In this document: positions 1 through 64,000 of the stretch, one piece after another
Position numbering within the stretch: the stretch's first letter is position 1
Layout: each line of letters starts with the position of its first letter
Origin: an uncultured Candidatus Saccharibacteria bacterium
Lineage (GTDB): Bacteria; Patescibacteriota; Minisyncoccia; UBA6257; 2-01-FULL-56-20
Assembly (NCBI GenBank): GCA_964416665.1
Contig: CAYQFA010000001.1
Coordinates: 40,082 to 104,081, forward strand
Length of the DNA: 64,000 nucleotides
Reading direction: 5' to 3'
Made by a program: the position numbers and the translations under genes
The notes under the pieces: model-generated
Told to the model about the DNA's origin: nothing
What the model saw: only the letters and a program-made list of their open reading frames with translations
Databases searched by the model: none

Positions 1-1212
1 GATGAGTTTGATGTCGCCCTTGGGGGCATGGCCGGAAGAGTGGATGTCCACAAGCGCCGAGTGGAAGACGATCGCGCCCTGGCGCGCCAGATTGTCCTTC
101 ACGGTCTGCACGCTTTTCTCATTGCCCGGAATGACGGATGACGAGAGCACGAACGTGTCGCCCGGCTTGATCTTGATGTGGCGGTGCTCGCCGTTTATGA
201 TTTTCATAAGGCCGGCGTTCGATTCGCCCTGGGCGCCGGTGGAAAGGATCATTACTTTATCATCTTTGAATTTACTGACCTCCTCCACGGAGATGAGCGT
301 GCCCTCTTTCGCCTTCACAAAGCCGAGGTTCTGCGCGATCTGGATGTTCGTCTTCATTGAGTAGCCGTTCAGCGCGACCTTGCGGCCAAGTTTCTCGGCG
401 ATCTTGATGATCTCCGCGATGCGCGTGATGAGAGAAGAGAACGTCGCCACGACGATGCGGCCCTCGGCAGCCCTGAATATCTCTTCGAGATTTTTCTCCA
501 CGGTTTTTTCCGAGACCGAATGGCCGGGCTTCTCTGCATTCGTGCTGTCCACCATGAAGGTGTGCACGCCCATTTTGCCGAGCTTTTCGAACTCCTCGAG
601 GCCGTGCGGGTTGCCTTCGTCATCGTAGTCAAGACGGAAGTCCGCGAAGTGGACGATGTTGCCGATCGGCGTCTTCATCATTACGCCGGTCGTTTCCGGG
701 ATCGTATGCGGTACGCCGAAGAACAGCGCAGTGAAGTTGTTCGAGAGTTTCATTTCGTCGCCATTTTTGACGATCTGGATATTCATTTTCGGCGCGTTCG
801 GAAAATCGTCGGCGCGCTTTTCGATGATCGCCTTTGTGATGGATGTCGCGTAGATCGGAGGATTGCCGAGCCGGCCGAGCACGTGCGGCAGTGCGCCAAT
901 GTGGTCATAGTGGCCGTGCGTCAGAATGATGGCGGCGATGTTTTGTTTCCTTTTTTCGAGATAATCGACGTTTGGGATGATGTAATCGATTCCCGGGGTT
1001 TCTTCTTCGGGGAACTGCAGACCCATATCAATGATCACGATCTCATTCTTGTACTCCAGAAATGAGCAGTTGCGGCCGACCTCTTCAAGCCCACCAAGCG
1101 GCACAAGGCGCACCGCGTCCGGGTTGGATCTTTCATTGGGATCGCGGGCGACCATCGGCTTCGGACCCAGTTTCGAGTTTGGCACATTGATGACGCCTGG
1201 CCGTGGGCCCAT
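1..1212 (-). CDS. rnj: ribonuclease J (metallo-beta-lactamase / beta-CASP family); the C-terminal end lies beyond the window edge
   Basis: The minus-strand frame ending at nt 1 translates to MGPRPGVINVPNSKLGPKPMVARDPNERSNPDAVRLVPLGGLEEVGRNCSFLEY...ILTHGHYDH...GDIKLI. The HxHxDH zinc motif is encoded at 901-918 (reverse complement). It is absent from the ORF track because no stop codon falls inside the window. The ATG at 1212 is tentative, since the frame stays open further upstream. Confidence 0.75.
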   Translation of the reverse strand, partial: MGPRPGVINVPNSKLGPKPMVARDPNERSNPDAVRLVPLGGLEEVGRNCSFLEYKNEIVIIDMGLQFPEEETPGIDYIIPNVDYLEKRKQNIAAIILTHGHYDHIGALPHVLGRLGNPPIYATSITKAIIEKRADDFPNAPKMNIQIVKNGDEMKLSNNFTALFFGVPHTIPETTGVMMKTPIGNIVHFADFRLDYDDEGNPHGLEEFEKLGKMGVHTFMVDSTNAEKPGHSVSEKTVEKNLEEIFRAAEGRIVVATFSSLITRIAEIIKIAEKLGRKVALNGYSMKTNIQIAQNLGFVKAKEGTLISVEEVSKFKDDKVMILSTGAQGESNAGLMKIINGEHRHIKIKPGDTFVLSSSVIPGNEKSVQTVKDNLARQGAIVFHSALVDIHSSGHAPKGDIKLI

Positions 1213-1639
1213 CGCTCGCGGCGAGGCGGAACGCGGACCTCGCGGCCGATCTCCATGTTCGCGGTGCTCACGTGTCCCCGGCGCTTGGCGTGAGGCCTGG
1301 CCGTGGTTATTATGCGCCGGCGTCGGTGCTGCCATCGGCATCGCCATTGATGGCCGCATCGCCGGGCCTGTCGGTGCCGGCCGTCGGCGTATTTCCGGCG
1401 GCTTTATCCTGGGCCGCTCGGTTGGTTTTTGATTTTCGTTTTTCTTTATCATTTGTTTCTTTTATTTTTAATGTTTAATTTTTTTTATTTAAAATGCTTA
1501 CGTTTTCTGTTTTTTTGTTTAGTTTGTTTTTGTCGCCTAAAATCCGGCCGGAGTTCATCGGCGCGATGTCTTACGATGCTTGACTATGAGGTCTGACATG
1601 AAATGCAATTTGCCATTGTCGCGATGCTTTTTCGATCTG

Positions 1640-1723
1640 TGCCCTCCAGAGGATTTGAACCTCCACGGGATTGCTCCCACAGCGACCTGAACGCTGCGCG
1701 TCTGCCGGTTTCGCCAGGAGGGC
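1640..1723 (-). tRNA. tRNA-Leu(CAG), class II with a long variable arm; CCA not encoded
   Basis: The reverse complement folds as a cloverleaf. Acceptor stem GCCCTCC/GGAGGGC; anticodon stem CAGCG/CGCTG with loop TTCAGGT (anticodon CAG, G37); variable arm GGGA-GCAA-TCCC; T arm GGAGG-TTCAAAT-CCTCT. Confidence 0.8.
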
Positions 1724-1831
1724 AGAACAATCCACTTCTCCGTCACTTTAGAAGGAGTAACCGTCTTAGTGCTTCCAGTATACCACGGCGGTCGTCCTTT
1801 GGTCAATCAGCGCTTTGTCCTGCCCGAGTAG

Positions 1832-3490
1832 TCACTTCAAGACCCGCGCAGTATCAAGATACCAGCCACTGATATCACGGAAGCGATCGGAGGGATCGAT
1901 GAGGAGGCTGCTGGTCGTGATGCCCTGTACGTTGTTGTTGGCAATATAGAGATAATCTGGCGAGTAGAGGAATGTTGCGGGGTAGCCTGCAACGATCTCG
2001 TTTTGCGCCGCCGTCATCTCTTGCGAGGTCGTCGCGCTCTCCGGGGCCTGTCGTGCCGATTCGATCAGTGAATCGGCGGCGCCGTCATCATAGATGGCAA
2101 GATTGAGACCGGGATAGAAACGTTGCGACGAGTCCCAGAAGGAGTAGAGGTCGGAGCTCGGGCCGAGAACATTGCCGAAGAGCAGCGCTTCATAGTCGCG
2201 GTTTTTTATGGCATTCGCAACAATGTCGCTTGGCGAGTCGGTGGTGATGTTCACCTGCACGCCGATCGTCTGCCACGCGACCTGAAGGGCGTTCGCGGTT
2301 TTCTCCAAAAAATCGATCTGCGGTACCGTGAGATTTATAGTGAGCGGGATATCGCTCCCTTTGATGGTCTTCGAACGGAAAGTACTTGAACCGAGGGTCC
2401 ATCCGGCGTTGTCCAGAAGATCTTCGGAAAATTGGGCTGACGAAGTGGTCGGCGTCGGTGCGTAGTAGGCGGCATTTTCCGGGATCGGTCCGTATTCCGG
2501 CGTTGCTTTTTGCGCGGTGCTGCCATCGCCGAAGGTTTGATCGATAAGATCGTTCCTGTCGATGGCTGCCGAAAGCGCCTCGCGCACCGCCGGATCCTGT
2601 AGTGCGATATTCTTGCTTTGGTTGAAAAAGACCGCATAGTATCCTGCCGTCCGCCATGAGAAGATATCATACGGTCGCGCAATTTCGGAGACGTCCTCGG
2701 GCGAGGCGTTGCCGAAGCCGTCGATCTGTCCGGCGTTGAAACTTTTTACAAGGGCGTTCTCGTCGTTGAAAAACTTAAAATCGAAATCTTGGATGAGCGG
2801 CTTGGCGTCGCTGGTGCCGTTCCATGCGGTGAGATCATATGAAGAGATGAAGCCGTCCGAATCCTTATTATAAGAGACAAATTTATACGGGCCGCTGCCT
2901 ACCGGTTTCAGGTTGTAGTCGGAAAGCCGCCAATTGCCCGGCGGGGTATCCGCAAAAATGTGCTTCGGCAGGATGTAGAGATTTTTAAGGTTGCTACCGA
3001 AGAAGGCGTATGGCGCCGCGAGCGTAAACTGCACCTCCAATTCGCTCGAGCGGCTCACCGTCACGCCTTGCCACATTTGGTAGAGCGGCGAGTTGGCATC
3101 GGGATTTTGGATGGATTGCACCGTGAACACGACGTCATCAGCCGTCAGCTTCGCGCCATCCTGCCAAAAAAGGTTATCTTTAATGCGGACCGTCCACGTT
3201 TTCAGGTCCGGCGACGCCGTGACGCTGTCGGAAAGATCCGAAAGATTGTCGTATACCAACTTTGTGAGTCCCAGGTCCGTTTCCGAGGAAGCAATGACGG
3301 GGTTGACGTACTCGGGCTGCCCGACGACCCCTTCGGTGTATTCGCCGCCTGCCTCAGGAACGGCCTTGGTGATCTGCGCGATGACGATGCCCATGACGAC
3401 GGCGAAACTTACGATCGCCCCCGCGGCGGCACAAAGGAACGTTATGCGTTCTTTTTTCGTGAACGCGTCAAATATTTTTTTAAACCACAT
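1832..3490 (-). CDS. ABC transporter substrate-binding protein, family 5 (peptide/nickel/OppA-DppA-like); orphan, no permease genes nearby
   Basis: 552-aa ORF with ATG start and an N-terminal signal/TM segment. Overall SBP_bac_5-like sequence character (…WQDGAKLTADDVVFT…, …GSGPYKFVSY…). Confidence 0.55.
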   Translation of the reverse strand: MWFKKIFDAFTKKERITFLCAAAGAIVSFAVVMGIVIAQITKAVPEAGGEYTEGVVGQPEYVNPVIASSETDLGLTKLVYDNLSDLSDSVTASPDLKTWTVRIKDNLFWQDGAKLTADDVVFTVQSIQNPDANSPLYQMWQGVTVSRSSELEVQFTLAAPYAFFGSNLKNLYILPKHIFADTPPGNWRLSDYNLKPVGSGPYKFVSYNKDSDGFISSYDLTAWNGTSDAKPLIQDFDFKFFNDENALVKSFNAGQIDGFGNASPEDVSEIARPYDIFSWRTAGYYAVFFNQSKNIALQDPAVREALSAAIDRNDLIDQTFGDGSTAQKATPEYGPIPENAAYYAPTPTTSSAQFSEDLLDNAGWTLGSSTFRSKTIKGSDIPLTINLTVPQIDFLEKTANALQVAWQTIGVQVNITTDSPSDIVANAIKNRDYEALLFGNVLGPSSDLYSFWDSSQRFYPGLNLAIYDDGAADSLIESARQAPESATTSQEMTAAQNEIVAGYPATFLYSPDYLYIANNNVQGITTSSLLIDPSDRFRDISGWYLDTARVLK

Positions 3491-3510
3491 AAGCTGAAAA
3501 CTAAGCTAGG

Positions 3511-3732
3511 TTAGTGCGTCTGTGCGTAAAGCTGATACACGGCGAGCCCGACGAATATCACACAAAGCACGATCGTCGAATAAAAGATCATTTTTTCCAT
3601 TCCGCGGCGCGCCTGATAATAGCCGCTGCTGTCGCCACCCAAAAGCCCGGACATGCCGGACGAGCGTTCCTGAAGCAGGATGAGCGTGATGATGAGCGCT
3701 GAAATGATGACTTGGATGATGGCGATGGTCAT
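3511..3732 (-). CDS. secG: preprotein translocase subunit SecG
   Basis: 73 aa with two TM helices and the SecG-like core LLQERSSGMSGLLGGDSSG (LLQ.gKg.Gl..fGg). Confidence 0.6.
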   Translation of the reverse strand: MTIAIIQVIISALIITLILLQERSSGMSGLLGGDSSGYYQARRGMEKMIFYSTIVLCVIFVGLAVYQLYAQTH

Positions 3733-4097
3733 AATGCGAGATGAATGACGAAATTGATGACGCTCACGATGAGCGTCGCGAAGAAAAGCGCCGGAATGCT
3801 CTGTATCATAATGCTTCCGCGCAGAAAGTCAATGTGATTCGCGACGATGGGCAGGAGATAGAGGATAAGCGCATTCACGACGATGAGGCCGAGGCCGAGC
3901 GTGAGAATTATGACCGGGCCGAGCACAAGCGTGAGGACGGGCTTCAGGAGGAAATTCAGTAACGAGAGGATGAGTGCGACCAGAACGATCGCTACCCAGT
4001 TGCCGTGCAGCGCAAAACCGGGAACGTATTGGTTCGCAAGCCACAACGCGAGGGCGTTGCCTCCTATCATGAGAATTGCCCGTCCAAGCCAGTTCAT
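3729..4097 (-). CDS. small 4-TM membrane protein (DUF360 / phage-holin-superfamily-IV-like)
   Basis: 122 aa, four hydrophobic helices. Its stop overlaps the secG start by 4 nt, indicating translational coupling. Confidence 0.4.
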   Translation of the reverse strand: MNWLGRAILMIGGNALALWLANQYVPGFALHGNWVAIVLVALILSLLNFLLKPVLTLVLGPVIILTLGLGLIVVNALILYLLPIVANHIDFLRGSIMIQSIPALFFATLIVSVINFVIHLAL

Positions 4098-4115
4098 AGT
4101 TCCATTGTACCAGAT

Positions 4116-5651
4116 TTACATCAACCCATCCAGAATGCTCCTACCGGTCATCTCTTCGGGCTTCGGGATCCCCATAAGCTCAAGCATGGTCGGCGCGACA
4201 TCGGCAAGGGAGCCGAGCGTCTCGATTGCCAGATCGTTGACGTTGACGAACTTCCGCCCTTTGAGTTGCTCGCTCACGAGATAGAGTGGGACGGGGCTCG
4301 CGACGTGCTGGCTTTCAGGAAGGCCGGTCACTTCATTGATCAACTCTTCTATGTGGCCATGATCGGAGGTGATAACAAGGAGGACATCAGGGCTATCCAC
4401 GGTTTTTATGACGCGGGAGATCTCGCGATCGATGACTTTTACCACTTCGATGCTCGCTTCGTAGTTTGCGGTGTGGGCGATCGCGTCGGGGTTCGCATAA
4501 TTTACCAGAATGAAATCGAATGCCCTGCTTCGGATGGCTTCAATAAGGCGGTCGGTGACCGCAGTCGCCATCATTTCCGGATGTTCTTCGGGATGGAGGC
4601 CCGAGGCCGAAGGGATGAGCGCGCGGAATTCTCCGGGAAACGGTTGTTCGCGAAGGCCGTTGAAGAAATAAGTGACGTGGGCATATTTATAGCTTTCGGC
4701 GATGCGGATCTGGGTAAGCCCCCTGTCGCTCAATACTTTTCCTATCGGATTTTCCACGATGTCCGCGGGGAAGGCGACCGGGACGGAGAATGCGTCGTTG
4801 TAATGTGTCATGGTCGCGACAAAAAGATCTTTGAACGGAAGAATTGGGAATTTGTCGAAACCCGGCGTGATGAAGGAGGATGCGAGTTGCTGAATGCTGT
4901 CTTCGCGATAATTAAAAAAGAACAACGAATCGCCGTCCTGGATCTTTCTATCTTCGGCAAAGCGCATCGGCGAAAGATATTCCTCGGTTTGGCCTTGTTT
5001 ATAGGTCGCTTCCACAATAGGCGCGAAATCGGCGACGATCTGTCCGGATTGCCCCGTCATGGTCTGATAGGCCGTTTCGGTGAGCTGCCAGTTTCCCTCG
5101 CGATCCATTGCGTAATAGCGTCCAATGAGCGATGCGAGATATTCTGTAGGGATCTGCTTGAGGAATCCCTCAAGAGTGTGCGGTGCGCTGTCTTTCCCGT
5201 CGGCGAAAAGATGGAGGTTTATTTTGGGCACTTTTTCATCTTTCGCCATTTTAACGAGCGCTACAATATGTTCCAAAGCGGCGTGGACGTTGCCTTTCGA
5301 GAGCAGTCCCGCGAAATTGATCGCCGAGTTGCGTTCTCGCGCGTGGGCACAGGCATCTTTAAGGACCTTGTTCTCAAAGAAGGTACCATCGTGGATCGCC
5401 ATTGTTATCTTCGGATAGTACTGGTAGAGCACCTTTCCGGCGCCGAGCGTCAAGTGTCCCACTTCGCTGTTGCCGACCTCGCCCCACGGCAGGCCAACCG
5501 AAATGCCCGACGCCTGAAGGCTCGTGGTCGGATAATTATCCTGGAGCCACTGGAAGATCTGTGGCTTCACGACGTAGATCGGATTTGATTCGTTGTTGTG
5601 CCCGATACCCCAGCCGTCGAGAACGATAAGGACGGCGATTTTCTTTGCCAT
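4116..5651 (-). CDS. gpmI: 2,3-bisphosphoglycerate-independent phosphoglycerate mutase
   Basis: 511 aa. Metal-binding and catalytic motifs of iPGM are present: LIVLDGWGIG, SEVGHLTLGAG and ITSDHGHIEE. Confidence 0.85.
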   Translation of the reverse strand: MAKKIAVLIVLDGWGIGHNNESNPIYVVKPQIFQWLQDNYPTTSLQASGISVGLPWGEVGNSEVGHLTLGAGKVLYQYYPKITMAIHDGTFFENKVLKDACAHARERNSAINFAGLLSKGNVHAALEHIVALVKMAKDEKVPKINLHLFADGKDSAPHTLEGFLKQIPTEYLASLIGRYYAMDREGNWQLTETAYQTMTGQSGQIVADFAPIVEATYKQGQTEEYLSPMRFAEDRKIQDGDSLFFFNYREDSIQQLASSFITPGFDKFPILPFKDLFVATMTHYNDAFSVPVAFPADIVENPIGKVLSDRGLTQIRIAESYKYAHVTYFFNGLREQPFPGEFRALIPSASGLHPEEHPEMMATAVTDRLIEAIRSRAFDFILVNYANPDAIAHTANYEASIEVVKVIDREISRVIKTVDSPDVLLVITSDHGHIEELINEVTGLPESQHVASPVPLYLVSEQLKGRKFVNVNDLAIETLGSLADVAPTMLELMGIPKPEEMTGRSILDGLM

Positions 5652-5679
5652 TGCTTCATTCTAACAGATTTTGCTTTTA

Positions 5680-5708
5680 TTGACCGCCGCGCCATTTCAC
5701 GGTATCAT
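5680..5708 (+). promoter_or_regulatory. sigma70-like promoter for rny
   Basis: TTGACC (5680-5685), 17-nt spacer, TATCAT (5703-5708). Lies in the divergent gpmI/rny intergenic region, ~63 nt upstream of the rny ATG. Confidence 0.4.
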
Positions 5709-5771
5709 AAGAACAATTAAAACGTCATTAAATGAGCTCTAAAAATTTAGGGATTACCTATAACAACTATT

Positions 5772-7298
5772 ATGGAAAGTTCTACAGCGCTTATCGCCGC
5801 TCTCTTTCTCGTGATTGGGGCAGCAGTCGGTTACTTTACGCGGGGTTCCTGGGCAACTAAAAAACAGGGTGAGGTCGAGGAGAAAATAAAAAAGAGCATC
5901 GCCGAGGCGGAGACAAAGGCGAAGGAGATAGTGATAGACGCCAAGGAAAAGGCGGCGTCGCTTTTGGTCGAGATAAAGAATGATGAGCGGGATCGCCGGA
6001 AGGAGATCGAGTCGCTCGAATCGCGCATATTACATCGCGAAGAGTCGCTCGACAAGAAGTTGACCGACCTTGCAGCCGAGGAAACAAAGCTGAAGACGAA
6101 AGATCAACAGCTGAAGGAGAAGGAGGAGTTGGTGGCCAAGAAAGAAGGGGAGATCGACGGGCGCCTAGAAAAGATAGGCAACCTTTCAATAGCGGAAGCA
6201 AAAGAGGAGATTTTGCGCCGTGCGCGCGAGGATCGTGCGCAGGACCTTGCCCAGAGCATCCAAAAGATCGATCGCGAGAACCGCGACGACGTCGAAAAGC
6301 GTGCGAATGACATCATTACGATAGCGCTCCAGCGTTATGCGCGTTCGCATGTCGCCGAAATGACCACCACGCTTTTCCCGCTTGGGGACGAGGAATTCAA
6401 GGGGAAGATCATTGGTCGTGAGGGGAGGAATATCCGCGCGCTTGAGCGTGCGACCGGCGTGGAGTTCATTATTGATGAGGCTCCGGATGCGATCATCATC
6501 TCGTCGTTCGACCCGTATCGCCGCGAGACCGCGCGGCTGGCGCTCGAAAAACTCATTAAAGACGGCCGTATTCAACCCGCGAAGATCGAGGAAAAGGTGG
6601 AAGAGGCGAAGTCCGAGCTCGTAAAGCGCACACAGGAGATCGGCGAGAGTGCGGCGCAGGATCTCGGCGTTTACGATCTTCCGAAAGAATTGCTTCAACT
6701 TATCGGTCGGCTCCATTTCCGCACAAGCTACGGTCAGAACGTGCTCACCCACTCGGTGGAAATGGCGTATATTGCCGAGATGATGGCGCGCGAGCTTGGT
6801 TTGAATTCCGAAGTTGCGAAGAAAGGCGCGTTGCTCCACGACATCGGCAAAGCCGTCGATCAGGAGGTGGAAGGCACGCATGTCGATCTCGGCATGAAAC
6901 TGCTCAAAAAATATAATATAGATGAACGCGTGATCGAGGCGATGCAATCGCATCACGACGATTATCCGTATGCGCGCCCCGAGGCCTACGTGGTGACGGC
7001 GGCGGACGTGCTTTCGGCGGCGCGCCCGGGCGCGCGGCGTGGGACCCTCGAAAATTACGTAAAGCGCCTTGCCGACCTTGAGAAGATCGCGGGCGAGTTT
7101 CAGGGCGTTAAGAGCGCCTACGCGATCGCCGCCGGACGCGAACTCCGCGTGTTCGTGATCCCCGAAAAGGTGGACGACTTCCGCGCGCTCGAACTTGCCC
7201 GTGAGATTGCCAACCGCATCCAATCGGAGTTAAAATATCCTGGTGAAATAAAAGTGAACGTCATTCGGGAAATGAGGGCTGTGGAATACGCCCGCTAG
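5772..7298 (+). CDS. rny: ribonuclease Y
   Basis: 508 aa. N-terminal TM helix, a long coiled-coil, a KH domain (IIGREGRNIRALE) and an HD domain (LLHDIGKA…). Confidence 0.85.
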   Translation: MESSTALIAALFLVIGAAVGYFTRGSWATKKQGEVEEKIKKSIAEAETKAKEIVIDAKEKAASLLVEIKNDERDRRKEIESLESRILHREESLDKKLTDLAAEETKLKTKDQQLKEKEELVAKKEGEIDGRLEKIGNLSIAEAKEEILRRAREDRAQDLAQSIQKIDRENRDDVEKRANDIITIALQRYARSHVAEMTTTLFPLGDEEFKGKIIGREGRNIRALERATGVEFIIDEAPDAIIISSFDPYRRETARLALEKLIKDGRIQPAKIEEKVEEAKSELVKRTQEIGESAAQDLGVYDLPKELLQLIGRLHFRTSYGQNVLTHSVEMAYIAEMMARELGLNSEVAKKGALLHDIGKAVDQEVEGTHVDLGMKLLKKYNIDERVIEAMQSHHDDYPYARPEAYVVTAADVLSAARPGARRGTLENYVKRLADLEKIAGEFQGVKSAYAIAAGRELRVFVIPEKVDDFRALELAREIANRIQSELKYPGEIKVNVIREMRAVEYAR

Positions 7299-7332
7299 CA
7301 AACGATCATAACTTGGAATATAATTACCTCAT

Positions 7333-8826
7333 ATGAACACTGATACCGTTTTTGCCCATCCGGTGACCACCGCTGTCATCGCTGCGTTTCTCCTTGTCGG
7401 CATCGTCGGCAAGCTCATGAAGGTTTCCTTCGAAAGGATCGCGCAGTGGTACCTGTATATTTCGGCCTTTTCCGTTCTTGTGGTGATGAACTCAATATTC
7501 TTTCCCTTCATTGGCGGAAAGGATTATTTTTTCAGGTTCGCGATAGAATTGGCCCTGATCTGTGTGTTGCTGTGGTGGGGATTTGAGGCGAAGTCCGGAG
7601 ATCTTAAGCGCCGGCTGGCAATTATGTTTAAAAAGCCGCTTGTCATCGCGACGACCGTATTCGCGGTCGTGTTCGAGCTTGCGTGCCTTTTTGCCTACGA
7701 TATGCATGCGGCATTCTGGTCAAATTATGAGCGCGGGGAAGGCGGGTTCCAGATGCTTCACTACTATCTCTTTTTCCTGCTTTTGGTGTTCCTTTTCACC
7801 GAAGAAAAACAATGGAAAAATCTTTTCAATTTTTCTCTGGTTTCGGCCGGGCTCATGATTCTTTACGGCCTCGCCGGAAATTATTCGTTGAACGGCTTCA
7901 TTGGTCCGTATGCGGGGGGAACAGCGCCGACGAATTGGTGGCACGAACTGATCGACGGCAGATTCCAGGGAACGCTTGGCAACCCGGCGTACGTTGACCC
8001 CTATTTCATCTTCTCCATGTTTTATGTCGGTTATCTTTGGACATCGGCGAAGATCGCCGGAAAGTCCCTGAAAGTTTGGGGATGGGTCTACGCCGCGCTT
8101 ATCGCTATCTTCTCAATCTTCTTTGTTTTGGGGCAAACGCGTGGCGCTTTCCTGGGACTTGGAGCGGGCGTTCTTGCATTCCTTATCTATCTGATCTTTT
8201 CCTCAAGTCGCAAGGTCCAAAAGTGGTCATCGCTCGCGCTCGGCATCCTTATCATCCTTGGTATTGGCCTGTATGCGGTGCGGAACACTTCCTACGTGCA
8301 GAATTTGCCCGAGGGGAGGTTGTTACAGATCAGCCTTTCCGACACGACTGCCCAGACGCGTTTCTGGGTCTGGGGTGAGGCATGGAAAGGATTCCTTGAT
8401 AGGCCGATCCTCGGCTGGGGTCCCGAGAATTTCACCACGGTCTTTGATAAATATTTCAATCCGAACTTCTACATTCCCGGCCAAAATTCGGAAACGTGGT
8501 TCGATCGGGCGCATAGCATTTACTTCGATTATCTTGTCGAGACCGGCATCATCGGGTTGATCAGCTATTTGGCGATATTCGCGGTTTTCTACTGGAGCCT
8601 TGGCAAAAAAATATTGAAACACCGGAAGGCGTCGCACGAATCCCAGCCGGAAGTGCATCACAAGACGGCGCTCAATATCCAGATCGGCCTGTTGCTCGCG
8701 ATCCCGCTTGCGTATCTTGTCCAGGGTGTTGCAATATTCGACGTGTTCCCGATGTACATCTGCCTGTTCACCCTTTTTGCGTTCGGAACTTATTACACTA
8801 ATAACTATGGCAACCATGGAAGATAG
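7333..8826 (+). CDS. O-antigen ligase / Wzy_C family polytopic membrane protein (candidate polymerase or O-oligosaccharyltransferase)
   Basis: 497 aa, about 12 TM helices. Carries the Wzy_C signature loop RFWVWGEAWKGFLDRPILGWGPENF. Confidence 0.7.
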   Translation: MNTDTVFAHPVTTAVIAAFLLVGIVGKLMKVSFERIAQWYLYISAFSVLVVMNSIFFPFIGGKDYFFRFAIELALICVLLWWGFEAKSGDLKRRLAIMFKKPLVIATTVFAVVFELACLFAYDMHAAFWSNYERGEGGFQMLHYYLFFLLLVFLFTEEKQWKNLFNFSLVSAGLMILYGLAGNYSLNGFIGPYAGGTAPTNWWHELIDGRFQGTLGNPAYVDPYFIFSMFYVGYLWTSAKIAGKSLKVWGWVYAALIAIFSIFFVLGQTRGAFLGLGAGVLAFLIYLIFSSSRKVQKWSSLALGILIILGIGLYAVRNTSYVQNLPEGRLLQISLSDTTAQTRFWVWGEAWKGFLDRPILGWGPENFTTVFDKYFNPNFYIPGQNSETWFDRAHSIYFDYLVETGIIGLISYLAIFAVFYWSLGKKILKHRKASHESQPEVHHKTALNIQIGLLLAIPLAYLVQGVAIFDVFPMYICLFTLFAFGTYYTNNYGNHGR

Positions 8827-9463
8827 AACCTATCACAAAGTAGCGGCAATAGTCCTTTCGATCGCGATCCTCGGCGTCGCGCTTTACGGCTCGTACCTTC
8901 CGATGAGGAAAGCGCAGATGTTCATCGCCACGTTACAGAGCCTCCAGACCACTCCCGCGACATCATTGTCGGATCTTAAATCTCGCCTTTCTATACCGCT
9001 CGATTATCCTTCGCCGATCGGTCAGGAAGAACTCGTGCGCAACCTGGCGAACAGCGTCCTTTCATTCATACAGCAAGGCGCCGACCCCTCCTCGACCGCC
9101 CAGCTCATGAGTTTCTTGAACAGCTACTACAATCCGATTTTAAATACCGGCAAGGGCATGAGCTTTGGGCAGGATGTTTATCTTGAGGGCGCCATCAACG
9201 AGATAGCGTTTGCCGAGACCGGCGATCAGTCGTATCTTGCTGCCGCCAAGCAGTGGTATCTGGAGGCACGTCAACTCGGTCCCAATCGCCCACAGTCGCT
9301 TTATGGTCTGTTCGATGTTTATCGCGCCGCGAACGACGCGCCGGACACTATCGCGATAGGGGGGCAAATCATCGCCAATTGGCCGAGTGATGCCCGCATT
9401 CAGATGGCACTCCAGCAGTTTATGGCAGCTCAATCTTCGACAGCGACCTCGACGGGGAAGTAG
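8807..9463 (+). CDS. hypothetical membrane-anchored protein (N-terminal TM, helical/TPR-like C-terminal region)
   Basis: The ATG at 8807 (MATMEDRTYHK…) overlaps the end of the Wzy_C gene by 20 nt. The track ORF actually begins further upstream in the same frame. No recognisable catalytic motif. Confidence 0.4.
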   Translation: MATMEDRTYHKVAAIVLSIAILGVALYGSYLPMRKAQMFIATLQSLQTTPATSLSDLKSRLSIPLDYPSPIGQEELVRNLANSVLSFIQQGADPSSTAQLMSFLNSYYNPILNTGKGMSFGQDVYLEGAINEIAFAETGDQSYLAAAKQWYLEARQLGPNRPQSLYGLFDVYRAANDAPDTIAIGGQIIANWPSDARIQMALQQFMAAQSSTATSTGK

Positions 9464-9528
9464 GACGCGGCGATACAATAGAAATCGTAAAAAAGTACTT
9501 GCTCCCTGTGAGGATGGCGGTCGTCTTG

Positions 9529-9558
9529 TTGACTGGCACTGTCAATAAATTGTAATAT
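9529..9558 (+). promoter_or_regulatory. promoter heading the + strand glycan gene block (rfbF … hddC)
   Basis: TTGACT (9529-9534), ~18 nt, TAATAT (9553-9558). The -10 ends only 6 nt before the rfbF ATG, suggesting a leaderless transcript. Confidence 0.4.
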
Positions 9559-9564
9559 CATACC

Positions 9565-10347
9565 ATGAAAGTCGTGATTCTATGCGGTGGCTACGGTACG
9601 CGAATAAGGGACGTAGCCGATGATATCCCGAAGCCGATGATCCCGATCGGGGATCGGCCCATCGTGTGGCACATCATGAAGTATTATTCCACCTTCGGGC
9701 ATAATGATTTTGTTTTATGCCTTGGATATAAGAGTGAGGTGATCAAGAATTACTTCGTGAATTACGAAGCCCGGGCCAACGACATCCAGATAACGCTGGG
9801 AAAAGACAGTGGCGTCGGTTATGCCACGGCTCACGACGAAGCGGGTTGGAAGATCACAATGGCCGAAACGGGTTTGAACGCTCTGACCGGCGCCAGGATA
9901 AATCGGATCAAAAAATATATAGGAGACGATAAATATTTTATGCTGACCTACGGCGATGGCGTCGGCGATGTCGATATTGATGCTCTTTTGGCTTTCCATA
10001 AATCTCACGGTAAAATAGCGACCTTGACCGGAGTGCGGCCGCCGGGTCGTTTCGGTGAGCTTGAGATAGGCCCCAACAAGGAAGTTTTGGGGTTCAACGA
10101 GAAGCCGCAGGCGAGCGCCGGGCGGATCAATGGAGGTTTCTTTATTCTGAACACCGAGGTTTTCGATTATCTTTCCGACGACGAGAGATTGATGTTCGAG
10201 CAGGAACCGATCAAAAAATTGGTGGCTGACGGCCAGTTGATGGTCTTTGAGCACGATGGGTTTTGGCAGCCGATGGACACATCGAGGGATTATGCGCTGT
10301 TGAACGGTCTTTATAATGATAAAAAAGCGCCATGGATAAAGTGGTGA
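9565..10347 (+). CDS. rfbF: glucose-1-phosphate cytidylyltransferase
   Basis: 260 aa. Nucleotidyltransferase N-terminus MKVVILCGGYGTRIR and RfbF-like body (…YGDGVGDVDIDAL…). Confidence 0.8.
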   Translation: MKVVILCGGYGTRIRDVADDIPKPMIPIGDRPIVWHIMKYYSTFGHNDFVLCLGYKSEVIKNYFVNYEARANDIQITLGKDSGVGYATAHDEAGWKITMAETGLNALTGARINRIKKYIGDDKYFMLTYGDGVGDVDIDALLAFHKSHGKIATLTGVRPPGRFGELEIGPNKEVLGFNEKPQASAGRINGGFFILNTEVFDYLSDDERLMFEQEPIKKLVADGQLMVFEHDGFWQPMDTSRDYALLNGLYNDKKAPWIKW

Positions 10348-11456
10348 GCAGGAAAAAATTATTTGGGGGTGTTTACCAAGGGAAGAAGGTGCTTGTCACC
10401 GGGCACACGGGATTCAAGGGAAGCTGGCTGACGGCCTGGCTTCTGCAGCTTGGAGCGGACGTGTATGGGATATCGAACGGTATTCCAACCAAGCCGTCTC
10501 ACTTCGAGGAATTAGGGTTGAGAAAAAAAATCGTCCATTTCGAGGAGGATGTGCGCGATCTGGACGTCATGGTAAAGATCGTGAAGAAGGTCAAGCCTGA
10601 TTTTCTGTTCCACCTTGCGGCGCAACCCATCGTGTCTTTGTCATACACCGATCCGATAAAGACCGTCACCTCGAATGTCGTCGGAACCGCCAATATATTG
10701 GAGGCTTTGCGTTTGGCCGATCGAAAATGTGTCGCGGTCATCATCACGAGCGATAAATGCTACGACAACGTAGAACAGATCTGGGGGTACAAAGAAGGCG
10801 ATACTTTGGGAGGAAAAGATGTCTATAGCGGATCCAAGGGAGCTGCCGAGCTTATTTGCAAATCGTATTATCATTCATTTTTCAAGAACAATAGTCCCGT
10901 CCGCATGGCTACCGCGAGAGCGGGAAATGTCATAGGTGGCGGCGATTGGGCGGCTGACCGGATCGTGCCCGATTGCATGAGGGCATGGTCAAAAAATAAA
11001 ACTGTCGCGATCCGCAGCCCGAAGGCAACAAGGCCGTGGCAACATGTTTTGGAGCCGCTGAGCGGATATTTATTGTTGGGAGAAGCGTTGCTGGGCGACG
11101 CTTCATTGTCCGGTTCAAGCTTCAACTTCGGGCCGAGGTCCGATTATACGCAGACGGTGCAAACGGTTTTGGAAGATCTGAGCGCCTGCTGGCAGTTTTC
11201 TTCCCCGAAGGAAGCTTATGCGGTCGTCGATGGGACGAAGTTCCACGAGGCCGGACTGCTGAAACTGAATTGTGAAAAGGCGGCATACTATTTAAAATGG
11301 TCTCCCGTTCTTGATTATAAAACCTGTGTTGATTTTACCGGAAAATGGTACTTTTCTTTCTATAAGAAAAAAGAGGATATGATGGATTACACCCTGAACC
11401 AGATAAAAGAGTATGAGCGGCTGGCCGCCGCCATGAAACTGCCATGGACAAATTGA
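10332..11456 (+). CDS. rfbG: CDP-glucose 4,6-dehydratase
   Basis: 374 aa SDR-fold protein with VLVTGHTGFKGSWL and the catalytic YSGSKGAAE motif. Overlaps rfbF by 16 nt. Confidence 0.8.
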   Translation: MDKVVSRKKLFGGVYQGKKVLVTGHTGFKGSWLTAWLLQLGADVYGISNGIPTKPSHFEELGLRKKIVHFEEDVRDLDVMVKIVKKVKPDFLFHLAAQPIVSLSYTDPIKTVTSNVVGTANILEALRLADRKCVAVIITSDKCYDNVEQIWGYKEGDTLGGKDVYSGSKGAAELICKSYYHSFFKNNSPVRMATARAGNVIGGGDWAADRIVPDCMRAWSKNKTVAIRSPKATRPWQHVLEPLSGYLLLGEALLGDASLSGSSFNFGPRSDYTQTVQTVLEDLSACWQFSSPKEAYAVVDGTKFHEAGLLKLNCEKAAYYLKWSPVLDYKTCVDFTGKWYFSFYKKKEDMMDYTLNQIKEYERLAAAMKLPWTN

Positions 11457-11878
11457 TCTCGGGGGTCGTTCTTACTCCACTCAAGGTCATCGCCAATCCG
11501 CTTGGGGACGTGTACCACGGCATGAAAAAATCCGATCCCGGTTTCGCCGGCTTTGGAGAGGCTTATTTTTCCACCGTTAATAAAGGTGATATCAAATCTT
11601 GGAAAAAACATACTTCGATGACCTTGAACCTCGTCGTACCCGTCGGGGCGATTCGTTTTGTCGTTCATGATGACAGGGAGGGGAGCGAGACCAAAGGTTT
11701 ATTCAACGATTTCACGCTTTCTCTGGATAATTATCAACGGCTCACGGTGCCACCGGGAGTGTGGATGGCCTTTCAGGGCGTCGGTGAGAAAAATCTTTTA
11801 TTGAACGTTGCCAATTTGGAACACGTGCCGGAGGAGGGCGCCCGCGTCGAGCTCGGAACATTTCCTTATCGCTGGTAA
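11444..11878 (+). CDS. RmlC-like cupin sugar-nucleotide 3,5-epimerase/isomerase
   Basis: 144-aa cupin. Has the RmlC-family layout (…FGEAYFSTV…VPPGVWMAFQ…). Overlaps rfbG. Confidence 0.55.
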   Translation: MDKLISGVVLTPLKVIANPLGDVYHGMKKSDPGFAGFGEAYFSTVNKGDIKSWKKHTSMTLNLVVPVGAIRFVVHDDREGSETKGLFNDFTLSLDNYQRLTVPPGVWMAFQGVGEKNLLLNVANLEHVPEEGARVELGTFPYRW

Positions 11879-11879
11879 T

Positions 11880-12860
11880 ATGCGGATATTCATTACCGGG
11901 GCAAGCGGATATCTGGGAGCGCGGATCAGTAAGTTTTTCGCAGATAGGGGAGATCAGGTCTTTACGCTATGTTTTTCTGCGATTCCCGACGATCCGGAGT
12001 GGGTGAATGCCATGGAGGAGGTTCTTGTTGGCGATGTCCGCGATGAGAACTTAATGAAGGAGGTCGCCAACAAAAAGATGGACGCCATTATACACTTGGT
12101 GTCCCTGGACCAGAAACAATCCGGTGGGTTGCCGTCGTTCGTGTCATCCGTCAACGTGGCGCCGACATGGAGTTTGCTTGACGTCTTTTCCGGGCAGGGA
12201 CTCAAGCAATTCATCTATTTTTCCACCGTCCATGTCTACGGCAACCTCGACGCGTTGGGCGGCGAAACCATAACGGAGAGCAGGGAATTGGATTGCAAAA
12301 ATCCTTATGCCCTCACGCATGCGTTGGGCGAGGAGATCTGCGATTATTATGCTAAGACGTCGGACACGGCTTGCACGATTCTCAGACTATCGAACAGCTA
12401 TGGAAGTCCCGTGCTCCTGAACGCCAATTGTTGGCAACTCGTAGTGAACAATCTATGCAAGAGCGCTTTTGAAAAAAAGAAGATTGAATTGTCGGGGGAT
12501 GGTTCTTCGATGAGGGATTTCATCCACGGGGACGATGTTTGCCGGGCCGTCGAGGCCGTGATGGATCGGTCGGCCGTTCGTGCTCCCGCCGCGGATATCT
12601 TCAATGTCTCCTCCGGCACGGCCCTCACGGTATTGGAGCTCGCTGGGGTGGTACGAGAAGAATATCAAAGGCGTTACGGAGAGAACATTCCCGTATCAAC
12701 ATCAAACGGCGCTTGCGATAATTTTGATTTGTTCAAGGACAAAGCGAAGTACACTATTTCAAACACCGGTCTGAAAAATATAGGTTTTGTGCCAAAAAAC
12801 GACTTGAAAGACGGTATCAATGGCCTCTTTTCTTTCTTAGAGCTGAACAATAAAGCGTGA
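11880..12860 (+). CDS. NAD-dependent epimerase/dehydratase (SDR); likely 4-reductase/epimerase of the CDP-6-deoxyhexose branch
   Basis: ATG at 11880 directly after the upstream stop (MRIFITGASGYLGARI…). YxxxK-type SDR features are present. Confidence 0.6.
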   Translation: MRIFITGASGYLGARISKFFADRGDQVFTLCFSAIPDDPEWVNAMEEVLVGDVRDENLMKEVANKKMDAIIHLVSLDQKQSGGLPSFVSSVNVAPTWSLLDVFSGQGLKQFIYFSTVHVYGNLDALGGETITESRELDCKNPYALTHALGEEICDYYAKTSDTACTILRLSNSYGSPVLLNANCWQLVVNNLCKSAFEKKKIELSGDGSSMRDFIHGDDVCRAVEAVMDRSAVRAPAADIFNVSSGTALTVLELAGVVREEYQRRYGENIPVSTSNGACDNFDLFKDKAKYTISNTGLKNIGFVPKNDLKDGINGLFSFLELNNKA

Positions 12861-12872
12861 TACAATGTGGGG

Positions 12873-13781
12873 ATGGCTCGCAAAATAACCGTTCTTCTTA
12901 TGGGTGGGTTGGGCAATCAGATGTTCCAGTATGCGGCCGGTTTTAGCCTTGCAAAAAAGAACAACGCGCAGCTTTTCCTCGACACGACGCTTCTCAACGA
13001 CCGTTTTCCGCGGAAGGAATTTACCTTTCGCACACTGGATCTTGATATTTTTGGCATCGCGCCGAATTTTACGACGTTTTCGAAGGTCTCTCAAGCGATG
13101 CCGATTCCCGGCGTCTGGCTCGGCATAGATTATTCGTTGATAAAAGCGAGGGATGTTCTCGGGATCCAAAAAACGATAAAAGAGCGATCTCCCGTGTTCG
13201 ACCCCGATATTTTCAATATGGAAAGTAACGCTCTCTTGTTCGGATATTGGCAAAGCGAAAAATATTTTGAAAACGTAAAGGACGACCTTCGCGCCGTCTT
13301 CGATTTCAAGATCCCGCTTGCAGGCGTAGCAAAAGAAATCGCGGAAAAGATAAAAAGTACCAACTCAGTCGCACTTTTTGTGCGCCGCGGGGATTACGTT
13401 AACTTTGCGCGTGTGCGCGCGGAAATGGGCGATACCAACATAACGTACTATAAAAATGCCATTACTTACATCGCGGAACGCGTCAATAATCCCGCGTTCT
13501 TTATCTTTTCGAACGATATCGAGTGGTGCAGGGACAATTTGAAAATTCCTTTTCCTGCCATGTATATAGACAACGATCCGGCGAAGGTCGGCCCCAAGTT
13601 CTCTTATCAATTGCAGCACATGTCCCTTTGTAAGCACAATATCATCGCGAACAGCACGTTTCCCTGGTGGGGTGCGTGGTTGAATCCGAACCCACAGAAA
13701 ATAGTGATCGCGCCGCGCCAGTGGAACCTTCTTTTGCCGAGTGGGCAGGGTCCGGTACCTTCAGACTGGATAAAAATGTAG
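12873..13781 (+). CDS. glycosyltransferase family 11 (alpha-1,2-fucosyltransferase-like)
   Basis: GT11 motifs are present: N-terminal GGLGNQMFQYA and the HVRRGDY-type motif (LFVRRGDYVNF). The track start at 12867 is GTG; the first ATG is at 12873. Confidence 0.7.
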   Translation: MARKITVLLMGGLGNQMFQYAAGFSLAKKNNAQLFLDTTLLNDRFPRKEFTFRTLDLDIFGIAPNFTTFSKVSQAMPIPGVWLGIDYSLIKARDVLGIQKTIKERSPVFDPDIFNMESNALLFGYWQSEKYFENVKDDLRAVFDFKIPLAGVAKEIAEKIKSTNSVALFVRRGDYVNFARVRAEMGDTNITYYKNAITYIAERVNNPAFFIFSNDIEWCRDNLKIPFPAMYIDNDPAKVGPKFSYQLQHMSLCKHNIIANSTFPWWGAWLNPNPQKIVIAPRQWNLLLPSGQGPVPSDWIKM

Positions 13782-13786
13782 CATCC

Positions 13787-14815
13787 ATGAAGAAGTATTT
13801 TTATATTCTGAACCATCCTCTTTGTCCGACCCCGTATACCCACCGTTTTTTTGTCGAGAAATTCGCTTCGGGTTTCACCTACCATGGCTATGAGGTGAAG
13901 CTGATCTCGTCACCGCAGGAGATCGTGGGCCCGGGCGTGATGATGATCTACGATGCCGGATTTTATTTCTATTGGAACGATGGCATAAGGAATCTTCGTC
14001 GGGATTTTTTCATCATTGTCGACAGGGCTTTCAAAGCGCTGAAGTTAACGTGGTTCTCCGATCTCTGTTGGCATCTTCGCAAGAAGGCGATCATGCAATT
14101 TGCCCCGACGTTGAAAGAAAAGAATGTGGTATTGTTGGGATGGTTCTGGTTCTGGCAGAAGAAATTTTTCGACGACAACAGCATAAAGATCGTCTACACC
14201 GGTGAATACTTCTATCGAGAACCGGTTCACCGGCATCGTAAGGCGTGGTGGCATTTTTATACTGAGAATCGTGAGGGCCATGCGTTACCCATCCAGTTCG
14301 CCGCCGCGATGGATCCTCTCGTCGTAGGGTCGGATCCGGAAGCGAAAAGGGATATTATGGTATCATTCGTAGGGGAGCGAAAGTATAAGCCCGACTGGCA
14401 GGCCCTGTTCAATAAGCGGTCGGACTGTCGGATCGTGCCTACTCCTCCCTACATTCCCGAACTCGAGCGAATTGATATTTATAAGAGAAGTCTTGTTTCC
14501 TTAGGGCTTGAAGGATGTCCTCTTATAAGAGATGGGCTTGTGACGGAAAGGATTTTTGAGGCCTTGGCATACGGGGCCGTGTGCATTACCAACCATGATG
14601 AAGCCGTTGAAGCGACGAACGGCGCCGCGGTCTTTGCAAAGGATGCAAACGATGCGGAGGAGAAGGTGAAATATTTTTCCGCCGATAGGGCCGCAGCGAC
14701 GAGGCAGAGGGCGTTGGGATTTCGGTTTGTGAAAGAACAGGGGACATATGCTCATCAGGCAGGGAAATTCATTGCACTTATAGAAGGCGGTGTTCAGCAA
14801 AATTCTCATTTGTAA
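13787..14815 (+). CDS. putative glycosyltransferase (GT1/GT4-like C-terminal domain)
   Basis: ATG at 13787 (MKKYFYILNHP…) follows the upstream stop at 13781. The C-terminal region ERIFEALAYGAVCIT resembles the GT-B donor-binding fold. Confidence 0.4.
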   Translation: MKKYFYILNHPLCPTPYTHRFFVEKFASGFTYHGYEVKLISSPQEIVGPGVMMIYDAGFYFYWNDGIRNLRRDFFIIVDRAFKALKLTWFSDLCWHLRKKAIMQFAPTLKEKNVVLLGWFWFWQKKFFDDNSIKIVYTGEYFYREPVHRHRKAWWHFYTENREGHALPIQFAAAMDPLVVGSDPEAKRDIMVSFVGERKYKPDWQALFNKRSDCRIVPTPPYIPELERIDIYKRSLVSLGLEGCPLIRDGLVTERIFEALAYGAVCITNHDEAVEATNGAAVFAKDANDAEEKVKYFSADRAAATRQRALGFRFVKEQGTYAHQAGKFIALIEGGVQQNSHL

Positions 14816-14817
14816 CA

Positions 14818-15486
14818 ATGGACATAAGAAAAAAATTTTTAGGTGTCGGTAAGACCATCAGGGATGCTATTCTTTACGATAAGTATCAAAAGATACACTT
14901 ACAATTTCTCAAAGATTTTGGGGAGGACACCTTGCGTCTTGATTACGACTTTCTTACCGAAGATTCGGTGGTCTTTGATTTAGGTGGCTATCGCGGGCAG
15001 TCGACAAGCGATCTGTTCTCGAAATATGGGCCGAATATGTATGTTTTTGAGCCAGTCGAGGAGTATGCTGATTTTCTTCGCAAAAGATTTGCGAGGAGGA
15101 GCAACAAGATAAAAATATTCCAATTTGGACTTGGCAGTAGGACCGAAGAACAAACAATAAAGCTCGAGGCCGAAGGGTCAAGTACTTATAAATCGGCAGG
15201 CGACACTTCTATACATATCGAGGATTTTATGGAATTTGTAAAAAGGGAAAAAATTGAAAAGATCGACCTCCTGGAGATAAATATCGAAGGTGGAGAATAT
15301 GATGTGCTGCCATATTTAATAGAGACGGGATATATTAAAAACATACGTGCGTTACAGATACAATTTCACAACTTAATGAAAGACGCGCCGCAAAGGGTTG
15401 CCAAGATAAGGGAGGGGCTCGCAAAGACCCATGTTTGTGATTATAGCTACGATTTTAGCTGGGATGGTTGGACGTTGAAAAAATAA
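14818..15486 (+). CDS. FkbM-family SAM-dependent methyltransferase
   Basis: FDLGGYRGQST…VFEP…IDLLEINIEGGEYDVL, the FkbM-domain signature. Confidence 0.65.
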   Translation: MDIRKKFLGVGKTIRDAILYDKYQKIHLQFLKDFGEDTLRLDYDFLTEDSVVFDLGGYRGQSTSDLFSKYGPNMYVFEPVEEYADFLRKRFARRSNKIKIFQFGLGSRTEEQTIKLEAEGSSTYKSAGDTSIHIEDFMEFVKREKIEKIDLLEINIEGGEYDVLPYLIETGYIKNIRALQIQFHNLMKDAPQRVAKIREGLAKTHVCDYSYDFSWDGWTLKK

Positions 15487-15508
15487 AGATGGATAGAATT
15501 TCAACGCT

Positions 15509-16285
15509 ATGGATTATATATTGAAAAAGATAAGATTTTTATATAAAGAGCAGGGGATACTCGGCCCAACCCGCGCGCTTGGTCGGAAGATCTATTATTA
15601 TGGTATCCGAATTCCCGGACATTTTTTTTCCTACCTTTGGGCAGTGACGATAAGGAGGAAGAGATTTCCAACATTCGCCTTTGAGGGGAAGACCTACGAC
15701 TATCTTTGCAGCTATAAGAATTTTGCGTGGCTGTCGGAAAGGACAGCCGAGGTTCCCATCGCCGCCGGGTATATGCGGGACGCGCTCGCGAAGGGGAGTC
15801 GGGTTTTGGAGGTTGGCGATGTTCTCCGGCAGTATACCGGCCTGCGCGCGCAAGACATTGTCGATAAGTATGAGTATCGCAAAGGTATTATTAACGAGGA
15901 TATCGAAGAATTTGTGCCCAAGGAGCGCTATGATTTCATTGTGAGCGTTTCCACCATGGAACACGTGGGTTGGGATGCGCCGGATATTCGCGATCCCGAA
16001 AAATCCGCCCGTGTGATGCGCCTGTTCAAAGATAAATTCCTTACCCCCGGAGGAATGGGCGTCATCACGCTTCCCGTGGGTCAGAATCCCGAGCTTGATA
16101 AACGCCTGCGTGCCCACGCCCTTCCTTTCACAGAAACCTATTTTTTGAAGAGGATATCGAAAGAGAACGAATGGGTGGAAACCGACGAGGCTGACGCGTT
16201 CACGAAAAAATATCACTCGCCTTTTCCCAACGCGAACGCCATTGTTATTGGTATTATTCGGGCAGAAGGGAAAGACAAGGCATGA
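15509..16285 (+). CDS. class I SAM-dependent methyltransferase-like protein
   Basis: VLEVGDVL…FIVSVSTMEHVG resembles methyltransferase motifs I and post-I. Confidence 0.4.
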   Translation: MDYILKKIRFLYKEQGILGPTRALGRKIYYYGIRIPGHFFSYLWAVTIRRKRFPTFAFEGKTYDYLCSYKNFAWLSERTAEVPIAAGYMRDALAKGSRVLEVGDVLRQYTGLRAQDIVDKYEYRKGIINEDIEEFVPKERYDFIVSVSTMEHVGWDAPDIRDPEKSARVMRLFKDKFLTPGGMGVITLPVGQNPELDKRLRAHALPFTETYFLKRISKENEWVETDEADAFTKKYHSPFPNANAIVIGIIRAEGKDKA

Positions 16286-17352
16286 TAAGAATATTCTCCA
16301 TAAAACCATTTTCGGGGAGTCCCACCGATGGCATTGATAATGTGAATAGTGCCGTATTCAAGCGTCTTGATCTTGCGCGCATAGAATTCCACTCTGAAAT
16401 GGCAGACGGCATTTTGGAAGAGGGGAGCATAAAAAAGTTGGCGATGGGGCCACGCGGGGGGATAAGGAAGATCATTCATAAAATAATCTTGCTGCGGCGC
16501 ATGAATCCCGAATATTTATTTGGGATAGGGACCGTCTCCGACGTCGTCTTTATATTGGCGAAACCTCGCCGGACGAAATATGTGATCGCATGGCACACCG
16601 TCCTTTTTAAGAATAGCTCGTCATGGCGCGTTCGTACGCCCTGGTTCTTGAGGGTTTTCATTTTCAATCGCGCAGACTTTATTATCACCGTCTCTACGTT
16701 TTCGGCTGACGCAATACGACATTTTTTCCCACACAAGAAAGTCATTGTTATATTAAACGGCGTGGATGTAACTCTTTTCGACACCGTCCGGGGAGATCAG
16801 GGTTATTTGCACGAAAAATATCACATCGATTTTTCGAAGCCAGTTATGGTATTCGTGGGCGCCATGAGCGAGAGAAAGCGGCCGGATATCTTCTTCAAGC
16901 TCTCGGAGGACTTTCCGGGGGCAAACTTCGTTGCAGTCGGAAGGGATCCCGTGGGTTGGGATTTTCTCCGCTCTCCGCGCTCCGCTCATTTTCAGTGGAT
17001 AGAGTCGATGCCCCGCGAAGATATCGCCCGTCTTTTTGCGGCGAGTAGAATATTTGTTTTTCCCAGCCTGAACGATGCTTCGGCAGCGGTTATTTTGGAG
17101 GCGATGGCATCCGGGTGCGTCCCCATCGTTTCGAGAAGCGGGGGGAGCCCGGAATTCTTTAAGGAGGGTGTTAGTGGATTTTCCATTCCTGTAGACGACG
17201 AGGAAATAGCGGCCTTCTCTCAGAGAATAAAGCTACTTCTCGGCGATGCCGTTTTCGACCCAGCGCGATTGATGGCGCGAAAAGAGGCGGAACAGCACTC
17301 CCTGGACGCTGTTGCCAAGCAATACGAAAAAATTTTTGAAGAAAATGTCTAA
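16282..17352 (+). CDS. glycosyltransferase family 4 (GT-B, Glycos_transf_1)
   Basis: C-terminal EAMASGCVPIVSRSGGSPEF and an EX7E-like motif. ATGA overlap with the upstream gene. Confidence 0.75.
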   Translation: MIRIFSIKPFSGSPTDGIDNVNSAVFKRLDLARIEFHSEMADGILEEGSIKKLAMGPRGGIRKIIHKIILLRRMNPEYLFGIGTVSDVVFILAKPRRTKYVIAWHTVLFKNSSSWRVRTPWFLRVFIFNRADFIITVSTFSADAIRHFFPHKKVIVILNGVDVTLFDTVRGDQGYLHEKYHIDFSKPVMVFVGAMSERKRPDIFFKLSEDFPGANFVAVGRDPVGWDFLRSPRSAHFQWIESMPREDIARLFAASRIFVFPSLNDASAAVILEAMASGCVPIVSRSGGSPEFFKEGVSGFSIPVDDEEIAAFSQRIKLLLGDAVFDPARLMARKEAEQHSLDAVAKQYEKIFEENV

Positions 17353-18220
17353 TCAAGACACCGAGCGGCAGTGTTTAGCCTTAGTCTCGATCATTATCCC
17401 CTCGTACAACTCCGCGGCATATGTCCGGGAGGCGGTGGATTCGGCTCTTGGGCAGACGTACACGAAAAAGGAGGTGATCGTCGTTGACGACGGCTCGACG
17501 GACGATATTGCCGAGATCCTCCAACCCTATGTTCGTGAGCAAAAAATAATTTATATCCATCAGGAGAACAAGGGATTGCCGGCGGCACGGAATACGGGGA
17601 TAAAGGCTTCGCATGGCGAGTTCATCGCGCTTCTCGATTCGGACGATATTTTCTTGCCGAACAAGATCGAGCGGCAGGTCGCGTATCTTCGGCAGCATCC
17701 TGATTGCGGCGTGTGCTATTGCGACATGTACCAGTTTTACGAAGAGGAGCCGGAAAGGCTGCTAAAATTGGACTATACCTATTACTCGGGTGACGATGTT
17801 TTTCCGAACCTCCTCCGCATGAATTTCATAGGTCCACTTACGGTGGTTTTGCGCAAGAGCGAGATTGATCGGGTCGGTCTTTTTGATGAGACATATCGTC
17901 GTTCCGAGGATTGGGAATATTGGGTACGACTGGCGCAACATGGCGTGCGGTTCGAACATCTTCCCGAGATGCTTGCGAAATATCGTATGCGCAGGATGAG
18001 CGCATCCCACGATTGGAAATCCGAGATCCAGAGGAAGGCGACGACCTTGCAGATCATCGAGGCTGCAAATGCGGCAATGACGTCGGAGGAGCGGCGGAGG
18101 TACGGCATGACGGCGATACTCCGCATGCATCGTGGTAAACTATGGTATGCGTACGCGGGAACGTATTTCCCGCCGTTGCGATGGTTGCTCACATGGAGAC
18201 AAAAAAACCGCCTCAAGTAA
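17345..18220 (+). CDS. glycosyltransferase family 2
   Basis: SIIIPSYNSAAYVREAVDSALGQTY…VIVVDDGSTDD…LDSDD. The ATG at 17345 overlaps the upstream stop. Confidence 0.75.
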   Translation: MSNQDTERQCLALVSIIIPSYNSAAYVREAVDSALGQTYTKKEVIVVDDGSTDDIAEILQPYVREQKIIYIHQENKGLPAARNTGIKASHGEFIALLDSDDIFLPNKIERQVAYLRQHPDCGVCYCDMYQFYEEEPERLLKLDYTYYSGDDVFPNLLRMNFIGPLTVVLRKSEIDRVGLFDETYRRSEDWEYWVRLAQHGVRFEHLPEMLAKYRMRRMSASHDWKSEIQRKATTLQIIEAANAAMTSEERRRYGMTAILRMHRGKLWYAYAGTYFPPLRWLLTWRQKNRLK

Positions 18221-19029
18221 GTATAATATTGCCGACCTACAATCGTTCCGTGCAGTTGCGCCGTGCGATTGGGAGTGTCCTTGAACAAAGTTTTACCGAC
18301 TGGGAGCTCATCGTGGTTGATGACGCTTCGACTGATGATACCCCGGCGGTAGTGCGTGCGATCAGCGCGCACGATTCGCGGGTGGTGTATGTTCGCAACG
18401 AGAAGAACAACTATCCCGATATCGCGCGAACGCTCAATCGCGGCATCGAATACGCGCGCGGCTCGCTGATCGCGCGCATTGATGACGATGATTATTGGAT
18501 AGATGATGACAAGCTCGAAAAGCAGGTCTCATTTTTTGAGCGTCACTCCGACTGCGCGGTGGTCGGGAGCGGCATGGTGCTGGTCGATCCCAACGGACAC
18601 GAGATCGCGCGGTATTTAAAAAAAGAGACCGATCAGGAGATCAGAAAGACGGCGTTATTCGCCAACCCGTTCTCGCACACCACCGTCATGTTTCGCGCCG
18701 ATCTCGCGCGCAAGGTCGGGGGGTATGGTGATTGGCGCTACGCGGAGGATTGGGACCTCTGGCTTAAAATGGGCTGCGTCGGCACACTCTATAATTTTCC
18801 GGAATATTTTGCGGCCTATACGGTGAGCGGCAAGAACAAGTCGTTCGTCTATCTTCGTGCGCAGACGAAAATGAACTTCAAATTCCTTGCGCTTCACAAG
18901 AACGAATATCCCGGCTATACGAAGGCCTACGTGATCAACCTGCTGCAATATATCTACTCCTTCCTTCCCGTCGCACTGCGACGACGCTTTCAGTCGGTGC
19001 TGTCGAATCTAAAACGGCGTCTGTTCTAA
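18193..19029 (+). CDS. glycosyltransferase family 2
   Basis: SIILPTYNRSVQLRRAIGSVLEQSF…LIVVDDASTDDT…IDDDD. The ATG at 18193 overlaps the upstream gene. Confidence 0.75.
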   Translation: METKKPPQVSIILPTYNRSVQLRRAIGSVLEQSFTDWELIVVDDASTDDTPAVVRAISAHDSRVVYVRNEKNNYPDIARTLNRGIEYARGSLIARIDDDDYWIDDDKLEKQVSFFERHSDCAVVGSGMVLVDPNGHEIARYLKKETDQEIRKTALFANPFSHTTVMFRADLARKVGGYGDWRYAEDWDLWLKMGCVGTLYNFPEYFAAYTVSGKNKSFVYLRAQTKMNFKFLALHKNEYPGYTKAYVINLLQYIYSFLPVALRRRFQSVLSNLKRRLF

Positions 19030-19087
19030 CGGTCGCCTGCGCAGATGCGCAGTTGACGTTTGGGCCATATTCTAGGAGAATTAAGAC

Positions 19088-20104
19088 ATGATTGTTTCAC
19101 GTGCGCCGATGCGCGTCAGTTTTGTTGGGGGAGGCACCGACCTTCCTGATTTTTATAAACGCTATCCCGGGCGGGTTATTTCGACGAGCATCGACAAATT
19201 CGTCCATGTGGTGCTGAACCGCACGCCGCTCATCGACAAGATCTCTGCCCGTTATAATATCGCGGAAACCGTTGACTATCCGAGCGAACTTAAGCATACG
19301 AGGATCAAGGCGGCCCTGCTCGATCTTGAAATCACAAAGGGCCTTGAGATCGGTTCTTTCGCAACACTTCCGCAGAGCACCGGCATGGGTTCATCGTCCA
19401 GTTTTTCTGTGGCGCTTATCAAGGCGCTTTATGCCTATCAGGGAAAAAGGATAGGAAAGCGCGAGGTTGCCGAGGCGGCGTCGCGCTTGGAGATCGAATT
19501 GGTAGGCGAGCCGATCGGGAAACAGGACCAGTACGCCGCCGCATTCGGCGGATTCAACATCTTTCAATTCAACGCCGACGGAACGGTGGACGTGAAGCCG
19601 ATCCTTCTTGACTACAAGAAGTCGTTTGATTTCCAGAACCATATTCTGGTGTTCTTCACGGGTGTCACGCGTTCGGCCTCAAGTGTTCTCACCGAGCAAA
19701 AGAGCAATATTGATAAAAAATTCGAGACGCTCAAAGAGATGTCGGATTCCGTTCCGGAGTTTGAGGCGCGTCTTTTGAAGGGCGACATAAAGGGCCTGGG
19801 AGGCATGTTGCATGATGGGTGGGTCAAGAAAAAAACACTGTCGTCCAACGTTTCGAATTCCGTCATCGATGGCCTTTATGAGGCCGGTATGGCGAACGGC
19901 GCGTGGGGCGGAAAGGTGCTTGGGGCAGGCGGCGGAGGCTGCGTCATGTTCGTTGTTCCCCCCGAGAAACGCGCAGCTGTTCATTCCGAGCTTATAAAAA
20001 AGGCCGCCGGGCTCGATCTGGCGGGTGCGAAGGAGATACCGATCGGCTTCATCCAATCGGGCGTCGAGATTGTGCACAACAGCGACAAAAATATCTCACT
20101 CTAA
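19088..20104 (+). CDS. hddA: D-glycero-alpha-D-manno-heptose 7-phosphate kinase (GHMP kinase)
   Basis: N-terminus MIVSRAPMRVSFVGGGTDLPDFY plus the GHMP ATP-binding loop PQSTGMGSSSSFSVA. Confidence 0.75.
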   Translation: MIVSRAPMRVSFVGGGTDLPDFYKRYPGRVISTSIDKFVHVVLNRTPLIDKISARYNIAETVDYPSELKHTRIKAALLDLEITKGLEIGSFATLPQSTGMGSSSSFSVALIKALYAYQGKRIGKREVAEAASRLEIELVGEPIGKQDQYAAAFGGFNIFQFNADGTVDVKPILLDYKKSFDFQNHILVFFTGVTRSASSVLTEQKSNIDKKFETLKEMSDSVPEFEARLLKGDIKGLGGMLHDGWVKKKTLSSNVSNSVIDGLYEAGMANGAWGGKVLGAGGGGCVMFVVPPEKRAAVHSELIKKAAGLDLAGAKEIPIGFIQSGVEIVHNSDKNISL

Positions 20105-20111
20105 AAAAACC

Positions 20112-20717
20112 ATGGAAGACTTCATTAAAGATTTCGCGCGGAAGGTTGAGGATTGCCTGGAGAATCTTCCCGCCGAAGAGATCGCGAAAGCGATCAATAT
20201 CATTCAGGCTTGCTACGAGCGCGATGGGAGGATATATATCTTCGGCAACGGCGGCTCGCTCGCCATCGCCACCCACTGGGTGTCCGATATCAACAAGACC
20301 ATTTTCAGCCATCATCTTGACCATCCGGGTCGGCGATTCCAGGCAATCCGCCTGCCCTCCACAGAATCGGAGATCACCGCATGGGCGAATGATGTCGGTT
20401 ATGACATGGTCTTCGCCGGTCCGCTTAAGAACTATCTTCAGGAAACTGACGTCATCATTGCTATTTCGAGTTCGGGGAATTCCGAAAACATCGTAAAGGC
20501 GGCGCAGTTCGCCAAGGAGCAGAATGTTCCGATCATCGGCCTTTCGGGTTTCGACGGCGGCAAACTGAACGAGCTTTCCGACGCAAAGATATTGGTGAAA
20601 ACGGAAAAAGGGGAATATGAAGTGGTGGAAAGCGCGCACGGGACGATCATGCATCTCATCGTAAAATATTTCAAAAATTATTTCGATCATCTTGTCGAAC
20701 ACCGTGCCGCGAAGTAA
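20112..20717 (+). CDS. gmhA: phosphoheptose isomerase (SIS domain)
   Basis: RIYIFGNGGSLAIATHW…AISSSGNSENIV SIS motifs. The ATG at 20112 sits 8 nt after the hddA stop. Confidence 0.8.
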   Translation: MEDFIKDFARKVEDCLENLPAEEIAKAINIIQACYERDGRIYIFGNGGSLAIATHWVSDINKTIFSHHLDHPGRRFQAIRLPSTESEITAWANDVGYDMVFAGPLKNYLQETDVIIAISSSGNSENIVKAAQFAKEQNVPIIGLSGFDGGKLNELSDAKILVKTEKGEYEVVESAHGTIMHLIVKYFKNYFDHLVEHRAAK

Positions 20718-21282
20718 CCTCAAAAAAACGAGAGCTGTTTTTCTCGATCGCGACGGCGTGATCAACCGTGAGGTCGGCATTTTGAGCTCGGTACAACAGC
20801 TCACGATCCTTCCGAAGGCCGCCGCTGCGATAGCGGCCATCAACAAGCTGGGATTCCTTGTGGTGGTCGCCACCAATCAGCCCGTCATCGCGCGCGGACT
20901 GATCTCAGAGCCCGAGCTCGATGCGATCCACGCGGTCATGGTCAGCCGTCTTGCGCGTCACGGCGCGAAGATCGATGCCATTTATTATTGTCCGCACCAT
21001 CCCGATGCGAACCTCAAAAAATATCGCGTGCGGTGCCGGTGCCGTAAGCCCAACATCGGTCTCATCATGCGGGCGGTAAAGGAGCACGGCATCGCGCTCG
21101 ATAAAAGCTTTCTCATCGGCGACCGGACGGTGGACATCGTGGCGGGCAAGAAAGCCCGCGTTCGTACCATTCTCGTGAGAACCGGTTTCGGCGGGAAGGA
21201 TGGGAAGTTCGATGTCGCTCCTGATTTCACTGCAAAAGATCTTGGTGCTGCCGTAAGAATAATAAAAAAATATGCAAAATAA
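20692..21282 (+). CDS. gmhB: D,D-heptose 1,7-bisphosphate phosphatase (HAD family)
   Basis: HAD motif I FLDRDGVIN plus the CxHx…CxC zinc site (YYCPHHP…CRCRKP) typical of GmhB. Confidence 0.75.
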   Translation: MSNTVPRSNLKKTRAVFLDRDGVINREVGILSSVQQLTILPKAAAAIAAINKLGFLVVVATNQPVIARGLISEPELDAIHAVMVSRLARHGAKIDAIYYCPHHPDANLKKYRVRCRCRKPNIGLIMRAVKEHGIALDKSFLIGDRTVDIVAGKKARVRTILVRTGFGGKDGKFDVAPDFTAKDLGAAVRIIKKYAK

Positions 21283-22015
21283 GATCACGCAGGCCGTCAT
21301 TTTGGCAGCCGGTCTCGGCACGCGTCTGCGGCCGCTTACCGACACCGTGCCGAAGGTGATGGTCCCTATCGCGCCGGGCAAACCGCTTCTTGAGCATATC
21401 GTCGAGCTTCTGCGTGGCCAGGGCATCACGGACTTTATTGTCAATGTCCATTATCTGCCGGAAGTGATCACTTCGTATTTTGGCGACGGAACAAAATGGG
21501 GCGTGCGCATTCGCTACAGTGATGAGCGCGATCGACCGCTTGAGACCGCAGGTGCGATGAAAAAAATGGAGTCGATGCTGGACGATAATTTCCTTTTTCT
21601 CTACGGCGATACGCTTCATTTTCTCGATTTCGAACCGCTCATTGAGGAGCATATGGAACACGGCGCCATTGGAACGCTTGTTCTCAAGAGATCCGATTAT
21701 CCGAAGGACGGCGATATCGGCGAGTTCGATGTAGCGACCAAAAAGATCATCCGATGGCACACGCGCCCGCACGACATCACCGTGCTCGGTCCGAACATGC
21801 TGGTGAATGCCGGTCTCTACGCATTTTCAAAAAAAATAGCCGATTATATTCCTTCCGGCGTCCCCGTGAAGCTTGATGGCGAGGTCATTCCCAAGGCGAT
21901 GGCGGCCGGCGAGCCGCTCTACGCCTATCCTACCGACGAGATCATCTGGGATATCGGCAGACCGGAAAAATATGAAAAGGCGAAAGAGTATTACGCGAGC
22001 CGGATGAAAAACTAA
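21272..22015 (+). CDS. hddC: D-glycero-alpha-D-manno-heptose 1-phosphate guanylyltransferase
   Basis: Nucleotidyltransferase N-terminus AVILAAGLGTRLRPLT. Sits in the hddA-gmhA-gmhB context. Confidence 0.65.
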   Translation: MQNKITQAVILAAGLGTRLRPLTDTVPKVMVPIAPGKPLLEHIVELLRGQGITDFIVNVHYLPEVITSYFGDGTKWGVRIRYSDERDRPLETAGAMKKMESMLDDNFLFLYGDTLHFLDFEPLIEEHMEHGAIGTLVLKRSDYPKDGDIGEFDVATKKIIRWHTRPHDITVLGPNMLVNAGLYAFSKKIADYIPSGVPVKLDGEVIPKAMAAGEPLYAYPTDEIIWDIGRPEKYEKAKEYYASRMKN

Positions 22016-22062
22016 AACCCGCACCATGGTTGTGGCGCGGGGCTGTCTTTCTTTGCCGCTTT
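22016..22062. terminator. bidirectional intrinsic terminator between convergent hddC and the P-loop kinase gene
   Basis: Hairpin CCCGC-A-CCA[TGGTTG]TGG-C-GCGGG, flanked by an A-run on the 5' side and a T-rich tract on the 3' side. Confidence 0.45.
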
Positions 22063-22066
22063 TCGG

Positions 22067-22633
22067 CTAGGAAAGGATGTATTTGATTGCCTCATCAACG
22101 CAGTTTTCGACCGTGTTCGGTGGGGAGGTGTCGAGCGTGAGATGTTCAACGGGCGGTATCTCGAAGCGGGCTTTCACTTCGTGGTAGCGTTCAAGCGAAT
22201 TGACACTTGACCAGCAGTTTACGCCGAATTGTCGGCTCGCGAGACGGCGAGCGATCTCCTCGTCGCTGTCGTTCTCCGGCTTGCACCAGATCACTCGTAG
22301 GTTCGGAGAGAGCCTGGCGGCAATGAGTATCTCCAGGAAGTTGTCCCAGTAGCTTGTTCGGGAGAATGTTGCCGTCACAATGAGCCTCCGGCCCATCGCC
22401 ATATTTGCGGTGATGGAGGAATAGAAAAGGTCGTAAGCGCCTTTCATTTCCCTGCGATCCTTTTCCATCTCCTGTTGTGAGACGGGGTGAGGGTTGGGCG
22501 TGCCAAAATTCAATACTCGCACGGCGTCGATATCCAACCAATGGATGTTGAGCTGCTTTGCGATCGCCGCCGCGAGAGTGTCTTTACCTGCGACAGCCCA
22601 CCCACAAAGTACGATCAATTCGCCGTCGTTCAT
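22067..22633 (-). CDS. P-loop NTPase / small-molecule kinase (AAA_33-like; weak adenylylsulfate-kinase-like motifs)
   Basis: Start MNDGELIVLCGWAVAGKDTL (Walker A), followed by LDIDAVRVLNF, which resembles the APS-kinase LDGDNVRHGLN. The ATG overlaps the upstream stop in an ATGA arrangement. Confidence 0.45.
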   Translation of the reverse strand: MNDGELIVLCGWAVAGKDTLAAAIAKQLNIHWLDIDAVRVLNFGTPNPHPVSQQEMEKDRREMKGAYDLFYSSITANMAMGRRLIVTATFSRTSYWDNFLEILIAARLSPNLRVIWCKPENDSDEEIARRLASRQFGVNCWSSVNSLERYHEVKARFEIPPVEHLTLDTSPPNTVENCVDEAIKYILS

Positions 22634-23445
22634 ATTACACTTCCTTTCAGGAGTTTCAGGATAGCCCTTTGGTCGGTTCCGTTTCCCGAAGCAACGATGT
22701 TCCGGGAATTTTCGAAGGTCGGCCAGTCGCCATTCCAGTCGGTGACGATCCCTCCCGCTTCTTGAGCAAAGATGATCGCCGGAAGGTTGTCCCACGGGGC
22801 GTTGTCCACCGACACCAGGGCACCTACATGACCTTGCGCCAGGGCGGTTGCCGCGACACAACTCGAAAAGCTTGGTCGTACAGTAAGAGTTTTTCCAAGC
22901 TCGGATACCTGCGGCGATTTGAAGAACTTCTTCGATGAGCCCTCAAGCATCACGGTCAGCCGTTCGAGTTGGCCTTCGCGCGCCACGTGGAGTTGATGAT
23001 ACAATTGGTGTTCCTCGCACCATTGCCAGGCTCCTCGTCCGTTCTCCGCGTAGAAAAACCCATTTCCGCGGAGCGTTTGGTCGACGGGCCTGAAGATTGC
23101 GGCATAGAGCACGTCATCTCCTTGCCTTCTCGAGATAGCGGCGCCATAAGAGTTGAGTCCCATGCGTCGGTTTCCCGTTCCATCGAGTCCGTCGAGATAC
23201 CATTCCGGGCGTTCGCCGTGGTTCTCATCCTTGATGTTGTCTTCCTCACCGACGGTGCTGTCGGCAGGGAAATAGTTGTGAACTACTTCACGCAGTTTTG
23301 CGAGCGCCAAGTGGTCAAGGCTTCCGACGGGAGTTCCGTCGCCCTTGATCTTGTCGCCTAACTGCTCATGTGCTGTGCCGATGTAATTCGGGAGAAGGCT
23401 GAGGAACAGCCCTCGCAGCGCCGTAGTGAATGCTTCATAGCCCAT
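22630..23445 (-). CDS. inositol-monophosphatase / CysQ-family phosphatase
   Basis: IMPase-family motifs WYLDGLDGT and WDNLPAIIFAQEAGGIVTD. The ATG at 23445 (MGYEAF…) is preceded by a strong SD, GAAGGAGG, 8 nt upstream. The longer track ORF starting at 23517 lacks an SD. Confidence 0.6.
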   Translation of the reverse strand: MGYEAFTTALRGLFLSLLPNYIGTAHEQLGDKIKGDGTPVGSLDHLALAKLREVVHNYFPADSTVGEEDNIKDENHGERPEWYLDGLDGTGNRRMGLNSYGAAISRRQGDDVLYAAIFRPVDQTLRGNGFFYAENGRGAWQWCEEHQLYHQLHVAREGQLERLTVMLEGSSKKFFKSPQVSELGKTLTVRPSFSSCVAATALAQGHVGALVSVDNAPWDNLPAIIFAQEAGGIVTDWNGDWPTFENSRNIVASGNGTDQRAILKLLKGSVI

Positions 23446-23533
23446 CGCGGGCCTCCTTCTTTCTTTTCCGAAATCTCTCAGACCAAAATTTGTGAAGGTC
23501 TGGGCATATAATAACACATATCTAGCACTAAAG

Positions 23534-23706
23534 TCAACTCACACGCCATCCCGCAGCTTGGTAGAATTTCTTATGTTTTAGTTGGTATGGGCTGCTCTCA
23601 GGAATCGATTTAATGACCTCTTCCAGAAGAGGCTCTTTGAGCATCTTCAAGGCGGCAAAATATACCAGTGCGCCGAGCGCAATGTATGGGTATATAATGG
23701 GTGCTT
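23534..23706 (-). pseudogene. 3'-terminal remnant of a Wzx-type flippase gene (about 57 codons, no start codon)
   Basis: The in-frame peptide …IYPYIALGALVYFAALKMLKEPLLEEVIKSIP…* matches the C-terminus of the intact wzx (…VIYFLILKILKEPLLEEVFSLIP…). Over the core, 26 of 29 nt are identical (23615-23643 vs 24630-24658). Confidence 0.5.
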
Positions 23707-23773
23707 CTATTGAAGGGATAGTTCGGTTATAATGAGGTCAGGAGCTATGAGATGGTGACCCCTTGAATCAGGC

Positions 23774-23796
23774 CAGCGGTCCGCTGCCTCTTTTTT
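23774..23796 (+). terminator. intrinsic terminator / attenuator-like hairpin immediately upstream of the FkbM gene
   Basis: CAGCG-GTC-CGCTG followed by CCTCTTTTTT. It is preceded by a TATAAT box (23728-23733) and two 3-4 codon mini-ORFs. Confidence 0.35.
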
Positions 23797-23817
23797 ATGG
23801 GGTTCTTATAAAAATCA

Positions 23818-24585
23818 ATGGAAAAGATTTTCAAGCAATTTCAAGGGTTGAGACAATACGGGTTGAAATACACCCCATTTATTCTTGCTCGCCTCGGCCT
23901 TAAAAGATCCGGCGAGATCACGGTAAAATTTTTCTGGGGTAAGACAGTGAAGCTGCCGTTCAACGCCGTAACGACGGAGCTGTATTATTTGCAAGCCGTG
24001 CCGGAGCCCAGGCTGATAGATTTCCTATCGAAGACATTAAAGGAAGGTGATGTCTTTTATGATATCGGAGCGAATTATGGCTTTTATTCTTTCCTCGCTA
24101 GTCATTTGCGCGCGAAGGTATTCCTCTTTGAACCTATAGCGGAAAATTGTAAGGCTATCAGAAAAAATATCTCTCCTGCGGAAGATATTTCCGTGAATGA
24201 GGTGGCCGTTGGGGAGGTTGCGAATGAACAGATCCCGTTTTATGAGGCGACGATACGAAATTCACAGAGTAGCGCCGACTCAAAGGCGGTCGAGGGAGTC
24301 AAAACCAGAAAGGTTTTGGCCAAAACGGAGTCCATTGATAACTTTGTGCTTACCCATCCAAAACCCACAGTTCTTAAAATAGATGTTGAAGGCTTTGAAG
24401 AGAAAGTCATAAAAGGGGGATCCACTTTTTTCCGCGATAACTTCCCCGTGATTATCATGGAGGCGTGGGGTGGAGAGAAGGGAGAACAATTTGCGCCGCC
24501 AGCGATAACATATCTCAATTCGCTCGGTTACAAAATTCGAGAGAATCTCGATGGCAACAATGTGTTCAGAAAAGTGAGCGCGTAA
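23818..24585 (+). CDS. FkbM-family SAM-dependent methyltransferase (second copy)
   Basis: FYDIGANYGFYS…LFEP…LKIDVEGFEE FkbM signature. Own -10-like TATAAA box 5 nt before the ATG. Confidence 0.65.
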   Translation: MEKIFKQFQGLRQYGLKYTPFILARLGLKRSGEITVKFFWGKTVKLPFNAVTTELYYLQAVPEPRLIDFLSKTLKEGDVFYDIGANYGFYSFLASHLRAKVFLFEPIAENCKAIRKNISPAEDISVNEVAVGEVANEQIPFYEATIRNSQSSADSKAVEGVKTRKVLAKTESIDNFVLTHPKPTVLKIDVEGFEEKVIKGGSTFFRDNFPVIIMEAWGGEKGEQFAPPAITYLNSLGYKIRENLDGNNVFRKVSA

Positions 24586-24591
24586 ATCGCT

Positions 24592-26067
24592 CTATCCAAC
24601 CAATGGGTTCTTCCGTGGGATCAAACTGAAAACCTCTTCCAAAAGAGGCTCTTTAAGGATTTTTAATATTAGGAAATAGATGACGCAGCTAATGGATATA
24701 TTGACGATGACGTTGATGTGGAGAAAAAGGAAAATCGTTGTGAAAATCCCCATAACAACGCTCGCGAGAGCTATGTTTTTAAGCCGTGTTATTACGGTGA
24801 ATCTATTTATTTTTTTCATAGCCCACCACAGGTAGCCGTTATTTACGGCCTGGGCGATGAGCGTGGCCACCGCCGAACCGGCGATGCCGAAGAACGGAAT
24901 CAGGGCAAGATCGAGGCCGACGTTCACTATGCCGCCGAGCGTGGAAGAAACAATGAGGCTCTTTTGGTGGTCATAGGCGAAGAGCGCGTTGATGATGATG
25001 GATGCGGGAAAGTCGAAGATGAGCGTCGCCGCGAGGATTTTGAAAGCGAGGCCTCCCGCTGCGTAGGGCGCGCCGAATACGAAGCCCATGATTTGCGTAC
25101 CAAGTACGACCCCGCCGATAGACAGCGGGAAGGAAGCAAGGAATACCATGCCGAGCGTGCGTTCGAAAGTGCTGCGAAATCGCTCGTTGTCGTGCTTCGC
25201 AAGGCGTGAAATGAGCGGGAGGGTGGCGAATTGTATGATGCTTGGTACAAGATAGAACATCTGGATGATGCGGATGGCTGCGGAATAGACGCCGACATCT
25301 GAGGCCGATCGCATCCAGCTGATGATGAGGATATCGCTGTTTGTAAAGAGCAGGCCGAGCGCGCCACTGATTGCAAATGGCCATGCTGCCCTAAGGATCG
25401 GCATGATACGCTCCGGCTCGAAACCCGAGAATATTTTTTTGAAGTAACCACGCAAGGCTATCACTGAAGCCGCAGTGCCGACGGCGTCGCCGGCAACATA
25501 ACCCCAACTGAATGCCTGTACGTTCGCTGCATAGGCGAGGAAGATGAAGCCGAACACGACGATGCCGAGGTTGGTGAGAAGGAACAACCCCGCCTCCCAC
25601 TCCATCTTTTCCATGGCGCGGAAGAGCGACAAAAAGAATTCACGCATAGTATCGAAAGCGAGCACAAGAGCGACAATAGGAATCAGAACCTTGGCTCCCG
25701 GGAGTGTGGTGAAAAGAGGGGCGACAAACAGGATGCCCATGACGCCGACGAGTAAAAGCACGATCTTTATCGCGAACATCGTCCCGAACATCGCGCGGCG
25801 TTCCTTTTCATCAACCTTCCCCGCATCGCGGATAAGGATGCCATTGATGCCAGGATCCATAAGAAGTGTGAGGAACCCGGCGAGTGTGATGACGTAGGAA
25901 AAGACGCCGTAGCCGTCGGTGCCCAAGATACGCGCGGCATAGATGATGATGACCGCCTTAATGAGTCGCCCGCCGAAATTCGACACCGAGAGCCAGAACG
26001 TATTTTTTACCACGGTCTGTTTGGCGCTTGTGTTCTTAAAAAGGAAGGCTTTTATTTTTTTGAACAT
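24592..26067 (-). CDS. wzx: oligosaccharide flippase (Wzx, MOP superfamily)
   Basis: About 12-14 TM helices with polysaccharide-biosynthesis-protein family character. ATG at 26067 (MFKKIKAFLF…); the track ORF starts at a GTG at 26130. Confidence 0.7.
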   Translation of the reverse strand: MFKKIKAFLFKNTSAKQTVVKNTFWLSVSNFGGRLIKAVIIIYAARILGTDGYGVFSYVITLAGFLTLLMDPGINGILIRDAGKVDEKERRAMFGTMFAIKIVLLLVGVMGILFVAPLFTTLPGAKVLIPIVALVLAFDTMREFFLSLFRAMEKMEWEAGLFLLTNLGIVVFGFIFLAYAANVQAFSWGYVAGDAVGTAASVIALRGYFKKIFSGFEPERIMPILRAAWPFAISGALGLLFTNSDILIISWMRSASDVGVYSAAIRIIQMFYLVPSIIQFATLPLISRLAKHDNERFRSTFERTLGMVFLASFPLSIGGVVLGTQIMGFVFGAPYAAGGLAFKILAATLIFDFPASIIINALFAYDHQKSLIVSSTLGGIVNVGLDLALIPFFGIAGSAVATLIAQAVNNGYLWWAMKKINRFTVITRLKNIALASVVMGIFTTIFLFLHINVIVNISISCVIYFLILKILKEPLLEEVFSLIPRKNPLVG

Positions 26068-26123
26068 TGAGGTTATACTTGACTCATACAGGATAGCCGA
26101 AAAAACGGCTTCCGTAAATTGAT

Positions 26124-26627
26124 ATGACACCCAAAAAGAAATTGGCGAGGCGCGTTAAAAAAGATCCCAAAAAAGTCGTGGTTGCGGTCTCCGGCGGATT
26201 CGATCCGATCCACATCGGCCATGTGCGGATGTTCGAGCGGGCCAGATCGCTCGGCGATGAGCTGGTCGTGATTTTGAATAATGACAATTGGCTCAAAAAG
26301 AAAAAAGGGTATGTGTTCATGCCGGAGCGGGAGCGGAAGGAGGTGATCGAAGGGCTCCGCGCGGTGGACCGTGTGGTCGTCACCAAGCATAAGCCGGACG
26401 ACAACGATGTAAGTGTGTGCCGTGAACTTCGCGCGATCAAGCCCGACGTCTTCGCTAATGGCGGCGACAGGAAATTCGATAATACCCCCGAGGTCGCCGT
26501 CTGTGATGCCATTGGATGCGCGATGGTGTTCAATGTCGGCAAGGGCGGGAAGATACAATCCAGTTCATGGCTGCTGAAGAACCACGCCAATCACATTGCC
26601 GGAAAGAGCGGAAAGAAAGCGCAGTGA
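26124..26627 (+). CDS. cytidylyl/adenylyl-transferase-like nucleotidyltransferase (RfaE domain II / TagD-like HxGH fold)
   Basis: VVAVSGGFDPIHIGHVRMFERARSLGDELVVILNND…ERKEVIEGLRAVDRVV matches the (H/T)xGH cytidylyltransferase core of the HldE C-terminal domain. Confidence 0.55.
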   Translation: MTPKKKLARRVKKDPKKVVVAVSGGFDPIHIGHVRMFERARSLGDELVVILNNDNWLKKKKGYVFMPERERKEVIEGLRAVDRVVVTKHKPDDNDVSVCRELRAIKPDVFANGGDRKFDNTPEVAVCDAIGCAMVFNVGKGGKIQSSSWLLKNHANHIAGKSGKKAQ

Positions 26628-26636
26628 TAGAACGGG

Positions 26637-27563
26637 TCAGACTTTAATCGTCTCAAGCGTTTTCCGGATACCTTCCCTCAATTTTATCGTCGGCGTCCAC
26701 CCAAGAACTTTTTTCGCCTTGCCTGCCTTGATGGATATCTGATAGACCTCTCCTTTTCGATACGCCGCAAAGACGGGTTTTTCGGGATAGCCGGTGCTTG
26801 CGGCAATCTCATCGAATATCATCCTATCGGTGACCGTCTTGCCCCAGCCGAGGTTGACGATATCATTACGGCCCTTCTTGAGCGCAAGGACGTTCGCGTG
26901 CACCACATCGTGGACGAAGGTGTAATCGCGTGCTTTCGTACCATCGCCAAAAATGGTGGGCCGTTTTCCGGATTTCATGAGGCCGCCAAAGATGGCGACC
27001 ACGCCGGCCTCGCCTTTCGGATTTTGGCGTGGGCCATAGACGTTCGGATAACGGAAAATGAGGTAGGTAAAGCCGTACTGGCGGGCGTAGAAGGTGATCA
27101 CTTCCTCGCCGAGCAGTTTGGAAAGTCCATAGGGGGAAAGCGGGGCTGCGGTGGTGGATTCGTCGGCGGGGATCTTTTTGGGTTCGCCATAGATCGCGCC
27201 GCCCGTGGAAGAGAATATGAATTTCCTGTTCTTTCCCTTCCCGTGATGTCCGAATGCGAGCAGTACGTTCGTTGTACCGAGCACATTCACCTGGAGGGTC
27301 GGTATGGGGTCGCGCAGCGATTTGACCACTTCCGCGATTGCCGCATGGTGGTTCACGACCTCAGGCCTTTCCTTTTTGAATATCCTTTCCATCGCCGCCG
27401 CATCGCGGATATCGGCTTTGTAGAACGTCGCTTTCGGGTTGACGTTCTTTCTGAACCCGGTGGAAAGGTCGTCAATGACCGCCACGCGATGACCGGCTTT
27501 TATATAAGCGTCAACGATGTGCGACGCGATGAACCCCGCTCCGCCCGTAACGATGATTTTCAT
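26637..27563 (-). CDS. UDP-glucose 4-epimerase family NAD-dependent epimerase
   Basis: MKIIVTGGAGFIASHIVD…YGLSKLLGE (YxxxK) SDR epimerase motifs. Confidence 0.7.
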   Translation of the reverse strand: MKIIVTGGAGFIASHIVDAYIKAGHRVAVIDDLSTGFRKNVNPKATFYKADIRDAAAMERIFKKERPEVVNHHAAIAEVVKSLRDPIPTLQVNVLGTTNVLLAFGHHGKGKNRKFIFSSTGGAIYGEPKKIPADESTTAAPLSPYGLSKLLGEEVITFYARQYGFTYLIFRYPNVYGPRQNPKGEAGVVAIFGGLMKSGKRPTIFGDGTKARDYTFVHDVVHANVLALKKGRNDIVNLGWGKTVTDRMIFDEIAASTGYPEKPVFAAYRKGEVYQISIKAGKAKKVLGWTPTIKLREGIRKTLETIKV

Positions 27564-27614
27564 AGTGCCTTTATTATAGCAAAAAGCCGGATCATGTGAA
27601 TCCAGAGCCTCCTG

Positions 27615-28952
27615 CTACTCTGGATTCACAAAGAGCGACTTGATCGTCTTGAGAATGATGGCCCAATCCAAAATCGGCGAGCGGTTCTTGAGGTAGTAGA
27701 TATCGTATTGCAGTTTTTCCACGACGTCGGCATCGGTGAGATCGGCGCGATGATGGATCTGCGCCCACCCCGTGATCCCGGGCTTGATAAAGAGCCGCGC
27801 TTCATAATAGGGGATCCGCTCCTCGAGCTTTGCCACGAACTCAGGCCGTTCCGGTCGTGGGCCGACAAAAGAAAGGTCACCGCGGATGATATTCCAAAGC
27901 TGTGGTAATTCGTCGAGGTGGGATTTGCGGAGGAACCCGCCGATGGGCGTCGTGCGTCGATCGTTCTTTGCCGCCCATTGCGCACCGTCCTTTTCCGCGT
28001 CCACGCGCATGGTGCGGAATTTATAGAACATGAACTCTTTCCCTTTCTCGCCGACGCGGACCTGTTTGTAAATGATGGGGCCGCGCGAGGTGAGCCTTAC
28101 GAGCAGGGCGATGATGATCTCGATAGGGATGAGAACGATGCCAAGCACGAGCGCCTCGATCAGCTCTGATGCCCTTTTAAGGGGATCATAAAAACGCGTG
28201 TCTCTGGCTATGTTCTCCAGGAACCAGGTCTCTTTGATCTCGGTAAGCGGGACCTTTCGCATGATAAGTTCATAGAGGCTTGTCATATCGGTTACGAGGA
28301 CGCCGCCGCCAAAGAGCTCGTAAAGCACGGCGACCAGTTTCGGCTCCTGCTTGAGATGGCTGGAAATGACGATGAGATTGATATGCTCACGCCGCGCGAT
28401 CGTTTTTATTTCCTCCGGCGTCGCGTACGCGGTCTTCTCTTCCACGTCTGCTTTGATGGCGTAGCCAAGCTGGGGATTCTCGGTGATGGTCTTTTTTATT
28501 TCTGCCGCGATCGTCCCGTCGCCGATGATGAGGGTTCGGTTGGGCGCTTCGCCGAACGCCATGGCGCGGTTCAAGGATCGGCGCCAAAATATTTCAATGA
28601 TCGTAAAAATGACGGCGAACAGCAGGAGGTTGGTCTTTGGCGCGATGCCGAACGCGGGAATGAGGTAGAAGAGTGATATCGCGAGGGCGGTATTCACTCC
28701 GATGCACAAGAAGAGCGTTTTGATGAAGTCCAGATTATTGCGAAGGCGACGCAGATCATAGAGTCCTGCGATATAGAAAACGGCGATCCATAGGACGAAG
28801 ATGGCGGTAAAGGGGAGCGCGTGCGCATCGCGGAATTGTGCGTAAAATCCGGAACCGTATCTGATGATAAGCGTGAGGAAGAGCGCCGCATAGAGTGCGA
28901 CGGCGTCTGCAATGACGAACAAAAAAGCCTTTAATTTATGGACGGCATCCAT
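27615..28952 (-). CDS. polyprenyl-phosphate hexose-1-phosphate transferase (WbaP/WcaJ-like initiating sugar transferase, Bac_transf)
   Basis: N-terminal TM block, then a C-terminal Bac_transf domain: DELPQLWNIIRGDLSFVGPRPERPEF…PGITGWAQI. Confidence 0.75.
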   Translation of the reverse strand: MDAVHKLKAFLFVIADAVALYAALFLTLIIRYGSGFYAQFRDAHALPFTAIFVLWIAVFYIAGLYDLRRLRNNLDFIKTLFLCIGVNTALAISLFYLIPAFGIAPKTNLLLFAVIFTIIEIFWRRSLNRAMAFGEAPNRTLIIGDGTIAAEIKKTITENPQLGYAIKADVEEKTAYATPEEIKTIARREHINLIVISSHLKQEPKLVAVLYELFGGGVLVTDMTSLYELIMRKVPLTEIKETWFLENIARDTRFYDPLKRASELIEALVLGIVLIPIEIIIALLVRLTSRGPIIYKQVRVGEKGKEFMFYKFRTMRVDAEKDGAQWAAKNDRRTTPIGGFLRKSHLDELPQLWNIIRGDLSFVGPRPERPEFVAKLEERIPYYEARLFIKPGITGWAQIHHRADLTDADVVEKLQYDIYYLKNRSPILDWAIILKTIKSLFVNPE

Positions 28953-28964
28953 GGCATCCTTGTT

Positions 28965-29843
28965 TTACCACGTTTTGACGAAATAGGCGATGGTCGCGGC
29001 GAGCAGGAAAAAACAAACAAGGGCGCCTGCCGCGATGGCGAATTCCCTGGTTTTGCTCTCCGGTTTGCAGATGCCGCTCTGGCCATCCGCGAAGCGCACT
29101 TCCGTTGACACCGTGGTGAACGGCCGGTTGAAGAGCGTGATCCAAAAATAATTGAGCGTATAACGTACCCCCATGGTAAAAACACCCTCCTTCGCGATCC
29201 TTCGCCCCGACGAGCGCAGGGAAAACCGGAATGAGAAGACCACCTTTCCGATCTTATTGAGCCGCTTTGCAAGATCGGCATCATCGCCGTAAAACTTGAG
29301 ATCGACGTTGTGTCCGCCGATTTTGCGCAGGGCCGATGAGCGCACCACCGCACCGCCGCCTTGGATCGCTGATGTGGTATGGAGGATGAACCGGTTTGTG
29401 AAGTAAACCAGCCAGGAGAGACAATCAAAGGTTCTTGTGAGGATGCGCATCGCGACGGGTAGGTCATAAAAAACGAACGGACCGCTCACGCAGACCAGTT
29501 TCGGGTCGAGTGCAAATTCCCCCTCGACTCGCGCGATCCAGTCGGGGACGACTTCGGTATCGGAGTCGAGAAAAGCGACGAGGTCGCCATGCGAAGCCTC
29601 GAAACCGGTCTCCCGCGCGCGATTTGCGCCGCGCCGCGGCTCGCGGAGGAGCGTTACGTGATGGTATCTTCCGACGACTGCCGCGGTGCCGTCCGTAGAG
29701 TTGTTGTCCACTACGATGACCTCGTAGTTGGCATCCTTGCCTATCGCATAATCCGGTCCGCCGATTGCGGCAGTGATCATATCAAGACAATGAGCGATAT
29801 AATGCTCTTCGTTGTACGCGGGGATGATAAAGCTGAGTTTCAT
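28965..29843 (-). CDS. glycosyltransferase family 2 (with C-terminal TM helix)
   Basis: LSFIIPAYNEE…VIVVDNNSTDGT…LDSDT. Start ATG at 29843 (ATGA overlap) or 29858. Confidence 0.7.
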   Translation of the reverse strand: MKLSFIIPAYNEEHYIAHCLDMITAAIGGPDYAIGKDANYEVIVVDNNSTDGTAAVVGRYHHVTLLREPRRGANRARETGFEASHGDLVAFLDSDTEVVPDWIARVEGEFALDPKLVCVSGPFVFYDLPVAMRILTRTFDCLSWLVYFTNRFILHTTSAIQGGGAVVRSSALRKIGGHNVDLKFYGDDADLAKRLNKIGKVVFSFRFSLRSSGRRIAKEGVFTMGVRYTLNYFWITLFNRPFTTVSTEVRFADGQSGICKPESKTREFAIAAGALVCFFLLAATIAYFVKTW

Positions 29844-30559
29844 CGTATTTGTTTCCATTCACTGCTGTACGACCGGTGAAAGTGTTTTACGTAAAAATTA
29901 TTCAGGAACCATTGGAGCCAGAGCCGGGGCCAGCCGATCTGGTGGGCGCGACGGCCGGTATGGTATACCGTGAGCCGCCATTCCATCAGCGTCCTCCCGA
30001 TGGTCGCAAGCCGCACGAACATATCCTCATCTTCCGCCGCCGCGAGATTTTCCTGGAAGCCGTGCAGTTTTTCGAATGCGTCGCGTCGGATCATTTCGAT
30101 CTCGCCGGAAGCGCTTCCCACGTGGCGCGTATTGTTCCGCCGTCGATGACGGAGGTTCGTAAGGCCGAACACAATATTATCGAGCCACGTCGCGTCTTCG
30201 GGGAAGACATTGAGTTGCGTGGTGACGCCGACAAGATTTGGGTCGGCAGCAAAGTCATCGACGACGATCTTGAAAAAATGGTTGGGATCGGGAACGAATA
30301 CGTCGGCATCGATGAAGATGAGAAAATCTCCCCGCGCCGCCGCCGCGCCCTGATTCCGATTCCAGCCGATCGTATGGTGCCTTTTGGTGATGATCACTCT
30401 CGCGTAGGCGCGGGCGATCTCGGCGGTCCGGTCGTCGCTTTCACTATCGGCGACGATAAGTTCGTAGGGGTATGCCGTGAGATTGTCGTGGATCTGCTTG
30501 AGTGTTTTCTCGATGGCGAGCTCTTCGTTCAGCGTGGGGACAACAATGGAGAGTAGCAT
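29840..30559 (-). CDS. glycosyltransferase family 2
   Basis: ATG at 30559 (MLLSIVVPTLNEE) lies 7 nt downstream of the dedA stop. LIVADSESDDRT…IDADV motifs. The longer track ORF starts at a TTG inside dedA. Confidence 0.65.
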   Translation of the reverse strand: MLLSIVVPTLNEELAIEKTLKQIHDNLTAYPYELIVADSESDDRTAEIARAYARVIITKRHHTIGWNRNQGAAAARGDFLIFIDADVFVPDPNHFFKIVVDDFAADPNLVGVTTQLNVFPEDATWLDNIVFGLTNLRHRRRNNTRHVGSASGEIEMIRRDAFEKLHGFQENLAAAEDEDMFVRLATIGRTLMEWRLTVYHTGRRAHQIGWPRLWLQWFLNNFYVKHFHRSYSSEWKQIR

Positions 30560-30566
30560 GGTATTC

Positions 30567-31160
30567 CTAGAGTTTAGCATTAAATCGGGTGCGCATAAAC
30601 TTCCCAAAGCCGAAAAGGCCGAACGCGGCAACGACGATAAGGGAGATAACAAATGCCCATCGCAGGCTTTTGTCCACCCAGGTGTAGAAATTGCCGAGGA
30701 AGAAACCGGCGGCGAGCAGTATTCCCGTCCAGATGAACTGGCCGAATAGGTTTATGGTGAAATACTTTTTGAACGGGACTTTCGCCATACCGGCGGCGAC
30801 GAGCGTCGCGAGCGCGAAGCCGAGTCCCATGGTGATTTTTGAGATAAAAAGGATCTTTATCTGGTGGTCCTTAAAAAACCCTTCGGCACGTTCGACGTTC
30901 CCTTCGGTAAGATTGACGAAGCGTCCATACTTTTCGATGAGCGGCCGTCCGCCGTTCCGTCCGACGAAATACCAGAAAACGTCTCCCGTGAGGTCGCCGG
31001 CCATCAGAATGAGATAGATCGGCCAAAAACTGAAAAAGCCGATCCGGATCAGGAAGCCGGAAAGCAGCATCACAAGCGGCCCTTCGACGATGGCAAGCGG
31101 AAAGGCGATCGGGTAGCGGAACGTGAGCAGCCAGGACACCAGTGGGATGTTCAGAAACAT
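30567..31160 (-). CDS. DedA / VTT-domain family membrane protein
   Basis: 197-aa polytopic protein with the DedA-like core …GRNGGRPLIEKYGRF… and an extended -10 (TACTATAAT) 7 nt upstream of the ATG. Confidence 0.6.
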   Translation of the reverse strand: MFLNIPLVSWLLTFRYPIAFPLAIVEGPLVMLLSGFLIRIGFFSFWPIYLILMAGDLTGDVFWYFVGRNGGRPLIEKYGRFVNLTEGNVERAEGFFKDHQIKILFISKITMGLGFALATLVAAGMAKVPFKKYFTINLFGQFIWTGILLAAGFFLGNFYTWVDKSLRWAFVISLIVVAAFGLFGFGKFMRTRFNAKL

Positions 31161-31260
31161 GGGATAGATTATAGTATAACCGATTTCGGGGACGATAGGG
31201 CTTGCGACCGCACTCTATCGCTTCTTGAATAAAATCCGCTCGCGCGATAAAATTATTGCT

Positions 31261-32097
31261 ATGGAAGAACAAAAACAAGAAAATGGTGCGGAGGAAATGG
31301 AGATCGTGGTGCGTGATGGGAAAAAGAGGGACATCATCCTTCCTGTGAGCATCATCGTTGCCGCCATCATGATCGGCGGTGCCATTATCTTTATGACCCT
31401 TTATAAGGGCGGTTCTGCCCCCGGGGGGATGGCGAACAATCCCGCCGCCGCTGGTGGCGGTAATATTGCCGTTGCCACCAATACGGTTCCGTCATCGGCC
31501 TCGACGAGCGCGATCCTTGCCCTTGGCCCGCGCGATGCCGTTCTGGGCAATAAGAATGCGCCGGTGACGGTCATCGAATATGGCGATTATCAATGTCCGT
31601 TTTGCGCGCAGTATTTTCAGAATGTCCAGCCGACGATTTCTCAGCAGTATATTGATACCGGGAAAGTGAAAATGGTATTCAGAAACTTCGCATTTCTCGG
31701 CCCCGAATCGATAGCTGCCGCCGAGGCCGCAGAGTGCGCGGAAGACCAGAACCAGCTTTGGCCCTATCATGACGCGCTCTACAGCGCGAAACTCGCGGAC
31801 GATAATAAGGGTGGTACCGAAGATGACGGTGTGCTCAATCGGACCTTGTTCTTAGGCATCGCAAAGCAGCTCAATTTGAACATGGGGGATTTCACAAGCT
31901 GTCTTGATACTAATAAATACGCATCTTTGGTGGCCCAAGAAAAAGCCGACGGCGCGGTGCTTATTACGACGCTTGGTATTGCATCTACTCCCGCGACGCT
32001 GGTGAATGGCGTGTTGGTGACCGACAGCACCGGTAACAGCGTTGGCGCCGATCCGACCTTGGTTTTGACCGCGATCGCAAACGCCGTTGCAAAATAA
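31261..32097 (+). CDS. DsbA-family thiol:disulfide oxidoreductase (membrane-anchored, thioredoxin fold)
   Basis: CPFC active site (YGDYQCPFCAQYF) after a TM anchor. ATG at 31261; the track ORF begins at an upstream TTG. Confidence 0.65.
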   Translation: MEEQKQENGAEEMEIVVRDGKKRDIILPVSIIVAAIMIGGAIIFMTLYKGGSAPGGMANNPAAAGGGNIAVATNTVPSSASTSAILALGPRDAVLGNKNAPVTVIEYGDYQCPFCAQYFQNVQPTISQQYIDTGKVKMVFRNFAFLGPESIAAAEAAECAEDQNQLWPYHDALYSAKLADDNKGGTEDDGVLNRTLFLGIAKQLNLNMGDFTSCLDTNKYASLVAQEKADGAVLITTLGIASTPATLVNGVLVTDSTGNSVGADPTLVLTAIANAVAK

Positions 32098-32131
32098 ACT
32101 TGGATTGACTTCGATTATTTCGGCCTCTACA

Positions 32132-32368
32132 ATGGAGAGAGTGAAAGAGCACTGGATCGAACTTATGGTCGGAGCATTTGTTCTTGTGTCCCCGTGGTTC
32201 CTTGGTTTCTCGGATATTACGCTTGCGCGGTGGGGTAATGTGATATGCGGCCTCATCCTCATCCTTGTGAATATCTGGGCGATATGCGGGGATTCTCCGG
32301 TTCCTACTCTCACGGAAAACGTTCGTACGAAAAAATTAAAGAACAGCAAAAGCCGGGAAACCAATTAA
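32132..32368 (+). CDS. SPW-repeat small membrane protein
   Basis: Two hydrophobic helices, each with an SPW motif (VLVSPWFLGFS…). Confidence 0.45.
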   Translation: MERVKEHWIELMVGAFVLVSPWFLGFSDITLARWGNVICGLILILVNIWAICGDSPVPTLTENVRTKKLKNSKSRETN

Positions 32369-32387
32369 TACATTTTTTACAATCACT

Positions 32388-32624
32388 ATGGCAAAAGTAA
32401 CCATTTACAGCACTCCGGTCTGTGTCTACTGCAAGATGACGAAGGAATTTTTCGCGAAGAACAATATCAAGTACGACGAATTCAATGTGGCATCGGATCT
32501 GAAGGCCCGGGAGGAAATGGTGGGCAAGTCCCATCAACTTGGCGTTCCCGTCATTGATATTGATGGTACGATCATCGTTGGGTTTGATCAAAAGAAGCTC
32601 GAGGCGGCGCTTGGCCTGAAATAG
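32388..32624 (+). CDS. glutaredoxin / NrdH-like redoxin
   Basis: 78 aa with a CVYC active site in a thioredoxin fold (VTIYSTPVCVYCKMTKEFF). Confidence 0.7.
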   Translation: MAKVTIYSTPVCVYCKMTKEFFAKNNIKYDEFNVASDLKAREEMVGKSHQLGVPVIDIDGTIIVGFDQKKLEAALGLK

Positions 32625-32647
32625 CGACCAATTAAAATTTCATCAAT

Positions 32648-33568
32648 ATGATGTACGACGTCATTATCATCGGTGGCGGTCCCGGCGGCATCGCTGCCGG
32701 GGTTTACGCTGCGCGAAAAAAGATGAAGACGCTCTTGATCACCGACAGTTTCGGCGGACAGTCGCTGACGTCCGCGGGGATCGAGAATTGGATCGGCATA
32801 AAATCGATCTCGGGCTACGACCTCGCGAAGATGCTTGAGGAACATTTGCGTGCGCAGCAGGGTATCGAGATCGTTGATAACGACCTTGTGAGCGGCGTCA
32901 CAAAAAAGGATGGCGGTTTTGATGTTGTTACAAAGGGTGGTAAAACGTTCGAGACGAAATACATCCTTATGGCTTCGGGGAGCAGGAGAAAAAAGCTCGG
33001 TATTCCCGGCGAAGCGGAATTTGACGGCAAGGGCGTGGTGTATTGCTCGACGTGCGACGCGCCGATCTTCGGCGGTAAGACCGTGGTGGTCGTAGGCGGT
33101 GGAAATTCTGCGCTCGAATCGGTCGTCGATCTTCTGCCCTATGCGTCAAAGATCTATTTGATGGTTCGCAGTGACGTCATGCGGGGTGATCCTGTCACGC
33201 AGGAAAAATTGAAGAGTCATCCGCAGGTGGAGATTCTTTTCAATGCGGCGCCGCAGGAAGTAATTGGAAAAGATTTTGTGACCGGTTTGCGCTACAAAGA
33301 CGCGAAGACCGGCGAGCAAAAGGAATTGGCGCTCGACGGCGTCTTTGTCGAGATCGGTCTCGTGCCGAATTCCGATTTTGTAAAAGACCTCGTGACGCTG
33401 AACGAATTTGGCCATGTGATCGTCGATCACAAAACACAGCAGACGTCCTGCCCCGGCATCTGGGCCGCAGGCGACGTAAGCGACGTGCTCTACGACCAGA
33501 ATAATATCTCCGTAGGCGACTCTATCAAGGCAGTGTTGAATATCTACGACAGGGTGAAGAAGGATTAG
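32648..33568 (+). CDS. trxB: thioredoxin-disulfide reductase-like FAD/NAD(P) oxidoreductase
   Basis: FAD site DVIIIGGGPGGIAAG, redox-active CSTC, NAD(P) site VVVVGGGNSALE, and C-terminal GIWAAGDV. Confidence 0.7.
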   Translation: MMYDVIIIGGGPGGIAAGVYAARKKMKTLLITDSFGGQSLTSAGIENWIGIKSISGYDLAKMLEEHLRAQQGIEIVDNDLVSGVTKKDGGFDVVTKGGKTFETKYILMASGSRRKKLGIPGEAEFDGKGVVYCSTCDAPIFGGKTVVVVGGGNSALESVVDLLPYASKIYLMVRSDVMRGDPVTQEKLKSHPQVEILFNAAPQEVIGKDFVTGLRYKDAKTGEQKELALDGVFVEIGLVPNSDFVKDLVTLNEFGHVIVDHKTQQTSCPGIWAAGDVSDVLYDQNNISVGDSIKAVLNIYDRVKKD

Positions 33569-33683
33569 GAACGCAAGGTACTCTTTGTTTTGGAGGTCGC
33601 GTCGTTTTCTGCTGAAAACGCGCTACGCCTCGGCGCCTACGCGCCTCCGGCATACCTCCAAAACAAAGAGTACCTTGCGTTCC
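33568..33683 (+). repeat. 116-nt compound palindromic element: perfect 29-bp inverted repeat enclosing two internal hairpins
   Basis: Outer arms GGAACGCAAGGTACTCTTTGTTTTGGAGG (33568-33596) and CCTCCAAAACAAAGAGTACCTTGCGTTCC (33655-33683). The interior contains CGTTTT-CTGCTG-AAAACG and a GC-rich hairpin. Starts at the last base of the trxB stop codon. Confidence 0.6.
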
Positions 33684-33752
33684 TAATCCTTCTTCAGTTA
33701 GCCAGAATCAAGATTAATCCCCAGAGGGAAAGCCAAATAGCAAGGGTACGCA

Positions 33753-33791
33753 CTTTTGCGGCCTGCTGCGAAGACGCAACGGCCGCAAAAG
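33753..33791 (+). repeat. conserved-loop hairpin family member A
   Basis: Stem CTTTTGCGGCC/GGCCGCAAAAG (11 bp); 17-nt loop TGCTGCGAAGACGCAAC. Confidence 0.6.
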
Positions 33792-33837
33792 CATGTGCCC
33801 TTGCTATTTAGCCCAACTTGATGTATCATAATCCATA

Positions 33838-34104
33838 ATGCTTACTAAAAGAGTGAAATCCCGCATCGTCGGGGAACATAAAACGAGCGAAAAAGACACG
33901 GGTTCCGCCCAGGTTCAGGTTGCCATGCTTTCGCGTCAGGTTGGCGAACTCGCCACCCATCTCAAGAAAAATCCGAAGGATAACCATTCTCGTCGCGGGT
34001 TGTTAAAGATGGTCTCCAAGCGCAGGAAACTTCTGTCGTATCTGAAGAAACACGAGCCAGCCTCGTATGAAAAGTTGATCAAGAAGCTTGAACTTAAAAA
34101 ATAA
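33838..34104 (+). CDS. rpsO: 30S ribosomal protein S15
   Basis: 88 aa: MLTKRVKSRIVGEHKTSEKDTGSAQVQVAMLSRQVGELATHLKKNPKDNHSRRGLLKMV…. Confidence 0.9.
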   Translation: MLTKRVKSRIVGEHKTSEKDTGSAQVQVAMLSRQVGELATHLKKNPKDNHSRRGLLKMVSKRRKLLSYLKKHEPASYEKLIKKLELKK

Positions 34105-34775
34105 TGAAGCAAGGAACAAATTATTCCAACCAGCGAGTTGGGATTTTTGTTGATGTGTCGAATCTGTACCACTCAGCAAAAAATCTTTATCAGGGGCGCG
34201 TGAATTACGCCGAGCTCATCAAGCATCTTGTGGGCGGGCGCCAGCTCATTCGCGCCGTGGCGTACGTGGTGCGGAGCGAGGGCGTGGAACCGCAACAGCC
34301 GCGCGGGCATATGCGCATGGCCGAGAAGGACCAGGCTGCGGCAGTCTCGATCGTTCCGGCATCCGCGAACGCGAATGGATCGAATGGTACCGGCGACGGC
34401 GCGAACGGGGGTATGTCCTCCGAAGCGAGTTTCTTTGAAGCGCTCGAGAAAGCCGGACTTGAGCTTCGCATGAAGGACCTTCAGATCTACGCGGGCGGGC
34501 TTAAGAAGGGCGATTGGGATGTCGGCCTCACTGTGGACGTCATCCGCATGATGCCGTTCCTCGATGTCATTATTCTGGTCACTGGCGACGGCGATTACAT
34601 TCCGCTGGTCAATTATGTGAAATGGGCAGGAGGGCGAGTGGTCGAGATCGCCTCGTTTCGAAGGAGCGCATCGTCAAAACTGGTGGAGGCGGCGGACGAG
34701 TTCATAAACATAGAGGCTCTTCCGCGGGCGATCATGAAGTCGCGGTATGTCGCAAGGACGAAAAGGCCGCAGTAA
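34104..34775 (+). CDS. NYN-domain (LabA-like) predicted ribonuclease with an internal low-complexity insert
   Basis: VGIFVDVSNLYH…VILVTGDGDYIPL NYN/PIN-like motifs. The ATG overlaps the rpsO stop by 1 nt (TAATG). Confidence 0.6.
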   Translation: MKQGTNYSNQRVGIFVDVSNLYHSAKNLYQGRVNYAELIKHLVGGRQLIRAVAYVVRSEGVEPQQPRGHMRMAEKDQAAAVSIVPASANANGSNGTGDGANGGMSSEASFFEALEKAGLELRMKDLQIYAGGLKKGDWDVGLTVDVIRMMPFLDVIILVTGDGDYIPLVNYVKWAGGRVVEIASFRRSASSKLVEAADEFINIEALPRAIMKSRYVARTKRPQ

Positions 34776-34843
34776 ACGTACAGCAAGTAGCAGTCGGTAA
34801 AAGATCAAAAATAAATTAACTAACCGAAGCGCGATAAAGGGGA

Positions 34844-34919
34844 TGTCATTCCGAGCTTTGCGCGAGATCCGTCAAAACGGCATGGGCCGCAGCGATCTTT
34901 CTCAAAGCTCAGGATGACA
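34844..34919 (+). promoter_or_regulatory. long imperfect hairpin in the pnp 5' leader (candidate RNase III / autoregulatory site)
   Basis: Arms TGTCATTCCGAGCTTTGCGCGAGATC and GATCTTTCTCAAAGCTCAGGATGACA (26 nt, a few mismatches) around a 24-nt loop, 35 nt upstream of the pnp ATG. Confidence 0.4.
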
Positions 34920-34954
34920 AGACTCCCTCCGGTTCGCGGTTCAAAATTAAAAAT

Positions 34955-37060
34955 ATGTTGCAAAAAAAGGAATTTTCCACGGAAATTGCGGGTAAAAAAT
35001 TAACAATCGAGATTTCGGCGCTCGCGGAGCAGGCCAACGCCGCGGTGATCGCGAAGTACGGCGAGACGGTGATATTGGCGACCGCTGTCATGGGTCGCAA
35101 AGATATCGAGCTTGATTATCTTCCTCTTAAGGTTGATTACGAAGAGAGGTTCTACGCCGCGGGCAAGATACTCGGCAGCCGTTATGTCCGTCGCGAAGGC
35201 CGCGCTTCCGAAGAGGCGATACTGGCCGGTCGGCTCATCGACCGCACCATCCGCCCGCTTTTCGATAACCGCATGCGCCGTGATATCCAAGTGGTCGTCA
35301 CTGTGTTGCAGATCGACGAGGAAAACACGCCGGAGTTTGTCGGTTTGCTCGGCGTTTCCACGGCGTTGTTCATCTCCGACATTCCATGGGGCGGTCCGGT
35401 CGCCGGCGTCCACGTCGCGCAGTTCGCGGACGGCTTCAAGGTCAATGCGGACAAATCATCGATCGCGAAAAATGAACACGTCTTCGAATCGTTCGTCTCG
35501 GGTTCCCGTGATCGCATCAATATGATCGAGCTTGGCGGACTGGATGCACAGGAAAAAGACGTCGTTGAAGGATTCAAGCTTGCGCAGCAGGAGATCAACA
35601 AACTCATTGCGTTCCAGGAAACGATACAAAAGGAGATCGGCAAAGCGAAGGCCGAGGTTGCACTCGTTGAGCCCGATCCGGAACTCAAGGCGGAAGTGAC
35701 GGCATTCTTGGCAGACAAGTTGGAGGATGCGATATACAAGCCGACGAAAGTGGAGCACACGACCGCGGTGGGCGCGTTGAACCATGAACTCAACCTTCAC
35801 CTTAAGGAAAAATTCGCGGAAACGAAAGAAAAGATAAACTGGAAGGCGGTGGAATCGCTTTTTGAGGAGATGGTGAATGACCTCGTTCATAAGAATGTTT
35901 TGGAAAAGGAAAGGCGTCCTGACGGCAGGAAGCTTGACGAGGTTCGCGCACTTGATGGTCAGGTGGGCCTGTTCTCCCGCGTCCACGGTTCCGCGTTCTT
36001 CTCACGCGGGAACACGCAGGCGCTCGCGATAACGACGCTTGGCGTTCCGGGTTCCGAGCAGCTCATTGAAAGTATGGAAACCAATGAGAAGCGTCGCTTC
36101 CTTTTGCACTATAATTTCCCGCCGTATTCCGTCGGCGAGGTCGGCAACTTCCGCGGGCCGGGCCGTCGCGAGATCGGTCATGGTAATCTGGCGCGCAAAT
36201 CGCTCGAGCGGTTGCTCCCTTCGAAAGAGGAGTTTCCGTACACCATCCGCGTGGTTTCTGAGATCATGTCATCGAACGGATCGTCTTCGCAGGCGACCGT
36301 GTGCGCCTCCGCGCTCTCGATGATGGACGCTGGCGTACCGCTCAAAAAGCCGGCAGCAGGCATTGCGATGGGGCTCATGATGAGCGATGTCGACCACTAC
36401 AAAGTGCTGACCGATATCCAGGGACCGGAAGATCATCATGGCGACATGGACCTTAAGGTTGCAGGGACCGATGATGGCGTAACCGGCATGCAGATGGACG
36501 TCAAAGTGGACGGGCTCACGATCGAAATTCTGGCCGCGGCATTCGAACAGGCAAAGCAGGCGCGTATCCACATCTTGAAGACTGTGAAGGCGATCCTCCC
36601 GATGCATCGCGATAAACTTTCGCCGTTCGTTCCGACCATCCGTCAGTTCAAGATCGATCCGTCAAAGATCGGTACGGTCATTGGCCCTGGCGGCAAGATG
36701 ATCAACGGTCTTATCGCGAAATACGAATTGGCTGGCATTGACATTGAAGAGGACGGCGGCGTTTTCGTTTCCGGTACCGACCTTGCAAAAGTCGAGGCGG
36801 CGGTTGCGGAGATCATGGGAATGACCAAGGAATATAAAGTTGGCGAGATCGTAGAGGGCACTATCGTGAAGATCCTTGAATTCGGCGCGATCGTCGATAT
36901 CGGCGGTGGCCGTGATGGCATGATCCACGTTTCGGAGCTTCGGCAGGGGTTCGTGAAGAACGTCGAAGACGTGGTGAAACTTGGCGATTTCGTCCGCGCG
37001 AAGATCATCAAGGCCGAAGACGGCAAGATAGGCCTTTCGTTGAAACAGATGGAAGGGTAA
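34955..37060 (+). CDS. pnp: polyribonucleotide nucleotidyltransferase (PNPase)
   Basis: 701 aa with two RNase PH domains, a KH domain and an S1 domain (…GPGGKMINGL…, …VEGTIVKILEFGAIVDIGGGRDGMIHVSEL…). Confidence 0.9.
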   Translation: MLQKKEFSTEIAGKKLTIEISALAEQANAAVIAKYGETVILATAVMGRKDIELDYLPLKVDYEERFYAAGKILGSRYVRREGRASEEAILAGRLIDRTIRPLFDNRMRRDIQVVVTVLQIDEENTPEFVGLLGVSTALFISDIPWGGPVAGVHVAQFADGFKVNADKSSIAKNEHVFESFVSGSRDRINMIELGGLDAQEKDVVEGFKLAQQEINKLIAFQETIQKEIGKAKAEVALVEPDPELKAEVTAFLADKLEDAIYKPTKVEHTTAVGALNHELNLHLKEKFAETKEKINWKAVESLFEEMVNDLVHKNVLEKERRPDGRKLDEVRALDGQVGLFSRVHGSAFFSRGNTQALAITTLGVPGSEQLIESMETNEKRRFLLHYNFPPYSVGEVGNFRGPGRREIGHGNLARKSLERLLPSKEEFPYTIRVVSEIMSSNGSSSQATVCASALSMMDAGVPLKKPAAGIAMGLMMSDVDHYKVLTDIQGPEDHHGDMDLKVAGTDDGVTGMQMDVKVDGLTIEILAAAFEQAKQARIHILKTVKAILPMHRDKLSPFVPTIRQFKIDPSKIGTVIGPGGKMINGLIAKYELAGIDIEEDGGVFVSGTDLAKVEAAVAEIMGMTKEYKVGEIVEGTIVKILEFGAIVDIGGGRDGMIHVSELRQGFVKNVEDVVKLGDFVRAKIIKAEDGKIGLSLKQMEG

Positions 37061-37066
37061 AACAAC

Positions 37067-37139
37067 AAAACAACCCCACCCTCTTTTGAAAACCTGCTGT
37101 GCGGACACAACGGTTTTCAAAAGAGGGTGGGGTTGTTTT
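37067..37139 (+). terminator. pnp terminator; also conserved-loop hairpin family member B
   Basis: Perfect 28-bp stem AAAACAACCCCACCCTCTTTTGAAAACC/GGTTTTCAAAAGAGGGTGGGGTTGTTTT around loop TGCTGTGCGGACACAAC, followed by TTTTGTTTCTCTT. Confidence 0.65.
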
Positions 37140-37165
37140 GTTTCTCTTGTGCTAGAATAAAACAA

Positions 37166-37528
37166 ATGGAAAATACTTCTAACTTTCAAGGTAGTATTCC
37201 CGGCGCACCGCCACCTCCATCGGAAGTGAAAGTCCGCACCATGCGCAGCGATTTGGAATCTATGACGAGAAGCGGCGGTGGTGCACCGCGCTTCGAGAAC
37301 GTGGCGGTCACGGGGCTGACCATGCAGGACGGAGCGCCACAGGCGGCAGAAACCGCCGGGGGACAAAGCGGTGCCGTTGGCACATCATTGCGATCGCTTT
37401 TGGGACCTGTTTTGGTCATAATCGTCGCCCTCGTCGCCCTCGCAGTCGTAGGGTATTTTGCATACACCGTTTTTAATTCTTCCGCGAGCCAAACGCCGGC
37501 ACCCGCGGCAACTCCAACGACCCCGTAG
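37166..37528 (+). CDS. hypothetical protein with a C-terminal TM helix (Pro/Ala-rich)
   Basis: ATG at 37166 (MENTSNFQ…). The upstream GTG of the track ORF lies inside the terminator stem. No homology recognisable. Confidence 0.3.
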   Translation: MENTSNFQGSIPGAPPPPSEVKVRTMRSDLESMTRSGGGAPRFENVAVTGLTMQDGAPQAAETAGGQSGAVGTSLRSLLGPVLVIIVALVALAVVGYFAYTVFNSSASQTPAPAATPTTP

Positions 37529-37563
37529 CCGGTCATCGTCCGCGGCTGCGCTTTATGTGCGCT

Positions 37564-38619
37564 TTACTCTCCTTCCGGTCCAGCGACCTCTCCGACGGGA
37601 GTTTCCGCGATCTTCTTTTTTATCGCGCTGAGCAGCTTCTTATCTTCTTTGAGCTTTGTCCGCGCGTTTTCAAATCCAACACCAAGCCGCTCGCCTTCGA
37701 AGCTGAAACTTGATCCCGCTTTTTTTACCACGCCGCGGTTGACCGCTGCATTCAAAACATCGCCCTCATAGGAGATGCCTTCGTTGAAAAGAATATCGAA
37801 CTCCGCAAATTTGAACGGCGCGGCGACTTTATTTTTTACCACCTTCGCTTTCACGCGGTTACCGACGACATTCTCACCCCTCTTCACCTGCGCAATTCTG
37901 CGGATATCGATACGCACCGAGGCAGCAAAAGGGAGCGCCCGACCACCCGGGGTCGTTTCCGGATTACCGAACATGATGCCGATCTTCATGCGAAGCTGGT
38001 TGATAAAAATGACGAGCGTCTGGCTGGTCGCCGCGATCGCTGTGAGTTTGCGGAGCGCCTGACCCATCATGCGTGCCTGGCGTCCCACATGCTGCTCTCC
38101 CATTTCACCCTCGAGTTCTGCGCGCGGTACGAGCGCTGCGACGGAGTCCACAACGACCACCGATATCATGCCGGAGCGCACCAAACTTTCGAGAATATTC
38201 AAAGCTTCCTCGCCGCTGTCCGGCTGGGAAATAAGCAGCTCGTTCACGTTCACGCCCAGTTTCGCCGCGTATTGAGGATCCATGGCATGTTCCGCGTCAA
38301 TGAATGCCGCCGTTCCGCCCTGTTTTTGGGCCTGCGCGACGACGTTCAGGGCGAGGGTGGTCTTACCGCTGGATTCGGGGCCGAATATCTCGACGACGCG
38401 CCCGCGTGGAAGTCCGCCAACGCCGAGGGCAAGGTCGAGAGAGAAGGATCCGGTGGAGACTACGGAAACGTCCACTTTACTTACTTCGCCAAGACGCATG
38501 ATTGATCCTGCGCCAAATTTTTCCTGCATGGACGAAAGGAGATTCTCAAAATCCTTCGGGCTGGTTTGTTTGGCGGCTTTTGAAGGCGCCGCTCCTTTAT
38601 GCTTTTTTATAGGTGTCAT
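37564..38619 (-). CDS. recA: recombinase RecA
   Basis: Walker [13 protein letters not shown]; …[10 protein letters not shown]…; …VVVDSVAAL…. An extended -10 TGGTATAAT sits on the minus strand (38626-38634), 6 nt upstream of the ATG. Confidence 0.9.
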
Positions 38620-38653
38620 GGGTTCATTATACCAGAAGACACATTAAAAAAAT

Positions 38654-39415
38654 CTAAAGTCGGGTCGAGGTGGCGGTGCCGGTGGTAGTGCTTGCGCCAG
38701 GCCCGGAAACCGGGGTTGATGTGGCAGTTGTGGAATTATTGACGCTTCCCGTTGCGTTCGTGTTTGTATTGACGATCTGTTCGATAACATCCGTCTCGCC
38801 GCCGAGGAATTTTTTAGCGGCTATTTTGAACGAATTCAAGCCGCTTCCGAGCAACACCGGCTCCTGCCACGACCCATCCGAAGCGACGGCTATCTCCTGG
38901 CTATCGCTCGCTTCCTGATTATCGCCTACCAAATAAAGCGAATCGGCGTTTGTGACGGTGCCTTCAAGAACGAACGTGCTTGAAGAGGTGGTGTACGGAC
39001 TTTGATCGGGGGACGTGATGGCGATCGATGGTTTTCCTAAAATGCGCGGAAGTTGAAACGCGAGATAGATCAAAACGATCACCGCCACGCCGATCGCCCA
39101 TAAATATTTTGGCGGCGATTGTTTGATGAAACGATTGCGCGGAAGCGTGTCGAGCTCGCCGGAATTTTTGACGACGCCTTCCTTTTTCAATTTCATCCAC
39201 CACGCTTCGCCGTCGAAATCGAGGGCGTTGCCGAGATGGACGAGGTACCCATGGAAATACGGCGCCGACGGCATGCTTTCGTAATCCCCGCGCAGCAGGC
39301 TTTCAATATGTGTCGGGGCAATGCCTGTTATATCGGAGAGCTTTTTAAGGGAAATGCCTCGTTCTTTTATCTTTTCCGCAAAGAATTGCTCGAATGGTGT
39401 GTCGTTTGGGCTCAT
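38654..39415 (-). CDS. RodZ-like HTH (XRE) domain membrane protein
   Basis: N-terminal HTH (ISLKKLSDITGIAPTHIESLL), a single TM helix, and a Ser/Thr-rich C-terminus. -10 TAGAAT 8 nt upstream of the ATG. Confidence 0.55.
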   Translation of the reverse strand: MSPNDTPFEQFFAEKIKERGISLKKLSDITGIAPTHIESLLRGDYESMPSAPYFHGYLVHLGNALDFDGEAWWMKLKKEGVVKNSGELDTLPRNRFIKQSPPKYLWAIGVAVIVLIYLAFQLPRILGKPSIAITSPDQSPYTTSSSTFVLEGTVTNADSLYLVGDNQEASDSQEIAVASDGSWQEPVLLGSGLNSFKIAAKKFLGGETDVIEQIVNTNTNATGSVNNSTTATSTPVSGPGASTTTGTATSTRL

Positions 39416-39453
39416 ATGTCCTGATTCTAAGGCGCATCGCGAAATTAGTCCAC

Positions 39454-41604
39454 TTACGACAGCCGTTCTTCTATCTTTTCGATATTCACATCGCGTGCTT
39501 TTGCGCCATCACCGGGGCCAATGAGGTCAGCGGCTTCCATAAGGTCGAGCAGGCGCGCCGCGCGGGCATAACCGACTTTAAGGCGACGTTGGAGGAGCGA
39601 AGCGGAAGCTTTCTTTGCTTCGGCGACAACGGCGATCGCCTCATCAAAGAGATCGTCTTCATCCTCATCGTTGCCGCCTCCGCTTCCGCCATTAGCAACA
39701 AATGCCTCGAATGTTTGCGGCGTGATGCCCGCATGAGTCTCTATATTATCACTTTCGGTTTCCACCACCTGTACTTTGTTGTTCTCTTTTATGAAGCTCA
39801 CCACGCTCTTTAATTCCTCTTCGGTGATGTATGAACCCTGGATGCGCTTCGGCTTGGAAAGCTCCGCCGAGAGGAAGAGCAGGTCGCCGTGGCCAAGAAG
39901 CTTTTCCGCGCCGGCGGTGTCGAGGATGGTGCGCGAGTCGATTTGGCTGGCGACCTGGAGGGCCACGCGCGTCGGGATGTTTGCCTTGATAAGGCCCGTG
40001 ATCACCTCCACCGAGGGCCGTTGCGTCGCGAGGAGCAGGTGGATGCCGGTCGCGCGCGCCATTTGCGCCAAGCGTACGATGGCGCCTTCAACTTCGCGGC
40101 CAAAAGAGCTCATGAGGTCCGCCATTTCGTCGATACCGATGAGGATGAAGGGAAGCGCCTCGGTCGGGTTGGCTTTGTTATAGCTTGAGATGTCGCGACA
40201 ACCCGCTTTTTGCAGCACCTCATAACGGTGGTCCATTTCCGAGATCGCCCACTTCAGGACACTCAACGCCTTTTTATTTTCGGTGATCACCGGCGTGATC
40301 AGGTGGGGGATGCCGTCATACATGGAAATCTCGACGCGTTTCGGATCGATGAGTGCGAGCTTCAGTGGTTGCGGCGAATTTTTGAAAAGCAGTGAGGTGA
40401 TGAGCGAGTGGACGAGGATCGATTTGCCCGCACCGGTCGCGCCGGCGACCAGCATGTGCGGCATTTTCTCGATGTTCGCGAACACCGGTTGGCCGGAAAC
40501 ATCACGGCCAAGCACGAAGCCGAGCGGTCCTGAGGCCTGGAATTCCGGATAATGCATCAGGCTGCCGAGGCGCACGAGCGCAGCGGCGCGGTTCGGCACC
40601 TCGATGCCGACGAGCGACTTGCCCGGGATCGGCGCCTCGATGCGAATGGGATGTGCAGCGAGCGCGAGCGCGAGGTCGGAGCTCAGGGCGGTGATACGCG
40701 AAAGTTTCATGCCTTCGGCGGGCTTTAATGTGTAGCGCGTGACGGCAGGACCGACGTTGATCTCGCCCATCTCGACCGAGATGCCGAAGCTCTCGAGCGT
40801 ACGCTTGATGACGTTCGCATTCGCAAGGAGGTCGCCGGTGGTCGGCTTGCTCATATCCGAGTTCAAAAGCGAGAGCGGCGGTGGAACATAGTTCGCGAAG
40901 ACCGGCATTTTTGTCTTTTTCAGCTTTCCGGCGCCCTTTTCATCTTTTTGGTGGACGACCTCTATGTCATCAACCATCTTTTCTCCTCCTTTTTTATCTT
41001 TCTCCGGCGCCGTTTTTTCTTCCTCCAATTTTTCCACATCACCACCCGCTTCCGTCACCATGACAGGCGCCTCCTTTTCTTTCTTTTCCGGCCACTTGAA
41101 TTTTACGGGAATGTTCGCGGTGATGATGACGGAGATGATGAGGATGAAGATATCAATTACGAGAGCGGCGATGGTACCGAACGGGACCTTGAGCGATCCC
41201 AAAACCAAACCGAGCCATCCGCCGTTGCCGGGCGAAAGGATGTCGATAAAACCGAGGAACGAAAGGATCAGGAGTACCGCCCCAAGGAGAGTGATTCCCA
41301 AGATCTTTTTGCGTCCTGAAAATAAAAGGACGATTGCGGTAAAAAGGAGGGTCGCCGGCAGGATAAAGTAACCCCATCCCAGGAGGGTATTGAGGCCGTT
41401 GAAGATCGCCACGCCCGCCGGGCCCGCCAGTGCGAAATTCGCCAAAACGAGCACGATGGCCACGCAAATGAAGCTGATGGCCCAAATGCTGTTGGCTGCG
41501 TCGGGATGGAGGAGGGGTTCTTTGGCGGGAGCCGGGCTTCTTTTCTCTTTTTTGCCGTTGCTGTCGTTCTTCACGCTCTTCTTAACACCGTTCTTTTTTG
41601 CCAT
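39454..41604 (-). CDS. ftsK: DNA translocase FtsK/SpoIIIE
   Basis: N-terminal TM domain, low-complexity linker, and motor domain with Walker A VAGATGAGKS plus a gamma-domain-like C-terminus. Confidence 0.85.
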   Translation of the reverse strand: MAKKNGVKKSVKNDSNGKKEKRSPAPAKEPLLHPDAANSIWAISFICVAIVLVLANFALAGPAGVAIFNGLNTLLGWGYFILPATLLFTAIVLLFSGRKKILGITLLGAVLLILSFLGFIDILSPGNGGWLGLVLGSLKVPFGTIAALVIDIFILIISVIITANIPVKFKWPEKKEKEAPVMVTEAGGDVEKLEEEKTAPEKDKKGGEKMVDDIEVVHQKDEKGAGKLKKTKMPVFANYVPPPLSLLNSDMSKPTTGDLLANANVIKRTLESFGISVEMGEINVGPAVTRYTLKPAEGMKLSRITALSSDLALALAAHPIRIEAPIPGKSLVGIEVPNRAAALVRLGSLMHYPEFQASGPLGFVLGRDVSGQPVFANIEKMPHMLVAGATGAGKSILVHSLITSLLFKNSPQPLKLALIDPKRVEISMYDGIPHLITPVITENKKALSVLKWAISEMDHRYEVLQKAGCRDISSYNKANPTEALPFILIGIDEMADLMSSFGREVEGAIVRLAQMARATGIHLLLATQRPSVEVITGLIKANIPTRVALQVASQIDSRTILDTAGAEKLLGHGDLLFLSAELSKPKRIQGSYITEEELKSVVSFIKENNKVQVVETESDNIETHAGITPQTFEAFVANGGSGGGNDEDEDDLFDEAIAVVAEAKKASASLLQRRLKVGYARAARLLDLMEAADLIGPGDGAKARDVNIEKIEERLS

Positions 41605-41656
41605 GATGCAATCATTTTACCACCACTTTTCCGCCCACGCGATAGTGTCGCTCGGG

Positions 41657-43474
41657 TCAGAGGATATTGATGGTGATATTGGAGAGAATATCTTCGAATA
41701 CTTTTACCGCTGCTTCCTCTATAAGCTTCGCTTCCTCCTCGGTTTGCTCCTTTGTTTTCGCGCGGAGATCGCCTTTCACGGCGGTGTAATATTTCATTTT
41801 CGGTTCTGTACCGGAAGGCCGCACATGAAGGGAATTTCGCTCGTCGTCGTTAAAGAAAAACGAGAGCATGTCTCCTCTATCCCAATTCCTTGTCTCGATA
41901 AGCGTTCCGGTTTGTCCGTCTTTCACTTCGCCAGTAAGCCGGTCGATGACCTTGACGACTTTTCGTCCGCCGATCTCCCGCGGCAGATCTCCCCGAAGCT
42001 GTTTCATAGCATCATTCATTCGTTCAAAAGCTCCGAGACCTTCGATCGAGCGATAATAGAGGCGTTGGGCGTAGTAACCATATTTTTGGTAAATGGACTC
42101 AAGAAGCCTTTCTGGGGTCGTGCTGTTCGCCTTGCACCATGCTGCCATTTCAGCTGCCACGACCGCCGGCGTTTCCGCTCCTTTGTCCCGATAGGCGTCA
42201 CCAAAAAGATAGCCGCAGCTTTCCTCGCATCCCATGATAAAGTGCTTTTCCTCCGGCAGGTGTTGCAGGCGGTCGCCGATGAATTTGAATCCGACCAAAA
42301 GATCGCCGATGACCTCAGCGCCGAAACTTTCCGCGATATCGCGTACCAGTTCGGTGGTGACGGAGGTCTTTATCACGACGGGGTTGCTCGGCATGGCCTT
42401 TGCCTCGTAAAGGGCGTTCATATAGAAATATTCCAAGAGTGCAGCGCTCTGATTTCCGCTCAGAGGCCCCCAGGCCCCGCTTCTATCAGCGATCGCTATT
42501 CCTAACCGGTCCGCATCGGGATCTGAAACAATGGCGATGTCGGCGGCGATCTTTTCGGCCAACGCGATCGGTTTTTCGTACACCGCCAAAAGCTCCGGGT
42601 TCGGAAAATGATCCTTCACGGTGGGAAAATCCCCGTCCAGCGTCATCTGTTCCTCAACGACGGAAATATTTTTGAAGCCGATGCCTTGCAAAACGGGAAG
42701 CACCGATTGTGACCCAACGCCGTGAAGGGGAGAAAAGGCAATGGTGGTATCCCGTCCTGGGTAGACGGAGATATTCCTCGCCGCCGCTATGAAGGCCGCG
42801 TCAACCTCGTCGTTGATATAATGTATCGCCCCGCTCGCGATCGCTTCATCGAAGGAAATTTTCTTGATCTCTTTAATGCCGTTGAATTCCATCTCAATGA
42901 GCTTTCCGGCCTCTGGAAGTACCTGCACGCCGTTGGAATCATAGACTTTATACCCATTGAACTCCGGGGGATTATGGCTTGCAGTGATGACGATGCCGCC
43001 GGCGAGCTTCAGGTGGCGCACCGCGAAGGAAAGTTCCGGCGTTGCGCGATAATACTTGAAAATATGGACCGGGATGTTGTTTGCTGCGAGCACCCGGGCA
43101 GTTTCCTTCATGAACTCATCTGAATGATGTCGGCTGTCGTACGCGATGGCGACGCCTCGCGCAGCCGAATCAGGCTGGTATTTTATAAGATATTGCGCAT
43201 ATGCCTGGGAGGCCCAGCGTATCGTGTAGTTGTTGATGCGGTTGGTCCCGACATCCATCACCCCCCTGATCCCTCCCGTGCCAAACATAACGATCCGGTA
43301 GAACGCGTCCATGAGCATGGCCCAATCGCCGCGCTGTATCTTTTCCGTGAGGATCGGGGCGAACTCCTCGAATTCTTTTTCGGTCATCCAGCGCGTTATC
43401 TCGTCGTGGGCGGTCCGGTTCAGTTTTTTCTCCCGGAGCGCTGTCGCCAATTTCTCTTGTATGATGTTGTCCAT
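41657..43474 (-). CDS. phosphoglucomutase / phosphomannomutase family (alpha-D-phosphohexomutase)
   Basis: Active-site loop GIVITASHNPPEFNGYK and the metal-binding DPDADR motif. Confidence 0.8.
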   Translation of the reverse strand: MDNIIQEKLATALREKKLNRTAHDEITRWMTEKEFEEFAPILTEKIQRGDWAMLMDAFYRIVMFGTGGIRGVMDVGTNRINNYTIRWASQAYAQYLIKYQPDSAARGVAIAYDSRHHSDEFMKETARVLAANNIPVHIFKYYRATPELSFAVRHLKLAGGIVITASHNPPEFNGYKVYDSNGVQVLPEAGKLIEMEFNGIKEIKKISFDEAIASGAIHYINDEVDAAFIAAARNISVYPGRDTTIAFSPLHGVGSQSVLPVLQGIGFKNISVVEEQMTLDGDFPTVKDHFPNPELLAVYEKPIALAEKIAADIAIVSDPDADRLGIAIADRSGAWGPLSGNQSAALLEYFYMNALYEAKAMPSNPVVIKTSVTTELVRDIAESFGAEVIGDLLVGFKFIGDRLQHLPEEKHFIMGCEESCGYLFGDAYRDKGAETPAVVAAEMAAWCKANSTTPERLLESIYQKYGYYAQRLYYRSIEGLGAFERMNDAMKQLRGDLPREIGGRKVVKVIDRLTGEVKDGQTGTLIETRNWDRGDMLSFFFNDDERNSLHVRPSGTEPKMKYYTAVKGDLRAKTKEQTEEEAKLIEEAAVKVFEDILSNITINIL

Positions 43475-43510
43475 ATCACAAAGTTTAGCACTAGATGAAA
43501 AAGATATTAA

Positions 43511-43539
43511 ATTGACACTTGCGCGTCCCGAAGGTAAGA
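43511..43539 (+). promoter_or_regulatory. sigma70-like promoter for the exonuclease-iscS-htrA block
   Basis: TTGACA (43511-43516), 17 nt, TAAGAT (43534-43539). The leader contains hairpin TTCCGG-ATAACATA-CCGGAA. Confidence 0.4.
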
Positions 43540-43583
43540 TGCGGCTAACATCGGAGTTTTCCGGATAACATACCGGAAGCGTC

Positions 43584-44180
43584 GTGTATTATCTATATAT
43601 GGCCCTCGACACCCTCGTTTTCGACATAGAAACACAGAACTTTTTCACCGACCCCGACGTGGGCTGGGATAATTACGCCGCGCTCAAGATCTCCGTCGTC
43701 GCGGTCTATTCCTACCTTCAGGGCCGCTATTTTTGCTATGAGGAGAACGAGATGGATAAGCTGGTGGAACTTTTTGAGGACGCGCGGCGCATCGTCGGGT
43801 TCAGTATGAATCGCTACGACATCCCGGTACTTAACCAATATTTTCAAAAGATAAAAGGCGCGCCGCGGCTTTGGGAAATGGAACGCGTCGATCTATTGGA
43901 GGAGATAGAGATGTCCGCTGGCCAACGGGTGAGCCTGAACCGTCTTGCCGAGTTGAACCTTGGCGAAAAGAAGACGCATCATGGCTCGGAGGCGATCACA
44001 CTCTATCGCGACGGTAAAATGGACGAACTGAAGGAATATTGCATCAACGACGTCAAACTCACCAAGGGCCTTTACGACCTTTATCGCAAACAGAATTACT
44101 TGATGATGCCGGACAAAAAAACAGGAGAGATCATCAAGGTTGAATTTGCGAATTTGTCGATAACCCCGGCGCTCTTATAA
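43584..44180 (+). CDS. RNase H-like 3'-5' exonuclease (DEDD / PolB-exo-like)
   Basis: LVFDIETQNFF (Exo I) …YDIPVLN…; alternative start at 43599. Confidence 0.5.
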   Translation: MYYLYMALDTLVFDIETQNFFTDPDVGWDNYAALKISVVAVYSYLQGRYFCYEENEMDKLVELFEDARRIVGFSMNRYDIPVLNQYFQKIKGAPRLWEMERVDLLEEIEMSAGQRVSLNRLAELNLGEKKTHHGSEAITLYRDGKMDELKEYCINDVKLTKGLYDLYRKQNYLMMPDKKTGEIIKVEFANLSITPALL

Positions 44181-45356
44181 ATGAAGCACATATATTTTGA
44201 TTACGCTGCATCAACGCCGCTTGATATACGCGTAGAGCGGGCCATGCGGCCTTATTTTTTAAAACATTTCGGTAACCCGGGATCACTGCACTATTTTGGG
44301 CAGGAGGCGATCGCTGCGGTTGACGCGTCGCGTGAAAAACTCGCGCGGCTGATCAATGCCGATTTTCGCGAGGTCGTCTTTACCGGTTCTGCGACGGAGG
44401 CCAATAACTTGGCGCTTCGTGGGGCGGTGCGGGCATGGCAGGAACAACACATCGGGGTTCAGCCGCGCGTGGTTGTCTCCGCGATCGAACACGAATCCGT
44501 GCTTGAGACGGTGCGCGATCTGGCGCGCGATGGCGTCGAGGTGGTTTATCTTCCGGTAGACCGCGCCGGAGTTGTCAGCCTTACGGCGCTTCGTAGCGCG
44601 TTCAACGAGCGGACGGTCATCGTCTCCATCATGTATGCCAATAATGAGATCGGCGTGGTTCAGCCGGTGGTGGAAATCGCCAAGATCATCGCTGAGTTCA
44701 AAAAAACCGCGCGTTATCCATTGTTTCATGCCGACGCCGTTCAGGCCTTCCAGTTCTTGAACTGCGACGTCCGCGTGCTCGGTGTCGATATGATGACGCT
44801 CTCGGCGCACAAAATTTACGGCCCCAAAGGGATTGGTCTTCTTTACGCCAAAAACGCGACGGCCGAGCCCTCCTATATAAGAGGCGAGATCGCGGGCGGC
44901 GGTCAAGAGTTCGGTTTGCGTTCGGGAACCGAGAATGTTCCGCTGATCGTGGGGTTCGCCAAGGCGGCGGAGATTGCGCTTGCGGTGCAGAAAAAAGAAG
45001 CGAAGCGCACCCTCATCATTCGCAATTACCTCCTGAAGAACATTAAAAAAATATTTCCCGCAGCCGAGGTCAACGGGGGAGTCGATGATAACGCCGCCGT
45101 CGCGACACTGCCCAACATCCTCAATGTTTATATTCCTGACCATACTGCCGAAGACATGGTGGTGAAGTTGGATCTGGCGGGCATCGCCGTTTCTGCGGGA
45201 TCGGCGTGCCGCGCCCGCGCGTTGACGTCGTCACACGTCGTTGAAGCGCTCGGCTATGCAAAAGAGCGGGCAAAATCCAGCCTACGGTTCAGTCTTGGGC
45301 GTCAAACAAAAAAAGAGGAGGTGGTGAAACTTTTTGACCGGCTCGTCGGTATATAA
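44181..45356 (+). CDS. cysteine desulfurase (class V aminotransferase, IscS/NifS-like)
   Basis: …VVFTGSATEANNLAL…, PLP-lysine region SAHKIYGPKGIG, and the catalytic-loop cysteine AVSAGSACRAR. Confidence 0.8.
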   Translation: MKHIYFDYAASTPLDIRVERAMRPYFLKHFGNPGSLHYFGQEAIAAVDASREKLARLINADFREVVFTGSATEANNLALRGAVRAWQEQHIGVQPRVVVSAIEHESVLETVRDLARDGVEVVYLPVDRAGVVSLTALRSAFNERTVIVSIMYANNEIGVVQPVVEIAKIIAEFKKTARYPLFHADAVQAFQFLNCDVRVLGVDMMTLSAHKIYGPKGIGLLYAKNATAEPSYIRGEIAGGGQEFGLRSGTENVPLIVGFAKAAEIALAVQKKEAKRTLIIRNYLLKNIKKIFPAAEVNGGVDDNAAVATLPNILNVYIPDHTAEDMVVKLDLAGIAVSAGSACRARALTSSHVVEALGYAKERAKSSLRFSLGRQTKKEEVVKLFDRLVGI

Positions 45357-45373
45357 TAGTAAGAGAAGTACCT

Positions 45374-46663
45374 ATGACGAGAACAAGAAAAGCAACCATC
45401 ATTGCGATTGTCGTTGTTATTGTGGTGGTTTTTGGTGTCTGGTTGCGCAAGCCACACATCCCCGCCGCAGTAAGCAATCCTTTTATCACCTTTTGGCATG
45501 ACATCCGTTCGCCGCTCGTACCAAAGGGAGGTCGGAGTGTTTTATCTAATAATTCGTCGTCCTCCGCCACCGTCCTTTACCAACCCGACAATGATTATGA
45601 GGCGGCAGTGATCGCCGCAGTACAAAAGGCGTCGCCCGCCGTGGTCTCGATCACCGTTTCCGAGAATGTTCCCATTATAGAGAACTGCCCCGACAATTCT
45701 TTCGACCTTAACGGCCTTGACCCCGAATTCCAGCAACTTTTCGGAGACATTCTTCCGACATCAACGCCCTGCGACAGTGGAAAAACAGAATTTCAGGAAG
45801 TTGGCGGCGGAAGCGGCTTTATCATCTCTCCCAACGGACTGATCCTCACCAACAAACACGTGGTTTCGGACACGAATGCGTCCTATTCGGTGCTCACGAA
45901 CGACGGCAAGACCTACACTGCGAAAGTGCTCGCGCGCGATTCCAATCAGGACCTTGCCATTCTCAAGATCAATGCGACGGGATTGCCGACCGTGACGCTT
46001 GGTGACTCGAACGGCTTGCAGCTCGGCCAGACGGCGATTGCGATCGGCAATGCGCTTGGCCAGTTTTCCAACACCGTCTCGGTCGGCGTCGTTTCCGGAC
46101 TTTCCCGAACGGTCACTGCGGCTGCGCCCGATAGCGATATTCCGGAGACCATCACGGGCGTCATCCAGACCGATGCTGCCATCAATCCCGGCAATTCTGG
46201 CGGCCCACTGCTCGACCTGCGCGGCGAGGTGATCGGCATCGATACCGCTATCGCTTCCGATGCGCAAGATATCGGCTTTGCCATCCCCATCGATCAGGCG
46301 AAATCGGCCATAAGCTCAGTAGAAGCAACAGGGCAGATCCAGGTTCCCTATCTTGGCGTGCGATATGTTCCGGTGGATGCCGATCTTGCCACAAGCCAGA
46401 AGCTGCCGATAGCGTACGGCGCCCTCATCCGCGGCGACGCCGACGGTCCTGCGGTTGAGCCGGGATCACCGGCGGCAAAAGCCGGCATTCAGACCGGGGA
46501 CATCATTGAATCGGTGAGCGGGGAGAAGATCGACGCGGATCACGACCTCGGGAACATCATCGACCAATATAATGTGAGCAGTACGGTCGTTCTGGTGATC
46601 AACCGAAAGGGTAAGGAGATGACCATGCCGGTGGTCTTGGCCAAGCGGCCTGCCGGAATATAG
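45374..46663 (+). CDS. HtrA/DegP-family serine protease with PDZ domain
   Basis: Catalytic triad context TNKHVV…DLAILKI…GNSGGPLLD, an N-terminal TM anchor, and a C-terminal PDZ-like region. Confidence 0.8.
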   Translation: MTRTRKATIIAIVVVIVVVFGVWLRKPHIPAAVSNPFITFWHDIRSPLVPKGGRSVLSNNSSSSATVLYQPDNDYEAAVIAAVQKASPAVVSITVSENVPIIENCPDNSFDLNGLDPEFQQLFGDILPTSTPCDSGKTEFQEVGGGSGFIISPNGLILTNKHVVSDTNASYSVLTNDGKTYTAKVLARDSNQDLAILKINATGLPTVTLGDSNGLQLGQTAIAIGNALGQFSNTVSVGVVSGLSRTVTAAAPDSDIPETITGVIQTDAAINPGNSGGPLLDLRGEVIGIDTAIASDAQDIGFAIPIDQAKSAISSVEATGQIQVPYLGVRYVPVDADLATSQKLPIAYGALIRGDADGPAVEPGSPAAKAGIQTGDIIESVSGEKIDADHDLGNIIDQYNVSSTVVLVINRKGKEMTMPVVLAKRPAGI

Positions 46664-46695
46664 CGGGGTGGGTGATTAGCAATCTAGTGCTTCGA

Positions 46696-46724
46696 TTGAC
46701 AATGGGGTGCGACGAACCTATAAT
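46696..46724 (+). promoter_or_regulatory. perfect-consensus sigma70 promoter for clpB (leaderless)
   Basis: TTGACA (46696-46701), 17 nt, TATAAT (46719-46724). The clpB ATG at 46731 is only 6 nt downstream. Confidence 0.55.
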
Positions 46725-46730
46725 AACCTT

Positions 46731-49382
46731 ATGCCAAACTTTCACCGTTTTACTATAAAAGCACAGGAAGCGTTGCAGAATGCGCAAGAGATCGCGGCAA
46801 AAAAGAACCACGGCGAGCTGAAATCGCTTCATCTTCTGGCGGCGCTTTTGGAAGACGAGCAGTCGCTGGTCATTCCGGTGCTTGAGCGCTCCGGAGTCGA
46901 CCTTTCCAAACTCGATGAGCAAATAGAGGTGGAGCTCGACCGCATTCCTCCCATTCTTGCCAATTCTTCCGTCGGCCAATTGTATCTTTCTCAGGAGTTG
47001 ATGAAAGTGCTTGATCAGGCGGCAAAAATTGCCGCCCAGCAGAAAGACGAATTCGTTTCGTGCGAGCACCTTCTTTTGGCGTTGCTCGACGTCCAGGGTC
47101 CGACGAAATCTCTTTTGGAAAAATTCGGCGCAAAGCGCGAGCAGGCGTTTCGTGTTCTGGCCCAACTCCGCGGTTCGGTGCGTGTCACGGACGAGACGCC
47201 GGAGAGCAAGTTCCAGGTGCTTGAAAAATATGCGATCAACCTGAGCGATAAAGCGAAGGCCGGCCAGCTTGACCCGGTGATCGGCCGCGAGGAGGAACTG
47301 CGGCGGCTTATGCAGGTGCTTTCGCGCCGCACGAAGAACAATCCGTGCCTCATTGGTGAGCCGGGCGTCGGCAAGACCGCCATCGTGGAAGGCCTGGCCC
47401 AGCGTATCGCTTCCGGCGATGTTCCGGAGCTTTTGAAAGGTAAACAGGTTTTGATGCTCGATTTGGGATCTCTTATCGCCGGAACGAAGTTCCGTGGCGA
47501 GTTCGAGGACCGTTTAAAGGCTTTTGTAAAAGAAGTGAAGAACGCTGCCGGACAGATCATCTTGTTTATAGATGAAATTCACACCATCGTTGGTGCCGGC
47601 GCCGCTGAAGGTGCGATCGATGCCTCGAACTTATTGAAGCCCGCGCTCGCGCGTGGCGAATTGCATGCCATCGGCGCAACCACCATTCGTGAATATCAGA
47701 AATATATAGAGAAGGATCCCGCGCTTGAGCGGCGCTTCCAGCCGATCACCGTCGAAGAGCCTTCTATTGAGGACTCCATCGCCATTTTGCGTGGTCTTAA
47801 GGAAAAATATGAGATCCATCACGGCATGCGCATCAGCGACGAGGCGATCATCGAGGCGGTCAATCTTTCTGCGCGGTATATCACCGATCGCTTTTTGCCC
47901 GATAAAGCCGTTGACCTCATAGACGAGGCCGCTGCTGCACGAAGATTGGAATCGGAAAGTTTGCCGAAGGAGATCGACAGGATTCGTCGTGAGATAACGC
48001 GGTTGGAGGTGGAGAAACAATCGCTTTCAAAGGAAGGGCAAAAAAGCGTTGCGCGCTTGAAGGAGATCGATGGCCACCTTGCGAAGCTGAAAGAGGAAAA
48101 CGACGAGCTTTCAAGTAAATGGCATTCGGAGAAAATAAAATTCGAGACCCTGCATCAGCTTCGCCAGAAAGTTGATAATTTGAAGCGCGAGGCGGAAGTT
48201 GCCGAGCGCGAGGCGAACCTTGAGCGCGTGGCAGAGATCATTTACGGCGAGTTGCCTGCGGCGGAAAAGGATTTCCAGATATTTGAAAAGAAAAACTTCG
48301 GCGCTACCGCCACCAAGCGGGCCCGGGCCGGTGGTAAAGTTCCGGATGATCGCTTCCTTAAGGAGGCGGTGGACAAGGAGGATGTTGCGGCGGTGGTCGC
48401 CGTGTGGACTGGCATCCCACTGAAGCGGATGCTTGAGACGGACACTGAAAAGCTTATTCACATCGAGGAGGTGTTGCACGAACGGGTGGTCGGACAGGAA
48501 GAGGGGATCGGCGCCGTTGCGTCCGCACTCCGCCGTGCACGGGCAGGGCTTTCTGACGCCAATCGTCCCATTGGATCGTTCATGTTCCTCGGTCCTACGG
48601 GCGTTGGTAAGACCGAGCTTGCCCGCGCCCTCGCGGAATTGATGTTCAACGACGAAAAGGCCCTTATTCGCGTGGACATGTCCGAATATATGGAACGTCA
48701 CGCGGTCAGTCGCCTTGTCGGTTCGCCGCCTGGCTATGTGGGACACGAGGAAGGCGGCCAGCTTACCGAAATGATCAGGCATCGTCCTTATAGCGTCATT
48801 CTTTTTGATGAGATCGAGAAGGCCCATCCCGAAGTATTCAATTTACTTTTGCAGGTGCTTGATAACGGCCGCCTCACCGACAGCAAGGGCAAAACGGTGA
48901 ACTTCAAGAATTCCATCATCATTATGACCTCGAACGTCGGCAGCGAATATTTGAAGGCGATGTCCCGCATCGGATTCAGCACTGACGGCGGTGATGCTTC
49001 CCATCAGGAGAGCGATTATCGGGAGAAGGTCATGGAAGCGCTCAAATCGGGTTTCCGGCCGGAGTTTTTGAACCGCATCGACGAGATCGTTATATTCAGA
49101 CCCCTTCGCAAGGCGGACATTGAGAAGATCGTGGATATCCAGATCAAGCTTATCGAAAGCCGCCTTGCCGAGCGGAATATCAAGCTTGCCATCGAACCCG
49201 CCGCCCGTGCTTATCTCTCCAAAGAGGGATTCAGCGCCGAATTCGGTGCCCGACCCTTGAAGCGTCTCATCCAGAAGGTTATCCTTGATAGGTTGGCGGA
49301 CAAGATCATTCGTGGGGAATTCAAAGACGGGGGGAGGGTGAAGGTGAATTTCAAAGCGAATGCGCTTACGTTCACGCCGTAA
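46731..49382 (+). CDS. clpB: ATP-dependent chaperone ClpB
   Basis: Two AAA+ modules ([15 protein letters not shown] and [15 protein letters not shown]) and a long middle coiled-coil. ATG at 46731 (MPNFHRF…). Confidence 0.9.
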
Positions 49383-49385
49383 ATA

Positions 49386-50129
49386 ATGCCACTGCGCAAA
49401 CTGCGGGCGCTAAAATCCAAGGCGATCTCCATGCGCGGCTCCCTTATAAGGGCCGGCGTCTTTGCGGTCGCCTGGATGATCCTCCCGTGGTGGCTGTTCA
49501 TCCCCGTTGCGCTCTACCTCTATTTCGTCCCCTTATCCCAGGCAAAGATCGCGGTCGCGCCATTTATTACCCTCTTAGCGCTTTGTTTTGTTCAGCCGAC
49601 AGGATGGTGTGCCGCCGTCATCTTCGGCGTCATCTTTTTATATGTTCTCCTCATCAAAGACCTCTATATCATTAACAGGAAGTCCGCTTATGAGATGCTC
49701 TCGCTTATCCTTATGTTCCTTCTCGTGAGGATTTTTTATCTTGATATGGCTGGGCAGGCCGGAGTCTTTTCCATTTTGTGCGCGTTTGTTGTTGCGGCGC
49801 TGTTCGCAAGCCTCGTCAGTGGCTTTGTAAGCCATTTTTCTCCCGACGCCGGGGCGCCGGTAGCGGATGCGACCACGCAAAAACCCCTTCGGCGCACCAC
49901 AACGCTCATTGCCCTTCTTCTCTTCTTCCAATTTCTTATCGTAGGACTTTTCCTTCCGCTGGATTTCATTTATCAATCGGTGGTCGTCTTTCTGATCGGT
50001 ACGCTCATCATCGAGTTCTTCCCGTATTACCTTTTCGGAACCTTTTCGCGTACCAAGCTGCTTACCACCTCAAGCGTCGTATTCACTTTGCTTGTGCTGG
50101 TACTTGGCTCAGCTCGCTGGGGATTGTAG
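49386..50129 (+). CDS. hypothetical polytopic membrane protein
   Basis: About 7 hydrophobic helices, no recognisable motifs. The ATG lies 3 nt after the clpB stop. Confidence 0.35.
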   Translation: MPLRKLRALKSKAISMRGSLIRAGVFAVAWMILPWWLFIPVALYLYFVPLSQAKIAVAPFITLLALCFVQPTGWCAAVIFGVIFLYVLLIKDLYIINRKSAYEMLSLILMFLLVRIFYLDMAGQAGVFSILCAFVVAALFASLVSGFVSHFSPDAGAPVADATTQKPLRRTTTLIALLLFFQFLIVGLFLPLDFIYQSVVVFLIGTLIIEFFPYYLFGTFSRTKLLTTSSVVFTLLVLVLGSARWGL

Positions 50130-50138
50130 AATAGAGAT

Positions 50139-50945
50139 ATGAAAAAAATCACCAAATTGGTACTGCCCATTGCCGGGCTCGGCAAACGCCTGCTTCCTCT
50201 TACTGCGATAACTCCAAAGAATCTCATTCCCGTGAATGGCAAACCCATTTTGGAGTATGTCCTTGAAGAGGCGGTTGCGAGCAAGATAAAAGAGGTGATA
50301 CTTATCATCAATCCCAAACACCTTAAGGATTTCAAGGCGTATCTTGCAAAGAACAAGAAGCGGTTTCCCACGCTTACGTTCCATATCCGCATCCAGGAAA
50401 CGCCGGGCGGAAATGGCCATGCGATCGCTCAGGCTTATGATCTCGTGAAAGGCGAGCCTTTCGCGGTACGTTTCTGTGATGATGTGCTTTCGGGCGAGCC
50501 GGCTGCACTTCCGGCGCTCCTTGAGATCTTCAAAAAATATCAGGCGTCGGTGGTGCTTCTGGAAGCGGTTCCCAAGGCTGATGTCTCGCGGTTCGGGGTC
50601 GTTGGGTTTGAAAAGGGGAAGGCGGCAACGGCCTCCTTCGCTGGCGGGACCATTTATAAAATAAACAAGATAATTGAAAAGCCAAAAACGAAAGACGCAC
50701 CTTCGAATTTGATCATCGTCGGCGGTTATGTGCTTACCCCGGACATACTCCGCAATCTAAAAATGGTTGCCGATACTTTGCCGGTCGTTGCCGACGATGC
50801 GTTGCCGCTCGCGGTGGCGCTGCAGATCGAATTGATCGTTAAGGGCAGAATTTATGGCTGGGAATTTCCCGGCAAGCGCCTTGATTGCGGCACGTTGGAA
50901 AAGTTGCAGCAAACGGAAGAATACCTGAGAAACAACAAGCAGTAA
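50139..50945 (+). CDS. galU: UTP-glucose-1-phosphate uridylyltransferase-like nucleotidyltransferase
   Basis: N-terminus KLVLPIAGLGKRLLPLTAITPKNLIPV and a GalU-like body. Confidence 0.65.
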   Translation: MKKITKLVLPIAGLGKRLLPLTAITPKNLIPVNGKPILEYVLEEAVASKIKEVILIINPKHLKDFKAYLAKNKKRFPTLTFHIRIQETPGGNGHAIAQAYDLVKGEPFAVRFCDDVLSGEPAALPALLEIFKKYQASVVLLEAVPKADVSRFGVVGFEKGKAATASFAGGTIYKINKIIEKPKTKDAPSNLIIVGGYVLTPDILRNLKMVADTLPVVADDALPLAVALQIELIVKGRIYGWEFPGKRLDCGTLEKLQQTEEYLRNNKQ

Positions 50946-51026
50946 TCCGGCAAAACAAAACAGTCCCTTTCCGGCTCGTGATGAGAATAATTCGCCGGAA
51001 AGGGACTGTTTTGTTTTGCCGGATTA
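50941..51026 (+). repeat. perfect 34-bp palindrome IR1 with an asymmetric 18-nt centre
   Basis: GTAATCCGGCAAAACAAAACAGTCCCTTTCCGGC - TCGTGATGAGAATAATTC - GCCGGAAAGGGACTGTTTTGTTTTGCCGGATTAC. The first arm contains the galU stop codon. Confidence 0.7.
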
Positions 51027-51089
51027 CTGCTTTATTTTCTTTAGGTTCTTCCGTTTGCTGCAACTTTATCTTTCCGGCAAAGCCATACG

Positions 51090-51179
51090 GCAATTGCAGG
51101 ATAGCAAGGAGAATGGCTTTCCGGCGAATTATTCTCATCACGAGCCGGAAAGCCATTCTCCTTGCTATCCTGCAATTGC
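51090..51179 (+). repeat. perfect 36-bp palindrome IR2 with the same 36-nt core as IR1 in opposite orientation
   Basis: GCAATTGCAGGATAGCAAGGAGAATGGCTTTCCGGC - GAATTATTCTCATCACGA - GCCGGAAAGCCATTCTCCTTGCTATCCTGCAATTGC. The centre is the reverse complement of the IR1 centre. Confidence 0.7.
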
Positions 51180-51181
51180 TA

Positions 51182-51190
51182 TGGTATAAT
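51182..51190 (+). promoter_or_regulatory. extended -10 element (TGGTATAAT) 6 nt upstream of the regulator ATG
   Basis: TGGTATAAT followed by CCGGCA-ATG. It is identical to the box upstream of recA. Confidence 0.4.
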
Positions 51191-51196
51191 CCGGCA

Positions 51197-51862
51197 ATGC
51201 TAGAGAACGGCAAGGATCGCTTTATTTTTACGAAATCTTATGAGATTGCTTACGCCTTGTTTCGTATGGCAGGGCAAATTGAAGAAAAGGATTTTTCCGA
51301 AAGGCTGAGGGTGCTTGGGGGATCGTTGCTTCAGGCTTCGGCAGGGCAGGATTACGTCGAGGCGAGCAAATCATTGCAAATGATCGAGTGTCTGGCAAAG
51401 TTCGCGGGAGATGTGAACATAATTAGCTCGGCGAACTCTAATATCTTCCTTGGGGAGATATACACACTCGATGCGGCAATTATAGAGTACCGCAATGCGG
51501 CAAATAACGACCGGCTGAACTTGTCGGATATCTTTTCCAAAACCGAACCGGAAGTGACCCCTCCGCCGGTGGTTTATGATAATCCGGCAAACAATAATCC
51601 GGCAATGGAAATTGCCGCAAGCGAGATGCCGGTAGCCGATAGTGCGGCAAATAATATGAAAGCGGAAATGCGGCAATCTACCATCGTGGAAAGAATCCGG
51701 CAATCCGGCAATTGCCGCTTGAAGGATATCAGGGAACTTTTGCCGGATACCAGCGAGCGGACCATCCGATATGACCTTCAATCCCTTCTCGAGAAGAACC
51801 TTATCGAGCGGGTAGGGGATGGAGGGCCGTCGGTGTTTTATCGGTTGCGGGAGTTGGCATAG
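51197..51862 (+). CDS. putative transcriptional regulator: N-terminal helical domain, low-complexity linker, C-terminal DeoR-type winged HTH
   Basis: The C-terminus STIVERIRQSGNCRLKDIRELLPDTSERTIRYDLQSLLEKNLIERV is DeoR-HTH-like. ATG at 51197; the track ORF starts earlier, inside the palindromes. The linker DNA carries the AATCCGGCAA repeats. Confidence 0.45.
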   Translation: MLENGKDRFIFTKSYEIAYALFRMAGQIEEKDFSERLRVLGGSLLQASAGQDYVEASKSLQMIECLAKFAGDVNIISSANSNIFLGEIYTLDAAIIEYRNAANNDRLNLSDIFSKTEPEVTPPPVVYDNPANNNPAMEIAASEMPVADSAANNMKAEMRQSTIVERIRQSGNCRLKDIRELLPDTSERTIRYDLQSLLEKNLIERVGDGGPSVFYRLRELA

Positions 51863-51916
51863 GGGCAGTTTCGGCGGTAACTTTTTATTTTCCGCCGCGT
51901 TGTATATAATGATTCA

Positions 51917-52026
51917 AGGTTCGGTGTGAGGCTGAACCGCCAGTGTTTTCCATTGATCGCAACCGCCTGTTTTTCGTAGTGGTATTGCGCTCATAATTCA
52001 GCCTCGCCCAAAAGCGAGTTTTTTCT
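51917..52026 (+). ncRNA. candidate ~110-nt small RNA or structured 5' leader upstream of the giant surface-protein gene
   Basis: TATATAAT -10 box at 51903-51910 (TATAAT hexamer 51905-51910). Internal hairpin GGTTCGGTGTGAGGCTGAACC. Intrinsic terminator CTCGC-CCAAAA-GCGAG followed by TTTTTTC at 52001-52026. Confidence 0.3.
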
Positions 52027-52205
52027 TTATTTAGCTATAACCCCGTTTTCTGCGCACTCTCCGTTTGCAACCCTCACTTGCGAATTGAGCGATGCGCCGG
52101 CAACGGCGCCCAGAATAAAATTGGTATACGGAAAGGTCGACGGCTAAAGAATTCGGAAAAGAATTCTTAGGTCGATAACTTAAAAAAATCGAAATAAAAA
52201 TTAAA

Positions 52206-55200
52206 ATGAGCATAAATAAAAAATTGGTTTCAGCAGTTCTTACTGCCACCACGATTTCGTGGGCGGTCGGTATCGCTGCGTTGCCTCTCGCTCAAGCACA
52301 GACCACGACGAGCCTTCAGTCTCAGATCGCAGCCTTGCTTGCGCAGATCCAACAGCTTCAGGGCCAATTGAATTCTTCGGGAACGCCGGCAATGGCGACG
52401 ACCTCGTATGCCTTCACCAAAAACCTCACAGTTGGTTCGAAGGGTGCGGACGTCACAGCGCTCCAGCAGATTTTGATCAATGGCGGATACTTGACAGCGG
52501 TCTCAGCTCCGACCGGATACTTCGGGTCAGCGACCCAGAAGGCTTTGGCGGCGTTCCAGGCTGCGAAGGGTATCACCCCCTCAGCAGGTTATTTCGGTCC
52601 TAAGACCATGGCGTATCTTGCGTCCAATGGTACGACGACCACAACGACGACGACAACCACGACAGGTGGTACGACGACCACAACGACGACAGGAACCGGT
52701 ACGACAGTTGTCGCTCCGGCAACTGGCATGTCGGTCAGCTTGGCTTCCACCAATCCGGCCGCCGGCTCTTTGATCTCAAGCGCAAGCGCGGGATCATCGC
52801 GCGTCCCGGTTTTGGCAGTGAGCTTCACTGCAGGAACCGCGGGTCCGGTAACCCTCTCTAGTGTGAGCTTCCAGAAGACTGGAGTTCTTTCTGATAGCGC
52901 AGTCGCTGGCGCCTACCTTACCCAGAACGGTCAGGTTCTCGCCCAGTACAACTCGCTTAACTCGGGCTTGTTGAGCTTCTCCGGTTTGAACTTGTCGATT
53001 CCGGCAGGTCAGACGGTAACTCTCACGCTCGCGATCGACGTTTCTGCAAATCTTTCCGCGGGTAACACCACTGGCTTCGCTTTAGAGAGCGCGTCGGCGA
53101 TTTCCGCGTTTGATAGCAATAACGCCGCGGTCACTCCGGCCGGTTCGTTCCCGTTGACGGGCAGTACCTTCACGGTGACGAGCGTAACGAATCCTTCCCT
53201 TGCATACGTGACGATCGCCTCGTCCTCAATTGGAACGACGGTGACGGCTGGTACGCAGGGAAACATCGTTGGTTCTTGGAACTTTACGGTGAACAACAGC
53301 CCTGTCTACCTTCAGAATCTTAACTTCCACGTTATTGGTTCCGCGAATGTCACGAACATTCAGAACGTGAAGTTGATGGTGAACGGTACGCAGGTTGGTC
53401 AGACATTGTCTTCGGTCCCGGCATCGGGCTTGGCCGACTTCAGTGCAACGGGTTCAGCGATCAAGTTGAACACGGGTTCGAACAATGTTCAGGTTGTGGC
53501 TGATGTCACAGGATCCCCGAGCGACTACTTCCAGTTCGAGATCTTGAACGGATATGACGTCTTGGCAATCGACAGCCAGTACAACGTCCCCATCTCGGTA
53601 ACGAACAATGGTGGCGTCGGTACGCAGGTTGCGATCCAGGTCGGTCAGATCACGATCAACCAGGATGCAAATACCCCGACGGGTAACATTGCAAAGGGCC
53701 AGTCCGCGGTAGTGTTGGCTAAGTACGACATCTACGCAGCGGGCGAGCCGGTCAAGGTGAAATTCCTCGACTTCAACATCGTATTGGGTGGTGCGAGCGG
53801 TCAGGCTCTCAGCAATGAGATCCAGAACGTCGCCATCACGGATGATGCGGGTAACCAGGTGGGCACCAGCATCAACCAGCCTCCGTCCAGCAATGTTTGT
53901 CAGGCTACGAACGCCGTTGCATCGTATAACACGGTCAGCGACACGTACTCCGACTGCTTTGGTACGCCGTCTTCGCCGATCAATTACATTGTTCCGGCGA
54001 ACACGACCCGCATCCTTAGCTTGAAGGCTGACATCCAGACTGGCGCGAGCTTCAATACCATCACTGCGAACTTGTCGGGTGATACCGGCAACTTGCAGGG
54101 TATGACGTCAAGCCAGATCGGTAACACCGCTGGTGCTACCGGTGTCTCCTTGACACTCGTTTCTTCGAGCTTGTCGGTATCTCAGAACAACGCTTTGGGA
54201 ACCCAGAGCGTCTCTGCTGGTACGACGAACCTCAAGATCGGTTCATATGCGTTCAGCGCTTCTTCGGCTGAAGGCGTAAATGTGAACACGGTCACCGTCA
54301 AACTCACCCCGGACAGCACCTTGTCTGCTTTCCAGAATCTCAAACTTTTTGTGAATGGAACGCAGTTTGGTACGACCCAGGGTGTGTTGAGCGGTGAGAC
54401 GAACTATGCGTTCTCTGGTACGGCGTTCAATGTTCCGGCCGGTCAGACCGTGAATGTTGACGTGTATGCCGACACCTTGTCCGCTGCAACGGGTACCTAC
54501 ACCCCTGCGACGAGCTTGGTTGGCTACTCGGGTACTGGCGCGACATCGTTCACTTCGGTGAACATTCCTGCCAACACCACGTACACTGGCCAGACGGTGA
54601 ACTTCAGCGGTCAGCCCGCCATCACGATTGCTGCAGACTCGAGCAATCCTCCGGCTGGTATCATCGTTCAGAACACCTCGGGCAATACGCTTGCGGTCTT
54701 CCGCTTCACGGAAACCTCGAACGTTGAGAACGTGAAAGTCACGCAGTTGAATGTCTTGGACAAAGTCCAGACGACCTCGCTTCTCGGAAATGGCCAGTCG
54801 AAGACCTTGGCCGCGTTCAGCAATGTCAGCTTGTGGAATGGTTCACAGGAACTCGGCACTGCCGCTTCGCCGGTCTGGGATGCTTCGAATGGCGGTTACG
54901 ACTACAACTTCAACAGCTTCACCAATGCGTTAGTGGTTCCGCAGGGCAATTCGGTCTCGCTCACCCTTAAGGGCGATGCAGGATCGTACACCAACGGTTC
55001 ACTCTCCGATAACACCACCTCGACCTTCGAGATCGTGCAAACGGGCGCTGGCAGCAACTATGTTGCTGCGACAGCGGCATCAAGCACCCTTACGGTCAAT
55101 ATGCCGTCATTGCTTGCTGCGGGTAACTACTCGTATTACGTGACTGTCAACGGAATAACGTCTCCGGCTCAGACCTTTACGGCTGCTGGCGTTTCGTCAA

Positions 55201-56036
55201 CTACAGATGCGACGACGTTGGCAAGTGACATCGTAACCACACTGACGGGGAACTTGTCTGCTTTCGGTCTTACCGGAGCGACGATTTCTTCCAGTGGTAA
55301 TGTTGTTACCATCGTTTCTACGCACACCGCAAGTTTGGGCGCTTCGGCTGCCCTCTGGGGTGCATCGACTGTTTCGATCGCGGCCGTTAACAACGCCGGT
55401 GCCGCTGGAAGCGGTACCGCAACCACGCAGAACGTGATTGCACGCGGTGCGACGTCGAACAAGACTGCCAATGTGGCGCTCTCAAATGCGACGGGTAACC
55501 CCCAGACCACTTTGAGGACGTTGCTCGGTGTAGCGGCGACCCCTGTGACCACCTTGCCTCCGGCAAGCTTCTCGCAGATCGGTTCGCTTACCTTCACCGC
55601 GAACAGTTCTGGTGATGCGGAGCTCAATAACTTGACGCTCACGTTCAACACCACGAGCACGGCGTTCATGAACACCGTAGCCTTGCATGACCCGAGCGGT
55701 AATGACATCTACACCGTCGACCACTTTGCGACCTCCACGGTTGCGACCTCCACGACCACTGCCACAGGCACAATCACGTGGGTGTTCGCTACATCAACCA
55801 ATCCGCTTGATGTGACCGCCGGCAGTTCGTACACCTTGTCGATCTGGGGCAATTTGGCGACGATCCCGACTGTCGCAAGTCAGGGTCTGTCCCTCACTGC
55901 AACGATTGTCAACAATACCGACTTTGGCTATCTTGATGGCTCGAGTGGTACTCCGGCATTGATCAACTTGACGACGAGTCAGGCAAATACCTTGACCCCT
56001 GTAAATCTACAGTCGGGTGCGGGCTTGCCTCTCTAG
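52206..56036 (+). CDS. giant secreted cell-surface protein: signal peptide, PG_binding_1 domain, poly-Thr linker, about 1100 aa of Thr/Ser/Asn/Gly-rich beta-repeat region
   Basis: N-terminal signal peptide; peptidoglycan-binding domain GSKGADVTALQQILINGGYL…GYFGSATQKALAAFQAAKGI; TTTTTTTTTTTGGTTTTTTTGTGTT linker; degenerate internal repeats (GQTVTLTLAIDVSANLSAGNT… / GQTVNVDVYADTLSAATGT…). Confidence 0.8.
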   Translation: MSINKKLVSAVLTATTISWAVGIAALPLAQAQTTTSLQSQIAALLAQIQQLQGQLNSSGTPAMATTSYAFTKNLTVGSKGADVTALQQILINGGYLTAVSAPTGYFGSATQKALAAFQAAKGITPSAGYFGPKTMAYLASNGTTTTTTTTTTTGGTTTTTTTGTGTTVVAPATGMSVSLASTNPAAGSLISSASAGSSRVPVLAVSFTAGTAGPVTLSSVSFQKTGVLSDSAVAGAYLTQNGQVLAQYNSLNSGLLSFSGLNLSIPAGQTVTLTLAIDVSANLSAGNTTGFALESASAISAFDSNNAAVTPAGSFPLTGSTFTVTSVTNPSLAYVTIASSSIGTTVTAGTQGNIVGSWNFTVNNSPVYLQNLNFHVIGSANVTNIQNVKLMVNGTQVGQTLSSVPASGLADFSATGSAIKLNTGSNNVQVVADVTGSPSDYFQFEILNGYDVLAIDSQYNVPISVTNNGGVGTQVAIQVGQITINQDANTPTGNIAKGQSAVVLAKYDIYAAGEPVKVKFLDFNIVLGGASGQALSNEIQNVAITDDAGNQVGTSINQPPSSNVCQATNAVASYNTVSDTYSDCFGTPSSPINYIVPANTTRILSLKADIQTGASFNTITANLSGDTGNLQGMTSSQIGNTAGATGVSLTLVSSSLSVSQNNALGTQSVSAGTTNLKIGSYAFSASSAEGVNVNTVTVKLTPDSTLSAFQNLKLFVNGTQFGTTQGVLSGETNYAFSGTAFNVPAGQTVNVDVYADTLSAATGTYTPATSLVGYSGTGATSFTSVNIPANTTYTGQTVNFSGQPAITIAADSSNPPAGIIVQNTSGNTLAVFRFTETSNVENVKVTQLNVLDKVQTTSLLGNGQSKTLAAFSNVSLWNGSQELGTAASPVWDASNGGYDYNFNSFTNALVVPQGNSVSLTLKGDAGSYTNGSLSDNTTSTFEIVQTGAGSNYVAATAASSTLTVNMPSLLAAGNYSYYVTVNGITSPAQTFTAAGVSSTTDATTLASDIVTTLTGNLSAFGLTGATISSSGNVVTIVSTHTASLGASAALWGASTVSIAAVNNAGAAGSGTATTQNVIARGATSNKTANVALSNATGNPQTTLRTLLGVAATPVTTLPPASFSQIGSLTFTANSSGDAELNNLTLTFNTTSTAFMNTVALHDPSGNDIYTVDHFATSTVATSTTTATGTITWVFATSTNPLDVTAGSSYTLSIWGNLATIPTVASQGLSLTATIVNNTDFGYLDGSSGTPALINLTTSQANTLTPVNLQSGAGLPL

Positions 56037-56083
56037 TCTTGCGATCAATACCTTCGCGCGTCGCTTGTGACCTCGCGTGATAG

Positions 56084-56119
56084 AAAACTCCCCGGCGAAA
56101 GCCGGGGAGTTTTTGTTTG
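56084..56119 (+). terminator. intrinsic terminator of the giant surface-protein gene
   Basis: AAAACTCCCCGGC-GAAA-GCCGGGGAGTTTT followed by TGTTTG. Confidence 0.7.
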
Positions 56120-56132
56120 CCGCCCCCTTGTG

Positions 56133-56159
56133 TTGATTTTCCCCTGATTTTGCTATAAT
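56133..56159 (+). promoter_or_regulatory. promoter of the HU gene with extended -10
   Basis: TTGATT, 15 nt, TGCTATAAT (TG at 56151-56152, TATAAT at 56154-56159). Confidence 0.4.
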
Positions 56160-56171
56160 AATAAGGAACGA

Positions 56172-56483
56172 ATGGGCAAAGGTCGGAAAAAGCATCAACG
56201 AAAAATTATGAATAAAAAAGGATTAATCGAAGCGGTGATGAAGGCGACGGGTATCGAGACGAAGGCGGCTTCGGAACGGGCCGTCGATGCAGTGTTCGAT
56301 ACCATCGTGAAAACGATGAGTCGCGGCGAAGAAGTGGCGATCGCAGGATTCGGCACGTTCCGCGTGGCAAAGCGCGCAGCACGCGAGGGCCGCAACCCGG
56401 CGACCGGAGAGAAGATCCAGATCAAAGCTTCCATCAAACCGAAGTTTCGCGCTGGAAAGCTCCTCAAAGAAGCTGTTTTGTAA
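56172..56483 (+). CDS. hup: DNA-binding protein HU
   Basis: MNKKGLIEAVMKATGIETKAASERAVDAVFDTIVKTMSRGEEVAIAGFGTFRVAKRAAREGRNPATGEKIQIKAS…. An ATG at 56172 with a good SD (AAGGA) would add a basic 12-aa N-terminal extension. The canonical start is at 56208. Confidence 0.8.
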   Translation: MGKGRKKHQRKIMNKKGLIEAVMKATGIETKAASERAVDAVFDTIVKTMSRGEEVAIAGFGTFRVAKRAAREGRNPATGEKIQIKASIKPKFRAGKLLKEAVL

Positions 56484-56514
56484 CCATTGGAAAAGGATCC
56501 TTTTTCTAATACCA

Positions 56515-56540
56515 ATCCCGCCACCCGGCGGGATTTTGGT
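56515..56540 (+). terminator. intrinsic terminator after hup
   Basis: AATCCCGCC-ACCC-GGCGGGATT followed by TTGGTTTG. Confidence 0.6.
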
Positions 56541-56566
56541 TTGTGATCTGTGGTACAATAAAGGCA

Positions 56567-57034
56567 ATGGCAAAATTCGAGATCAAGTGGGACGCTCCGG
56601 AGTATGAACATCGTGAAAAGGATGCTTCGTGGTACTGGGCATCCATCATCATCGCCGCGGCCATCATCGTGTTCGCGGTATGGCAAAAGAATTATCTCTT
56701 CGGCATCTTCATCGTCATCGCGGAAGTGCTTTTCATCCTGTGGGGAAGCCGTCCGCCGCGCGTCCTCAATTTCGTGCTGACCGATGAGGAGCTTTCCATC
56801 CACGAGCAAAAGATACATTCGCTCAAGGAGTTTGAAAGCTGGAGCGTGAACAAGAACGATGCGACGTGGGCCGATCTCCATTTTTATTTTCGCGCGCGGT
56901 TGAAGACGCCGCTCCGGGTGATCGTTCCGATCGCGCGTCTTGATGAGGTTCGCTCGGATCTGAGGCCGGTGCTTCGGGAGATCGAGCACGAGGTGTCTCT
57001 TATTGATTCCATTGAAAAATTCCTCGGGTTCTAG
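56567..57034 (+). CDS. hypothetical 2-TM membrane protein
   Basis: ATG at 56567 (MAKFEIKWDAPEYEH…), two central hydrophobic helices, no known motifs. Confidence 0.35.
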   Translation: MAKFEIKWDAPEYEHREKDASWYWASIIIAAAIIVFAVWQKNYLFGIFIVIAEVLFILWGSRPPRVLNFVLTDEELSIHEQKIHSLKEFESWSVNKNDATWADLHFYFRARLKTPLRVIVPIARLDEVRSDLRPVLREIEHEVSLIDSIEKFLGF

Positions 57035-57042
57035 TATCGTTG

Positions 57043-57123
57043 AGCAGGAGATTAGGTTGTGCCATTTTATGACCTGCTGCGCAGACGCAACGGTCATAAA
57101 ATGGCACGACCTAATCTCCTGCT
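57043..57123 (+). repeat. conserved-loop hairpin family member C
   Basis: 32-bp stem (one G-U pair) AGCAGGAGATTAGGTTGTGCCATTTTATGACC/GGTCATAAAATGGCACGACCTAATCTCCTGCT; loop TGCTGCGCAGACGCAAC. Confidence 0.65.
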
Positions 57124-57273
57124 TCTCGTCTTTGTAAGAGCGGGGAGCGTGGGGTAAGGAGAACCCCTTACCTCACACGACGAGCCCTCGTCGTTCAACG
57201 GATAGGACGCAAGATTGCGGATCTTGTAATCGAAGTTCGATTCTTCGCGGGGGCACAAAACAGAAAGACAAAA

Positions 57274-57326
57274 CCCTCTTCTTTTCGACCGAATCGCGCG
57301 GACGCTAAAGGTCGAAAAGAAGATGG
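57274..57326 (+). repeat. divergent hairpin family member E
   Basis: Stem CCCTCTTCTTTTCGACC/GGTCGAAAAGAAGATGG (one mismatch); loop GAATCGCGCGGACGCTAAA retains the apical GCG-CGGA-CGC mini-helix. Confidence 0.45.
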
Positions 57327-57348
57327 CATTACTTGCTCTGTCCGTCAG

Positions 57349-57376
57349 TTGAAAATGGCCAGCGATAGGCTATAAT
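57349..57376 (+). promoter_or_regulatory. promoter for tRNA-Gly
   Basis: TTGAAA (57349-57354), 16 nt, TATAAT (57371-57376), about 35 nt upstream of the mature tRNA 5' end. Confidence 0.5.
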
Positions 57377-57410
57377 AGGAACTAGTTTTCTGCGCCTTGG
57401 GCGCAATGCC

Positions 57411-57482
57411 GCGGGTATCGTATAGCGGCTATTATGTAACCTTGCCAAGGTTAAGATACGGGTTCGACTCCCGTTACCCGCT
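57411..57482 (+). tRNA. tRNA-Gly(GCC); CCA not encoded
   Basis: Acceptor stem GCGGGTA/TACCCGC, anticodon loop TTGCCAA (anticodon GCC), T arm ACGGG-TTCGACT-CCCGT. Confidence 0.85.
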
Positions 57483-57484
57483 CA

Positions 57485-57579
57485 CAGACAGAACAAGCCA
57501 GAACAGAATACTCTTTTTCGACCTGCTGTGATTACACAACGGTCGAAAAAGAGTATTCTGTTCTGGCTTGTTTTGTCTG
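57485..57579 (+). repeat. conserved-loop hairpin family member D (39-bp stem), on the tRNA-Gly 3' trailer
   Basis: Arms CAGACAGAACAAGCCAGAACAGAATACTCTTTTTCGACC and GGTCGAAAAAGAGTATTCTGTTCTGGCTTGTTTTGTCTG. Loop TGCTGTGATTACACAAC. Starts 3 nt after the tRNA 3' end and is followed by a T-rich tract. Confidence 0.65.
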
Positions 57580-57613
57580 GTCTGGTTGCGGCCGAAATGG
57601 TAGAATTTTCCGC

Positions 57614-58471
57614 ATGGGAATTCTTCTCGCGCTTGTCGCGTTGCTCTCATGGGGCTTGGGAGATTTTTTGATCCAAAGGAGCACGAGAAAATTTGGGGAT
57701 TGGGTCGCTCTTTTTTACATCACGGCATTCGCGTCAATCGTTCTGCTCCCTTTTGTTTATAAGGACATCGCTCGTTCATTGGACGCTCATGGGATGTTGT
57801 TGTGGTTTGCGAGCTTCGCGATCCTGTTCGCCGGTCTTTTGGATTTCGAGGCGCTCCGGGTGGGAAAAATTTCGGTGGTAGAACCGATCTATGCGTTGGA
57901 AATTCCCGTAGCGGCCATTCTGGCGGCGTATATCATTCACGAACGGCTTAGTGTTTTGCAGATCGTTTTCGTGGCAATCCTTATGGTCGGCATTTTTCTT
58001 ATTGCCACGACGTCGTTCCAGCGGCTTAAAAAGATCAGCGCGGAACGCGGCGTGTGGCAGGCGGTTTTGGGGACCATTGCCGTGGGTATCGTGAATTTTC
58101 TGTTCGGCGTGGGATCGCGGGAAACGAGCCCGCTCATGATAAATTGGTTCACCAGTATTTTTATTGCGCTGGTCGCCCTTATTTATTTGGCCTCGACCTC
58201 GCGATTGCATGAACTTGGCGGCAACTTCAAAAACGGGAAAGCGCTCATTCTGAGCGTCGGGTTTTTTGATAATCTTGCATGGGTGACGTTTTCATACGCC
58301 ATGCTTTATATTCCAATTGCGATAGCGACCGGTATCAGCGAAGGATATATCGCTTTTGCCGGAGCGCTGGGGTTGTTCTTCAATAAGGAAAAGCTGCGCC
58401 GCCATCAATGGGCCGGTTTCTTTTTAGTGGTGATATCAGTTGTGCTATTAGCGTTCGTCACAAAGGATTGA
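57614..58471 (+). CDS. EamA/DMT-family transporter
   Basis: Ten TM helices with a duplicated EamA-like architecture. Confidence 0.6.
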   Translation: MGILLALVALLSWGLGDFLIQRSTRKFGDWVALFYITAFASIVLLPFVYKDIARSLDAHGMLLWFASFAILFAGLLDFEALRVGKISVVEPIYALEIPVAAILAAYIIHERLSVLQIVFVAILMVGIFLIATTSFQRLKKISAERGVWQAVLGTIAVGIVNFLFGVGSRETSPLMINWFTSIFIALVALIYLASTSRLHELGGNFKNGKALILSVGFFDNLAWVTFSYAMLYIPIAIATGISEGYIAFAGALGLFFNKEKLRRHQWAGFFLVVISVVLLAFVTKD

Positions 58472-58479
58472 GATAACAT

Positions 58480-58537
58480 AAACACCCCCTTCTTCAAAAG
58501 CATTATTCTTATCATGCTTTTGAAGAAGGGGGTGTTT
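58480..58537. terminator. bidirectional intrinsic terminator between convergent EamA gene and glmS; overlaps the glmS stop codon
   Basis: Perfect 24-bp stem AAACACCCCCTTCTTCAAAAGCAT/ATGCTTTTGAAGAAGGGGGTGTTT with a 10-nt loop, flanked by an A-run on one side and a T-run on the other. Confidence 0.7.
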
Positions 58538-60380
58538 ATTCTACCGTTACCGATTTCGCCAGATTTCGTGGCTTGTCCACATCGCATCCGCGCGCGACGG
58601 CAACGTGATAGGCGAAAAGATAAACGGGGATCGCGGCGAGGATAGGCATGAGCGCCTCGTGGCAATCGGGGATAGCGATGACGTCGTCGGTCCAGGCGCG
58701 CAACTCGGCTGCGGCAGCGCCAGCGGTCGTGAGCGCGATGACCGGCCCGCCGCGCGCCTTCACTTCTTCGAGGTTCGATTTGGTTTTCTCGTAGGTCTTG
58801 TCTTGGGGAATGATAAAGAACGTCGGCGTCTGTGCATCGATCATCGCGATCGGCCCATGTTTAAACTCGCCCGCGGCGCACCCTTCGGCATGCAGATAGC
58901 CGACCTCCTTCAGTTTGAGCGCGCCCTCAAGCGCGATAGGGAAGTTGTGGTTGCGTCCGAGGAAGAACATGTGCTGGACATGCGCGTATTTTTCCGCGGT
59001 TGCTTTTATTGTCGGTTCCTGTTCGAGGACTTTTTTGAGGAGCATCGGCAGAAGTTCAATTTCTAAAGATATCTTTTCCGCTCCAACGGCGTTTTCGTTT
59101 TCGCGCCGCCGCGCCATTTCCGCTGTGATCAACGTGAGCACGGTGAGTTGCGAGATAAACGCCTTCGTCGAAGCGACGCTGATCTCCGGTCCTGCGTGGT
59201 TATAGATGACGGCGTCGGTTTCCCGCGCGATGGTCGATCCGACCGTGTTCACGATGCCGAGCGTGCGCGCGCCACGCCGCTTTGCTTCGCGGATCGAGGC
59301 CAGCGTGTCTGCGGTCTCGCCTGACTGCGAGATGGCGATGGCGAGCGTTTTGGGGCGGAGCGGCGCCTTCCGATAGCGAAATTCGGAGCCGATATCAACT
59401 TCGACGGGGATATTGGCGTAGGCTTCAAGAAGGTATTTCCCGACGTATCCCGCGTGCGCCGCGGTGCCGCAGGCGACGATCGTGATATTCTCGATATCAT
59501 GCATGGCTTCGACGGCTGCGCCGAGCGTTTTGCCGTTCGCGCGCAGCGCGTTCACGACCACATCCGGCGCCTCAAAGATCTCTTTGTGCATAAAATGAGG
59601 GTGGCCATTTTTTCCCGCGTCCTCGAGGGTGACGGTCAGCGTCCGTACCGCATGCTCAACCTTTTTTCCATCAAGCGTTTCGATGGCAAGATTACCAGCT
59701 CCGACTTCAGCGATTTCTCCGTCATCGAGATAGATGACTTTTTTGGTGCGACTTAGGATCGCCGATGCATCCGAGGCGATGATGTTCTCGCCGTCGCCCA
59801 CGCCGATGATGAGCGGGCTCGCGCTTCGCGCGCAGACGATCGTTTTCGGATCGTTCGCGGCGATCGCGGCGATCGCGTAAGTGCCGCGTATTTCTTTAAG
59901 GGCACGCTGTGCGGCGTGGAAGAGTCCATGCTCGTCGCCCTCGTCATCCTCCGATTTTTTGCGATGATATTTTTCGATCAGGTGCGCGAGGACTTCCGTG
60001 TCGGTGTCCGAAGAAAATCGGTGCCCGTCGGATATCAGGTCTTTCTTGAGCTCCGCATAATTTTCGATGATGCCGTTATGGACGACAAGAATGGTGCCGC
60101 TGCAGTCGGCGTGAGGATGCGCGTTCCTTTCTGACGGCGCACCATGGGTCGCCCAACGTGTGTGCGCAATACCGATATGGGCCTTTTGTGCGCCGCCGTT
60201 ATCGCTGAGCTTCGCTTCCAGATTTGCGACCCGTCCGGCGGCGCGGATCCAAAGAACTTTGCCGTCGGTTATCGCTGCGACACCCGCTGAATCGTAGCCT
60301 CGATATTCAAGCCGCTTCAAACCGTCCACCAGAATGGGGATCACGTTCTCGTCGCCGATGTAGCCGATGATGCCGCACAT
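58536..60380 (-). CDS. glmS: glutamine--fructose-6-phosphate aminotransferase
   Basis: N-terminal MCGIIGY (Ntn glutaminase), two SIS domains, and C-terminal …KSVTVE. The ATG at 60380 gives the canonical Cys2 start; the track ORF starts 8 codons upstream. Confidence 0.9.
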   Translation of the reverse strand: MCGIIGYIGDENVIPILVDGLKRLEYRGYDSAGVAAITDGKVLWIRAAGRVANLEAKLSDNGGAQKAHIGIAHTRWATHGAPSERNAHPHADCSGTILVVHNGIIENYAELKKDLISDGHRFSSDTDTEVLAHLIEKYHRKKSEDDEGDEHGLFHAAQRALKEIRGTYAIAAIAANDPKTIVCARSASPLIIGVGDGENIIASDASAILSRTKKVIYLDDGEIAEVGAGNLAIETLDGKKVEHAVRTLTVTLEDAGKNGHPHFMHKEIFEAPDVVVNALRANGKTLGAAVEAMHDIENITIVACGTAAHAGYVGKYLLEAYANIPVEVDIGSEFRYRKAPLRPKTLAIAISQSGETADTLASIREAKRRGARTLGIVNTVGSTIARETDAVIYNHAGPEISVASTKAFISQLTVLTLITAEMARRRENENAVGAEKISLEIELLPMLLKKVLEQEPTIKATAEKYAHVQHMFFLGRNHNFPIALEGALKLKEVGYLHAEGCAAGEFKHGPIAMIDAQTPTFFIIPQDKTYEKTKSNLEEVKARGGPVIALTTAGAAAAELRAWTDDVIAIPDCHEALMPILAAIPVYLFAYHVAVARGCDVDKPRNLAKSVTVE

Positions 60381-60494
60381 GATTCGAGCATACCCGAAAA
60401 TCATTGCGAGCGCCTTTCACAGCACCGCGTGCGGCAACCGACTTCGGTGGGGATAATTTGACCATCCGCGTAAAGCACAATACAATCAGGAGTA

Positions 60495-61088
60495 ATGATC
60501 CTCTCCGACCGCGATATTAAAAAGTCATTAAAGGAGGGCCGTATTGTCATCGACCCGATGTTTCCGGGCTCGCTCCAGCCGGCATCGGTCGATCTGCATC
60601 TTGGCGGCAACTTTCTCGTTTTCAGGACCGATAATCATGTCTGCATCGATCCAAAAGAGCCAATCGACCACATGATGGAACCCGTGAAGATCGATGCCAG
60701 GAGACAGTTCGTCATCCACCCCGGCGAATTCAGCCTGGGCATGACCTACGAAACGGTCGGCGTCGCCGACGACATGGTCGGGCGGTTGGAAGGGAAGTCC
60801 TCTCTCGGCAGGATGGGCCTTATCATTCACGCGACGGCAGGATATTTAGATCCCGGAAACAAACTTAAGATGACGCTTGAATTCCATAATATTTCTCCGT
60901 TGCCGATCAAGCTTTATTACAAGATGCCGATCGCACAAATATCGTTCACGCCGCTTTCCTCGCACGCCGATCATCCGTATGGAAGATCGAAGCTTGGCAG
61001 CAAATATTTCGGCGATACGAAGCCGCAGGCGTCTCACTATTGGAGAAATTTCAAAAAGAACAACGATTGGATGACCTTCGGAAAATAA
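60495..61088 (+). CDS. dcd: dCTP deaminase
   Basis: MILSDRDIKKSL…PASVDLHLG…GKSSLGRMGL, the dCTP deaminase/dUTPase-fold signature. Confidence 0.8.
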   Translation: MILSDRDIKKSLKEGRIVIDPMFPGSLQPASVDLHLGGNFLVFRTDNHVCIDPKEPIDHMMEPVKIDARRQFVIHPGEFSLGMTYETVGVADDMVGRLEGKSSLGRMGLIIHATAGYLDPGNKLKMTLEFHNISPLPIKLYYKMPIAQISFTPLSSHADHPYGRSKLGSKYFGDTKPQASHYWRNFKKNNDWMTFGK

Positions 61089-62776
61089 TGTCGGAAAACG
61101 ATATTATCGCCTATAAGCCGGATTTTCCCGCCGAGGAGTGGTCGGCCGAGGAGCGGTTTTTGTTGTCTCCTTTTGCAAGCGATCTTGACGGATTTATTTC
61201 CGTCATGCGCAATCTTCCGCCGGAGATCGTCGGCGCGTTGTGCTCGCGCGCGAGTCGCGCATCGGGATCGCTGGTCCGCATTCTGCACGACGAATATTTT
61301 CAGCCGATCCTTCAGGGCGATCCTGCGCTCGCGCAGGAACTGCGCGATACGATCGCCTTCATCGGCGAGCACGGGTTCAAGAACATTTTGAACAACCAAC
61401 GCGCGCAATCATTCTACGCGAAATGGCTTTCGCAATACGGCGACGATTCCATCGCGCAGATGACAGGCACCCACGTGATCTTCTGGGGGATCTCACAGGT
61501 TGCCATGAAGTATATCGAGGACCAGCGCGTAGGGCTCGAGCCGATCGAAAAATCGACGCGATACGTCGCATTCGGCAAAAAGATCGGCGGCAATTATCTT
61601 TACTACACCCCGAAGCCGGACCTCGAGAAGCTGGGACTCCTTGAAAATTATCGCGCGGTTCTGGACGGATTGTTCGATGAATATGCCGCGTTGGTGGAGG
61701 AGATGAAGGCCTGGTTCAAGGCGAACTACGACGAAAAGGATGGCGTGCTCGAGAAGAAGGCATTCGACACCCTGCGCGGCATGCTTCCGATGGCGACGCT
61801 CGGGCAGGTGGCGTTCCGCGGCAATGCGCAGGCGCTTGAATATGCGATAAACCGCACGGCACAGCATGAGCTTGGCGAATTCCGCTGGATCGCCCATACC
61901 CTCAAGCAGGAACTTGATAAGGAGATCCCGTCGCTTTTGCTCAGGGCGAACGATGAGAAAACGAAACGGTACCAGGGATATCTCGCCGGACGGACGGCGG
62001 CCGTGCGCGAGGCGATAAAAAAGACCGCGCCGGAACTTTTTGCCGACGAGGTTCCGCCGACGCATCCGGTGGTCGAGCTGACGGAATACGATCACGATGC
62101 GGAAGATAAAGTGCTCGCCGGTATTTTATATGCCTCAAGCAACCACGGTTGGAGCGAGTGCCTGGCGAAGGCAAAGAGGTTTTCTCCCGAAGAAAGATCC
62201 GGCACGCTCAACGCCTATCTTTCCGGCCGTGATGCGCGTTGGCAAAAGATTGGCCGTGCTTTCGAAAATGCTTTTGTACGTTTCGATATTCTTATGGATA
62301 TCGGGTCGTACCGCGACCTTCATCGCCATCGTATGATGACGCAGGAGCGCCAACTCTTTTCCGTAAGGCACGGCTATGATGTACCAAAGGAGGTCATTGA
62401 TGCCGGATTCGAGAAGCGTTATCGCGCCGCGCTCGATTCGGTCAAGCCTCTTTTTGCCGCGATCGAAAAGAACTCGCCCCAACTCGCGCAATATCTTGTT
62501 CCTCTCGCGTACCGCGTGCGCTTCTATCAATATGAAAATCTGCGCCAGTTCTTTTGGGAAGCTGAATTACGCACCGGTCCGCAGGGCCATCCGAGCTATC
62601 GTTTCATTGAACAGGAAAAATATCGTCTTCTTAAGGACAAGCTGCCCCTCATCGGTAAATTCATGCTGGTTGATATGAACAACTACGACTTCGCGCGCCG
62701 CGGCACCGAAGAGGCGATAGCGGCGAAGGAAGAAAAGATCAAGCAACGACTTCAGGAACGTTCGGAGCAGGGATAG
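61088..62776 (+). CDS. thyX: FAD-dependent thymidylate synthase ThyX, long form (C-terminal ThyX domain with about 330-aa N-terminal extension)
   Basis: ThyX RHR motif DLHRHRMMTQERQLFS sits in the C-terminal third. The ATG at 61088 overlaps the dcd stop (TAATG). Confidence 0.55.
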   Translation: MSENDIIAYKPDFPAEEWSAEERFLLSPFASDLDGFISVMRNLPPEIVGALCSRASRASGSLVRILHDEYFQPILQGDPALAQELRDTIAFIGEHGFKNILNNQRAQSFYAKWLSQYGDDSIAQMTGTHVIFWGISQVAMKYIEDQRVGLEPIEKSTRYVAFGKKIGGNYLYYTPKPDLEKLGLLENYRAVLDGLFDEYAALVEEMKAWFKANYDEKDGVLEKKAFDTLRGMLPMATLGQVAFRGNAQALEYAINRTAQHELGEFRWIAHTLKQELDKEIPSLLLRANDEKTKRYQGYLAGRTAAVREAIKKTAPELFADEVPPTHPVVELTEYDHDAEDKVLAGILYASSNHGWSECLAKAKRFSPEERSGTLNAYLSGRDARWQKIGRAFENAFVRFDILMDIGSYRDLHRHRMMTQERQLFSVRHGYDVPKEVIDAGFEKRYRAALDSVKPLFAAIEKNSPQLAQYLVPLAYRVRFYQYENLRQFFWEAELRTGPQGHPSYRFIEQEKYRLLKDKLPLIGKFMLVDMNNYDFARRGTEEAIAAKEEKIKQRLQERSEQG

Positions 62777-62780
62777 TCTT

Positions 62781-63470
62781 TTAGTGCGTGTCGTTCAAAA
62801 CCTTTTGCGCTACCGCCCAAACTTTCTCGTGCACTTCCTCGATCGAAAGCAGTTTTCCGTTTTCCACGCACTCGATAAAAAAGTAATCATCCGGGAAAAG
62901 CACCGCAAGCCGCCGGTATACCCCCTCCGATCTTTTAAGGTGATTGATATCGGCTTCGTGCACGTCGCGTTTTTTGCCGGCCAAATATTTGCGTTCGTTC
63001 TTTCGGTCTACAAGTCCCTGCGCGATCTCCGCGGGCACATGCAGGATGATGTTCAGATCCGGCTTCGGGATCTTATTGATGGCATATTCCAATTCATGAT
63101 CCCATTCAAAATATTTCCTTTGTTCGTCCTCGTCCTCGTATTTCGCTCCTTGGTGGCCAAGATTTGAGGCAACGTAACGATTCGATATTACGATGGCGCC
63201 GGAAACGAGTGCTGCACGGATGGCCGGTGCCGCGGCGTAGCGGTCAAGGGCGTAGAAGAGCGATGCGGTCTTCGGCCCCACTTCTTGCAGTGTCCCAAAA
63301 TTTCCGTTCAGATACTCTTTTATGAACCAGGATGACGGCTCATCGTAGCGGGGGAAATCGAAGGGGGCGACGTCCCTCCCCGAATCCTTTATCCGTTTCA
63401 CGAGCCGGATGGTCTGCTCTCCCTTGCCGGATCCGTCACTGCCCTCGATAACGATGAATTTTCCAACCAT
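62781..63470 (-). CDS. tmk: thymidylate (dTMP) kinase
   Basis: P-loop FIVIEGSDGSGKGEQ and a Tmk-like body. ATG at 63470 (MVGKFIVIEG); the track ORF starts 16 codons upstream. Confidence 0.75.
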   Translation of the reverse strand: MVGKFIVIEGSDGSGKGEQTIRLVKRIKDSGRDVAPFDFPRYDEPSSWFIKEYLNGNFGTLQEVGPKTASLFYALDRYAAAPAIRAALVSGAIVISNRYVASNLGHQGAKYEDEDEQRKYFEWDHELEYAINKIPKPDLNIILHVPAEIAQGLVDRKNERKYLAGKKRDVHEADINHLKRSEGVYRRLAVLFPDDYFFIECVENGKLLSIEEVHEKVWAVAQKVLNDTH

Positions 63471-63639
63471 GATACGGAAAGTATACCTTTTGACGCTCGC
63501 CTTTAAAAGGGCTACCATTAAGGGATGGTGCCCCGGCTGAGGGCATTTTTAGTAAGAAATCGCCGAGGCCCGCGCGTCGTAAATCACCAGTAAAAGCCGA
63601 ATTTAAACCAGTAACTTATCCACAGATAATACGTTTTCT

Positions 63640-64000
63640 ATGTTAGACGGCGAAGAGCAATTGATCAAACGGGCCGTTAGGGGCGATTCCTCGGCTTTTG
63701 GCTCCCTTTATGACCATTATCAGGCGATGATCTATCGTTTTGTGGTGATCAAAGTAGGTAGCCGTGAGGAAGCCGAGGATATCACCCATCAGGTGTTCCT
63801 GTCGGCATGGCAGAAGGTGGGGTCCTACAAGCATCGCGGACATCCGTTCTCGAGTTGGCTTTATCGGATAGCCCGCAACCAGGTCATCGACCACTATCGT
63901 GCGAAGAAGGGCGAGGTAAGCATCGAAAAGATCGATCCGGAGCTTTTCGCCACAGCGGAGCGTGAGTCGGACGACCTTGCAAGAAAATTCCAGTTGGAAG
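63640..64000 (+). CDS. ECF-subfamily RNA polymerase sigma-70 factor; the C-terminal end lies beyond the window edge
   Basis: MLDGEEQLIKRAVRGDSSAFGSLYDHYQAMIYRFVVIKVGSREEAEDITHQVFLSAWQKVGSYKHRGHPFSSWLYRIARNQVIDHYR is a sigma-70 region-2 signature. Not in the ORF track because no stop codon falls inside the window. Confidence 0.75.
   Translation, partial: MLDGEEQLIKRAVRGDSSAFGSLYDHYQAMIYRFVVIKVGSREEAEDITHQVFLSAWQKVGSYKHRGHPFSSWLYRIARNQVIDHYRAKKGEVSIEKIDPELFATAERESDDLARKFQLE

Follow-up and report, generated by a model that had tools for sequence, protein, structure and literature searches.

Two perfect palindromes with a common inverted core between galU and a regulator gene of an uncultivated Patescibacteria (CPR) bacterium

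The galU–regulator boundary

The window analysed here is a 64-kb stretch (64,000 nucleotides) of DNA from an uncultivated Patescibacteria (CPR) bacterium. At the boundary between galU and the gene for a regulator on the same strand it contains two palindromes, IR1 and IR2 (Table 1). In a preliminary description of the sequence, both were reported to be free of mismatches and to contain the same 36-nt core in opposite orientations. This is borne out by our measurements: neither palindrome has a mismatch over the extent first described, and the core is present in exactly two copies in the 64-kb window, inverted, where none is expected.

Table 1. Features of the galU–regulator boundary and further hairpins of the same family in the window.
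Feature	Position	Strand	Basis or remark
galU (UTP-glucose-1-phosphate uridylyltransferase)	50139..50945	+	Pfam NTP_transferase and orthologues
IR1 perfect part, 39-bp arms and 18-nt loop	50937..51032	+	Sequence analysis
Tip B copy 1	50967..51002	+	CTTTCCGGC - TCGTGATGAGAATAATTC - GCCGGAAAG
IR1 outer right arm, derived inverted copy of galU codons 50900–50936	51033..51067	+	Complementarity, 0/2000 shuffles
Spacer between IR1 and IR2	51068..51089	+	
IR2, 36-bp perfect arms and 18-nt loop	51090..51179	+	Sequence analysis; promoter conserved in L003, L035, L034
Tip B copy 2	51117..51152	-	Same as copy 1, loop in opposite orientation
Regulator promoter	51162..51190	+	TTGCTA, 17-nt spacer, TG-extended TATAAT; orthologous promoters
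Regulator, C-terminal DeoR-type HTH domain, 221 aa	51197..51862	+	Pfam PF08220
Family member, tip A2 (loop TGCTGCGAAGACGCAAC), upstream of rpsO	33732..33812	+	Right arm carries rpsO -35 box
Family member, tip A1 (loop TGCTGTGCGGACACAAC), downstream of pnp	37064..37142	+	Right arm is left flank inverted
Family member, tip A3, upstream of tRNA-Arg	57043..57123	+	
Family member, tip C (loop GAATCGCGCGGACGCTAAA), downstream of tRNA-Arg	57274..57326	+	
Family member, tip A4, directly 3' of tRNA-Gly	57485..57579	+	

The arms of IR1 are longer than the 34 bp first given. They are perfect over 39 bp (50937–50975 and 50994–51032) around a loop of 18 nt (50976–50993), and an imperfect extension reaches 50900–51067. 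As had been noted, IR1 takes in the galU stop codon; the perfect arms cover the stop and the last two sense codons, and the outer left arm is formed by the last 46 nt of the gene. The segments 50923–50975 and 50994–51046 are 89% complementary, and the outermost segments, 50900–50921 and 51046–51067, are 100% complementary once a 2-nt indel is allowed. On the right side this outer part consists of a 17-nt diverged patch and the 2-nt indel, followed by 22 perfect nucleotides, and its score was reached in none of 2000 shuffles. The galU-side arm is assigned as ancestral since the C-terminal sequence of GalU, LEKLQQTEEYL..., is kept in relatives. The element TGCTGCAAC in the spacer repeats, in inverted form, the galU codons GTTGCAGCA.

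The inner GC-rich stem of IR1, CAGTCCCTTTCCGGC/GCCGGAAAGGGACTG, has AAAACAAAA on its 5' side and TTTTGTTTT on its 3' side, 15 nt past TAA; the latter (51008–51016) is the first nine bases of the run GTTTTGTTTTGCCGG. IR1 folds with an energy of -73 kcal/mol; for the whole region 50890–51200 the value is -204.8 kcal/mol (z-score -24). From this anatomy we infer that IR1 is an intrinsic terminator of galU. It resembles the known intrinsic (bidirectional) terminators in its succession of A-tract, GC-rich stem, loop, return stem and TTTTGTTTT directly after a stop codon. The terminator reading is weakened by the 18-nt loop, which is atypically large; loops throughout the family are 17–19 nt and stems 36–39 bp or more, whereas intrinsic terminators have loops of 3–8 nt. 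The consensus terminator scanner accepts loops only up to 8 nt and therefore misses IR1. At comparable sites, relatives free of these hairpin tips have ordinary terminators with GAAA tetraloops.

IR2 has arms at 51090–51125 and 51144–51179. By the usual mark of an intrinsic terminator, a GC-rich stem-loop with a T-run right behind it 3' of a stop codon, IR2 does not qualify; it is without a T-tract and overlaps a -35 box. Its right arm is the ancestral promoter region with the -35 hexamer TTGCTA (51162–51167) and its left arm is the derived inverted copy. IR2 may be regarded as a second boundary hairpin, adjoining the regulator promoter. The distance from its end to TGGTATAAT (51182–51190) is 2 nt and not 3 as first stated. 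A continuation of IR2 outside these arms, over the -10 box and the start codon, is not significant (618/2000 shuffles). The regulator begins at the ATG at 51197, as judged from the orthologue starts MLENGKDRF and MIENGKDRF. With its promoter only 6 nt upstream of this codon, the regulator mRNA would be leaderless. Between the two palindromes, positions 51070–51082 (CTTTCCGGCAAAG, then CCAT) look like a tip B (described below) without its loop, to which the opening bases of IR2's right flank have been attached.

A family of hairpin tips

The 36-nt core, which we call tip B, belongs to a family of tips that share a CTTT.../...AAAG closing stem and an asymmetric 17–19-nt loop, 36–41 bp in all. 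The window holds seven of these in 64 kb, of three types (A, B and C). The arms around them are wholly different between copies except for closers of 9–13 nt, which read CTTTTNNGACC or CTTTCYGGC. Within the tips there is conservation of the internal loop (TGCT ... AAC), and the variation among family-A loops is confined to an apical 3-bp helix and the tetraloop, with covariation; this suggests a structure that is recognised by something. Relative to transcription the loops lie in both orientations (about 8 + and 5 -, including flips between orthologues). Loop orientation was considered as a predictor of the ancestral arm and rejected as uninformative, since it fails in two of the seven cases and the loops are seen to flip.

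A homologue of tip B, termed B2, is found in the pnp terminator of the relative L030 (CTTTCTGGC - 18 nt - GCCAGAAAG; 28/36 identical). The B loop contains GUGAUGA, which is box C-like. An assignment as a box C of the TIGR or snoRNA type was dropped, as the motif is not conserved in B2.

A covariance model of the A and C tips recovers exactly ten in 207 kb of the clade, and no members besides these ten, which were used to build it; it finds none in L028/L035, L005, L003 or L004. We also scanned public collections, none of which includes the source sample, so that the counts say nothing about copy numbers in this genome. In these, a 22-mer of the core has no exact match in the GTDB species genomes or IMG/VR, the 18-mer B loop has 19 exact matches in JGI metagenome contigs, the family-A pattern has three chance matches in GTDB genomes of unrelated phyla, and tips A1 and C have none in IMG/VR. 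None of the 19 JGI matches has flanking stems, and they are therefore attributed to chance. Against Rfam, only tRNAs reach the gathering threshold; in E-value mode the hairpins give sub-threshold matches to miRNA precursors, which reflect generic long hairpins. A Pfam scan of the approximately 50 proteins of the 64-kb window identified no transposase, recombinase, reverse transcriptase, RAYT, IS200/IS605 TnpA or HUH protein. As judged from the sequences compared, the tip family is small and lineage-restricted.

Orthologous sites in relatives

In four relatives the galU–regulator intergenic region is free of hairpins (L003, L004 and L005, 48–89 nt; L035, about 80 nt), and the GalU C-terminus and a TTGCTA-17-TATAAT promoter are conserved there. 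Since the flanks are kept in these hairpin-free orthologues, the comparison shows that one arm of each hairpin is ancestral and that the other is a derived inverted copy.

The fifth relative, L034, is a different species (GalU 90% and ClpB 95.5% identical) with the same two-hairpin layout. Alignment shows its outer arms to be orthologous to those of the window (AATCCGGCAAMACAAA...; GCARTTGCAGGATAGCAAGG / CCTTGCTATCCTGCAATTGC), with the same outer boundary. The hairpin centres differ from those of the window and match loops from other window loci. The centre of the galU hairpin in L034 is the C loop, identical at 19/19 positions to window 57291–57309, and the other is an inverted A1 loop, identical at 17/17 positions to the reverse complement of window 37095–37111. 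The aligned sequences thus show tip replacement, on the side of either the window or L034. On this comparison the two-hairpin layout is older than the split from the species of L034, and the tips are not. We note that the absence of hairpins in the four relatives and the different centres in L034 argue against the regulatory site that had been suggested earlier.

The arms have also changed in concert. Relative to L034 there are eight double changes in IR1 and four in IR2. Of the 37 arm positions in the orthologous hairpin upstream of tRNA-Arg, 24 show no change, 12 have changed on both arms and still pair, and one has changed on a single side. It was assumed earlier that palindromes so long and so perfect do not persist without a function, a premise that is not supported by these 12 positions, at which both arms differ and still pair.

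Further sites are filled in some genomes and empty in others. Upstream of tRNA-Arg, what is a small hairpin in the window has a C tip in L034. Downstream of pnp, the hairpin has tip A1 in the window and B2 in L030, and in both an inverted copy of the left flank is present; there is no hairpin at this site in L028, L029, L032 or L033, and sequence resembling the left arm is kept in L028/L029. Upstream of rpsO, the site is empty in L028 and L030 and filled in the window and in L032, with the promoter -35 in the right arm. The loop of the L032 hairpin is a flipped A1 loop (- orientation, compared with + at window position 33764), which shows loop flipping between aligned orthologues. No consistent direct repeat, as would be left by target-site duplication, distinguishes filled from empty sites. 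The distribution of tips is patchy: there are none in L028/L035, though these are as close to the window as L034.

Origin of the hairpins

In our view there is about an even chance that IR1 and IR2 are lineage-specific gene-boundary hairpins, associated with a terminator and a promoter, that were built, homogenised and tip-converted by template switching of the DNA polymerase, the cause that we favour. Each hairpin has two layers, an exchangeable tip and long arms of local sequence. One arm was there before, as the 3' end of galU and its A-tract in IR1 and as the -35 region of the regulator's promoter in IR2, and the other is an inverted copy of it. Within a hairpin, the nascent strand would fold back, which would make the arms identical, lengthen them into the flank and invert the loop. 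Between hairpins, the shared CTTT/AAAG closers could act as microhomology for copying one tip into another. The tips are exchanged and also flipped, and at this locus both hairpins now have B, one copy inverted. The shared 36-nt core would be a copied hairpin tip; it is not a conserved regulatory signal. Template switching between the arms of inverted repeats is documented to make the arms alike, expand them and invert the spacers (PMC8604942, PMC5941160, PMC13100816).

The sites described above have the marks of quasipalindrome template switching: a template arm and a copy arm can be identified, double changes outnumber single changes by 12 to 1 and there is one loop flip. Perfect pairing with 12 of 37 positions changed on both arms fits arm-to-arm copying. 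The Ripley model for such mutations would account for arms that are perfect and have grown into the flank, for double changes in concert between orthologues, and for loops in both orientations. Its usual cases have arms of about 5–20 bp and spacers of a few nucleotides, whereas the arms here are 30–75 bp and extend into coding sequence and a promoter. Furthermore, the model does not predict a defined set of 17–19-nt loops common to unrelated sites. Identical loops of this length at non-orthologous sites, in intergenic DNA that is otherwise poorly alignable, are hard to derive from random replication errors; they would fit an enzyme dedicated to their mobilisation or, alternatively, a loop under purifying selection. 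The patchy distribution, with no tips in L028/L035, looks like the invasion of an element and, like the covariation in the family-A loops, also speaks against template switching. An enzyme acting in trans may, besides, be encoded outside the 64 kb of the genome covered here.

The template-switching interpretation would mean that zero mismatches and a shared core can arise from copying rather than from selection on sequence. It would offer a third view of long perfect palindromes in a reduced CPR genome, besides functional sites and unstable oddities, namely gene-boundary hairpins that maintain their own perfect pairing, extend into the end of a coding sequence and into a promoter, and trade tips.

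It is possible, although we think it only about half as probable, that the tips are non-autonomous REP-like mobile elements of about 40 bp, mobilised by a hairpin-recognising enzyme supplied in trans. Insertion followed by fold-back synthesis would duplicate one flank in inverted form, and the mirror orientation would result if B were inserted into both hairpins or at both ends of one break. Such elements would account for tips that are present or absent at orthologous sites, for identical loops at unrelated loci and in different genomes, for patchiness among equidistant relatives and for discrete tip types with common conserved closers. Addition of the same strand to both 3' ends of a break, with fold-back, would give the arrangement X-B(+)-X' ... 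Y'-B(-)-Y that is observed. This two-ended break was rejected as the origin of IR1 and IR2: L034 shares the arms and not the tips, so that in at least one lineage the arms and the present tips arose on separate occasions. For insertion more generally, a two-ended break may be the mechanism. Weighing against mobility are the lack of any transposase, HUH or recombinase gene in the 64-kb window, the lack of consistent target-site duplications, and the scarcity of the B core, with two copies in the window, no exact match in the GTDB species genomes or IMG/VR and only the 19 stemless chance matches in JGI. Among the options listed in the preliminary description, a non-autonomous hairpin-type element comes closest, given the dispersed tip family; an operator, an RNA switch and an invertible segment are not supported.

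A more specific proposal, which we hold a little more tentatively still, is that the tips are a previously undescribed minimal selfish element of the CPR: a hairpin of about 40 bp whose copies are added at gene boundaries, either to 3' ends of DNA or to the loops of hairpins already present, and then prime fold-back synthesis. It would be mobilised by a hairpin-specific enzyme encoded elsewhere in the genome. Each insertion would duplicate the target flank in inverted form, and the terminator-like palindrome made at once in this way could swallow stop codons and -35 boxes. Should a dedicated enzyme take part, the tips would represent a new type of minimal mobile element, recognisable by the inverted duplication of its target.

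Comparison with known elements indicates partial likeness. REP, BIME and REPIN sequences of proteobacteria are likewise palindromic units of about 35–40 nt repeated in extragenic DNA at gene ends, found in either orientation and sometimes as inverted pairs within a single intergenic region, and REPs can be terminators or transcript stabilisers (PMC12306157). In REPs it is the stem that is conserved, together with a 5' GTAG/GTGG (or CGTC) head; in the hairpins described here conservation lies in the loop and a short closer, the stem being for the most part local sequence, and the tip closers have no GTAG head. The tips are few in the 64 kb of the window and in the 207 kb of the clade, and no RAYT gene is seen in the 64-kb window. 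In a REPIN the whole doublet is repeated, whereas the DNA between the cores here is an inverted copy of local flanks. MITEs and the palindrome-associated elements derived from IS200/IS605 (PATEs) are also small, non-coding, hairpin-forming and dispersed, but the tips have no conserved terminal inverted repeats, target-site duplication or partner transposase in the window. A classical MITE, an outcome raised in the earlier account, was rejected: the core has two copies in the window and was not found at many loci in the collections scanned, there are no target-site duplications and the arms are not conserved between copies.

Rather unlikely, in our estimation, is a third explanation in which the tips are selected functional modules, either protein sites or RNA or single-stranded DNA motifs at transcript ends, kept alike by purifying selection. 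The conserved TGCT ... AAC internal loop with its covarying apical helix, and the position of the hairpins at gene and tRNA 3' ends and beside promoters, would be expected of such modules. However, with about eight loops in + and five in - orientation to transcription, the RNA would differ between copies. The tip type also differs at orthologous hairpins, close relatives manage without tips, and no Rfam family matches them, the only matches being those to generic long hairpins below threshold.

We consider it very improbable that the palindromes are operators or cruciform sites for autoregulation by the adjacent DeoR-type winged-helix regulator. IR2 does overlap the -35 box of that gene's own promoter, but the core is absent from every orthologous promoter (L003, L004, L005, L035) and replaced by another tip in L034, and hairpins of the same type lie beside the unrelated pnp, rpsO and tRNA genes. 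A better operator candidate is the 8-mer TCCGGCAA, which the orthologous promoters have conserved and for which the locus is enriched. Even less can be said for an RNA switch between core–core pairing and the two hairpins, or for an invertible segment bounded by the cores. The cores are complementary at 36/36 positions and 114 nt apart, but a forced core–core fold has -112 kcal/mol compared with -205 kcal/mol for the two hairpins (93 worse). The promoter lies downstream of IR2, so that flipping 51003–51116 would rewire neither gene, and no recombinase is encoded in the 64-kb window.

Organelle genomes offer further parallels. In chloroplast non-coding DNA, hairpin 'minute inversions' are known in which loops between inverted repeats flip repeatedly among close relatives. 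To our knowledge, organelle hairpins are not described as having a common set of tips that can be exchanged. In sponge mitochondria, repetitive hairpin-forming elements (RHEs) are reported to invade intergenic DNA (PMC2800124), and in Nematomorpha mitochondria palindromes are reported within coding sequence (PMC6649704). The hairpins of the window are like these in loop flips, intergenic invasion and palindromes that run into coding sequence, and differ in that the others are in organelle genomes. TIGR stem-loop arrays, which belong to RNA-guided systems with Tas (Nop-domain) proteins and are frequent in CPR, also combine variable palindromic stems with short conserved loop motifs; unlike these, the window hairpins are dispersed singly at gene boundaries. 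A TIGR-Tas array as defined in PMC12045711 was rejected, since the hairpins have no box D and the 64-kb window contains no tandem array or Nop-domain protein.

An assembly artefact (fold-back chimera) is the least credible explanation: a contig with a 98%-identical regulator (P0241) does begin 72 nt upstream of the gene and a contig of L029 ends in a 62+62 perfect palindrome, but an independent ENA assembly (L002) is identical over 50850–51260, the orthologous layout is found in a second species, itself assembled twice (L030/L031 and L034), and the hairpins are internal to a contig of 119 kb.

Such hairpins do break metagenome assemblies, and they mislead gene callers, which place the start of the regulator inside IR2. 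A large survey of inverted repeats used a spacer maximum of 8 nt (PMC13155455), a limit at which the tip family would escape detection.

The galU–regulator palindromes

The preliminary description placed two perfect palindromes with an inverted 36-nt core between galU and a regulator gene, and these are real features of the window sequence; the regulator is of the DeoR-type HTH class. IR1 is a perfect inverted repeat as described, but its arms are 39 bp long rather than 34 bp, five base pairs per arm having been missed. With its outward extension IR1 spans 50900–51067, passing through a 17-nt diverged patch and a 2-nt indel and then 22 perfect base pairs, and the score of this outer part was reached by 0 of 2000 shuffles. 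The last 46 nt of galU are therefore present downstream as an inverted copy. The core, CTTTCCGGC-TCGTGATGAGAATAATTC-GCCGGAAAG, occurs in two exact copies in the window (zero expected), inverted relative to each other, giving the layout X-core-X' ... Y'-core(inverted)-Y. As single strands both hairpins have a predicted fold of −204.8 kcal/mol (z = −24).

Coordinates of the features in the window
Feature	Position	Description
galU	50139–50945	upstream neighbour of IR1 and IR2
IR1, perfect part	50937–50975 / 50994–51032	39-bp arms; 18-nt loop; B tip
IR2	51090–51125 / 51144–51179	perfect 36-bp arms; loop is reverse complement of IR1 loop; B tip
Regulator promoter	51162–51167; 51185–51190	−35 TTGCTA; 17-nt spacer; TG-extended TATAAT
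A-type loops	33764, 37095, 57075, 57524	TGCTG-YG-NNNN-CR-CAAC
C-type loop	57291	
TCCGGCAA near regulator	50946, 51016(−), 51073, 51190, 51583, 51598, 51696, 51704, 51740(−)	
TG-extended −10 boxes	51182–51199, 37150–37168, 57596–57616	TGGTATAAT, TGCTAGAAT, TGGTAGAAT
Palindrome at trxB end	33555–33696	perfect 43-bp arms; 56-nt GC-rich centre
EamA/glmS terminator	58478–58539	bidirectional; 29-bp arms; 4-nt loop
PG-binding protein gene terminator	56084–56113	13 bp; 4-nt loop

The window is a housekeeping region of a Patescibacteria genome (CPR, Parcubacteria-type), and the best-named relatives of its proteins are 'Candidatus Liptonbacteria', 'Paceibacterota' and 'Minisyncoccia'. The matching JGI contig is Ga0455670_0001261. 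An assembly chimera was ruled out as the source of the palindromes because an ENA assembly made independently agrees with it base for base.

The C-terminus of GalU (LEKLQQTEEYL...) is kept in relatives. Two arms, IR1 left and IR2 right, are therefore ancestral functional sequence; the latter contains the regulator −35 box and surrounding DNA. The arms that face each other over the spacer (IR1 right and IR2 left) are derived inverted copies. We note that the six mismatches in IR1 (51027–51046 versus 50923–50940) all lie within 13 nt encoding the variable GalU tail. The downstream copy, when reverse-complemented (CTAAAGAAAATAAAGCAGTAA), encodes LKKIKQ*, which is nearer to the tail LKKVK* of L003, the nearest relative, than is the present galU tail, LRNNKQ*. 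It may thus preserve, as a fossil, an earlier form of the gene end.

The locus in relatives and the exchange of hairpin tips

The order ClpB, 247-aa membrane protein, galU, regulator and large PG-binding protein is kept in three database stretches from relatives (L003, L004 and L005), in which the galU–regulator spacer is only 48–89 nt long and contains neither palindrome nor core. The regulator promoter region of a further stretch, L035, is short and has no hairpins. These hairpin-free relatives argue against the core as a regulatory site, on the very point, conservation in sister genomes, by which the preliminary description proposed to judge it. The regulator locus is remodelled in the L028/L035 lineage: upstream of the regulator, L035 has at 9057–9920 a nucleotidyltransferase-like gene of 287 aa, whose C-terminus is unrelated and which is not a galU orthologue.

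L034, which shares a 144-kb contig with L030, carries the same two hairpins at the same place; its GalU is 90% and its ClpB 95.5% identical to that of the window, a distance similar to those of L003 and L035. The outer arms of its hairpins are orthologous to those of the window, being AATCCGGCAA(A/C)ACAAA... 3' of the stop codon for the first hairpin and GCA(A/G)TTGCAGGATAGCAAGG / CCTTGCTATCCTGCAATTGC across the −35 box for the second, and the outer boundary is identical. The centres differ in sequence. The first L034 loop, the 19-nt GAATCGCGCGGACGCTAAA, is also found in the window 3' of tRNA-Arg (57291–57309), and the second, GTTGTGTCCGCACAGCA, matches the window pnp hairpin loop (37095–37111) in reverse complement. 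A homologue of the core is present in the pnp terminator of the L030/L034 relative (CTTTCTGGC, an 18-nt loop, GCCAGAAAG), with identity of 12/18 in the loop and 28/36 overall. The core is therefore one type (B) of an exchangeable hairpin tip, that is, a 36–41 bp hairpin end comprising closing stem and loop.

There are seven tips in the window. Those of types A and C can be aligned with each other, having in common the closers CTTTTNNGACC / GGTCNNAAAAG and a covarying apical 3-bp helix. Over 207 kb of the clade, a covariance model identified exactly ten tips of types A and C: the window has five, L034 four and L032 one. It found none in L028/L035, L005, L003 or L004; the tip-free relatives have ordinary GAAA-tetraloop terminators. 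The hairpin sites are transcription-unit boundaries, namely 3' of galU, 3' of pnp, 5' of rpsO and both sides of tRNA genes, and both loop orientations relative to transcription are found.

The window also has ordinary terminators, one where the EamA and glmS genes converge and one 3' of the PG-binding protein gene (orthologue at L035 14912–14949). Both kinds of terminator, ordinary and tip-bearing, are therefore present in this genome. The palindrome at 33555–33696 takes the trxB stop codon and last four sense codons into its arms and contains CGTTTTC-TGCT-GAAAACG in its centre. With the hairpin at 33732–33812 it makes up another boundary of two hairpins, one at a gene end and one at a promoter, like that of IR1 and IR2.

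Filled and empty sites and the origin of the palindromes

At the site 3' of pnp there is no hairpin in L028, L029, L032 or L033, and L028 and L029 retain an A-rich, C-rich stretch that is the left arm elsewhere. This stretch is followed by the A1 tip and its own inverted copy in the window, and by the B2 tip and an inverted copy in L030. The site 5' of rpsO is empty in L028 and L030. Where it is filled, in the window and L032, the −35 region of the promoter makes up the right arm and an inverted copy of that region the left, which in L032 extends to the trxB stop codon; the loop is flipped between the window and L032. A small window hairpin 5' of tRNA-Arg bears a C tip in L034. A tip is therefore accompanied by an inverted copy of one flank or lies within a pre-existing hairpin. 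When the 37 arm positions of the orthologous hairpin 5' of tRNA-Arg are compared between the window and L034, 24 are unchanged, 12 have changed in both arms with pairing kept and one has changed in one arm. Double changes of this kind relative to L034 number eight in IR1 and four in IR2. At about 5% protein divergence, the paired changes are more easily explained by copying of arm from arm than by independent compensatory mutations.

Polymerase template switching between inverted-repeat arms is documented as homogenizing and expanding the arms and inverting the spacer (PMC8604942, PMC5941160, PMC13100816). As the proposed mechanism, a DNA polymerase switching template between hairpin arms would explain why mismatches are absent, how IR1 grew into galU and how the −35 region came to be copied in IR2, and also the loops in opposite orientations. 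Tip exchange would require more, namely template switching from one hairpin to another, in which the CTTT/AAAG closers common to the tips could serve as microhomology. The identical tract of IR1 and IR2 stops exactly at these closers, beyond which the two sequences diverge (ACAGTCC versus AGAATGG). In our view the core common to IR1 and IR2 is a hairpin tip that has been copied and no conserved signal, and the phenomenon at galU, real and uncommon, is a variant of extragenic palindromic repeats and template-switch palindromes.

The main rival is a REP-like element mobilized in trans, which would fit the patchy distribution, the presence/absence polymorphism and the sharing of identical loops between unrelated loci. 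However, a candidate enzyme was not found among the genes of the 64-kb window, an exact search for the core in GTDB species genomes, JGI metagenome contigs and IMG/VR gave no further occurrence and no consistent target duplication was seen. A minority possibility is that the tips represent a new, minimal kind of mobile element. A selected RNA or protein-binding module is a weakened alternative, given the loop flips and the replacement of tip type at orthologous sites.

The L029 contig ends (1–124) in a perfect, loopless 62+62-nt palindrome directly 5' of rpsO, either an artefact of fold-back by the assembler or a genuine hairpin at which the assembly stopped; the contig of P0241, a 98%-identical regulator, likewise begins 72 nt 5' of the gene. 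The trxB–rpsO spacer, with its two palindromes in the window, is an insertion hotspot in relatives, holding a RelB/ParE toxin–antitoxin pair and a Vgb_lyase-like gene in L030 (6430–6986) and an FkbM-type methyltransferase in L028 (4616–5380). Between the PMM and RNaseH-like genes, the L030/L034 relative (L030 19735–20079 / L034 239–583) carries a bAvd-like gene (PF22296, the accessory protein of diversity-generating retroelements) with several small ORFs, flanked by hairpins of other types with loops of 13 and 17 nt. The stretch seen around this gene has no reverse transcriptase annotation, and the segment is not present in the window.

Termination, promoter and candidate operator

IR1 has an A-tract, a 15-bp GC-rich inner stem and then TTTTGTTTT, which is the anatomy of an intrinsic terminator, and most likely terminates galU. 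There is no T-run at IR2, which we regard as a boundary hairpin. The regulator promoter lies 6 nt before the ATG at 51197 (MLENGKDRF...), the start shown by orthologues, and the regulator mRNA would therefore be leaderless. The TG-extended −10 boxes of three window promoters, each adjoining a hairpin in tight terminator–promoter packing, are 6–11 nt from the ATG, implying leaderless or near-leaderless mRNAs.

The 8-mer TCCGGCAA occurs 14 times in the window compared with 3.9 expected, a count reached in 0 of 100 shuffles, and nine of the copies lie between 50946 and 51747 in the galU–regulator spacer and the regulator gene. Those located between the −35 and −10 boxes or over the start codon are kept in L003, L034 and L035. 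This enrichment and conservation make TCCGGCAA a candidate autoregulatory operator half-site. The paired operator that the palindromes had been suggested to form for the neighbouring regulator is unlikely; this 8-mer, locally enriched and kept in orthologous promoters, is the better candidate. The suggested RNA switch between two alternative long hairpins would require core–core pairing at a cost of 93 kcal/mol. The hairpins differ in every defining feature from TIGR stem-loop arrays, a common type in CPR.

The gene-finder start for the regulator falls within IR2, giving a 249-aa protein both in the window (51113–51196) and in L034 (10001). The true start indicated by orthologues is 28 codons further downstream (221 aa in the window), and the palindrome has caused the start to be misannotated.

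Follow-up and report, generated by a model that had tools for sequence, protein, structure and literature searches.

A short, asymmetric DNA word, AATCCGGCAA, is clustered in and around the gene for a winged-helix protein in the stretch of 64,000 nucleotides analyzed here (hereafter, the window). This clustering is conserved in orthologous loci, where the word is placed over the promoter of the gene and is maintained in its coding sequence by selection at the nucleotide level. The 10-mer is probably the recognition site of a DNA-binding protein, most likely the winged helix encoded by the gene itself, and the copies would together form an operator array for self-repression; this reading is drawn from sequence comparison.

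Seven exact copies of AATCCGGCAA were found in 64 kb (six on the + strand, starting at 50944, 51188, 51581, 51596, 51694, and 51702, and one on the - strand at 51016), all inside 50944-51711, and a search of both strands of the other 63 kb of the window revealed none. In 100 dinucleotide-preserving shuffles of the window, the mean count was 0.34 and the maximum was 2, in agreement with the original prediction that fewer than one occurrence of such a 10-mer would be expected by chance in 64 kb. The clustering itself had been recognized correctly in that prediction, but only six copies were counted, the overlapping copy at 51702 having been missed, and two copies were placed at 50943 and 51693, each off by one. 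Within 50944-51749 there are 17 CGGCAA cores, and sites with no more than two mismatches to the 10-mer number 18 in 970 bp against 88 in the remaining 63 kb. The near-copies reported earlier exist, but they are more numerous than the list given for them: GCGGCAA is found at 51473, 51497, 51644, and 51670 on the + strand and at 51612 and 51712 on the - strand, and further near-copies are TATCCGGCAA (- strand, 51740), TTTCCGGCAA (51071), CATACGGCAA (51084), and AGAACGGCAA (51204). Both of the paired palindromes described earlier are present, CGGCAATTGCCG at 51705-51716 and GGCAAT-GGAA-ATTGCC at 51601-51616. The features of the gene and its immediate start region are as follows:

51197 to 51862, + strand: regulator gene (221 aa), coding for a four-helix bundle, a linker, and a winged helix
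51188 to 51197, + strand: exact copy that overlaps the -10 hexamer, the predicted start of transcription, and the first base (A) of the start codon
51204 to 51213, + strand: near-copy AGAACGGCAA in codons 3-6 (E-N-G-K), with GAATCCGGCAAA as its orthologue counterpart
51470 to 51503, + strand: near-copies GATGCGGCAA at 51470 and AATGCGGCAA at 51494, coding for D-A-A-I and N-A-A-N where the bundle domain ends
51581 to 51676, both strands: linker cluster, with exact copies at 51581 and 51596, a - strand copy at 51612-51621, and near-copies at 51641 and 51667
51694 to 51749, both strands: winged-helix cluster, with tandem exact copies at 51694 and 51702 at an 8-bp offset (coding for I-R-Q-S-G-N), a head-to-head partner at 51712-51721 (- strand), and TATCCGGCAA at 51740-51749 (- strand, coding for L-P-D)

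The protein consists of an Avd/S23-like four-helix bundle (residues 5-104), a disordered linker (approximately 115-147), and a C-terminal DeoR-type winged helix (148-217). The Pfam search matched PF08220, the DeoR-type winged HTH, at residues 159-206 (E = 4.7e-9; 36.3 bits against a cut-off of 21), and the match to the NCBIfam GlpR/SrlR/AgaR models was confined to the HTH part, with no DeoR_C sugar-phosphate sensor domain detected by the Pfam and NCBIfam profiles. So, the protein shares only the DNA-binding module with DeoR and, with its HTH located C-terminally, is not a canonical member of the DeoR family. In the predicted monomer structure, the N-terminal bundle superposes on structures of the Avd/“S23 ribosomal protein” four-helix-bundle family (PDB 4dwl, 8ub7, 2rld, and 2gsc), and no four-helix-bundle family of Pfam matched the protein at E ≤ 0.01; the Pfam family for these bundles is PF05635 (23S rRNA-intervening sequence protein). 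Avd forms a homopentamer and touches RNA within the DGR complex. No reverse transcriptase or DGR was noticed near the gene. The neighboring genes encode ClpB, an unannotated membrane protein, an NTP-transferase, and a PG_binding_1 (peptidoglycan-binding) protein, and the synteny is the same in the orthologous loci L033 and L035; a 98%-identical contig (P0001) was also seen.

The best promoter-like (sigma-70) match in 50700-52300 directly precedes the gene and agrees with the consensus at 10 of 12 positions plus TG:

51162 to 51190, + strand: sigma-70-type promoter, with TTGCTA at 51162-51167, a 17-nt spacer, and a TG-extended TATAAT at 51185-51190
51166 to 51175, + strand: degenerate motif copy TATCCTGCAA inside the promoter spacer

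Only 6 nt separate the TATAAT from the ATG, so the mRNA is predicted to be leaderless. This promoter is homologous to those of the orthologues, for which the usual form, ccTTGCAA-TTGCCGGATTGCCGGAT-TATAAT-N7-8-ATG, likewise implies a leaderless mRNA, with TTGCCGGATTGCCGGAT or TCCGGCAATTGCCGTGC as the 17-nt spacer. Most orthologues have this -35/-10 spacer filled by two tandem inverted copies of the word, and more copies lie over the start point and codons 3-6. Sites over the regulator’s own promoter were therefore found both in the orthologues and in the window (the exact -10/ATG copy and the degenerate spacer copy). In a metagenome-wide scan for the promoter 23-mer, all 23 matches stood 7-8 nt before the ATG of an orthologue. 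The comparative anatomy, with copies in the promoter spacer and the module positioned only before this gene, supports the earlier suggestion of operators with possible autoregulation, and it is from this placement that we infer repression. At the same time, the spacer copy of the window is degenerate (ATCCTGCAA), and hairpin 2 has rebuilt the promoter; both points count against the operator reading. The hairpins and the copies associated with them are as follows:

50900 to 51067: hairpin 1, a giant inverted repeat with 22-nt outer arms (100% complementary), 53-nt inner arms (89% complementary), and an 18-nt center
50944 to 50953, + strand: exact copy within the left arm of hairpin 1; it overlaps the stop codon of the preceding NTP-transferase (GalU-like) gene
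51016 to 51025, - strand: exact inverted copy that mirrors the one at 50944 from the opposite (right) arm of hairpin 1
51071 to 51102, + strand: near-copies between the hairpins, TTTCCGGCAA at 51071 and ATACGGCAATTGCAGGAT at 51085-51102
51090 to 51179: hairpin 2, with perfect 36-nt arms and an 18-nt center

Two of the seven exact copies, those at 50944 and 51016, thus sit in opposite arms of hairpin 1; belonging to one inverted repeat, they do not count as independent of each other. The left arm reaches 46 nt into the 3' end of the upstream coding sequence, and in L016 and L033 the upstream gene likewise has an equivalent copy at its stop codon. ATACGGCAATTGCAGGAT has two mismatches relative to an 18-bp head-to-head palindrome. 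The right arm of hairpin 2 provides the -35 hexamer and most of the spacer, the left arm is an inverted copy of both, and the center is the reverse complement of that of hairpin 1. In the relative L033, the outer stem of hairpin 2 is kept and the inner core is swapped; in L035, this hairpin is absent. RNA folding of 50895-51200 gave -204 kcal/mol (z = -25). The Rfam search over the window detected two tRNAs only and no family at the locus, and permissive searching over 50850-52300 gave only sub-threshold, miRNA-precursor-like matches to both hairpins on both strands, which are generic hairpin matches and not a family. The hairpin tip motif CCTGCTGYGNNNNCRCAACGG was considered as a widespread element and rejected, being restricted to the window and its closest relative.

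Thirty-two orthologous loci with 34-56% protein identity were compared. Their consensus is aAT[C>G,T]CGGCAA[T/A], an asymmetric site of approximately 10-11 bp, and the top enriched 8-mers in nearly all of these loci are ATCCGGCA/TCCGGCAA or their G/T variants. The 9-mer AT[CGT]CGGCAA occurs approximately nine times per locus against 0.086 times per kb in 324 kb of flanks, and across the CPR/Paceibacterota orthologues, which belong to ultra-small bacteria, the word is present in approximately 9-16 copies per gene, a pattern shared by dozens of species that are only distantly related. The gene and the motif occur together in every one of the more than 50 loci examined. The site at +274, corresponding to the window near-copies of the 51470..51503 region, recurs in many orthologues. 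The linker cannot be aligned and varies in length and sequence, yet it is rich in the word in all orthologues, so the region proved neither absent nor unrelated in them. Between close relatives the sites turn over; 12-bp-spaced runs exist in L017, and in two orthologues the ORF is broken in the linker.

That the repetition exists at the level of DNA and not as a protein repeat, as originally proposed, is strongly supported by reading-frame usage, by synonymous positions, and by this word-bearing linker. In the window, the copies coding for NPA are in frame with the codons, and those coding for IRQ and SGN fall in the two other phases, as had been noted; in the orthologues, the + strand copies are distributed about equally among the three frames (65/64/59). 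Synonymous codons are frozen only beneath the motif, whereas other invariant residues use mixed codons, and these control columns show that the orthologues are not almost identical throughout their synonymous positions. Gln169 is CAA in 30 of 30 orthologues, Arg168 is CGG in 27 of 30, and Leu182 is TTG in 27 of 28; in the codons of 51694..51749 compared across 30 orthologues, TCC (28/29), GGC (30/30), AAT (30/30), and CCG (28/29) are also fixed or nearly so, and at the 51204 near-copy Gly5 is GGC in 28 of 28 and Lys6 is AAA in 22 of 27. The frozen columns have P values of 1e-7 to 1e-18 each, 10 columns being at P ≤ 1e-7. Gln169 and Gln160 take the rarer CAA, and Gln179 takes the common CAG. 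A protein-level repeat was rejected by frame usage together with this codon test. Both orientations of the word are conserved (for example, TTGCCGGAT coding for L-P-D), which fits recognition of double-stranded DNA. The recognition-helix region SERTIRYD is invariant among the orthologues, in parallel with the invariant CGGCAA core, and we infer the identity of the binder from this and the constant association of gene and word.

The sites occur singly, in tandem at an 8-bp offset, head-to-head, and tail-to-tail, with irregular spacing; tandem pairs number 73 inside the loci and 2 outside. The original prediction had described half-sites of a dimeric protein, which fits poorly with an asymmetric site, with these mixed arrangements, and with an N-terminal domain resembling the pentamer-forming Avd/S23-like bundles. 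The sites are oriented “- - +” over the promoter; in the 3' part, a series of + sites gives way to “- -”. In the orthologues, motif copies in the gene are 188 sense to 52 antisense, those in the linker 65 to 6, and those at -35/-10 46 on the - strand to 7 on the + strand. General coding bias was rejected as the source of the sense-strand polarity, since the core hexamer in background ORFs is distributed 286:223 (Fisher P = 7e-10 for the comparison with the linker). The linker polarity is not predicted by a plain double-stranded operator model and counts against it.

In the self-repression scheme, protein bound at the promoter copies (spacer, -10/start point, and codons 3-6) would exclude RNA polymerase and silence its own leaderless transcript. 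The larger second cluster, 380-550 bp downstream in the linker- and HTH-coding DNA, might add avidity via cooperative or looping contacts, or might block elongation. Since intergenic space is short in these genomes, the sites would be written into the coding sequence, housed in a tolerant disordered linker (the NPA, IRQ, and SGN peptides) and, at invariant residues, accommodated via fixed codon choice. An oligomer, possibly a pentamer as in Avd, would account for single asymmetric sites at variable spacing, the pentamer being suggested by similarity of the fold only. More tentatively, a multivalent, Avd-like and possibly pentameric, winged-helix factor could have its own gene as the main or only high-affinity target, the coding sequence, the disordered linker in particular, having evolved as a scaffold of oriented monomer sites for a polar, higher-order nucleoprotein complex, with selection on the sites dictating part of the seemingly “invariant” protein (IRQSGN, LPD, and SGK).

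The array could alternatively be a chromosomal landmark, that is, a loading or nucleation site for a large nucleoprotein complex (a centromere or partition site, a condensin-loading site, or a titration locus), with a position on the binder’s own gene resembling that of parS inside parB/spo0J. The density of 9-16 sites per kb at one locus, unmatched by any further cluster in the DNA that was sampled, the opposite orientation of the promoter and 3' arrays, the putatively multivalent protein, and the direct and inverted short repeats, which are typical of plasmid centromeres, are all consistent with this. We nevertheless regard it as unlikely, because no partition NTPase (ParA, ParM, or TubZ) is encoded among the neighbors, with the same synteny in L033 and L035, the spacing is irregular, a GC-skew switch is absent, and the exact overlap with -35, -10, and start is better explained by repression, although the two roles are compatible; the recombination or partition-like sites mentioned in the original prediction accordingly gained no support from the neighbors or the skew. 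A functional unit of RNA, with the sense word AAUCCGGCAA in the mRNA bound by protein or paired with antisense copies to control translation or stability, would suit the sense bias in the gene and especially in the linker, the ability of - copies to pair with + copies, and an Avd-like domain as a possible binder, given the RNA contacts of Avd. This is rather improbable, however, since the best-conserved copies are antisense and lie between -35 and -10, before the predicted start, the conserved nucleic-acid module is a DeoR-type winged helix, a reader of double-stranded DNA, and the region matches no Rfam family.

The gene could also be the main target of another DNA-binding protein encoded elsewhere, and as neither the recognition helix nor the motif varies, there is no co-variation to tie them to each other. 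The occurrence of gene and motif together in all the loci examined, the location of an array within the coding sequence of a DNA-binding domain, and the greater economy of self-recognition make this quite improbable. A neutral by-product of slippage or duplication in a low-complexity linker combined with chance codon choice would agree with the 8-bp tandem copies, the runs in L017, the turnover between close relatives, and the broken linker ORFs, and local duplication would yield an orientation bias. It is very unlikely in view of the 10 frozen columns, next to which invariant residues vary in their codons, the retention of the same word at 34% protein identity, and the copies at fixed positions in non-coding promoter DNA as well.

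Looping repressors, such as E. coli DeoR (O1/O2/O3), LacI (O1-O2 in lacZ), GalR (OE-OI in galE), and PurR with operators past its own start, resemble the self-repression scheme in having a promoter operator and auxiliary operators hundreds of bp away, some of them in coding DNA. An oligomer bridges the sites in these systems, as is only proposed for this locus, and the DeoR-type HTH is common to both. However, the present locus has 9-16 sites and not 2-3, spread with frozen codons over the three frames of the regulator’s own coding sequence, and unlike DeoR the protein has a C-terminal HTH, lacks the sugar-phosphate sensor, and would read asymmetric monomer-sized words and not 16-bp palindromes. 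The MetJ met-boxes are similar in their short tandem repeats in 8-bp register (ATCCGGCA-ATCCGGCA-A here), variable number, and cooperative occupancy, presumed in our case; MetJ itself is a ribbon-helix-helix dimer acting on palindromic boxes in the promoters of many genes, whereas a winged helix, mixed site arrangements, and a single locus are found here. Plasmid centromere/autoregulation arrays (ParR-parC, omega-heptads, TubR-tubC) and ParB-parS within spo0J/parB likewise have many short direct and inverted repeats beside or inside the binder’s gene and, in the known systems, double as autoregulatory operators. In contrast, the array described here has no partner NTPase, is irregularly spaced, coding-embedded, and chromosomal, and is kept across a whole class of CPR bacteria. 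Compared with the Avd/S23 family, the bundle has no sequence-level Pfam match and forms part of a fusion with a linker and a winged helix. Nothing relevant on a CPR regulator or motif of this kind, or on Avd-HTH fusions, was found in the literature searched.

Experimental knowledge of gene regulation in CPR/Patescibacteria is very scarce. This locus pairs a protein with a DNA word in a form open to testing, and the pairing is conserved across hundreds of lineages, with 478 clusters (50% identity) reached at E ≤ 1e-10. It is also an unusually clean natural example of overlapping codes, with a site array written across all three frames of a coding sequence and the peptide content of the disordered linker (NPA, IRQ, and SGN) apparently set by selection on DNA. 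If the Avd-like bundle multimerises, it would provide a different way of reading clustered, asymmetric, irregularly spaced sites and would connect DNA regulation with the S23/Avd-like bundles, a family that is poorly understood; if the multivalent reading is true, gene and protein would have been shaped jointly into a single protein-DNA machine, conserved across a large CPR radiation.

No second target was seen in 64 kb plus flanks of approximately 10 kb, and it would be odd for a regulator to act on itself alone, which counts against the self-repression reading. In the window, neither the double site nor the 18-bp palindrome (each with up to three mismatches), nor a pair of good sites, was detected outside the locus. 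In 496 kb of sampled DNA, no other cluster (at least three cores within 60 bp) was found beyond three exceptions, namely, a coincidence in the galU-like coding sequence of L019 and the truncated regulator loci L048 and L059. The word did not prove to be a common dispersed repeat within 64 kb plus flanks; REP/BIME/MITE elements and uptake sequences were rejected on the absence of exact copies from the other 63 kb and the low density in the flanks. The cumulative GC skew rises monotonically through 48-54 kb with no switch near the locus, and a replication origin or terminus was rejected on this ground, as was an iteron-type origin, which has regular 17-22-bp direct repeats and not irregularly spaced sites of 10-11 bp. 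The only possible extra target seen was a perfect palindrome approximately 90 bp downstream of the gene in L031/L032.

The window contains seven copies of the 10-mer AATCCGGCAA, all inside 770 bp in and around the regulator gene, and dinucleotide-preserving shuffles of the window gave a mean of 0.34 copies with a maximum of 2. The positions in the original prediction were correct within one base, although the overlapping copy at 51702 had been overlooked.

Exact copies of AATCCGGCAA in the window
50944, + strand
51016, - strand
51188, + strand
51581, + strand
51596, + strand
51694, + strand
51702, + strand

The copies at 50944 and 51016 mirror each other across an upstream hairpin (hairpin 1), one in each arm, and therefore represent one independent site. 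At the same time, the stretch from 50944 to 51749 contains 17 CGGCAA cores, and sites with two or fewer mismatches to the word number 18 in 970 bp versus 88 in the other 63 kb.

The regulator ORF (51197-51862, + strand) encodes a 221-aa protein in which an Avd/S23-like four-helix bundle is joined by a disordered linker to a DeoR-type winged helix (Pfam, residues 159-206, E = 4.7e-9); Pfam gave no match in the first 150 residues. One search returned 344 homologues, and a separate search at E ≤ 1e-10 gave 478 clusters at 50% identity, the named records being Paceibacterota, Parcubacteria or Minisyncoccia MAGs. This large family, uniform in architecture throughout, is uncharacterised. The bundle and winged helix align well, while the linker is unalignable and of variable length; the recognition-helix region SERTIRYD is invariant, and the CGGCAA core likewise.

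Conservation of the word array extends across a large CPR radiation. In 32 orthologous loci from species-representative genomes (34-56% protein identity), the top enriched 8-mers of the gene plus 300 bp upstream were ATCCGGCA, TCCGGCAA or AATCCGGC in nearly all cases, with the variant words ATGCGGCAA or ATTCGGCAA in a few lineages. The pattern AT[CGT]CGGCAA was found at 293 sites in 33 loci (approximately 9 per locus) against 0.086/kb in 324 kb of flanks, an enrichment of approximately 100-fold, and the core hexamer was 9.4 times denser in the regulator loci than in the flanks. A matrix of 520 cores reads a-A-T-[C>G,T]-C-G-G-C-A-A-[T/A], which is an asymmetric site of approximately 10-11 bp. 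Tandem copies in an 8-bp register number 73 within the loci versus 2 outside them; for the head-to-head palindrome CGGCAATTGCCG, the counts are 66 versus 4 (both strands each counted). The layout is also kept, with a promoter group oriented "- - +" and a 3' group of 5-16 sites in which a + run is followed by "- -".

That the repetition resides in the DNA and not in a protein repeat, as originally proposed from the differing codon phases of the in-gene copies (N-P-A, I-R-Q and S-G-N), was borne out in the orthologues. Their in-gene + copies are spread evenly over the three frames (65/64/59), and the linker is word-rich in nearly all of them despite being unalignable, so that NPA, PAI, IRQ and SGN peptides recur. 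Moreover, in invariant columns of 30 orthologues, synonymous codons are mixed (Tyr 15/13, Glu 17/12, Leu and Arg across 4-6 codons) except beneath the motif.

Codon use in invariant columns beneath the motif
Gly5: GGC in 28/28, background frequency 0.45
Arg159: CGG in 25/30, background frequency 0.19
Gln160: CAA in 25/28, background frequency 0.30
Arg168: CGG in 27/30, background frequency 0.19
Gln169: CAA in 30/30, background frequency 0.30
Ser170: TCC in 28/29, background frequency 0.23
Gly171: GGC in 30/30, background frequency 0.45
Asn172: AAT in 30/30, background frequency 0.39
Leu182: TTG in 27/28, background frequency 0.20
Pro183: CCG in 28/29, background frequency 0.52

Each motif column gave a binomial P of 1e-7 to 1e-18, whereas the control columns were unremarkable; Gln179, outside the motif and ten codons past Gln169, is the common CAG in 23/27. 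Since the control columns show synonymous sites elsewhere to be saturated, the codon freeze is not due to shared ancestry, and together with the equal frames and the word-rich linker it shows that selection is on nucleotides, not peptides.

Upstream of the gene, most orthologues carry ccTTGCAA-TTGCCGGATTGCCGGAT-TATAAT-N7-8-ATG. Here the -35 hexamer is followed by 17 nt of spacer, all of it taken up by two inverted copies in tandem, and then by a consensus -10 hexamer and the start codon; a leaderless mRNA is therefore predicted. Codons 3-6 (E-S/T-G-K) form a further copy, GAATCCGGCAAA, and a -10-like hexamer lies 6-9 nt ahead of the ATG in nearly all loci. Scanning of the JGI metagenome collection with the 23-mer TTGCCGGATTGCCGGATTATAAT matched 23 contigs, in all of which (23/23) the match lies 7-8 nt before the ATG of a regulator orthologue. 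In the window, the region's top sigma-70-like match is TTGCTA(51162)-17-TG-TATAAT(51190), 6 nt before the ATG. The corresponding sequence of L035 (82%), the closest relative with DNA and without the second upstream hairpin, is TTGCTA-TCCGGCAATTGCCGTGC-TATAAT-GCGGCA-ATG.

Word copies in the window promoter
51166, degenerate copy TATCCTGCAA in the spacer
51188-51197, + strand, exact copy across the -10 and the ATG

Sites filling the RNA-polymerase footprint of a winged-helix protein's own gene are the classical signature of autorepression. Judged from sequence, the original reading of operators and autoregulation thus appears essentially right, the locus being a candidate autoregulatory operator array, a known kind of element, with candidate sites filling the gene's own promoter; the "dimeric half-sites" of that reading have given way to single asymmetric sites of variable spacing and orientation. 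Conservation across the CPR radiation and nucleotide-level selection make the finding much stronger than originally presented. The array is unusual in its density, in its polarity and in being embedded in its own gene in all three reading frames.

The asymmetric, monomer-sized site, the variable spacing and orientation, the flexible linker and the pentameric structural relatives of the bundle suggest, by inference, a putative multivalent oligomer, which would gain affinity by contacting several neighbouring sites. The downstream cluster may stabilise repression through a loop to the promoter, at 380-550 bp here, distances comparable to those of the Lac and DeoR loops in the literature; alternatively, it could act as a roadblock. 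Very short intergenic regions are the simplest explanation for why the sites lie within coding DNA; the disordered linker would tolerate sites there, and the invariant residues would fit them in via codon choice.

The simple operator model does not predict the polarity of the linker, where coding constraint should be weakest: 65 sense to 6 antisense copies compared with 286:223 for the core hexamer in background ORFs (Fisher P = 7e-10). This polarity could come from site birth by local duplication, from polar assembly or a roadblock, or from a role of the word in RNA. The last explanation, for which the sense bias speaks, is weakened because the copies with the strongest conservation are antisense and precede the predicted transcription start, and the in-gene antisense copies (TTGCCGGAT, L-P-D) are codon-frozen too. 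The defining companions of partition and origin sites are absent at the locus. No second target was found within the 64 kb or within 496 kb of all fetched loci, except for a perfect 18-bp palindrome, ATCCGGCAATTGCCGGAT, approximately 90 bp past the regulator stop codon in L031 and L032, which is possibly a second target there. In L010 (5001-5714) and L027 (5001-5652), the regulator frame is broken within the motif-rich linker, which may reflect frameshifting at repeats as natural variation, or assembly error.

The 250-bp spacer upstream of the regulator holds two giant hairpins, and the RNA fold of 50895-51200 gave -204 kcal/mol (z = -25).

Hairpins upstream of the regulator
50900-51067, hairpin 1, with the 36-nt core CTTTCCGGCTCGTGATGAGAATAATTCGCCGGAAAG at 50967-51002
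51090-51179, hairpin 2, with the identical core (flip/flop) at 51117-51152

At the two centres this common core, CTTTCCGG-CTCGTGATGAGAATAATTCG-CCGGAAAG, is inverted relative to its partner. The 3' end of the upstream coding sequence forms the left arm of hairpin 1: the final 46 nt of the NTP-transferase (GalU-like) CDS (50900-50945) are duplicated, inverted, at 51022-51067 past the stop codon, which lengthens the hairpin, and L033, a close relative with the same synteny, is without this extension. The right arm of hairpin 2 is the source of the regulator's -35 hexamer and spacer, and the promoter in the window is partly rebuilt by the hairpins. Hairpin 2 is absent from L035; in L033, the outer stems are unchanged, the inner stem and tip are swapped, and the hairpin 2 centre is a different core, which points to exchange or insertion of small palindromic cassettes at the tips of hairpins. 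The hairpins are a separate, lineage-specific phenomenon of terminator-like palindromes growing by copying flanks.

The two hairpins belong to a family of very long, near-perfect hairpins (29-43-nt arms) found at gene ends and beside two tRNA genes.

Further long hairpins and tRNA genes in the window
33555-33696, hairpin
33732-33812, hairpin
37064-37142, hairpin
57043-57123, hairpin with tip motif
57184-57255, tRNA gene (Rfam, 56.8 bits)
57411-57482, tRNA gene (Rfam, 60.2 bits)
57485-57579, hairpin with tip motif
58478-58539, hairpin

The tip CC-TGCTGYG-NNNN-CRCAAC-GG is common to four hairpins, two of which flank the tRNA pair, and pairs fully (with G-U) only as the minus strand. The shared 17-nt tip of the gene-end hairpins is limited to the window's lineage; the tip recurs, inverted, in L033 (3932-3952) and was not found in the rest of the fetched loci that were scanned. 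No relationship exists among the stems, as if palindromes grew around a small conserved core by copying local flanks. In the distant loci L016 (4887-4956), L019 (4883-4949) and L020 (582-661), unrelated perfect hairpins with 28-30-bp arms end just 5' of the regulator's -35 hexamer and may be strong terminators insulating an autoregulated leaderless promoter; no other long hairpin was found in L016 or L019, while in L020 a further three lie within the gene (1159-1235).

The intergenic region 51863-52205, between the regulator and a 1276-aa PG_binding_1 protein, has 91% identity across the window, L033 and L035, gave no Rfam match, and is a candidate small RNA plus structured leader.

Features of intergenic region 51863-52205
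51900-51910, promoter-like TTGTATATAAT
51918-51938, hairpin
52003-52028, terminator-like stem and T-run
52094-52109, GNRA-capped hairpin

Downstream of the regulator in the window (52206-56036), L033 and L035 lies a giant surface protein that is rich in threonine and bears a peptidoglycan-binding domain; its orthologue likewise follows the regulator in the distant L032 (1842-5813).

Follow-up and report, generated by a model that had tools for sequence, protein, structure and literature searches.

Results and discussion

The 39-bp hairpin located directly downstream of the tRNA-Gly(GCC) gene was found to be a member of an undescribed, lineage-specific hairpin family of a narrow Minisyncoccia (CPR/Patescibacteria) clade. 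Judging from the sequence of the locus and of its relatives, this hairpin probably acts as an intrinsic-type terminator, or as an insulator, at the 3' end of a monocistronic tRNA-Gly unit. The family is notable among gene-end palindromes for combining a conserved apex on arbitrary arms with a DNA-type, concerted evolution of those arms. All positions given below refer to the window, i.e. the whole 64-kb stretch of DNA that was analysed, unless a related contig (L-numbers) is named.

The tRNA-Gly(GCC) transcription unit

The tRNA-Gly locus contains the following features:

57349-57376, + strand: sigma-70-type promoter of the tRNA-Gly unit (TTGAAA, 16-nt spacer, TATAAT; 11 of 12 consensus matches)
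57411-57482, + strand: tRNA-Gly(GCC) with discriminator U57482 (ARAGORN 57411-57483; Rfam tRNA 57411-57482, 60.2 bits)
57485-57523, + strand: 5' arm of the hairpin, 39 nt; outer part A-rich, inner part CTCTTTTTCGACC
57524-57540, + strand: M1 apex of the hairpin, TGCTGTGATTACACAAC, 17 nt; covariance-model score 72.7 bits
57541-57579, + strand: 3' arm of the hairpin, 39 nt; terminal part U-rich, CTTGTTTTGTCTG
57598-57606, + strand: extended -10 element of the EamA gene, TGgTAGAAT (read from the sequence; conserved in L138, L144 and L153)

The acceptor arms of tRNA-Gly(GCC) read GCGGGTA and TACCCGC, and CCA is not encoded, as the first-pass annotation had stated, because C-A-C-A-G comes right after the discriminator. 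The same annotation had described a 39-bp stem with one G-U pair starting at the third base past the discriminator, and both points were borne out by the inverted-repeat search and by the sequence: the stem starts at 57485 and consists of 38 Watson-Crick pairs and one G-U pair (G57491·T57573), with 97% complementarity between two 39-nt arms separated by 17 nt. A 196-nt region containing the hairpin folds at -101.1 kcal/mol, compared to a mean of -52.0 for shuffled versions (z = -11.3), and none of 200 shuffles was as stable. A stable stem-loop directly 3' of the transcription unit, here 2 nt after the tRNA, is one of the features of an intrinsic terminator. Another is a U-rich tract of about 7-9 nt adjoining the stem on its 3' side. 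U is abundant in the final 13 nt of the 3' arm (CUUGUUUUGUCUG), but this segment is paired with the A-rich segment of the 5' arm, and the stem is followed by GUCUGGUUG, leaving no free U-tract on its 3' side. No terminator was called at this site by the consensus scan.

The tRNA-Gly promoter, which is also present in L138, is predicted to be active, and the extended -10 element downstream of the hairpin would serve the EamA gene, the ATG of which lies at 57614. Since this element ends 7 nt before the ATG, the EamA mRNA is probably leaderless. In this region (57598-57616), TAGAATTT..CATGGGAATTCT is conserved in L138, L144 and L153. As the tRNA-Gly gene has its own promoter and EamA its own -10 element, the hairpin is situated where a terminator or insulator between the two units would be expected. 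The unit would consist of the promoter, a leader of approximately 35 nt, the tRNA, a 2-nt spacer and the hairpin, with EamA forming a separate, probably leaderless unit. RNA polymerase would stop at the hairpin or be insulated by it, the U-rich end of the 3' arm presumably pairing with the A-rich 5' segment as in bidirectional terminators. The 3' end of the tRNA could then be freed endonucleolytically beside the discriminator (RNase Z type) or after removal of the hairpin, CCA would be added following this release, and the apex may be read in the RNA by a putative factor.

Comparable arrangements have been described in E. coli, where the monocistronic leuX and proline tRNAs are directly followed by a terminator hairpin that is removed by RNase E, PNPase or RNase P, and where tRNA-adjacent terminators can inhibit RNase P until they are removed (PMC2811032, PMC5291269, PMC2241853). 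The Rho-independent terminators of E. coli tRNA genes (leuX, proK/proL/proM, secG-leuU and metT) resemble the arrangement proposed here in that a stable hairpin lies a few nt after the tRNA and has to be removed before or during 3' maturation. They differ in stem length (typically 5-15 bp, compared to 39 bp here), and the present hairpin has no unpaired U-tract, follows a tRNA gene that does not encode CCA, and has an apex sequence that recurs in dozens of otherwise unrelated hairpins. The loops of ordinary terminators, by comparison, are more variable than the arms (PMC13155455).

On the tRNA side, 19-20 of the 25 distinct tRNA genes of the lineage (window 57483-57484; L126-L155) have C-A directly after the discriminator, while the full CCA is encoded in only two of them, tRNA-Glu in L134 and tRNA-Ala in L150. 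The C-A could act as a 3'-processing determinant specific to this lineage, or it could represent part of an encoded CCA end.

Members of the hairpin family in the window

The sequence CTGCTGYGNNNNCRCAACG occurs in four exact copies in the window, all on the + strand (at 33763, 37094, 57074 and 57523), each at the centre of an inverted repeat of 31-39 bp, and the arms of these four M1 hairpins are mutually unrelated. A covariance model built from 32 members retrieved the four M1 sites with 61-73 bits (E-values of 1e-13 to 5e-17), discriminated between the strands and scored the tRNA-Gly copy best; the only other match in the window was an M2 site, which was recognised weakly (28.5 bits). Besides the tRNA-Gly hairpin, the relevant features are:

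33732-33812, + strand: M1 hairpin upstream of rpsO, with a -35-like TTGCTA in the 3' arm
37064-37142, + strand: M1 hairpin of 31 Watson-Crick pairs, beginning 3 nt past the stop codon of pnp
50923-51046, + strand: M3-type hairpin, apex TCGTGATGAGAATAATTC; the 5' arm overlaps the end of an NTP-transferase gene
51086-51183, + strand: M3-type hairpin, same 36-nt core reversed; the 3' arm carries the -35 of the promoter of a DeoR-family gene
57043-57123, + strand: M1 hairpin, 32-33 bp with one G-U pair, 7-8 nt after the stop codon of a 163-aa ORF
57149-57176, + strand: short 11-bp hairpin without apex module, just upstream of tRNA-Arg
57184-57256: tRNA-Arg(GCG)
57274-57326, + strand: M2-type hairpin, apex GAATCGCGCGGACGCTAAA, 17 nt after tRNA-Arg(GCG)

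The tRNA-Gly hairpin, which had been singled out as the longest stem of its family, does hold this position among the four M1 copies in the window, but is exceeded in arm length by the M3 hairpin at 50923-51046 (53 nt at 89%, with 39 bp perfect).

Several further observations were made in the surroundings of these hairpins. The 18-nt loops of the M3 pair (50923-51046 and 51086-51183) would be fully complementary on one transcript and could kiss. A -35-like TTGCTA lies in the 3' arm with the -10 just outside of it both before rpsO (TATCAT; 33781-33830) and before the DeoR-family gene (TATAAT; 51144-51197), and because of these -35 elements inside hairpin arms, terminator-like palindromes and promoters overlap. 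The operon of rpsO, an NYN-domain nuclease and pnp (33838-37142) is flanked by two M1 hairpins, and this RNA-decay operon contains, in the NYN protein (34104-34775), a putative and uncharacterised RNase. At 33555-33696 lies a 43-bp perfect inverted repeat (-104 kcal/mol, z = -17) with a different, larger type of apex, a 56-nt centre forming two small hairpins; its 5' arm covers the last 14 nt of a thioredoxin-reductase-like gene. A module-less 29-bp hairpin with a TCTT loop (58478-58539) occupies the 64 nt that separate the convergent genes EamA and glmS, and its arms (AAACA-CCCCC-TTCTTCAAAAG) are similar in composition to module-bearing stems. The GCG anticodon of the tRNA-Arg is also found in L132, L138, L144 and L155. 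Bacterial tRNA-Arg normally has an ACG anticodon that is edited by TadA to ICG, and in view of the GCG anticodon the lineage may lack the TadA/ICG system.

Structure and conservation of the M1 apex

The consensus of the M1 apex is TGCTGYG-NNNN-CRCAAC. When the tRNA-Gly copy is folded as RNA, its centre does not form an open loop: a bulged U is followed by a G-C pair, a C·A mismatch and a 4-bp helix (TGTG/CACA), which is closed by the tetraloop ATTA. Of the 17 apex positions, 12-13 do not vary among members, whereas the arms are too different to be aligned. In the 32-member alignment the Y6-R13 pair of the apex covaries (26 U-A and 6 C-G), the G2-C17 pair shows a single change, to A-U, and the tetraloop is variable except for its final A (ATTA, CGGA, AGTA, CAGA, AAGA and others). 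Over the whole alignment, 99.4% of the cells are paired and 16 of 21 pairs change on both sides, a result matched by none of 500 shuffles. Conservation across the approximately 40 members is limited to the apex, the CC/GG closing pairs and a T-run/A-run, and for T-run and apex it is in part due to ascertainment, since the metagenome search pattern itself demanded both. The outer parts of the arms share a terminator-like composition, with an A-rich stretch followed by a C-run on the 5' side and a G-run followed by a T-rich stretch on the 3' side.

Among the four M1 copies in the genome of the window, sequence differences are confined to the tetraloop and the covarying Y-R pair. As the copies thus vary at free positions only, the M1 apex looks like an asymmetric, folded motif under purifying selection.

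Occurrence in related contigs and databases

A metagenome scan with the specific M1 pattern gave matches in 27 contigs, which came from bog, peat and bog-lake samples. Of these, 24 contained true M1 members, amounting to approximately 36 distinct further hairpins with stems of 19-42 bp in related Minisyncoccia (CPR). The contig L122, being 99.96% identical to the window, was uninformative. When the metagenome contigs were scanned for hairpins irrespective of the loop, nearly all hairpins of at least 25 bp with a centre of 15-20 nt carried M1, M2 or M3. The nearest named homologs of the EamA protein come from Minisyncoccia, Paceibacterota, Nomurabacteria and Liptonbacteria (CPR/Patescibacteria). 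No module was found in relatives with 73-78% EamA identity (20 kb each). The contigs L150, L151, L152 and L154, which have EamA homologs but are not syntenic, are without M1, M2 or M3, and the covariance model gave no match in 100 kb from more distant relatives. Given these module-less EamA relatives, the family appears to be restricted to a narrow clade. In L154, the EamA homolog is located between a LAGLIDADG homing-endonuclease gene and an IS110-family transposase (8638-11895), and a hairpin at 14122-14179 has an 18-nt centre that loosely resembles M3.

At the gathering threshold of Rfam 15 only the tRNA passed and the hairpin matched no family; with E-values of up to 10, only sub-threshold look-alikes of miRNA precursors appeared (e.g. 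46.8 bits against a threshold of 100). The apex pattern gave 46 chance matches in viral contigs, none with stems, and the family is not phage-borne in the viral collection scanned. The bare apex pattern also gave at least 120 chance matches in genome contigs, in high-GC genomes, none of those listed having flanking stems.

Placement and orientation relative to genes

Genes on the metagenome loci were predicted with a hexamer-scored caller and spot-checked against Pfam, with tRNA calls alongside. Relative to stop codons the hairpins begin at -16 to +8 nt, and relative to tRNA 3' ends at 0-5 nt. They adjoin stop codons as often as tRNA ends, and the majority of the members lie directly 3' of protein-coding genes (pnp, recG-adjacent genes, EamA, an FtsX-type permease and others). 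Nine members are located between convergent genes. For hairpins with the end of a gene or tRNA on just one side, the apex had the sense of that gene in 21 of 23 cases, a count that, like the others on placement and orientation, is not fully independent because several of the loci are orthologous. This bias in sense points to a reader at the RNA level. The apex also agreed with the local GC skew, but more weakly than with gene direction (23 of 31 cases compared to 21 of 23), and GC skew was rejected as the determinant of apex orientation.

Approximately ten members lie off gene ends or have the apex in antisense. They include hairpins that precede tRNA-Arg and the DeoR-family gene by 5-14 nt, the hairpin upstream of recG in L134, the one after tRNA-Gly(CCC) in L139, and those between apparently divergent genes in L146 and L129; in promoter-proximal hairpins the apex is mostly antisense. 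In L144, two copies 6 kb apart have opposite orientations. In two of the contigs (L148, 9851-9937; L149, 1093-1183), convergent genes both end 7 nt inside the palindrome, so that one palindromic TAG is the stop codon of both genes and their last codons are identical by symmetry.

Family members follow other tRNA genes as well, contrary to what the first-pass annotation had named as refuting its reading: apart from tRNA-Gly(GCC), this is the case for tRNA-Arg in the window (M2), tRNA-Pro in L141, tRNA-Val and tRNA-Ile in L142 and tRNA-Gly(CCC) in L139, the last with a reversed apex. Long hairpins without a module directly follow tRNA-Gly in L138, tRNA-Arg(TCT) in L141 and tRNA-Arg(TCG) in L150.

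Orthologous loci and evolution of the arms

Four orthologous tRNA-Gly(GCC)-EamA spacers were compared, namely those of the window, L138 (to which L155 is identical), L144 and L153. The spacer in L138/L155 contains a plain 22-bp hairpin with a TATT loop followed by a T-tract, and no hairpin was found in the spacers of L144 and L153. In the relatives without a hairpin, the native trailer of tRNA-Gly is homologous to the U-rich outer part of the 3' arm in the window. Since orthologous tRNA-Gly genes have a plain hairpin or none, the M1 hairpin is, on this comparison, dispensable for tRNA-Gly maturation.

Exchanges were also seen at other orthologous sites. The hairpin upstream of tRNA-Arg carries M2 in L138 and L144 and M1 in L132, and lacks the module in the window, where the remaining 11-bp hairpin (57149-57176) is orthologous to the outer stem of the module-bearing ones. 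A similar exchange is seen in front of the DeoR-family gene, where two hairpins with homologous outer stems have different apices, M3 in the window and M1 in L144. Identical cores occur in adjacent hairpins, both in the M3 pair of the window and in the L147/L137 pair, and the inner stem CTCTTTTTCGACC is common to M1 and M2 copies. In these comparisons, the apex modules behave like movable parts.

In the stems of the 40 distinct module-bearing hairpins, 1227 pairs are Watson-Crick (98.8%), 6 are G·U, 6 are A·C and 3 are of other types, and G·U is thus not in excess of A·C although the arms of orthologous hairpins have strongly diverged. The latter differ by 5-14 changes per arm, including 2- and 4-nt indels, which are mirrored in both arms; L149 and L128, for example, differ at nine positions without any internal mismatch in either. 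Module-less long hairpins collected from the same contigs by the same rule contain 269 Watson-Crick pairs, 7 G·U, 1 A·C and 5 other combinations, a distribution that differs from that of the module-bearing stems with p = 6e-4 (Fisher), though the numbers are small. The module-less hairpins are less perfect, and their pairing looks RNA-like.

Read in this way, the alignments indicate that the arms of module-bearing hairpins evolve in concert. We infer that they are kept identical at the DNA level, by template switching within the palindrome or by gene conversion; mirrored indels are hard to obtain through independent mutation and selection on the RNA, which favours templated copying. Alternatively, arm identity may be maintained at the RNA level if both strands must fold, as in bidirectional terminators. 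Template switching at quasipalindromes is known to turn imperfect inverted repeats into perfect ones and is able to lengthen them (PMC7202029, PMC3820800). Under this mechanism, substitutions and indels should be mirrored and G-U should not be preferred, as found in the arms of this family, but the mechanism is known from E. coli and yeast as a mutational hotspot and not as the upkeep of a gene-end family.

Comparison with known element types

REP, BIME and REPIN elements are palindromes scattered through intergenic DNA, mostly directly downstream of genes and in both orientations, for which roles in termination or mRNA stabilisation have been proposed (PMC3733652). The present family is similar in consisting of dispersed gene-end palindromes, but REPs have conserved arms with a GTAG/CGTC tag and variable loops, while here the apex is conserved and the arms of the approximately 40 members are unrelated, and an assignment to REP/REPIN was rejected on these grounds. 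No RAYT transposase was seen in the annotated parts of approximately 0.4 Mb of DNA from the lineage.

Substrates of the yeast RNase III Rnt1p carry AGNN tetraloops, and phage T7 has RNase III sites between its genes. Both share with this family a conserved terminal feature on arbitrary stems, situated at the 3' ends of transcription units or between units. The hairpins do not qualify as Rnt1p-type substrates, which are cleaved 14-16 bp away from an AGNN tetraloop, since the tetraloops found were ATTA, CGGA, AGTA, CAGA, AAGA and others, and the conserved part consists instead of a sub-apical bulge, mismatch and helix.

A different resemblance is offered by TIGR stem-loop arrays, which encode Tas guide RNAs, occur in some Parcubacteria and have variable palindromic stems flanking short conserved loop motifs (PMC12045711). 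They are, however, tandem arrays beside a Nop-domain tas gene, with two 8-12-nt spacers and box C/D motifs in the loops, while the present hairpins are single, lie at the ends of housekeeping genes and have a fixed 17-nt centre; with the hairpins dispersed and no tas gene found, they were not classified as a TIGR array. Integron attC sites have R and L boxes at the base of the stem, extrahelical bases and a variable centre, and occur in cassette arrays beside intI. The family shows the opposite pattern, a conserved centre and a variable base, has housekeeping and tRNA genes as neighbours and no integrase, and does not fit attC either. K-turn, boxA and CRP- or LexA-like operators were judged by eye and discarded, as spacing or consensus does not fit.

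Alternative explanations

The first-pass annotation had taken the hairpin for a dedicated processing or termination signal and not a chance terminator. Both the existence of the family and the shuffling results support its non-chance origin, and the hairpin is best understood as acting where the transcription unit ends, while the proposed dedication to tRNA processing was not supported, given that most members lie at protein-gene ends and that hairpin-less orthologs exist. The remaining explanations concern mainly what the family as a whole does and how it is maintained.

A broader, tentative reading is that the family constitutes a loop-defined gene-end element. Its asymmetric apex of approximately 20 nt might be read in the RNA sense by a putative factor that sets or marks 3' ends, with perfect palindromes of local sequence kept by templated copying and the module being mobile between neighbours.

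It is rather doubtful that the hairpins are selfish DNA, i.e. that an apical module of approximately 36-49 nt spreads among pre-existing terminator palindromes by insertion, template switching or gene conversion and is tolerated at gene ends. Modules that are present, absent or swapped at the orthologous tRNA-Arg and DeoR-family hairpins, identical cores in neighbouring hairpins (M3 pair; L147/L137), the inner stem common to M1 and M2, and the DNA-type perfection of the arms with mirrored indels would all fit such a spread. The copies within one genome are, however, not near-identical, and their compensated inner stems and invariant asymmetric apex are unlike the outcome of recent transposition; neither a transposase nor an HUH-family nuclease was seen nearby, the viral contigs scanned lack the family, and the apex is strongly biased towards the sense of the upstream gene (21 of 23).

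Loop-guided RNA processing or decay, in which the apex would recruit or position a double-strand-specific or other endonuclease that cuts the long stem and so separates units and sets mRNA and tRNA 3' ends, appears unlikely. Perfect duplexes of 30-40 bp are ideal RNase III substrates, and the stems of the family are of this kind; moreover, an apex that is conserved and sense-oriented on arms of any sequence, as well as the bracketing of the RNA-decay operon (rpsO, NYN nuclease, pnp) by two M1 hairpins, would suit such a mechanism. It agrees less well with the variability of the tetraloop itself and with the module-less hairpins at equivalent sites, and no candidate enzyme could be linked to the apex.

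That the hairpin is a dedicated tRNA 3'-processing signal, directing cleavage between tRNA-Gly and its trailer, is very improbable. The position of the hairpin 2 nt past the discriminator of a tRNA without encoded CCA, the family members within 0-5 nt of five other tRNAs in related contigs and module-less long hairpins after three more, and the C-A at the start of nearly all tRNA trailers of the lineage speak for it; but the majority of members follow protein-coding genes, the same modules also occur upstream of genes, and the orthologous tRNA-Gly(GCC) genes have a plain hairpin (L138) or none (L144 and L153). Lacking both conservation at orthologs and restriction to tRNAs, the hairpin was rejected as an element of this class.

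Finally, a site in duplex or cruciform DNA for a replication, recombination or nucleoid protein, with the quasi-palindromic CCTGCTGYG/CRCAACGG as operator, is barely credible: the quasi-palindromic centre, a Y-R covariation also expected of symmetric half-sites, arms behaving as DNA palindromes and the agreement of the apex with GC skew (23 of 31) are offset by an orientation that tracks the adjacent gene better (21 of 23), by the oppositely oriented L144 copies only 6 kb apart, and by a conserved bulge and mismatch that make little sense in a duplex operator.

Implications

With the hairpin read as a terminator or insulator, little changes for tRNA-Gly itself, as a terminator behind a stand-alone tRNA is nothing unusual and the M1 hairpin is not needed in relatives. 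To our knowledge, nothing is known about transcription termination or RNA processing in uncultured Minisyncoccia, and for these organisms the family provides a sequence-defined marker of transcription-unit ends. It also represents a natural case of concerted evolution of palindrome arms, with mirrored indels and no tolerance for G-U, which points to template switching during replication as a process shaping terminators in reduced genomes. The conserved, sense-oriented apex in turn implies a putative RNA-binding or RNA-processing factor. The hairpins can furthermore assist the annotation of metagenome-assembled genomes of CPR bacteria, in which they could mark the limits of operons and perhaps also assembly breakpoints.
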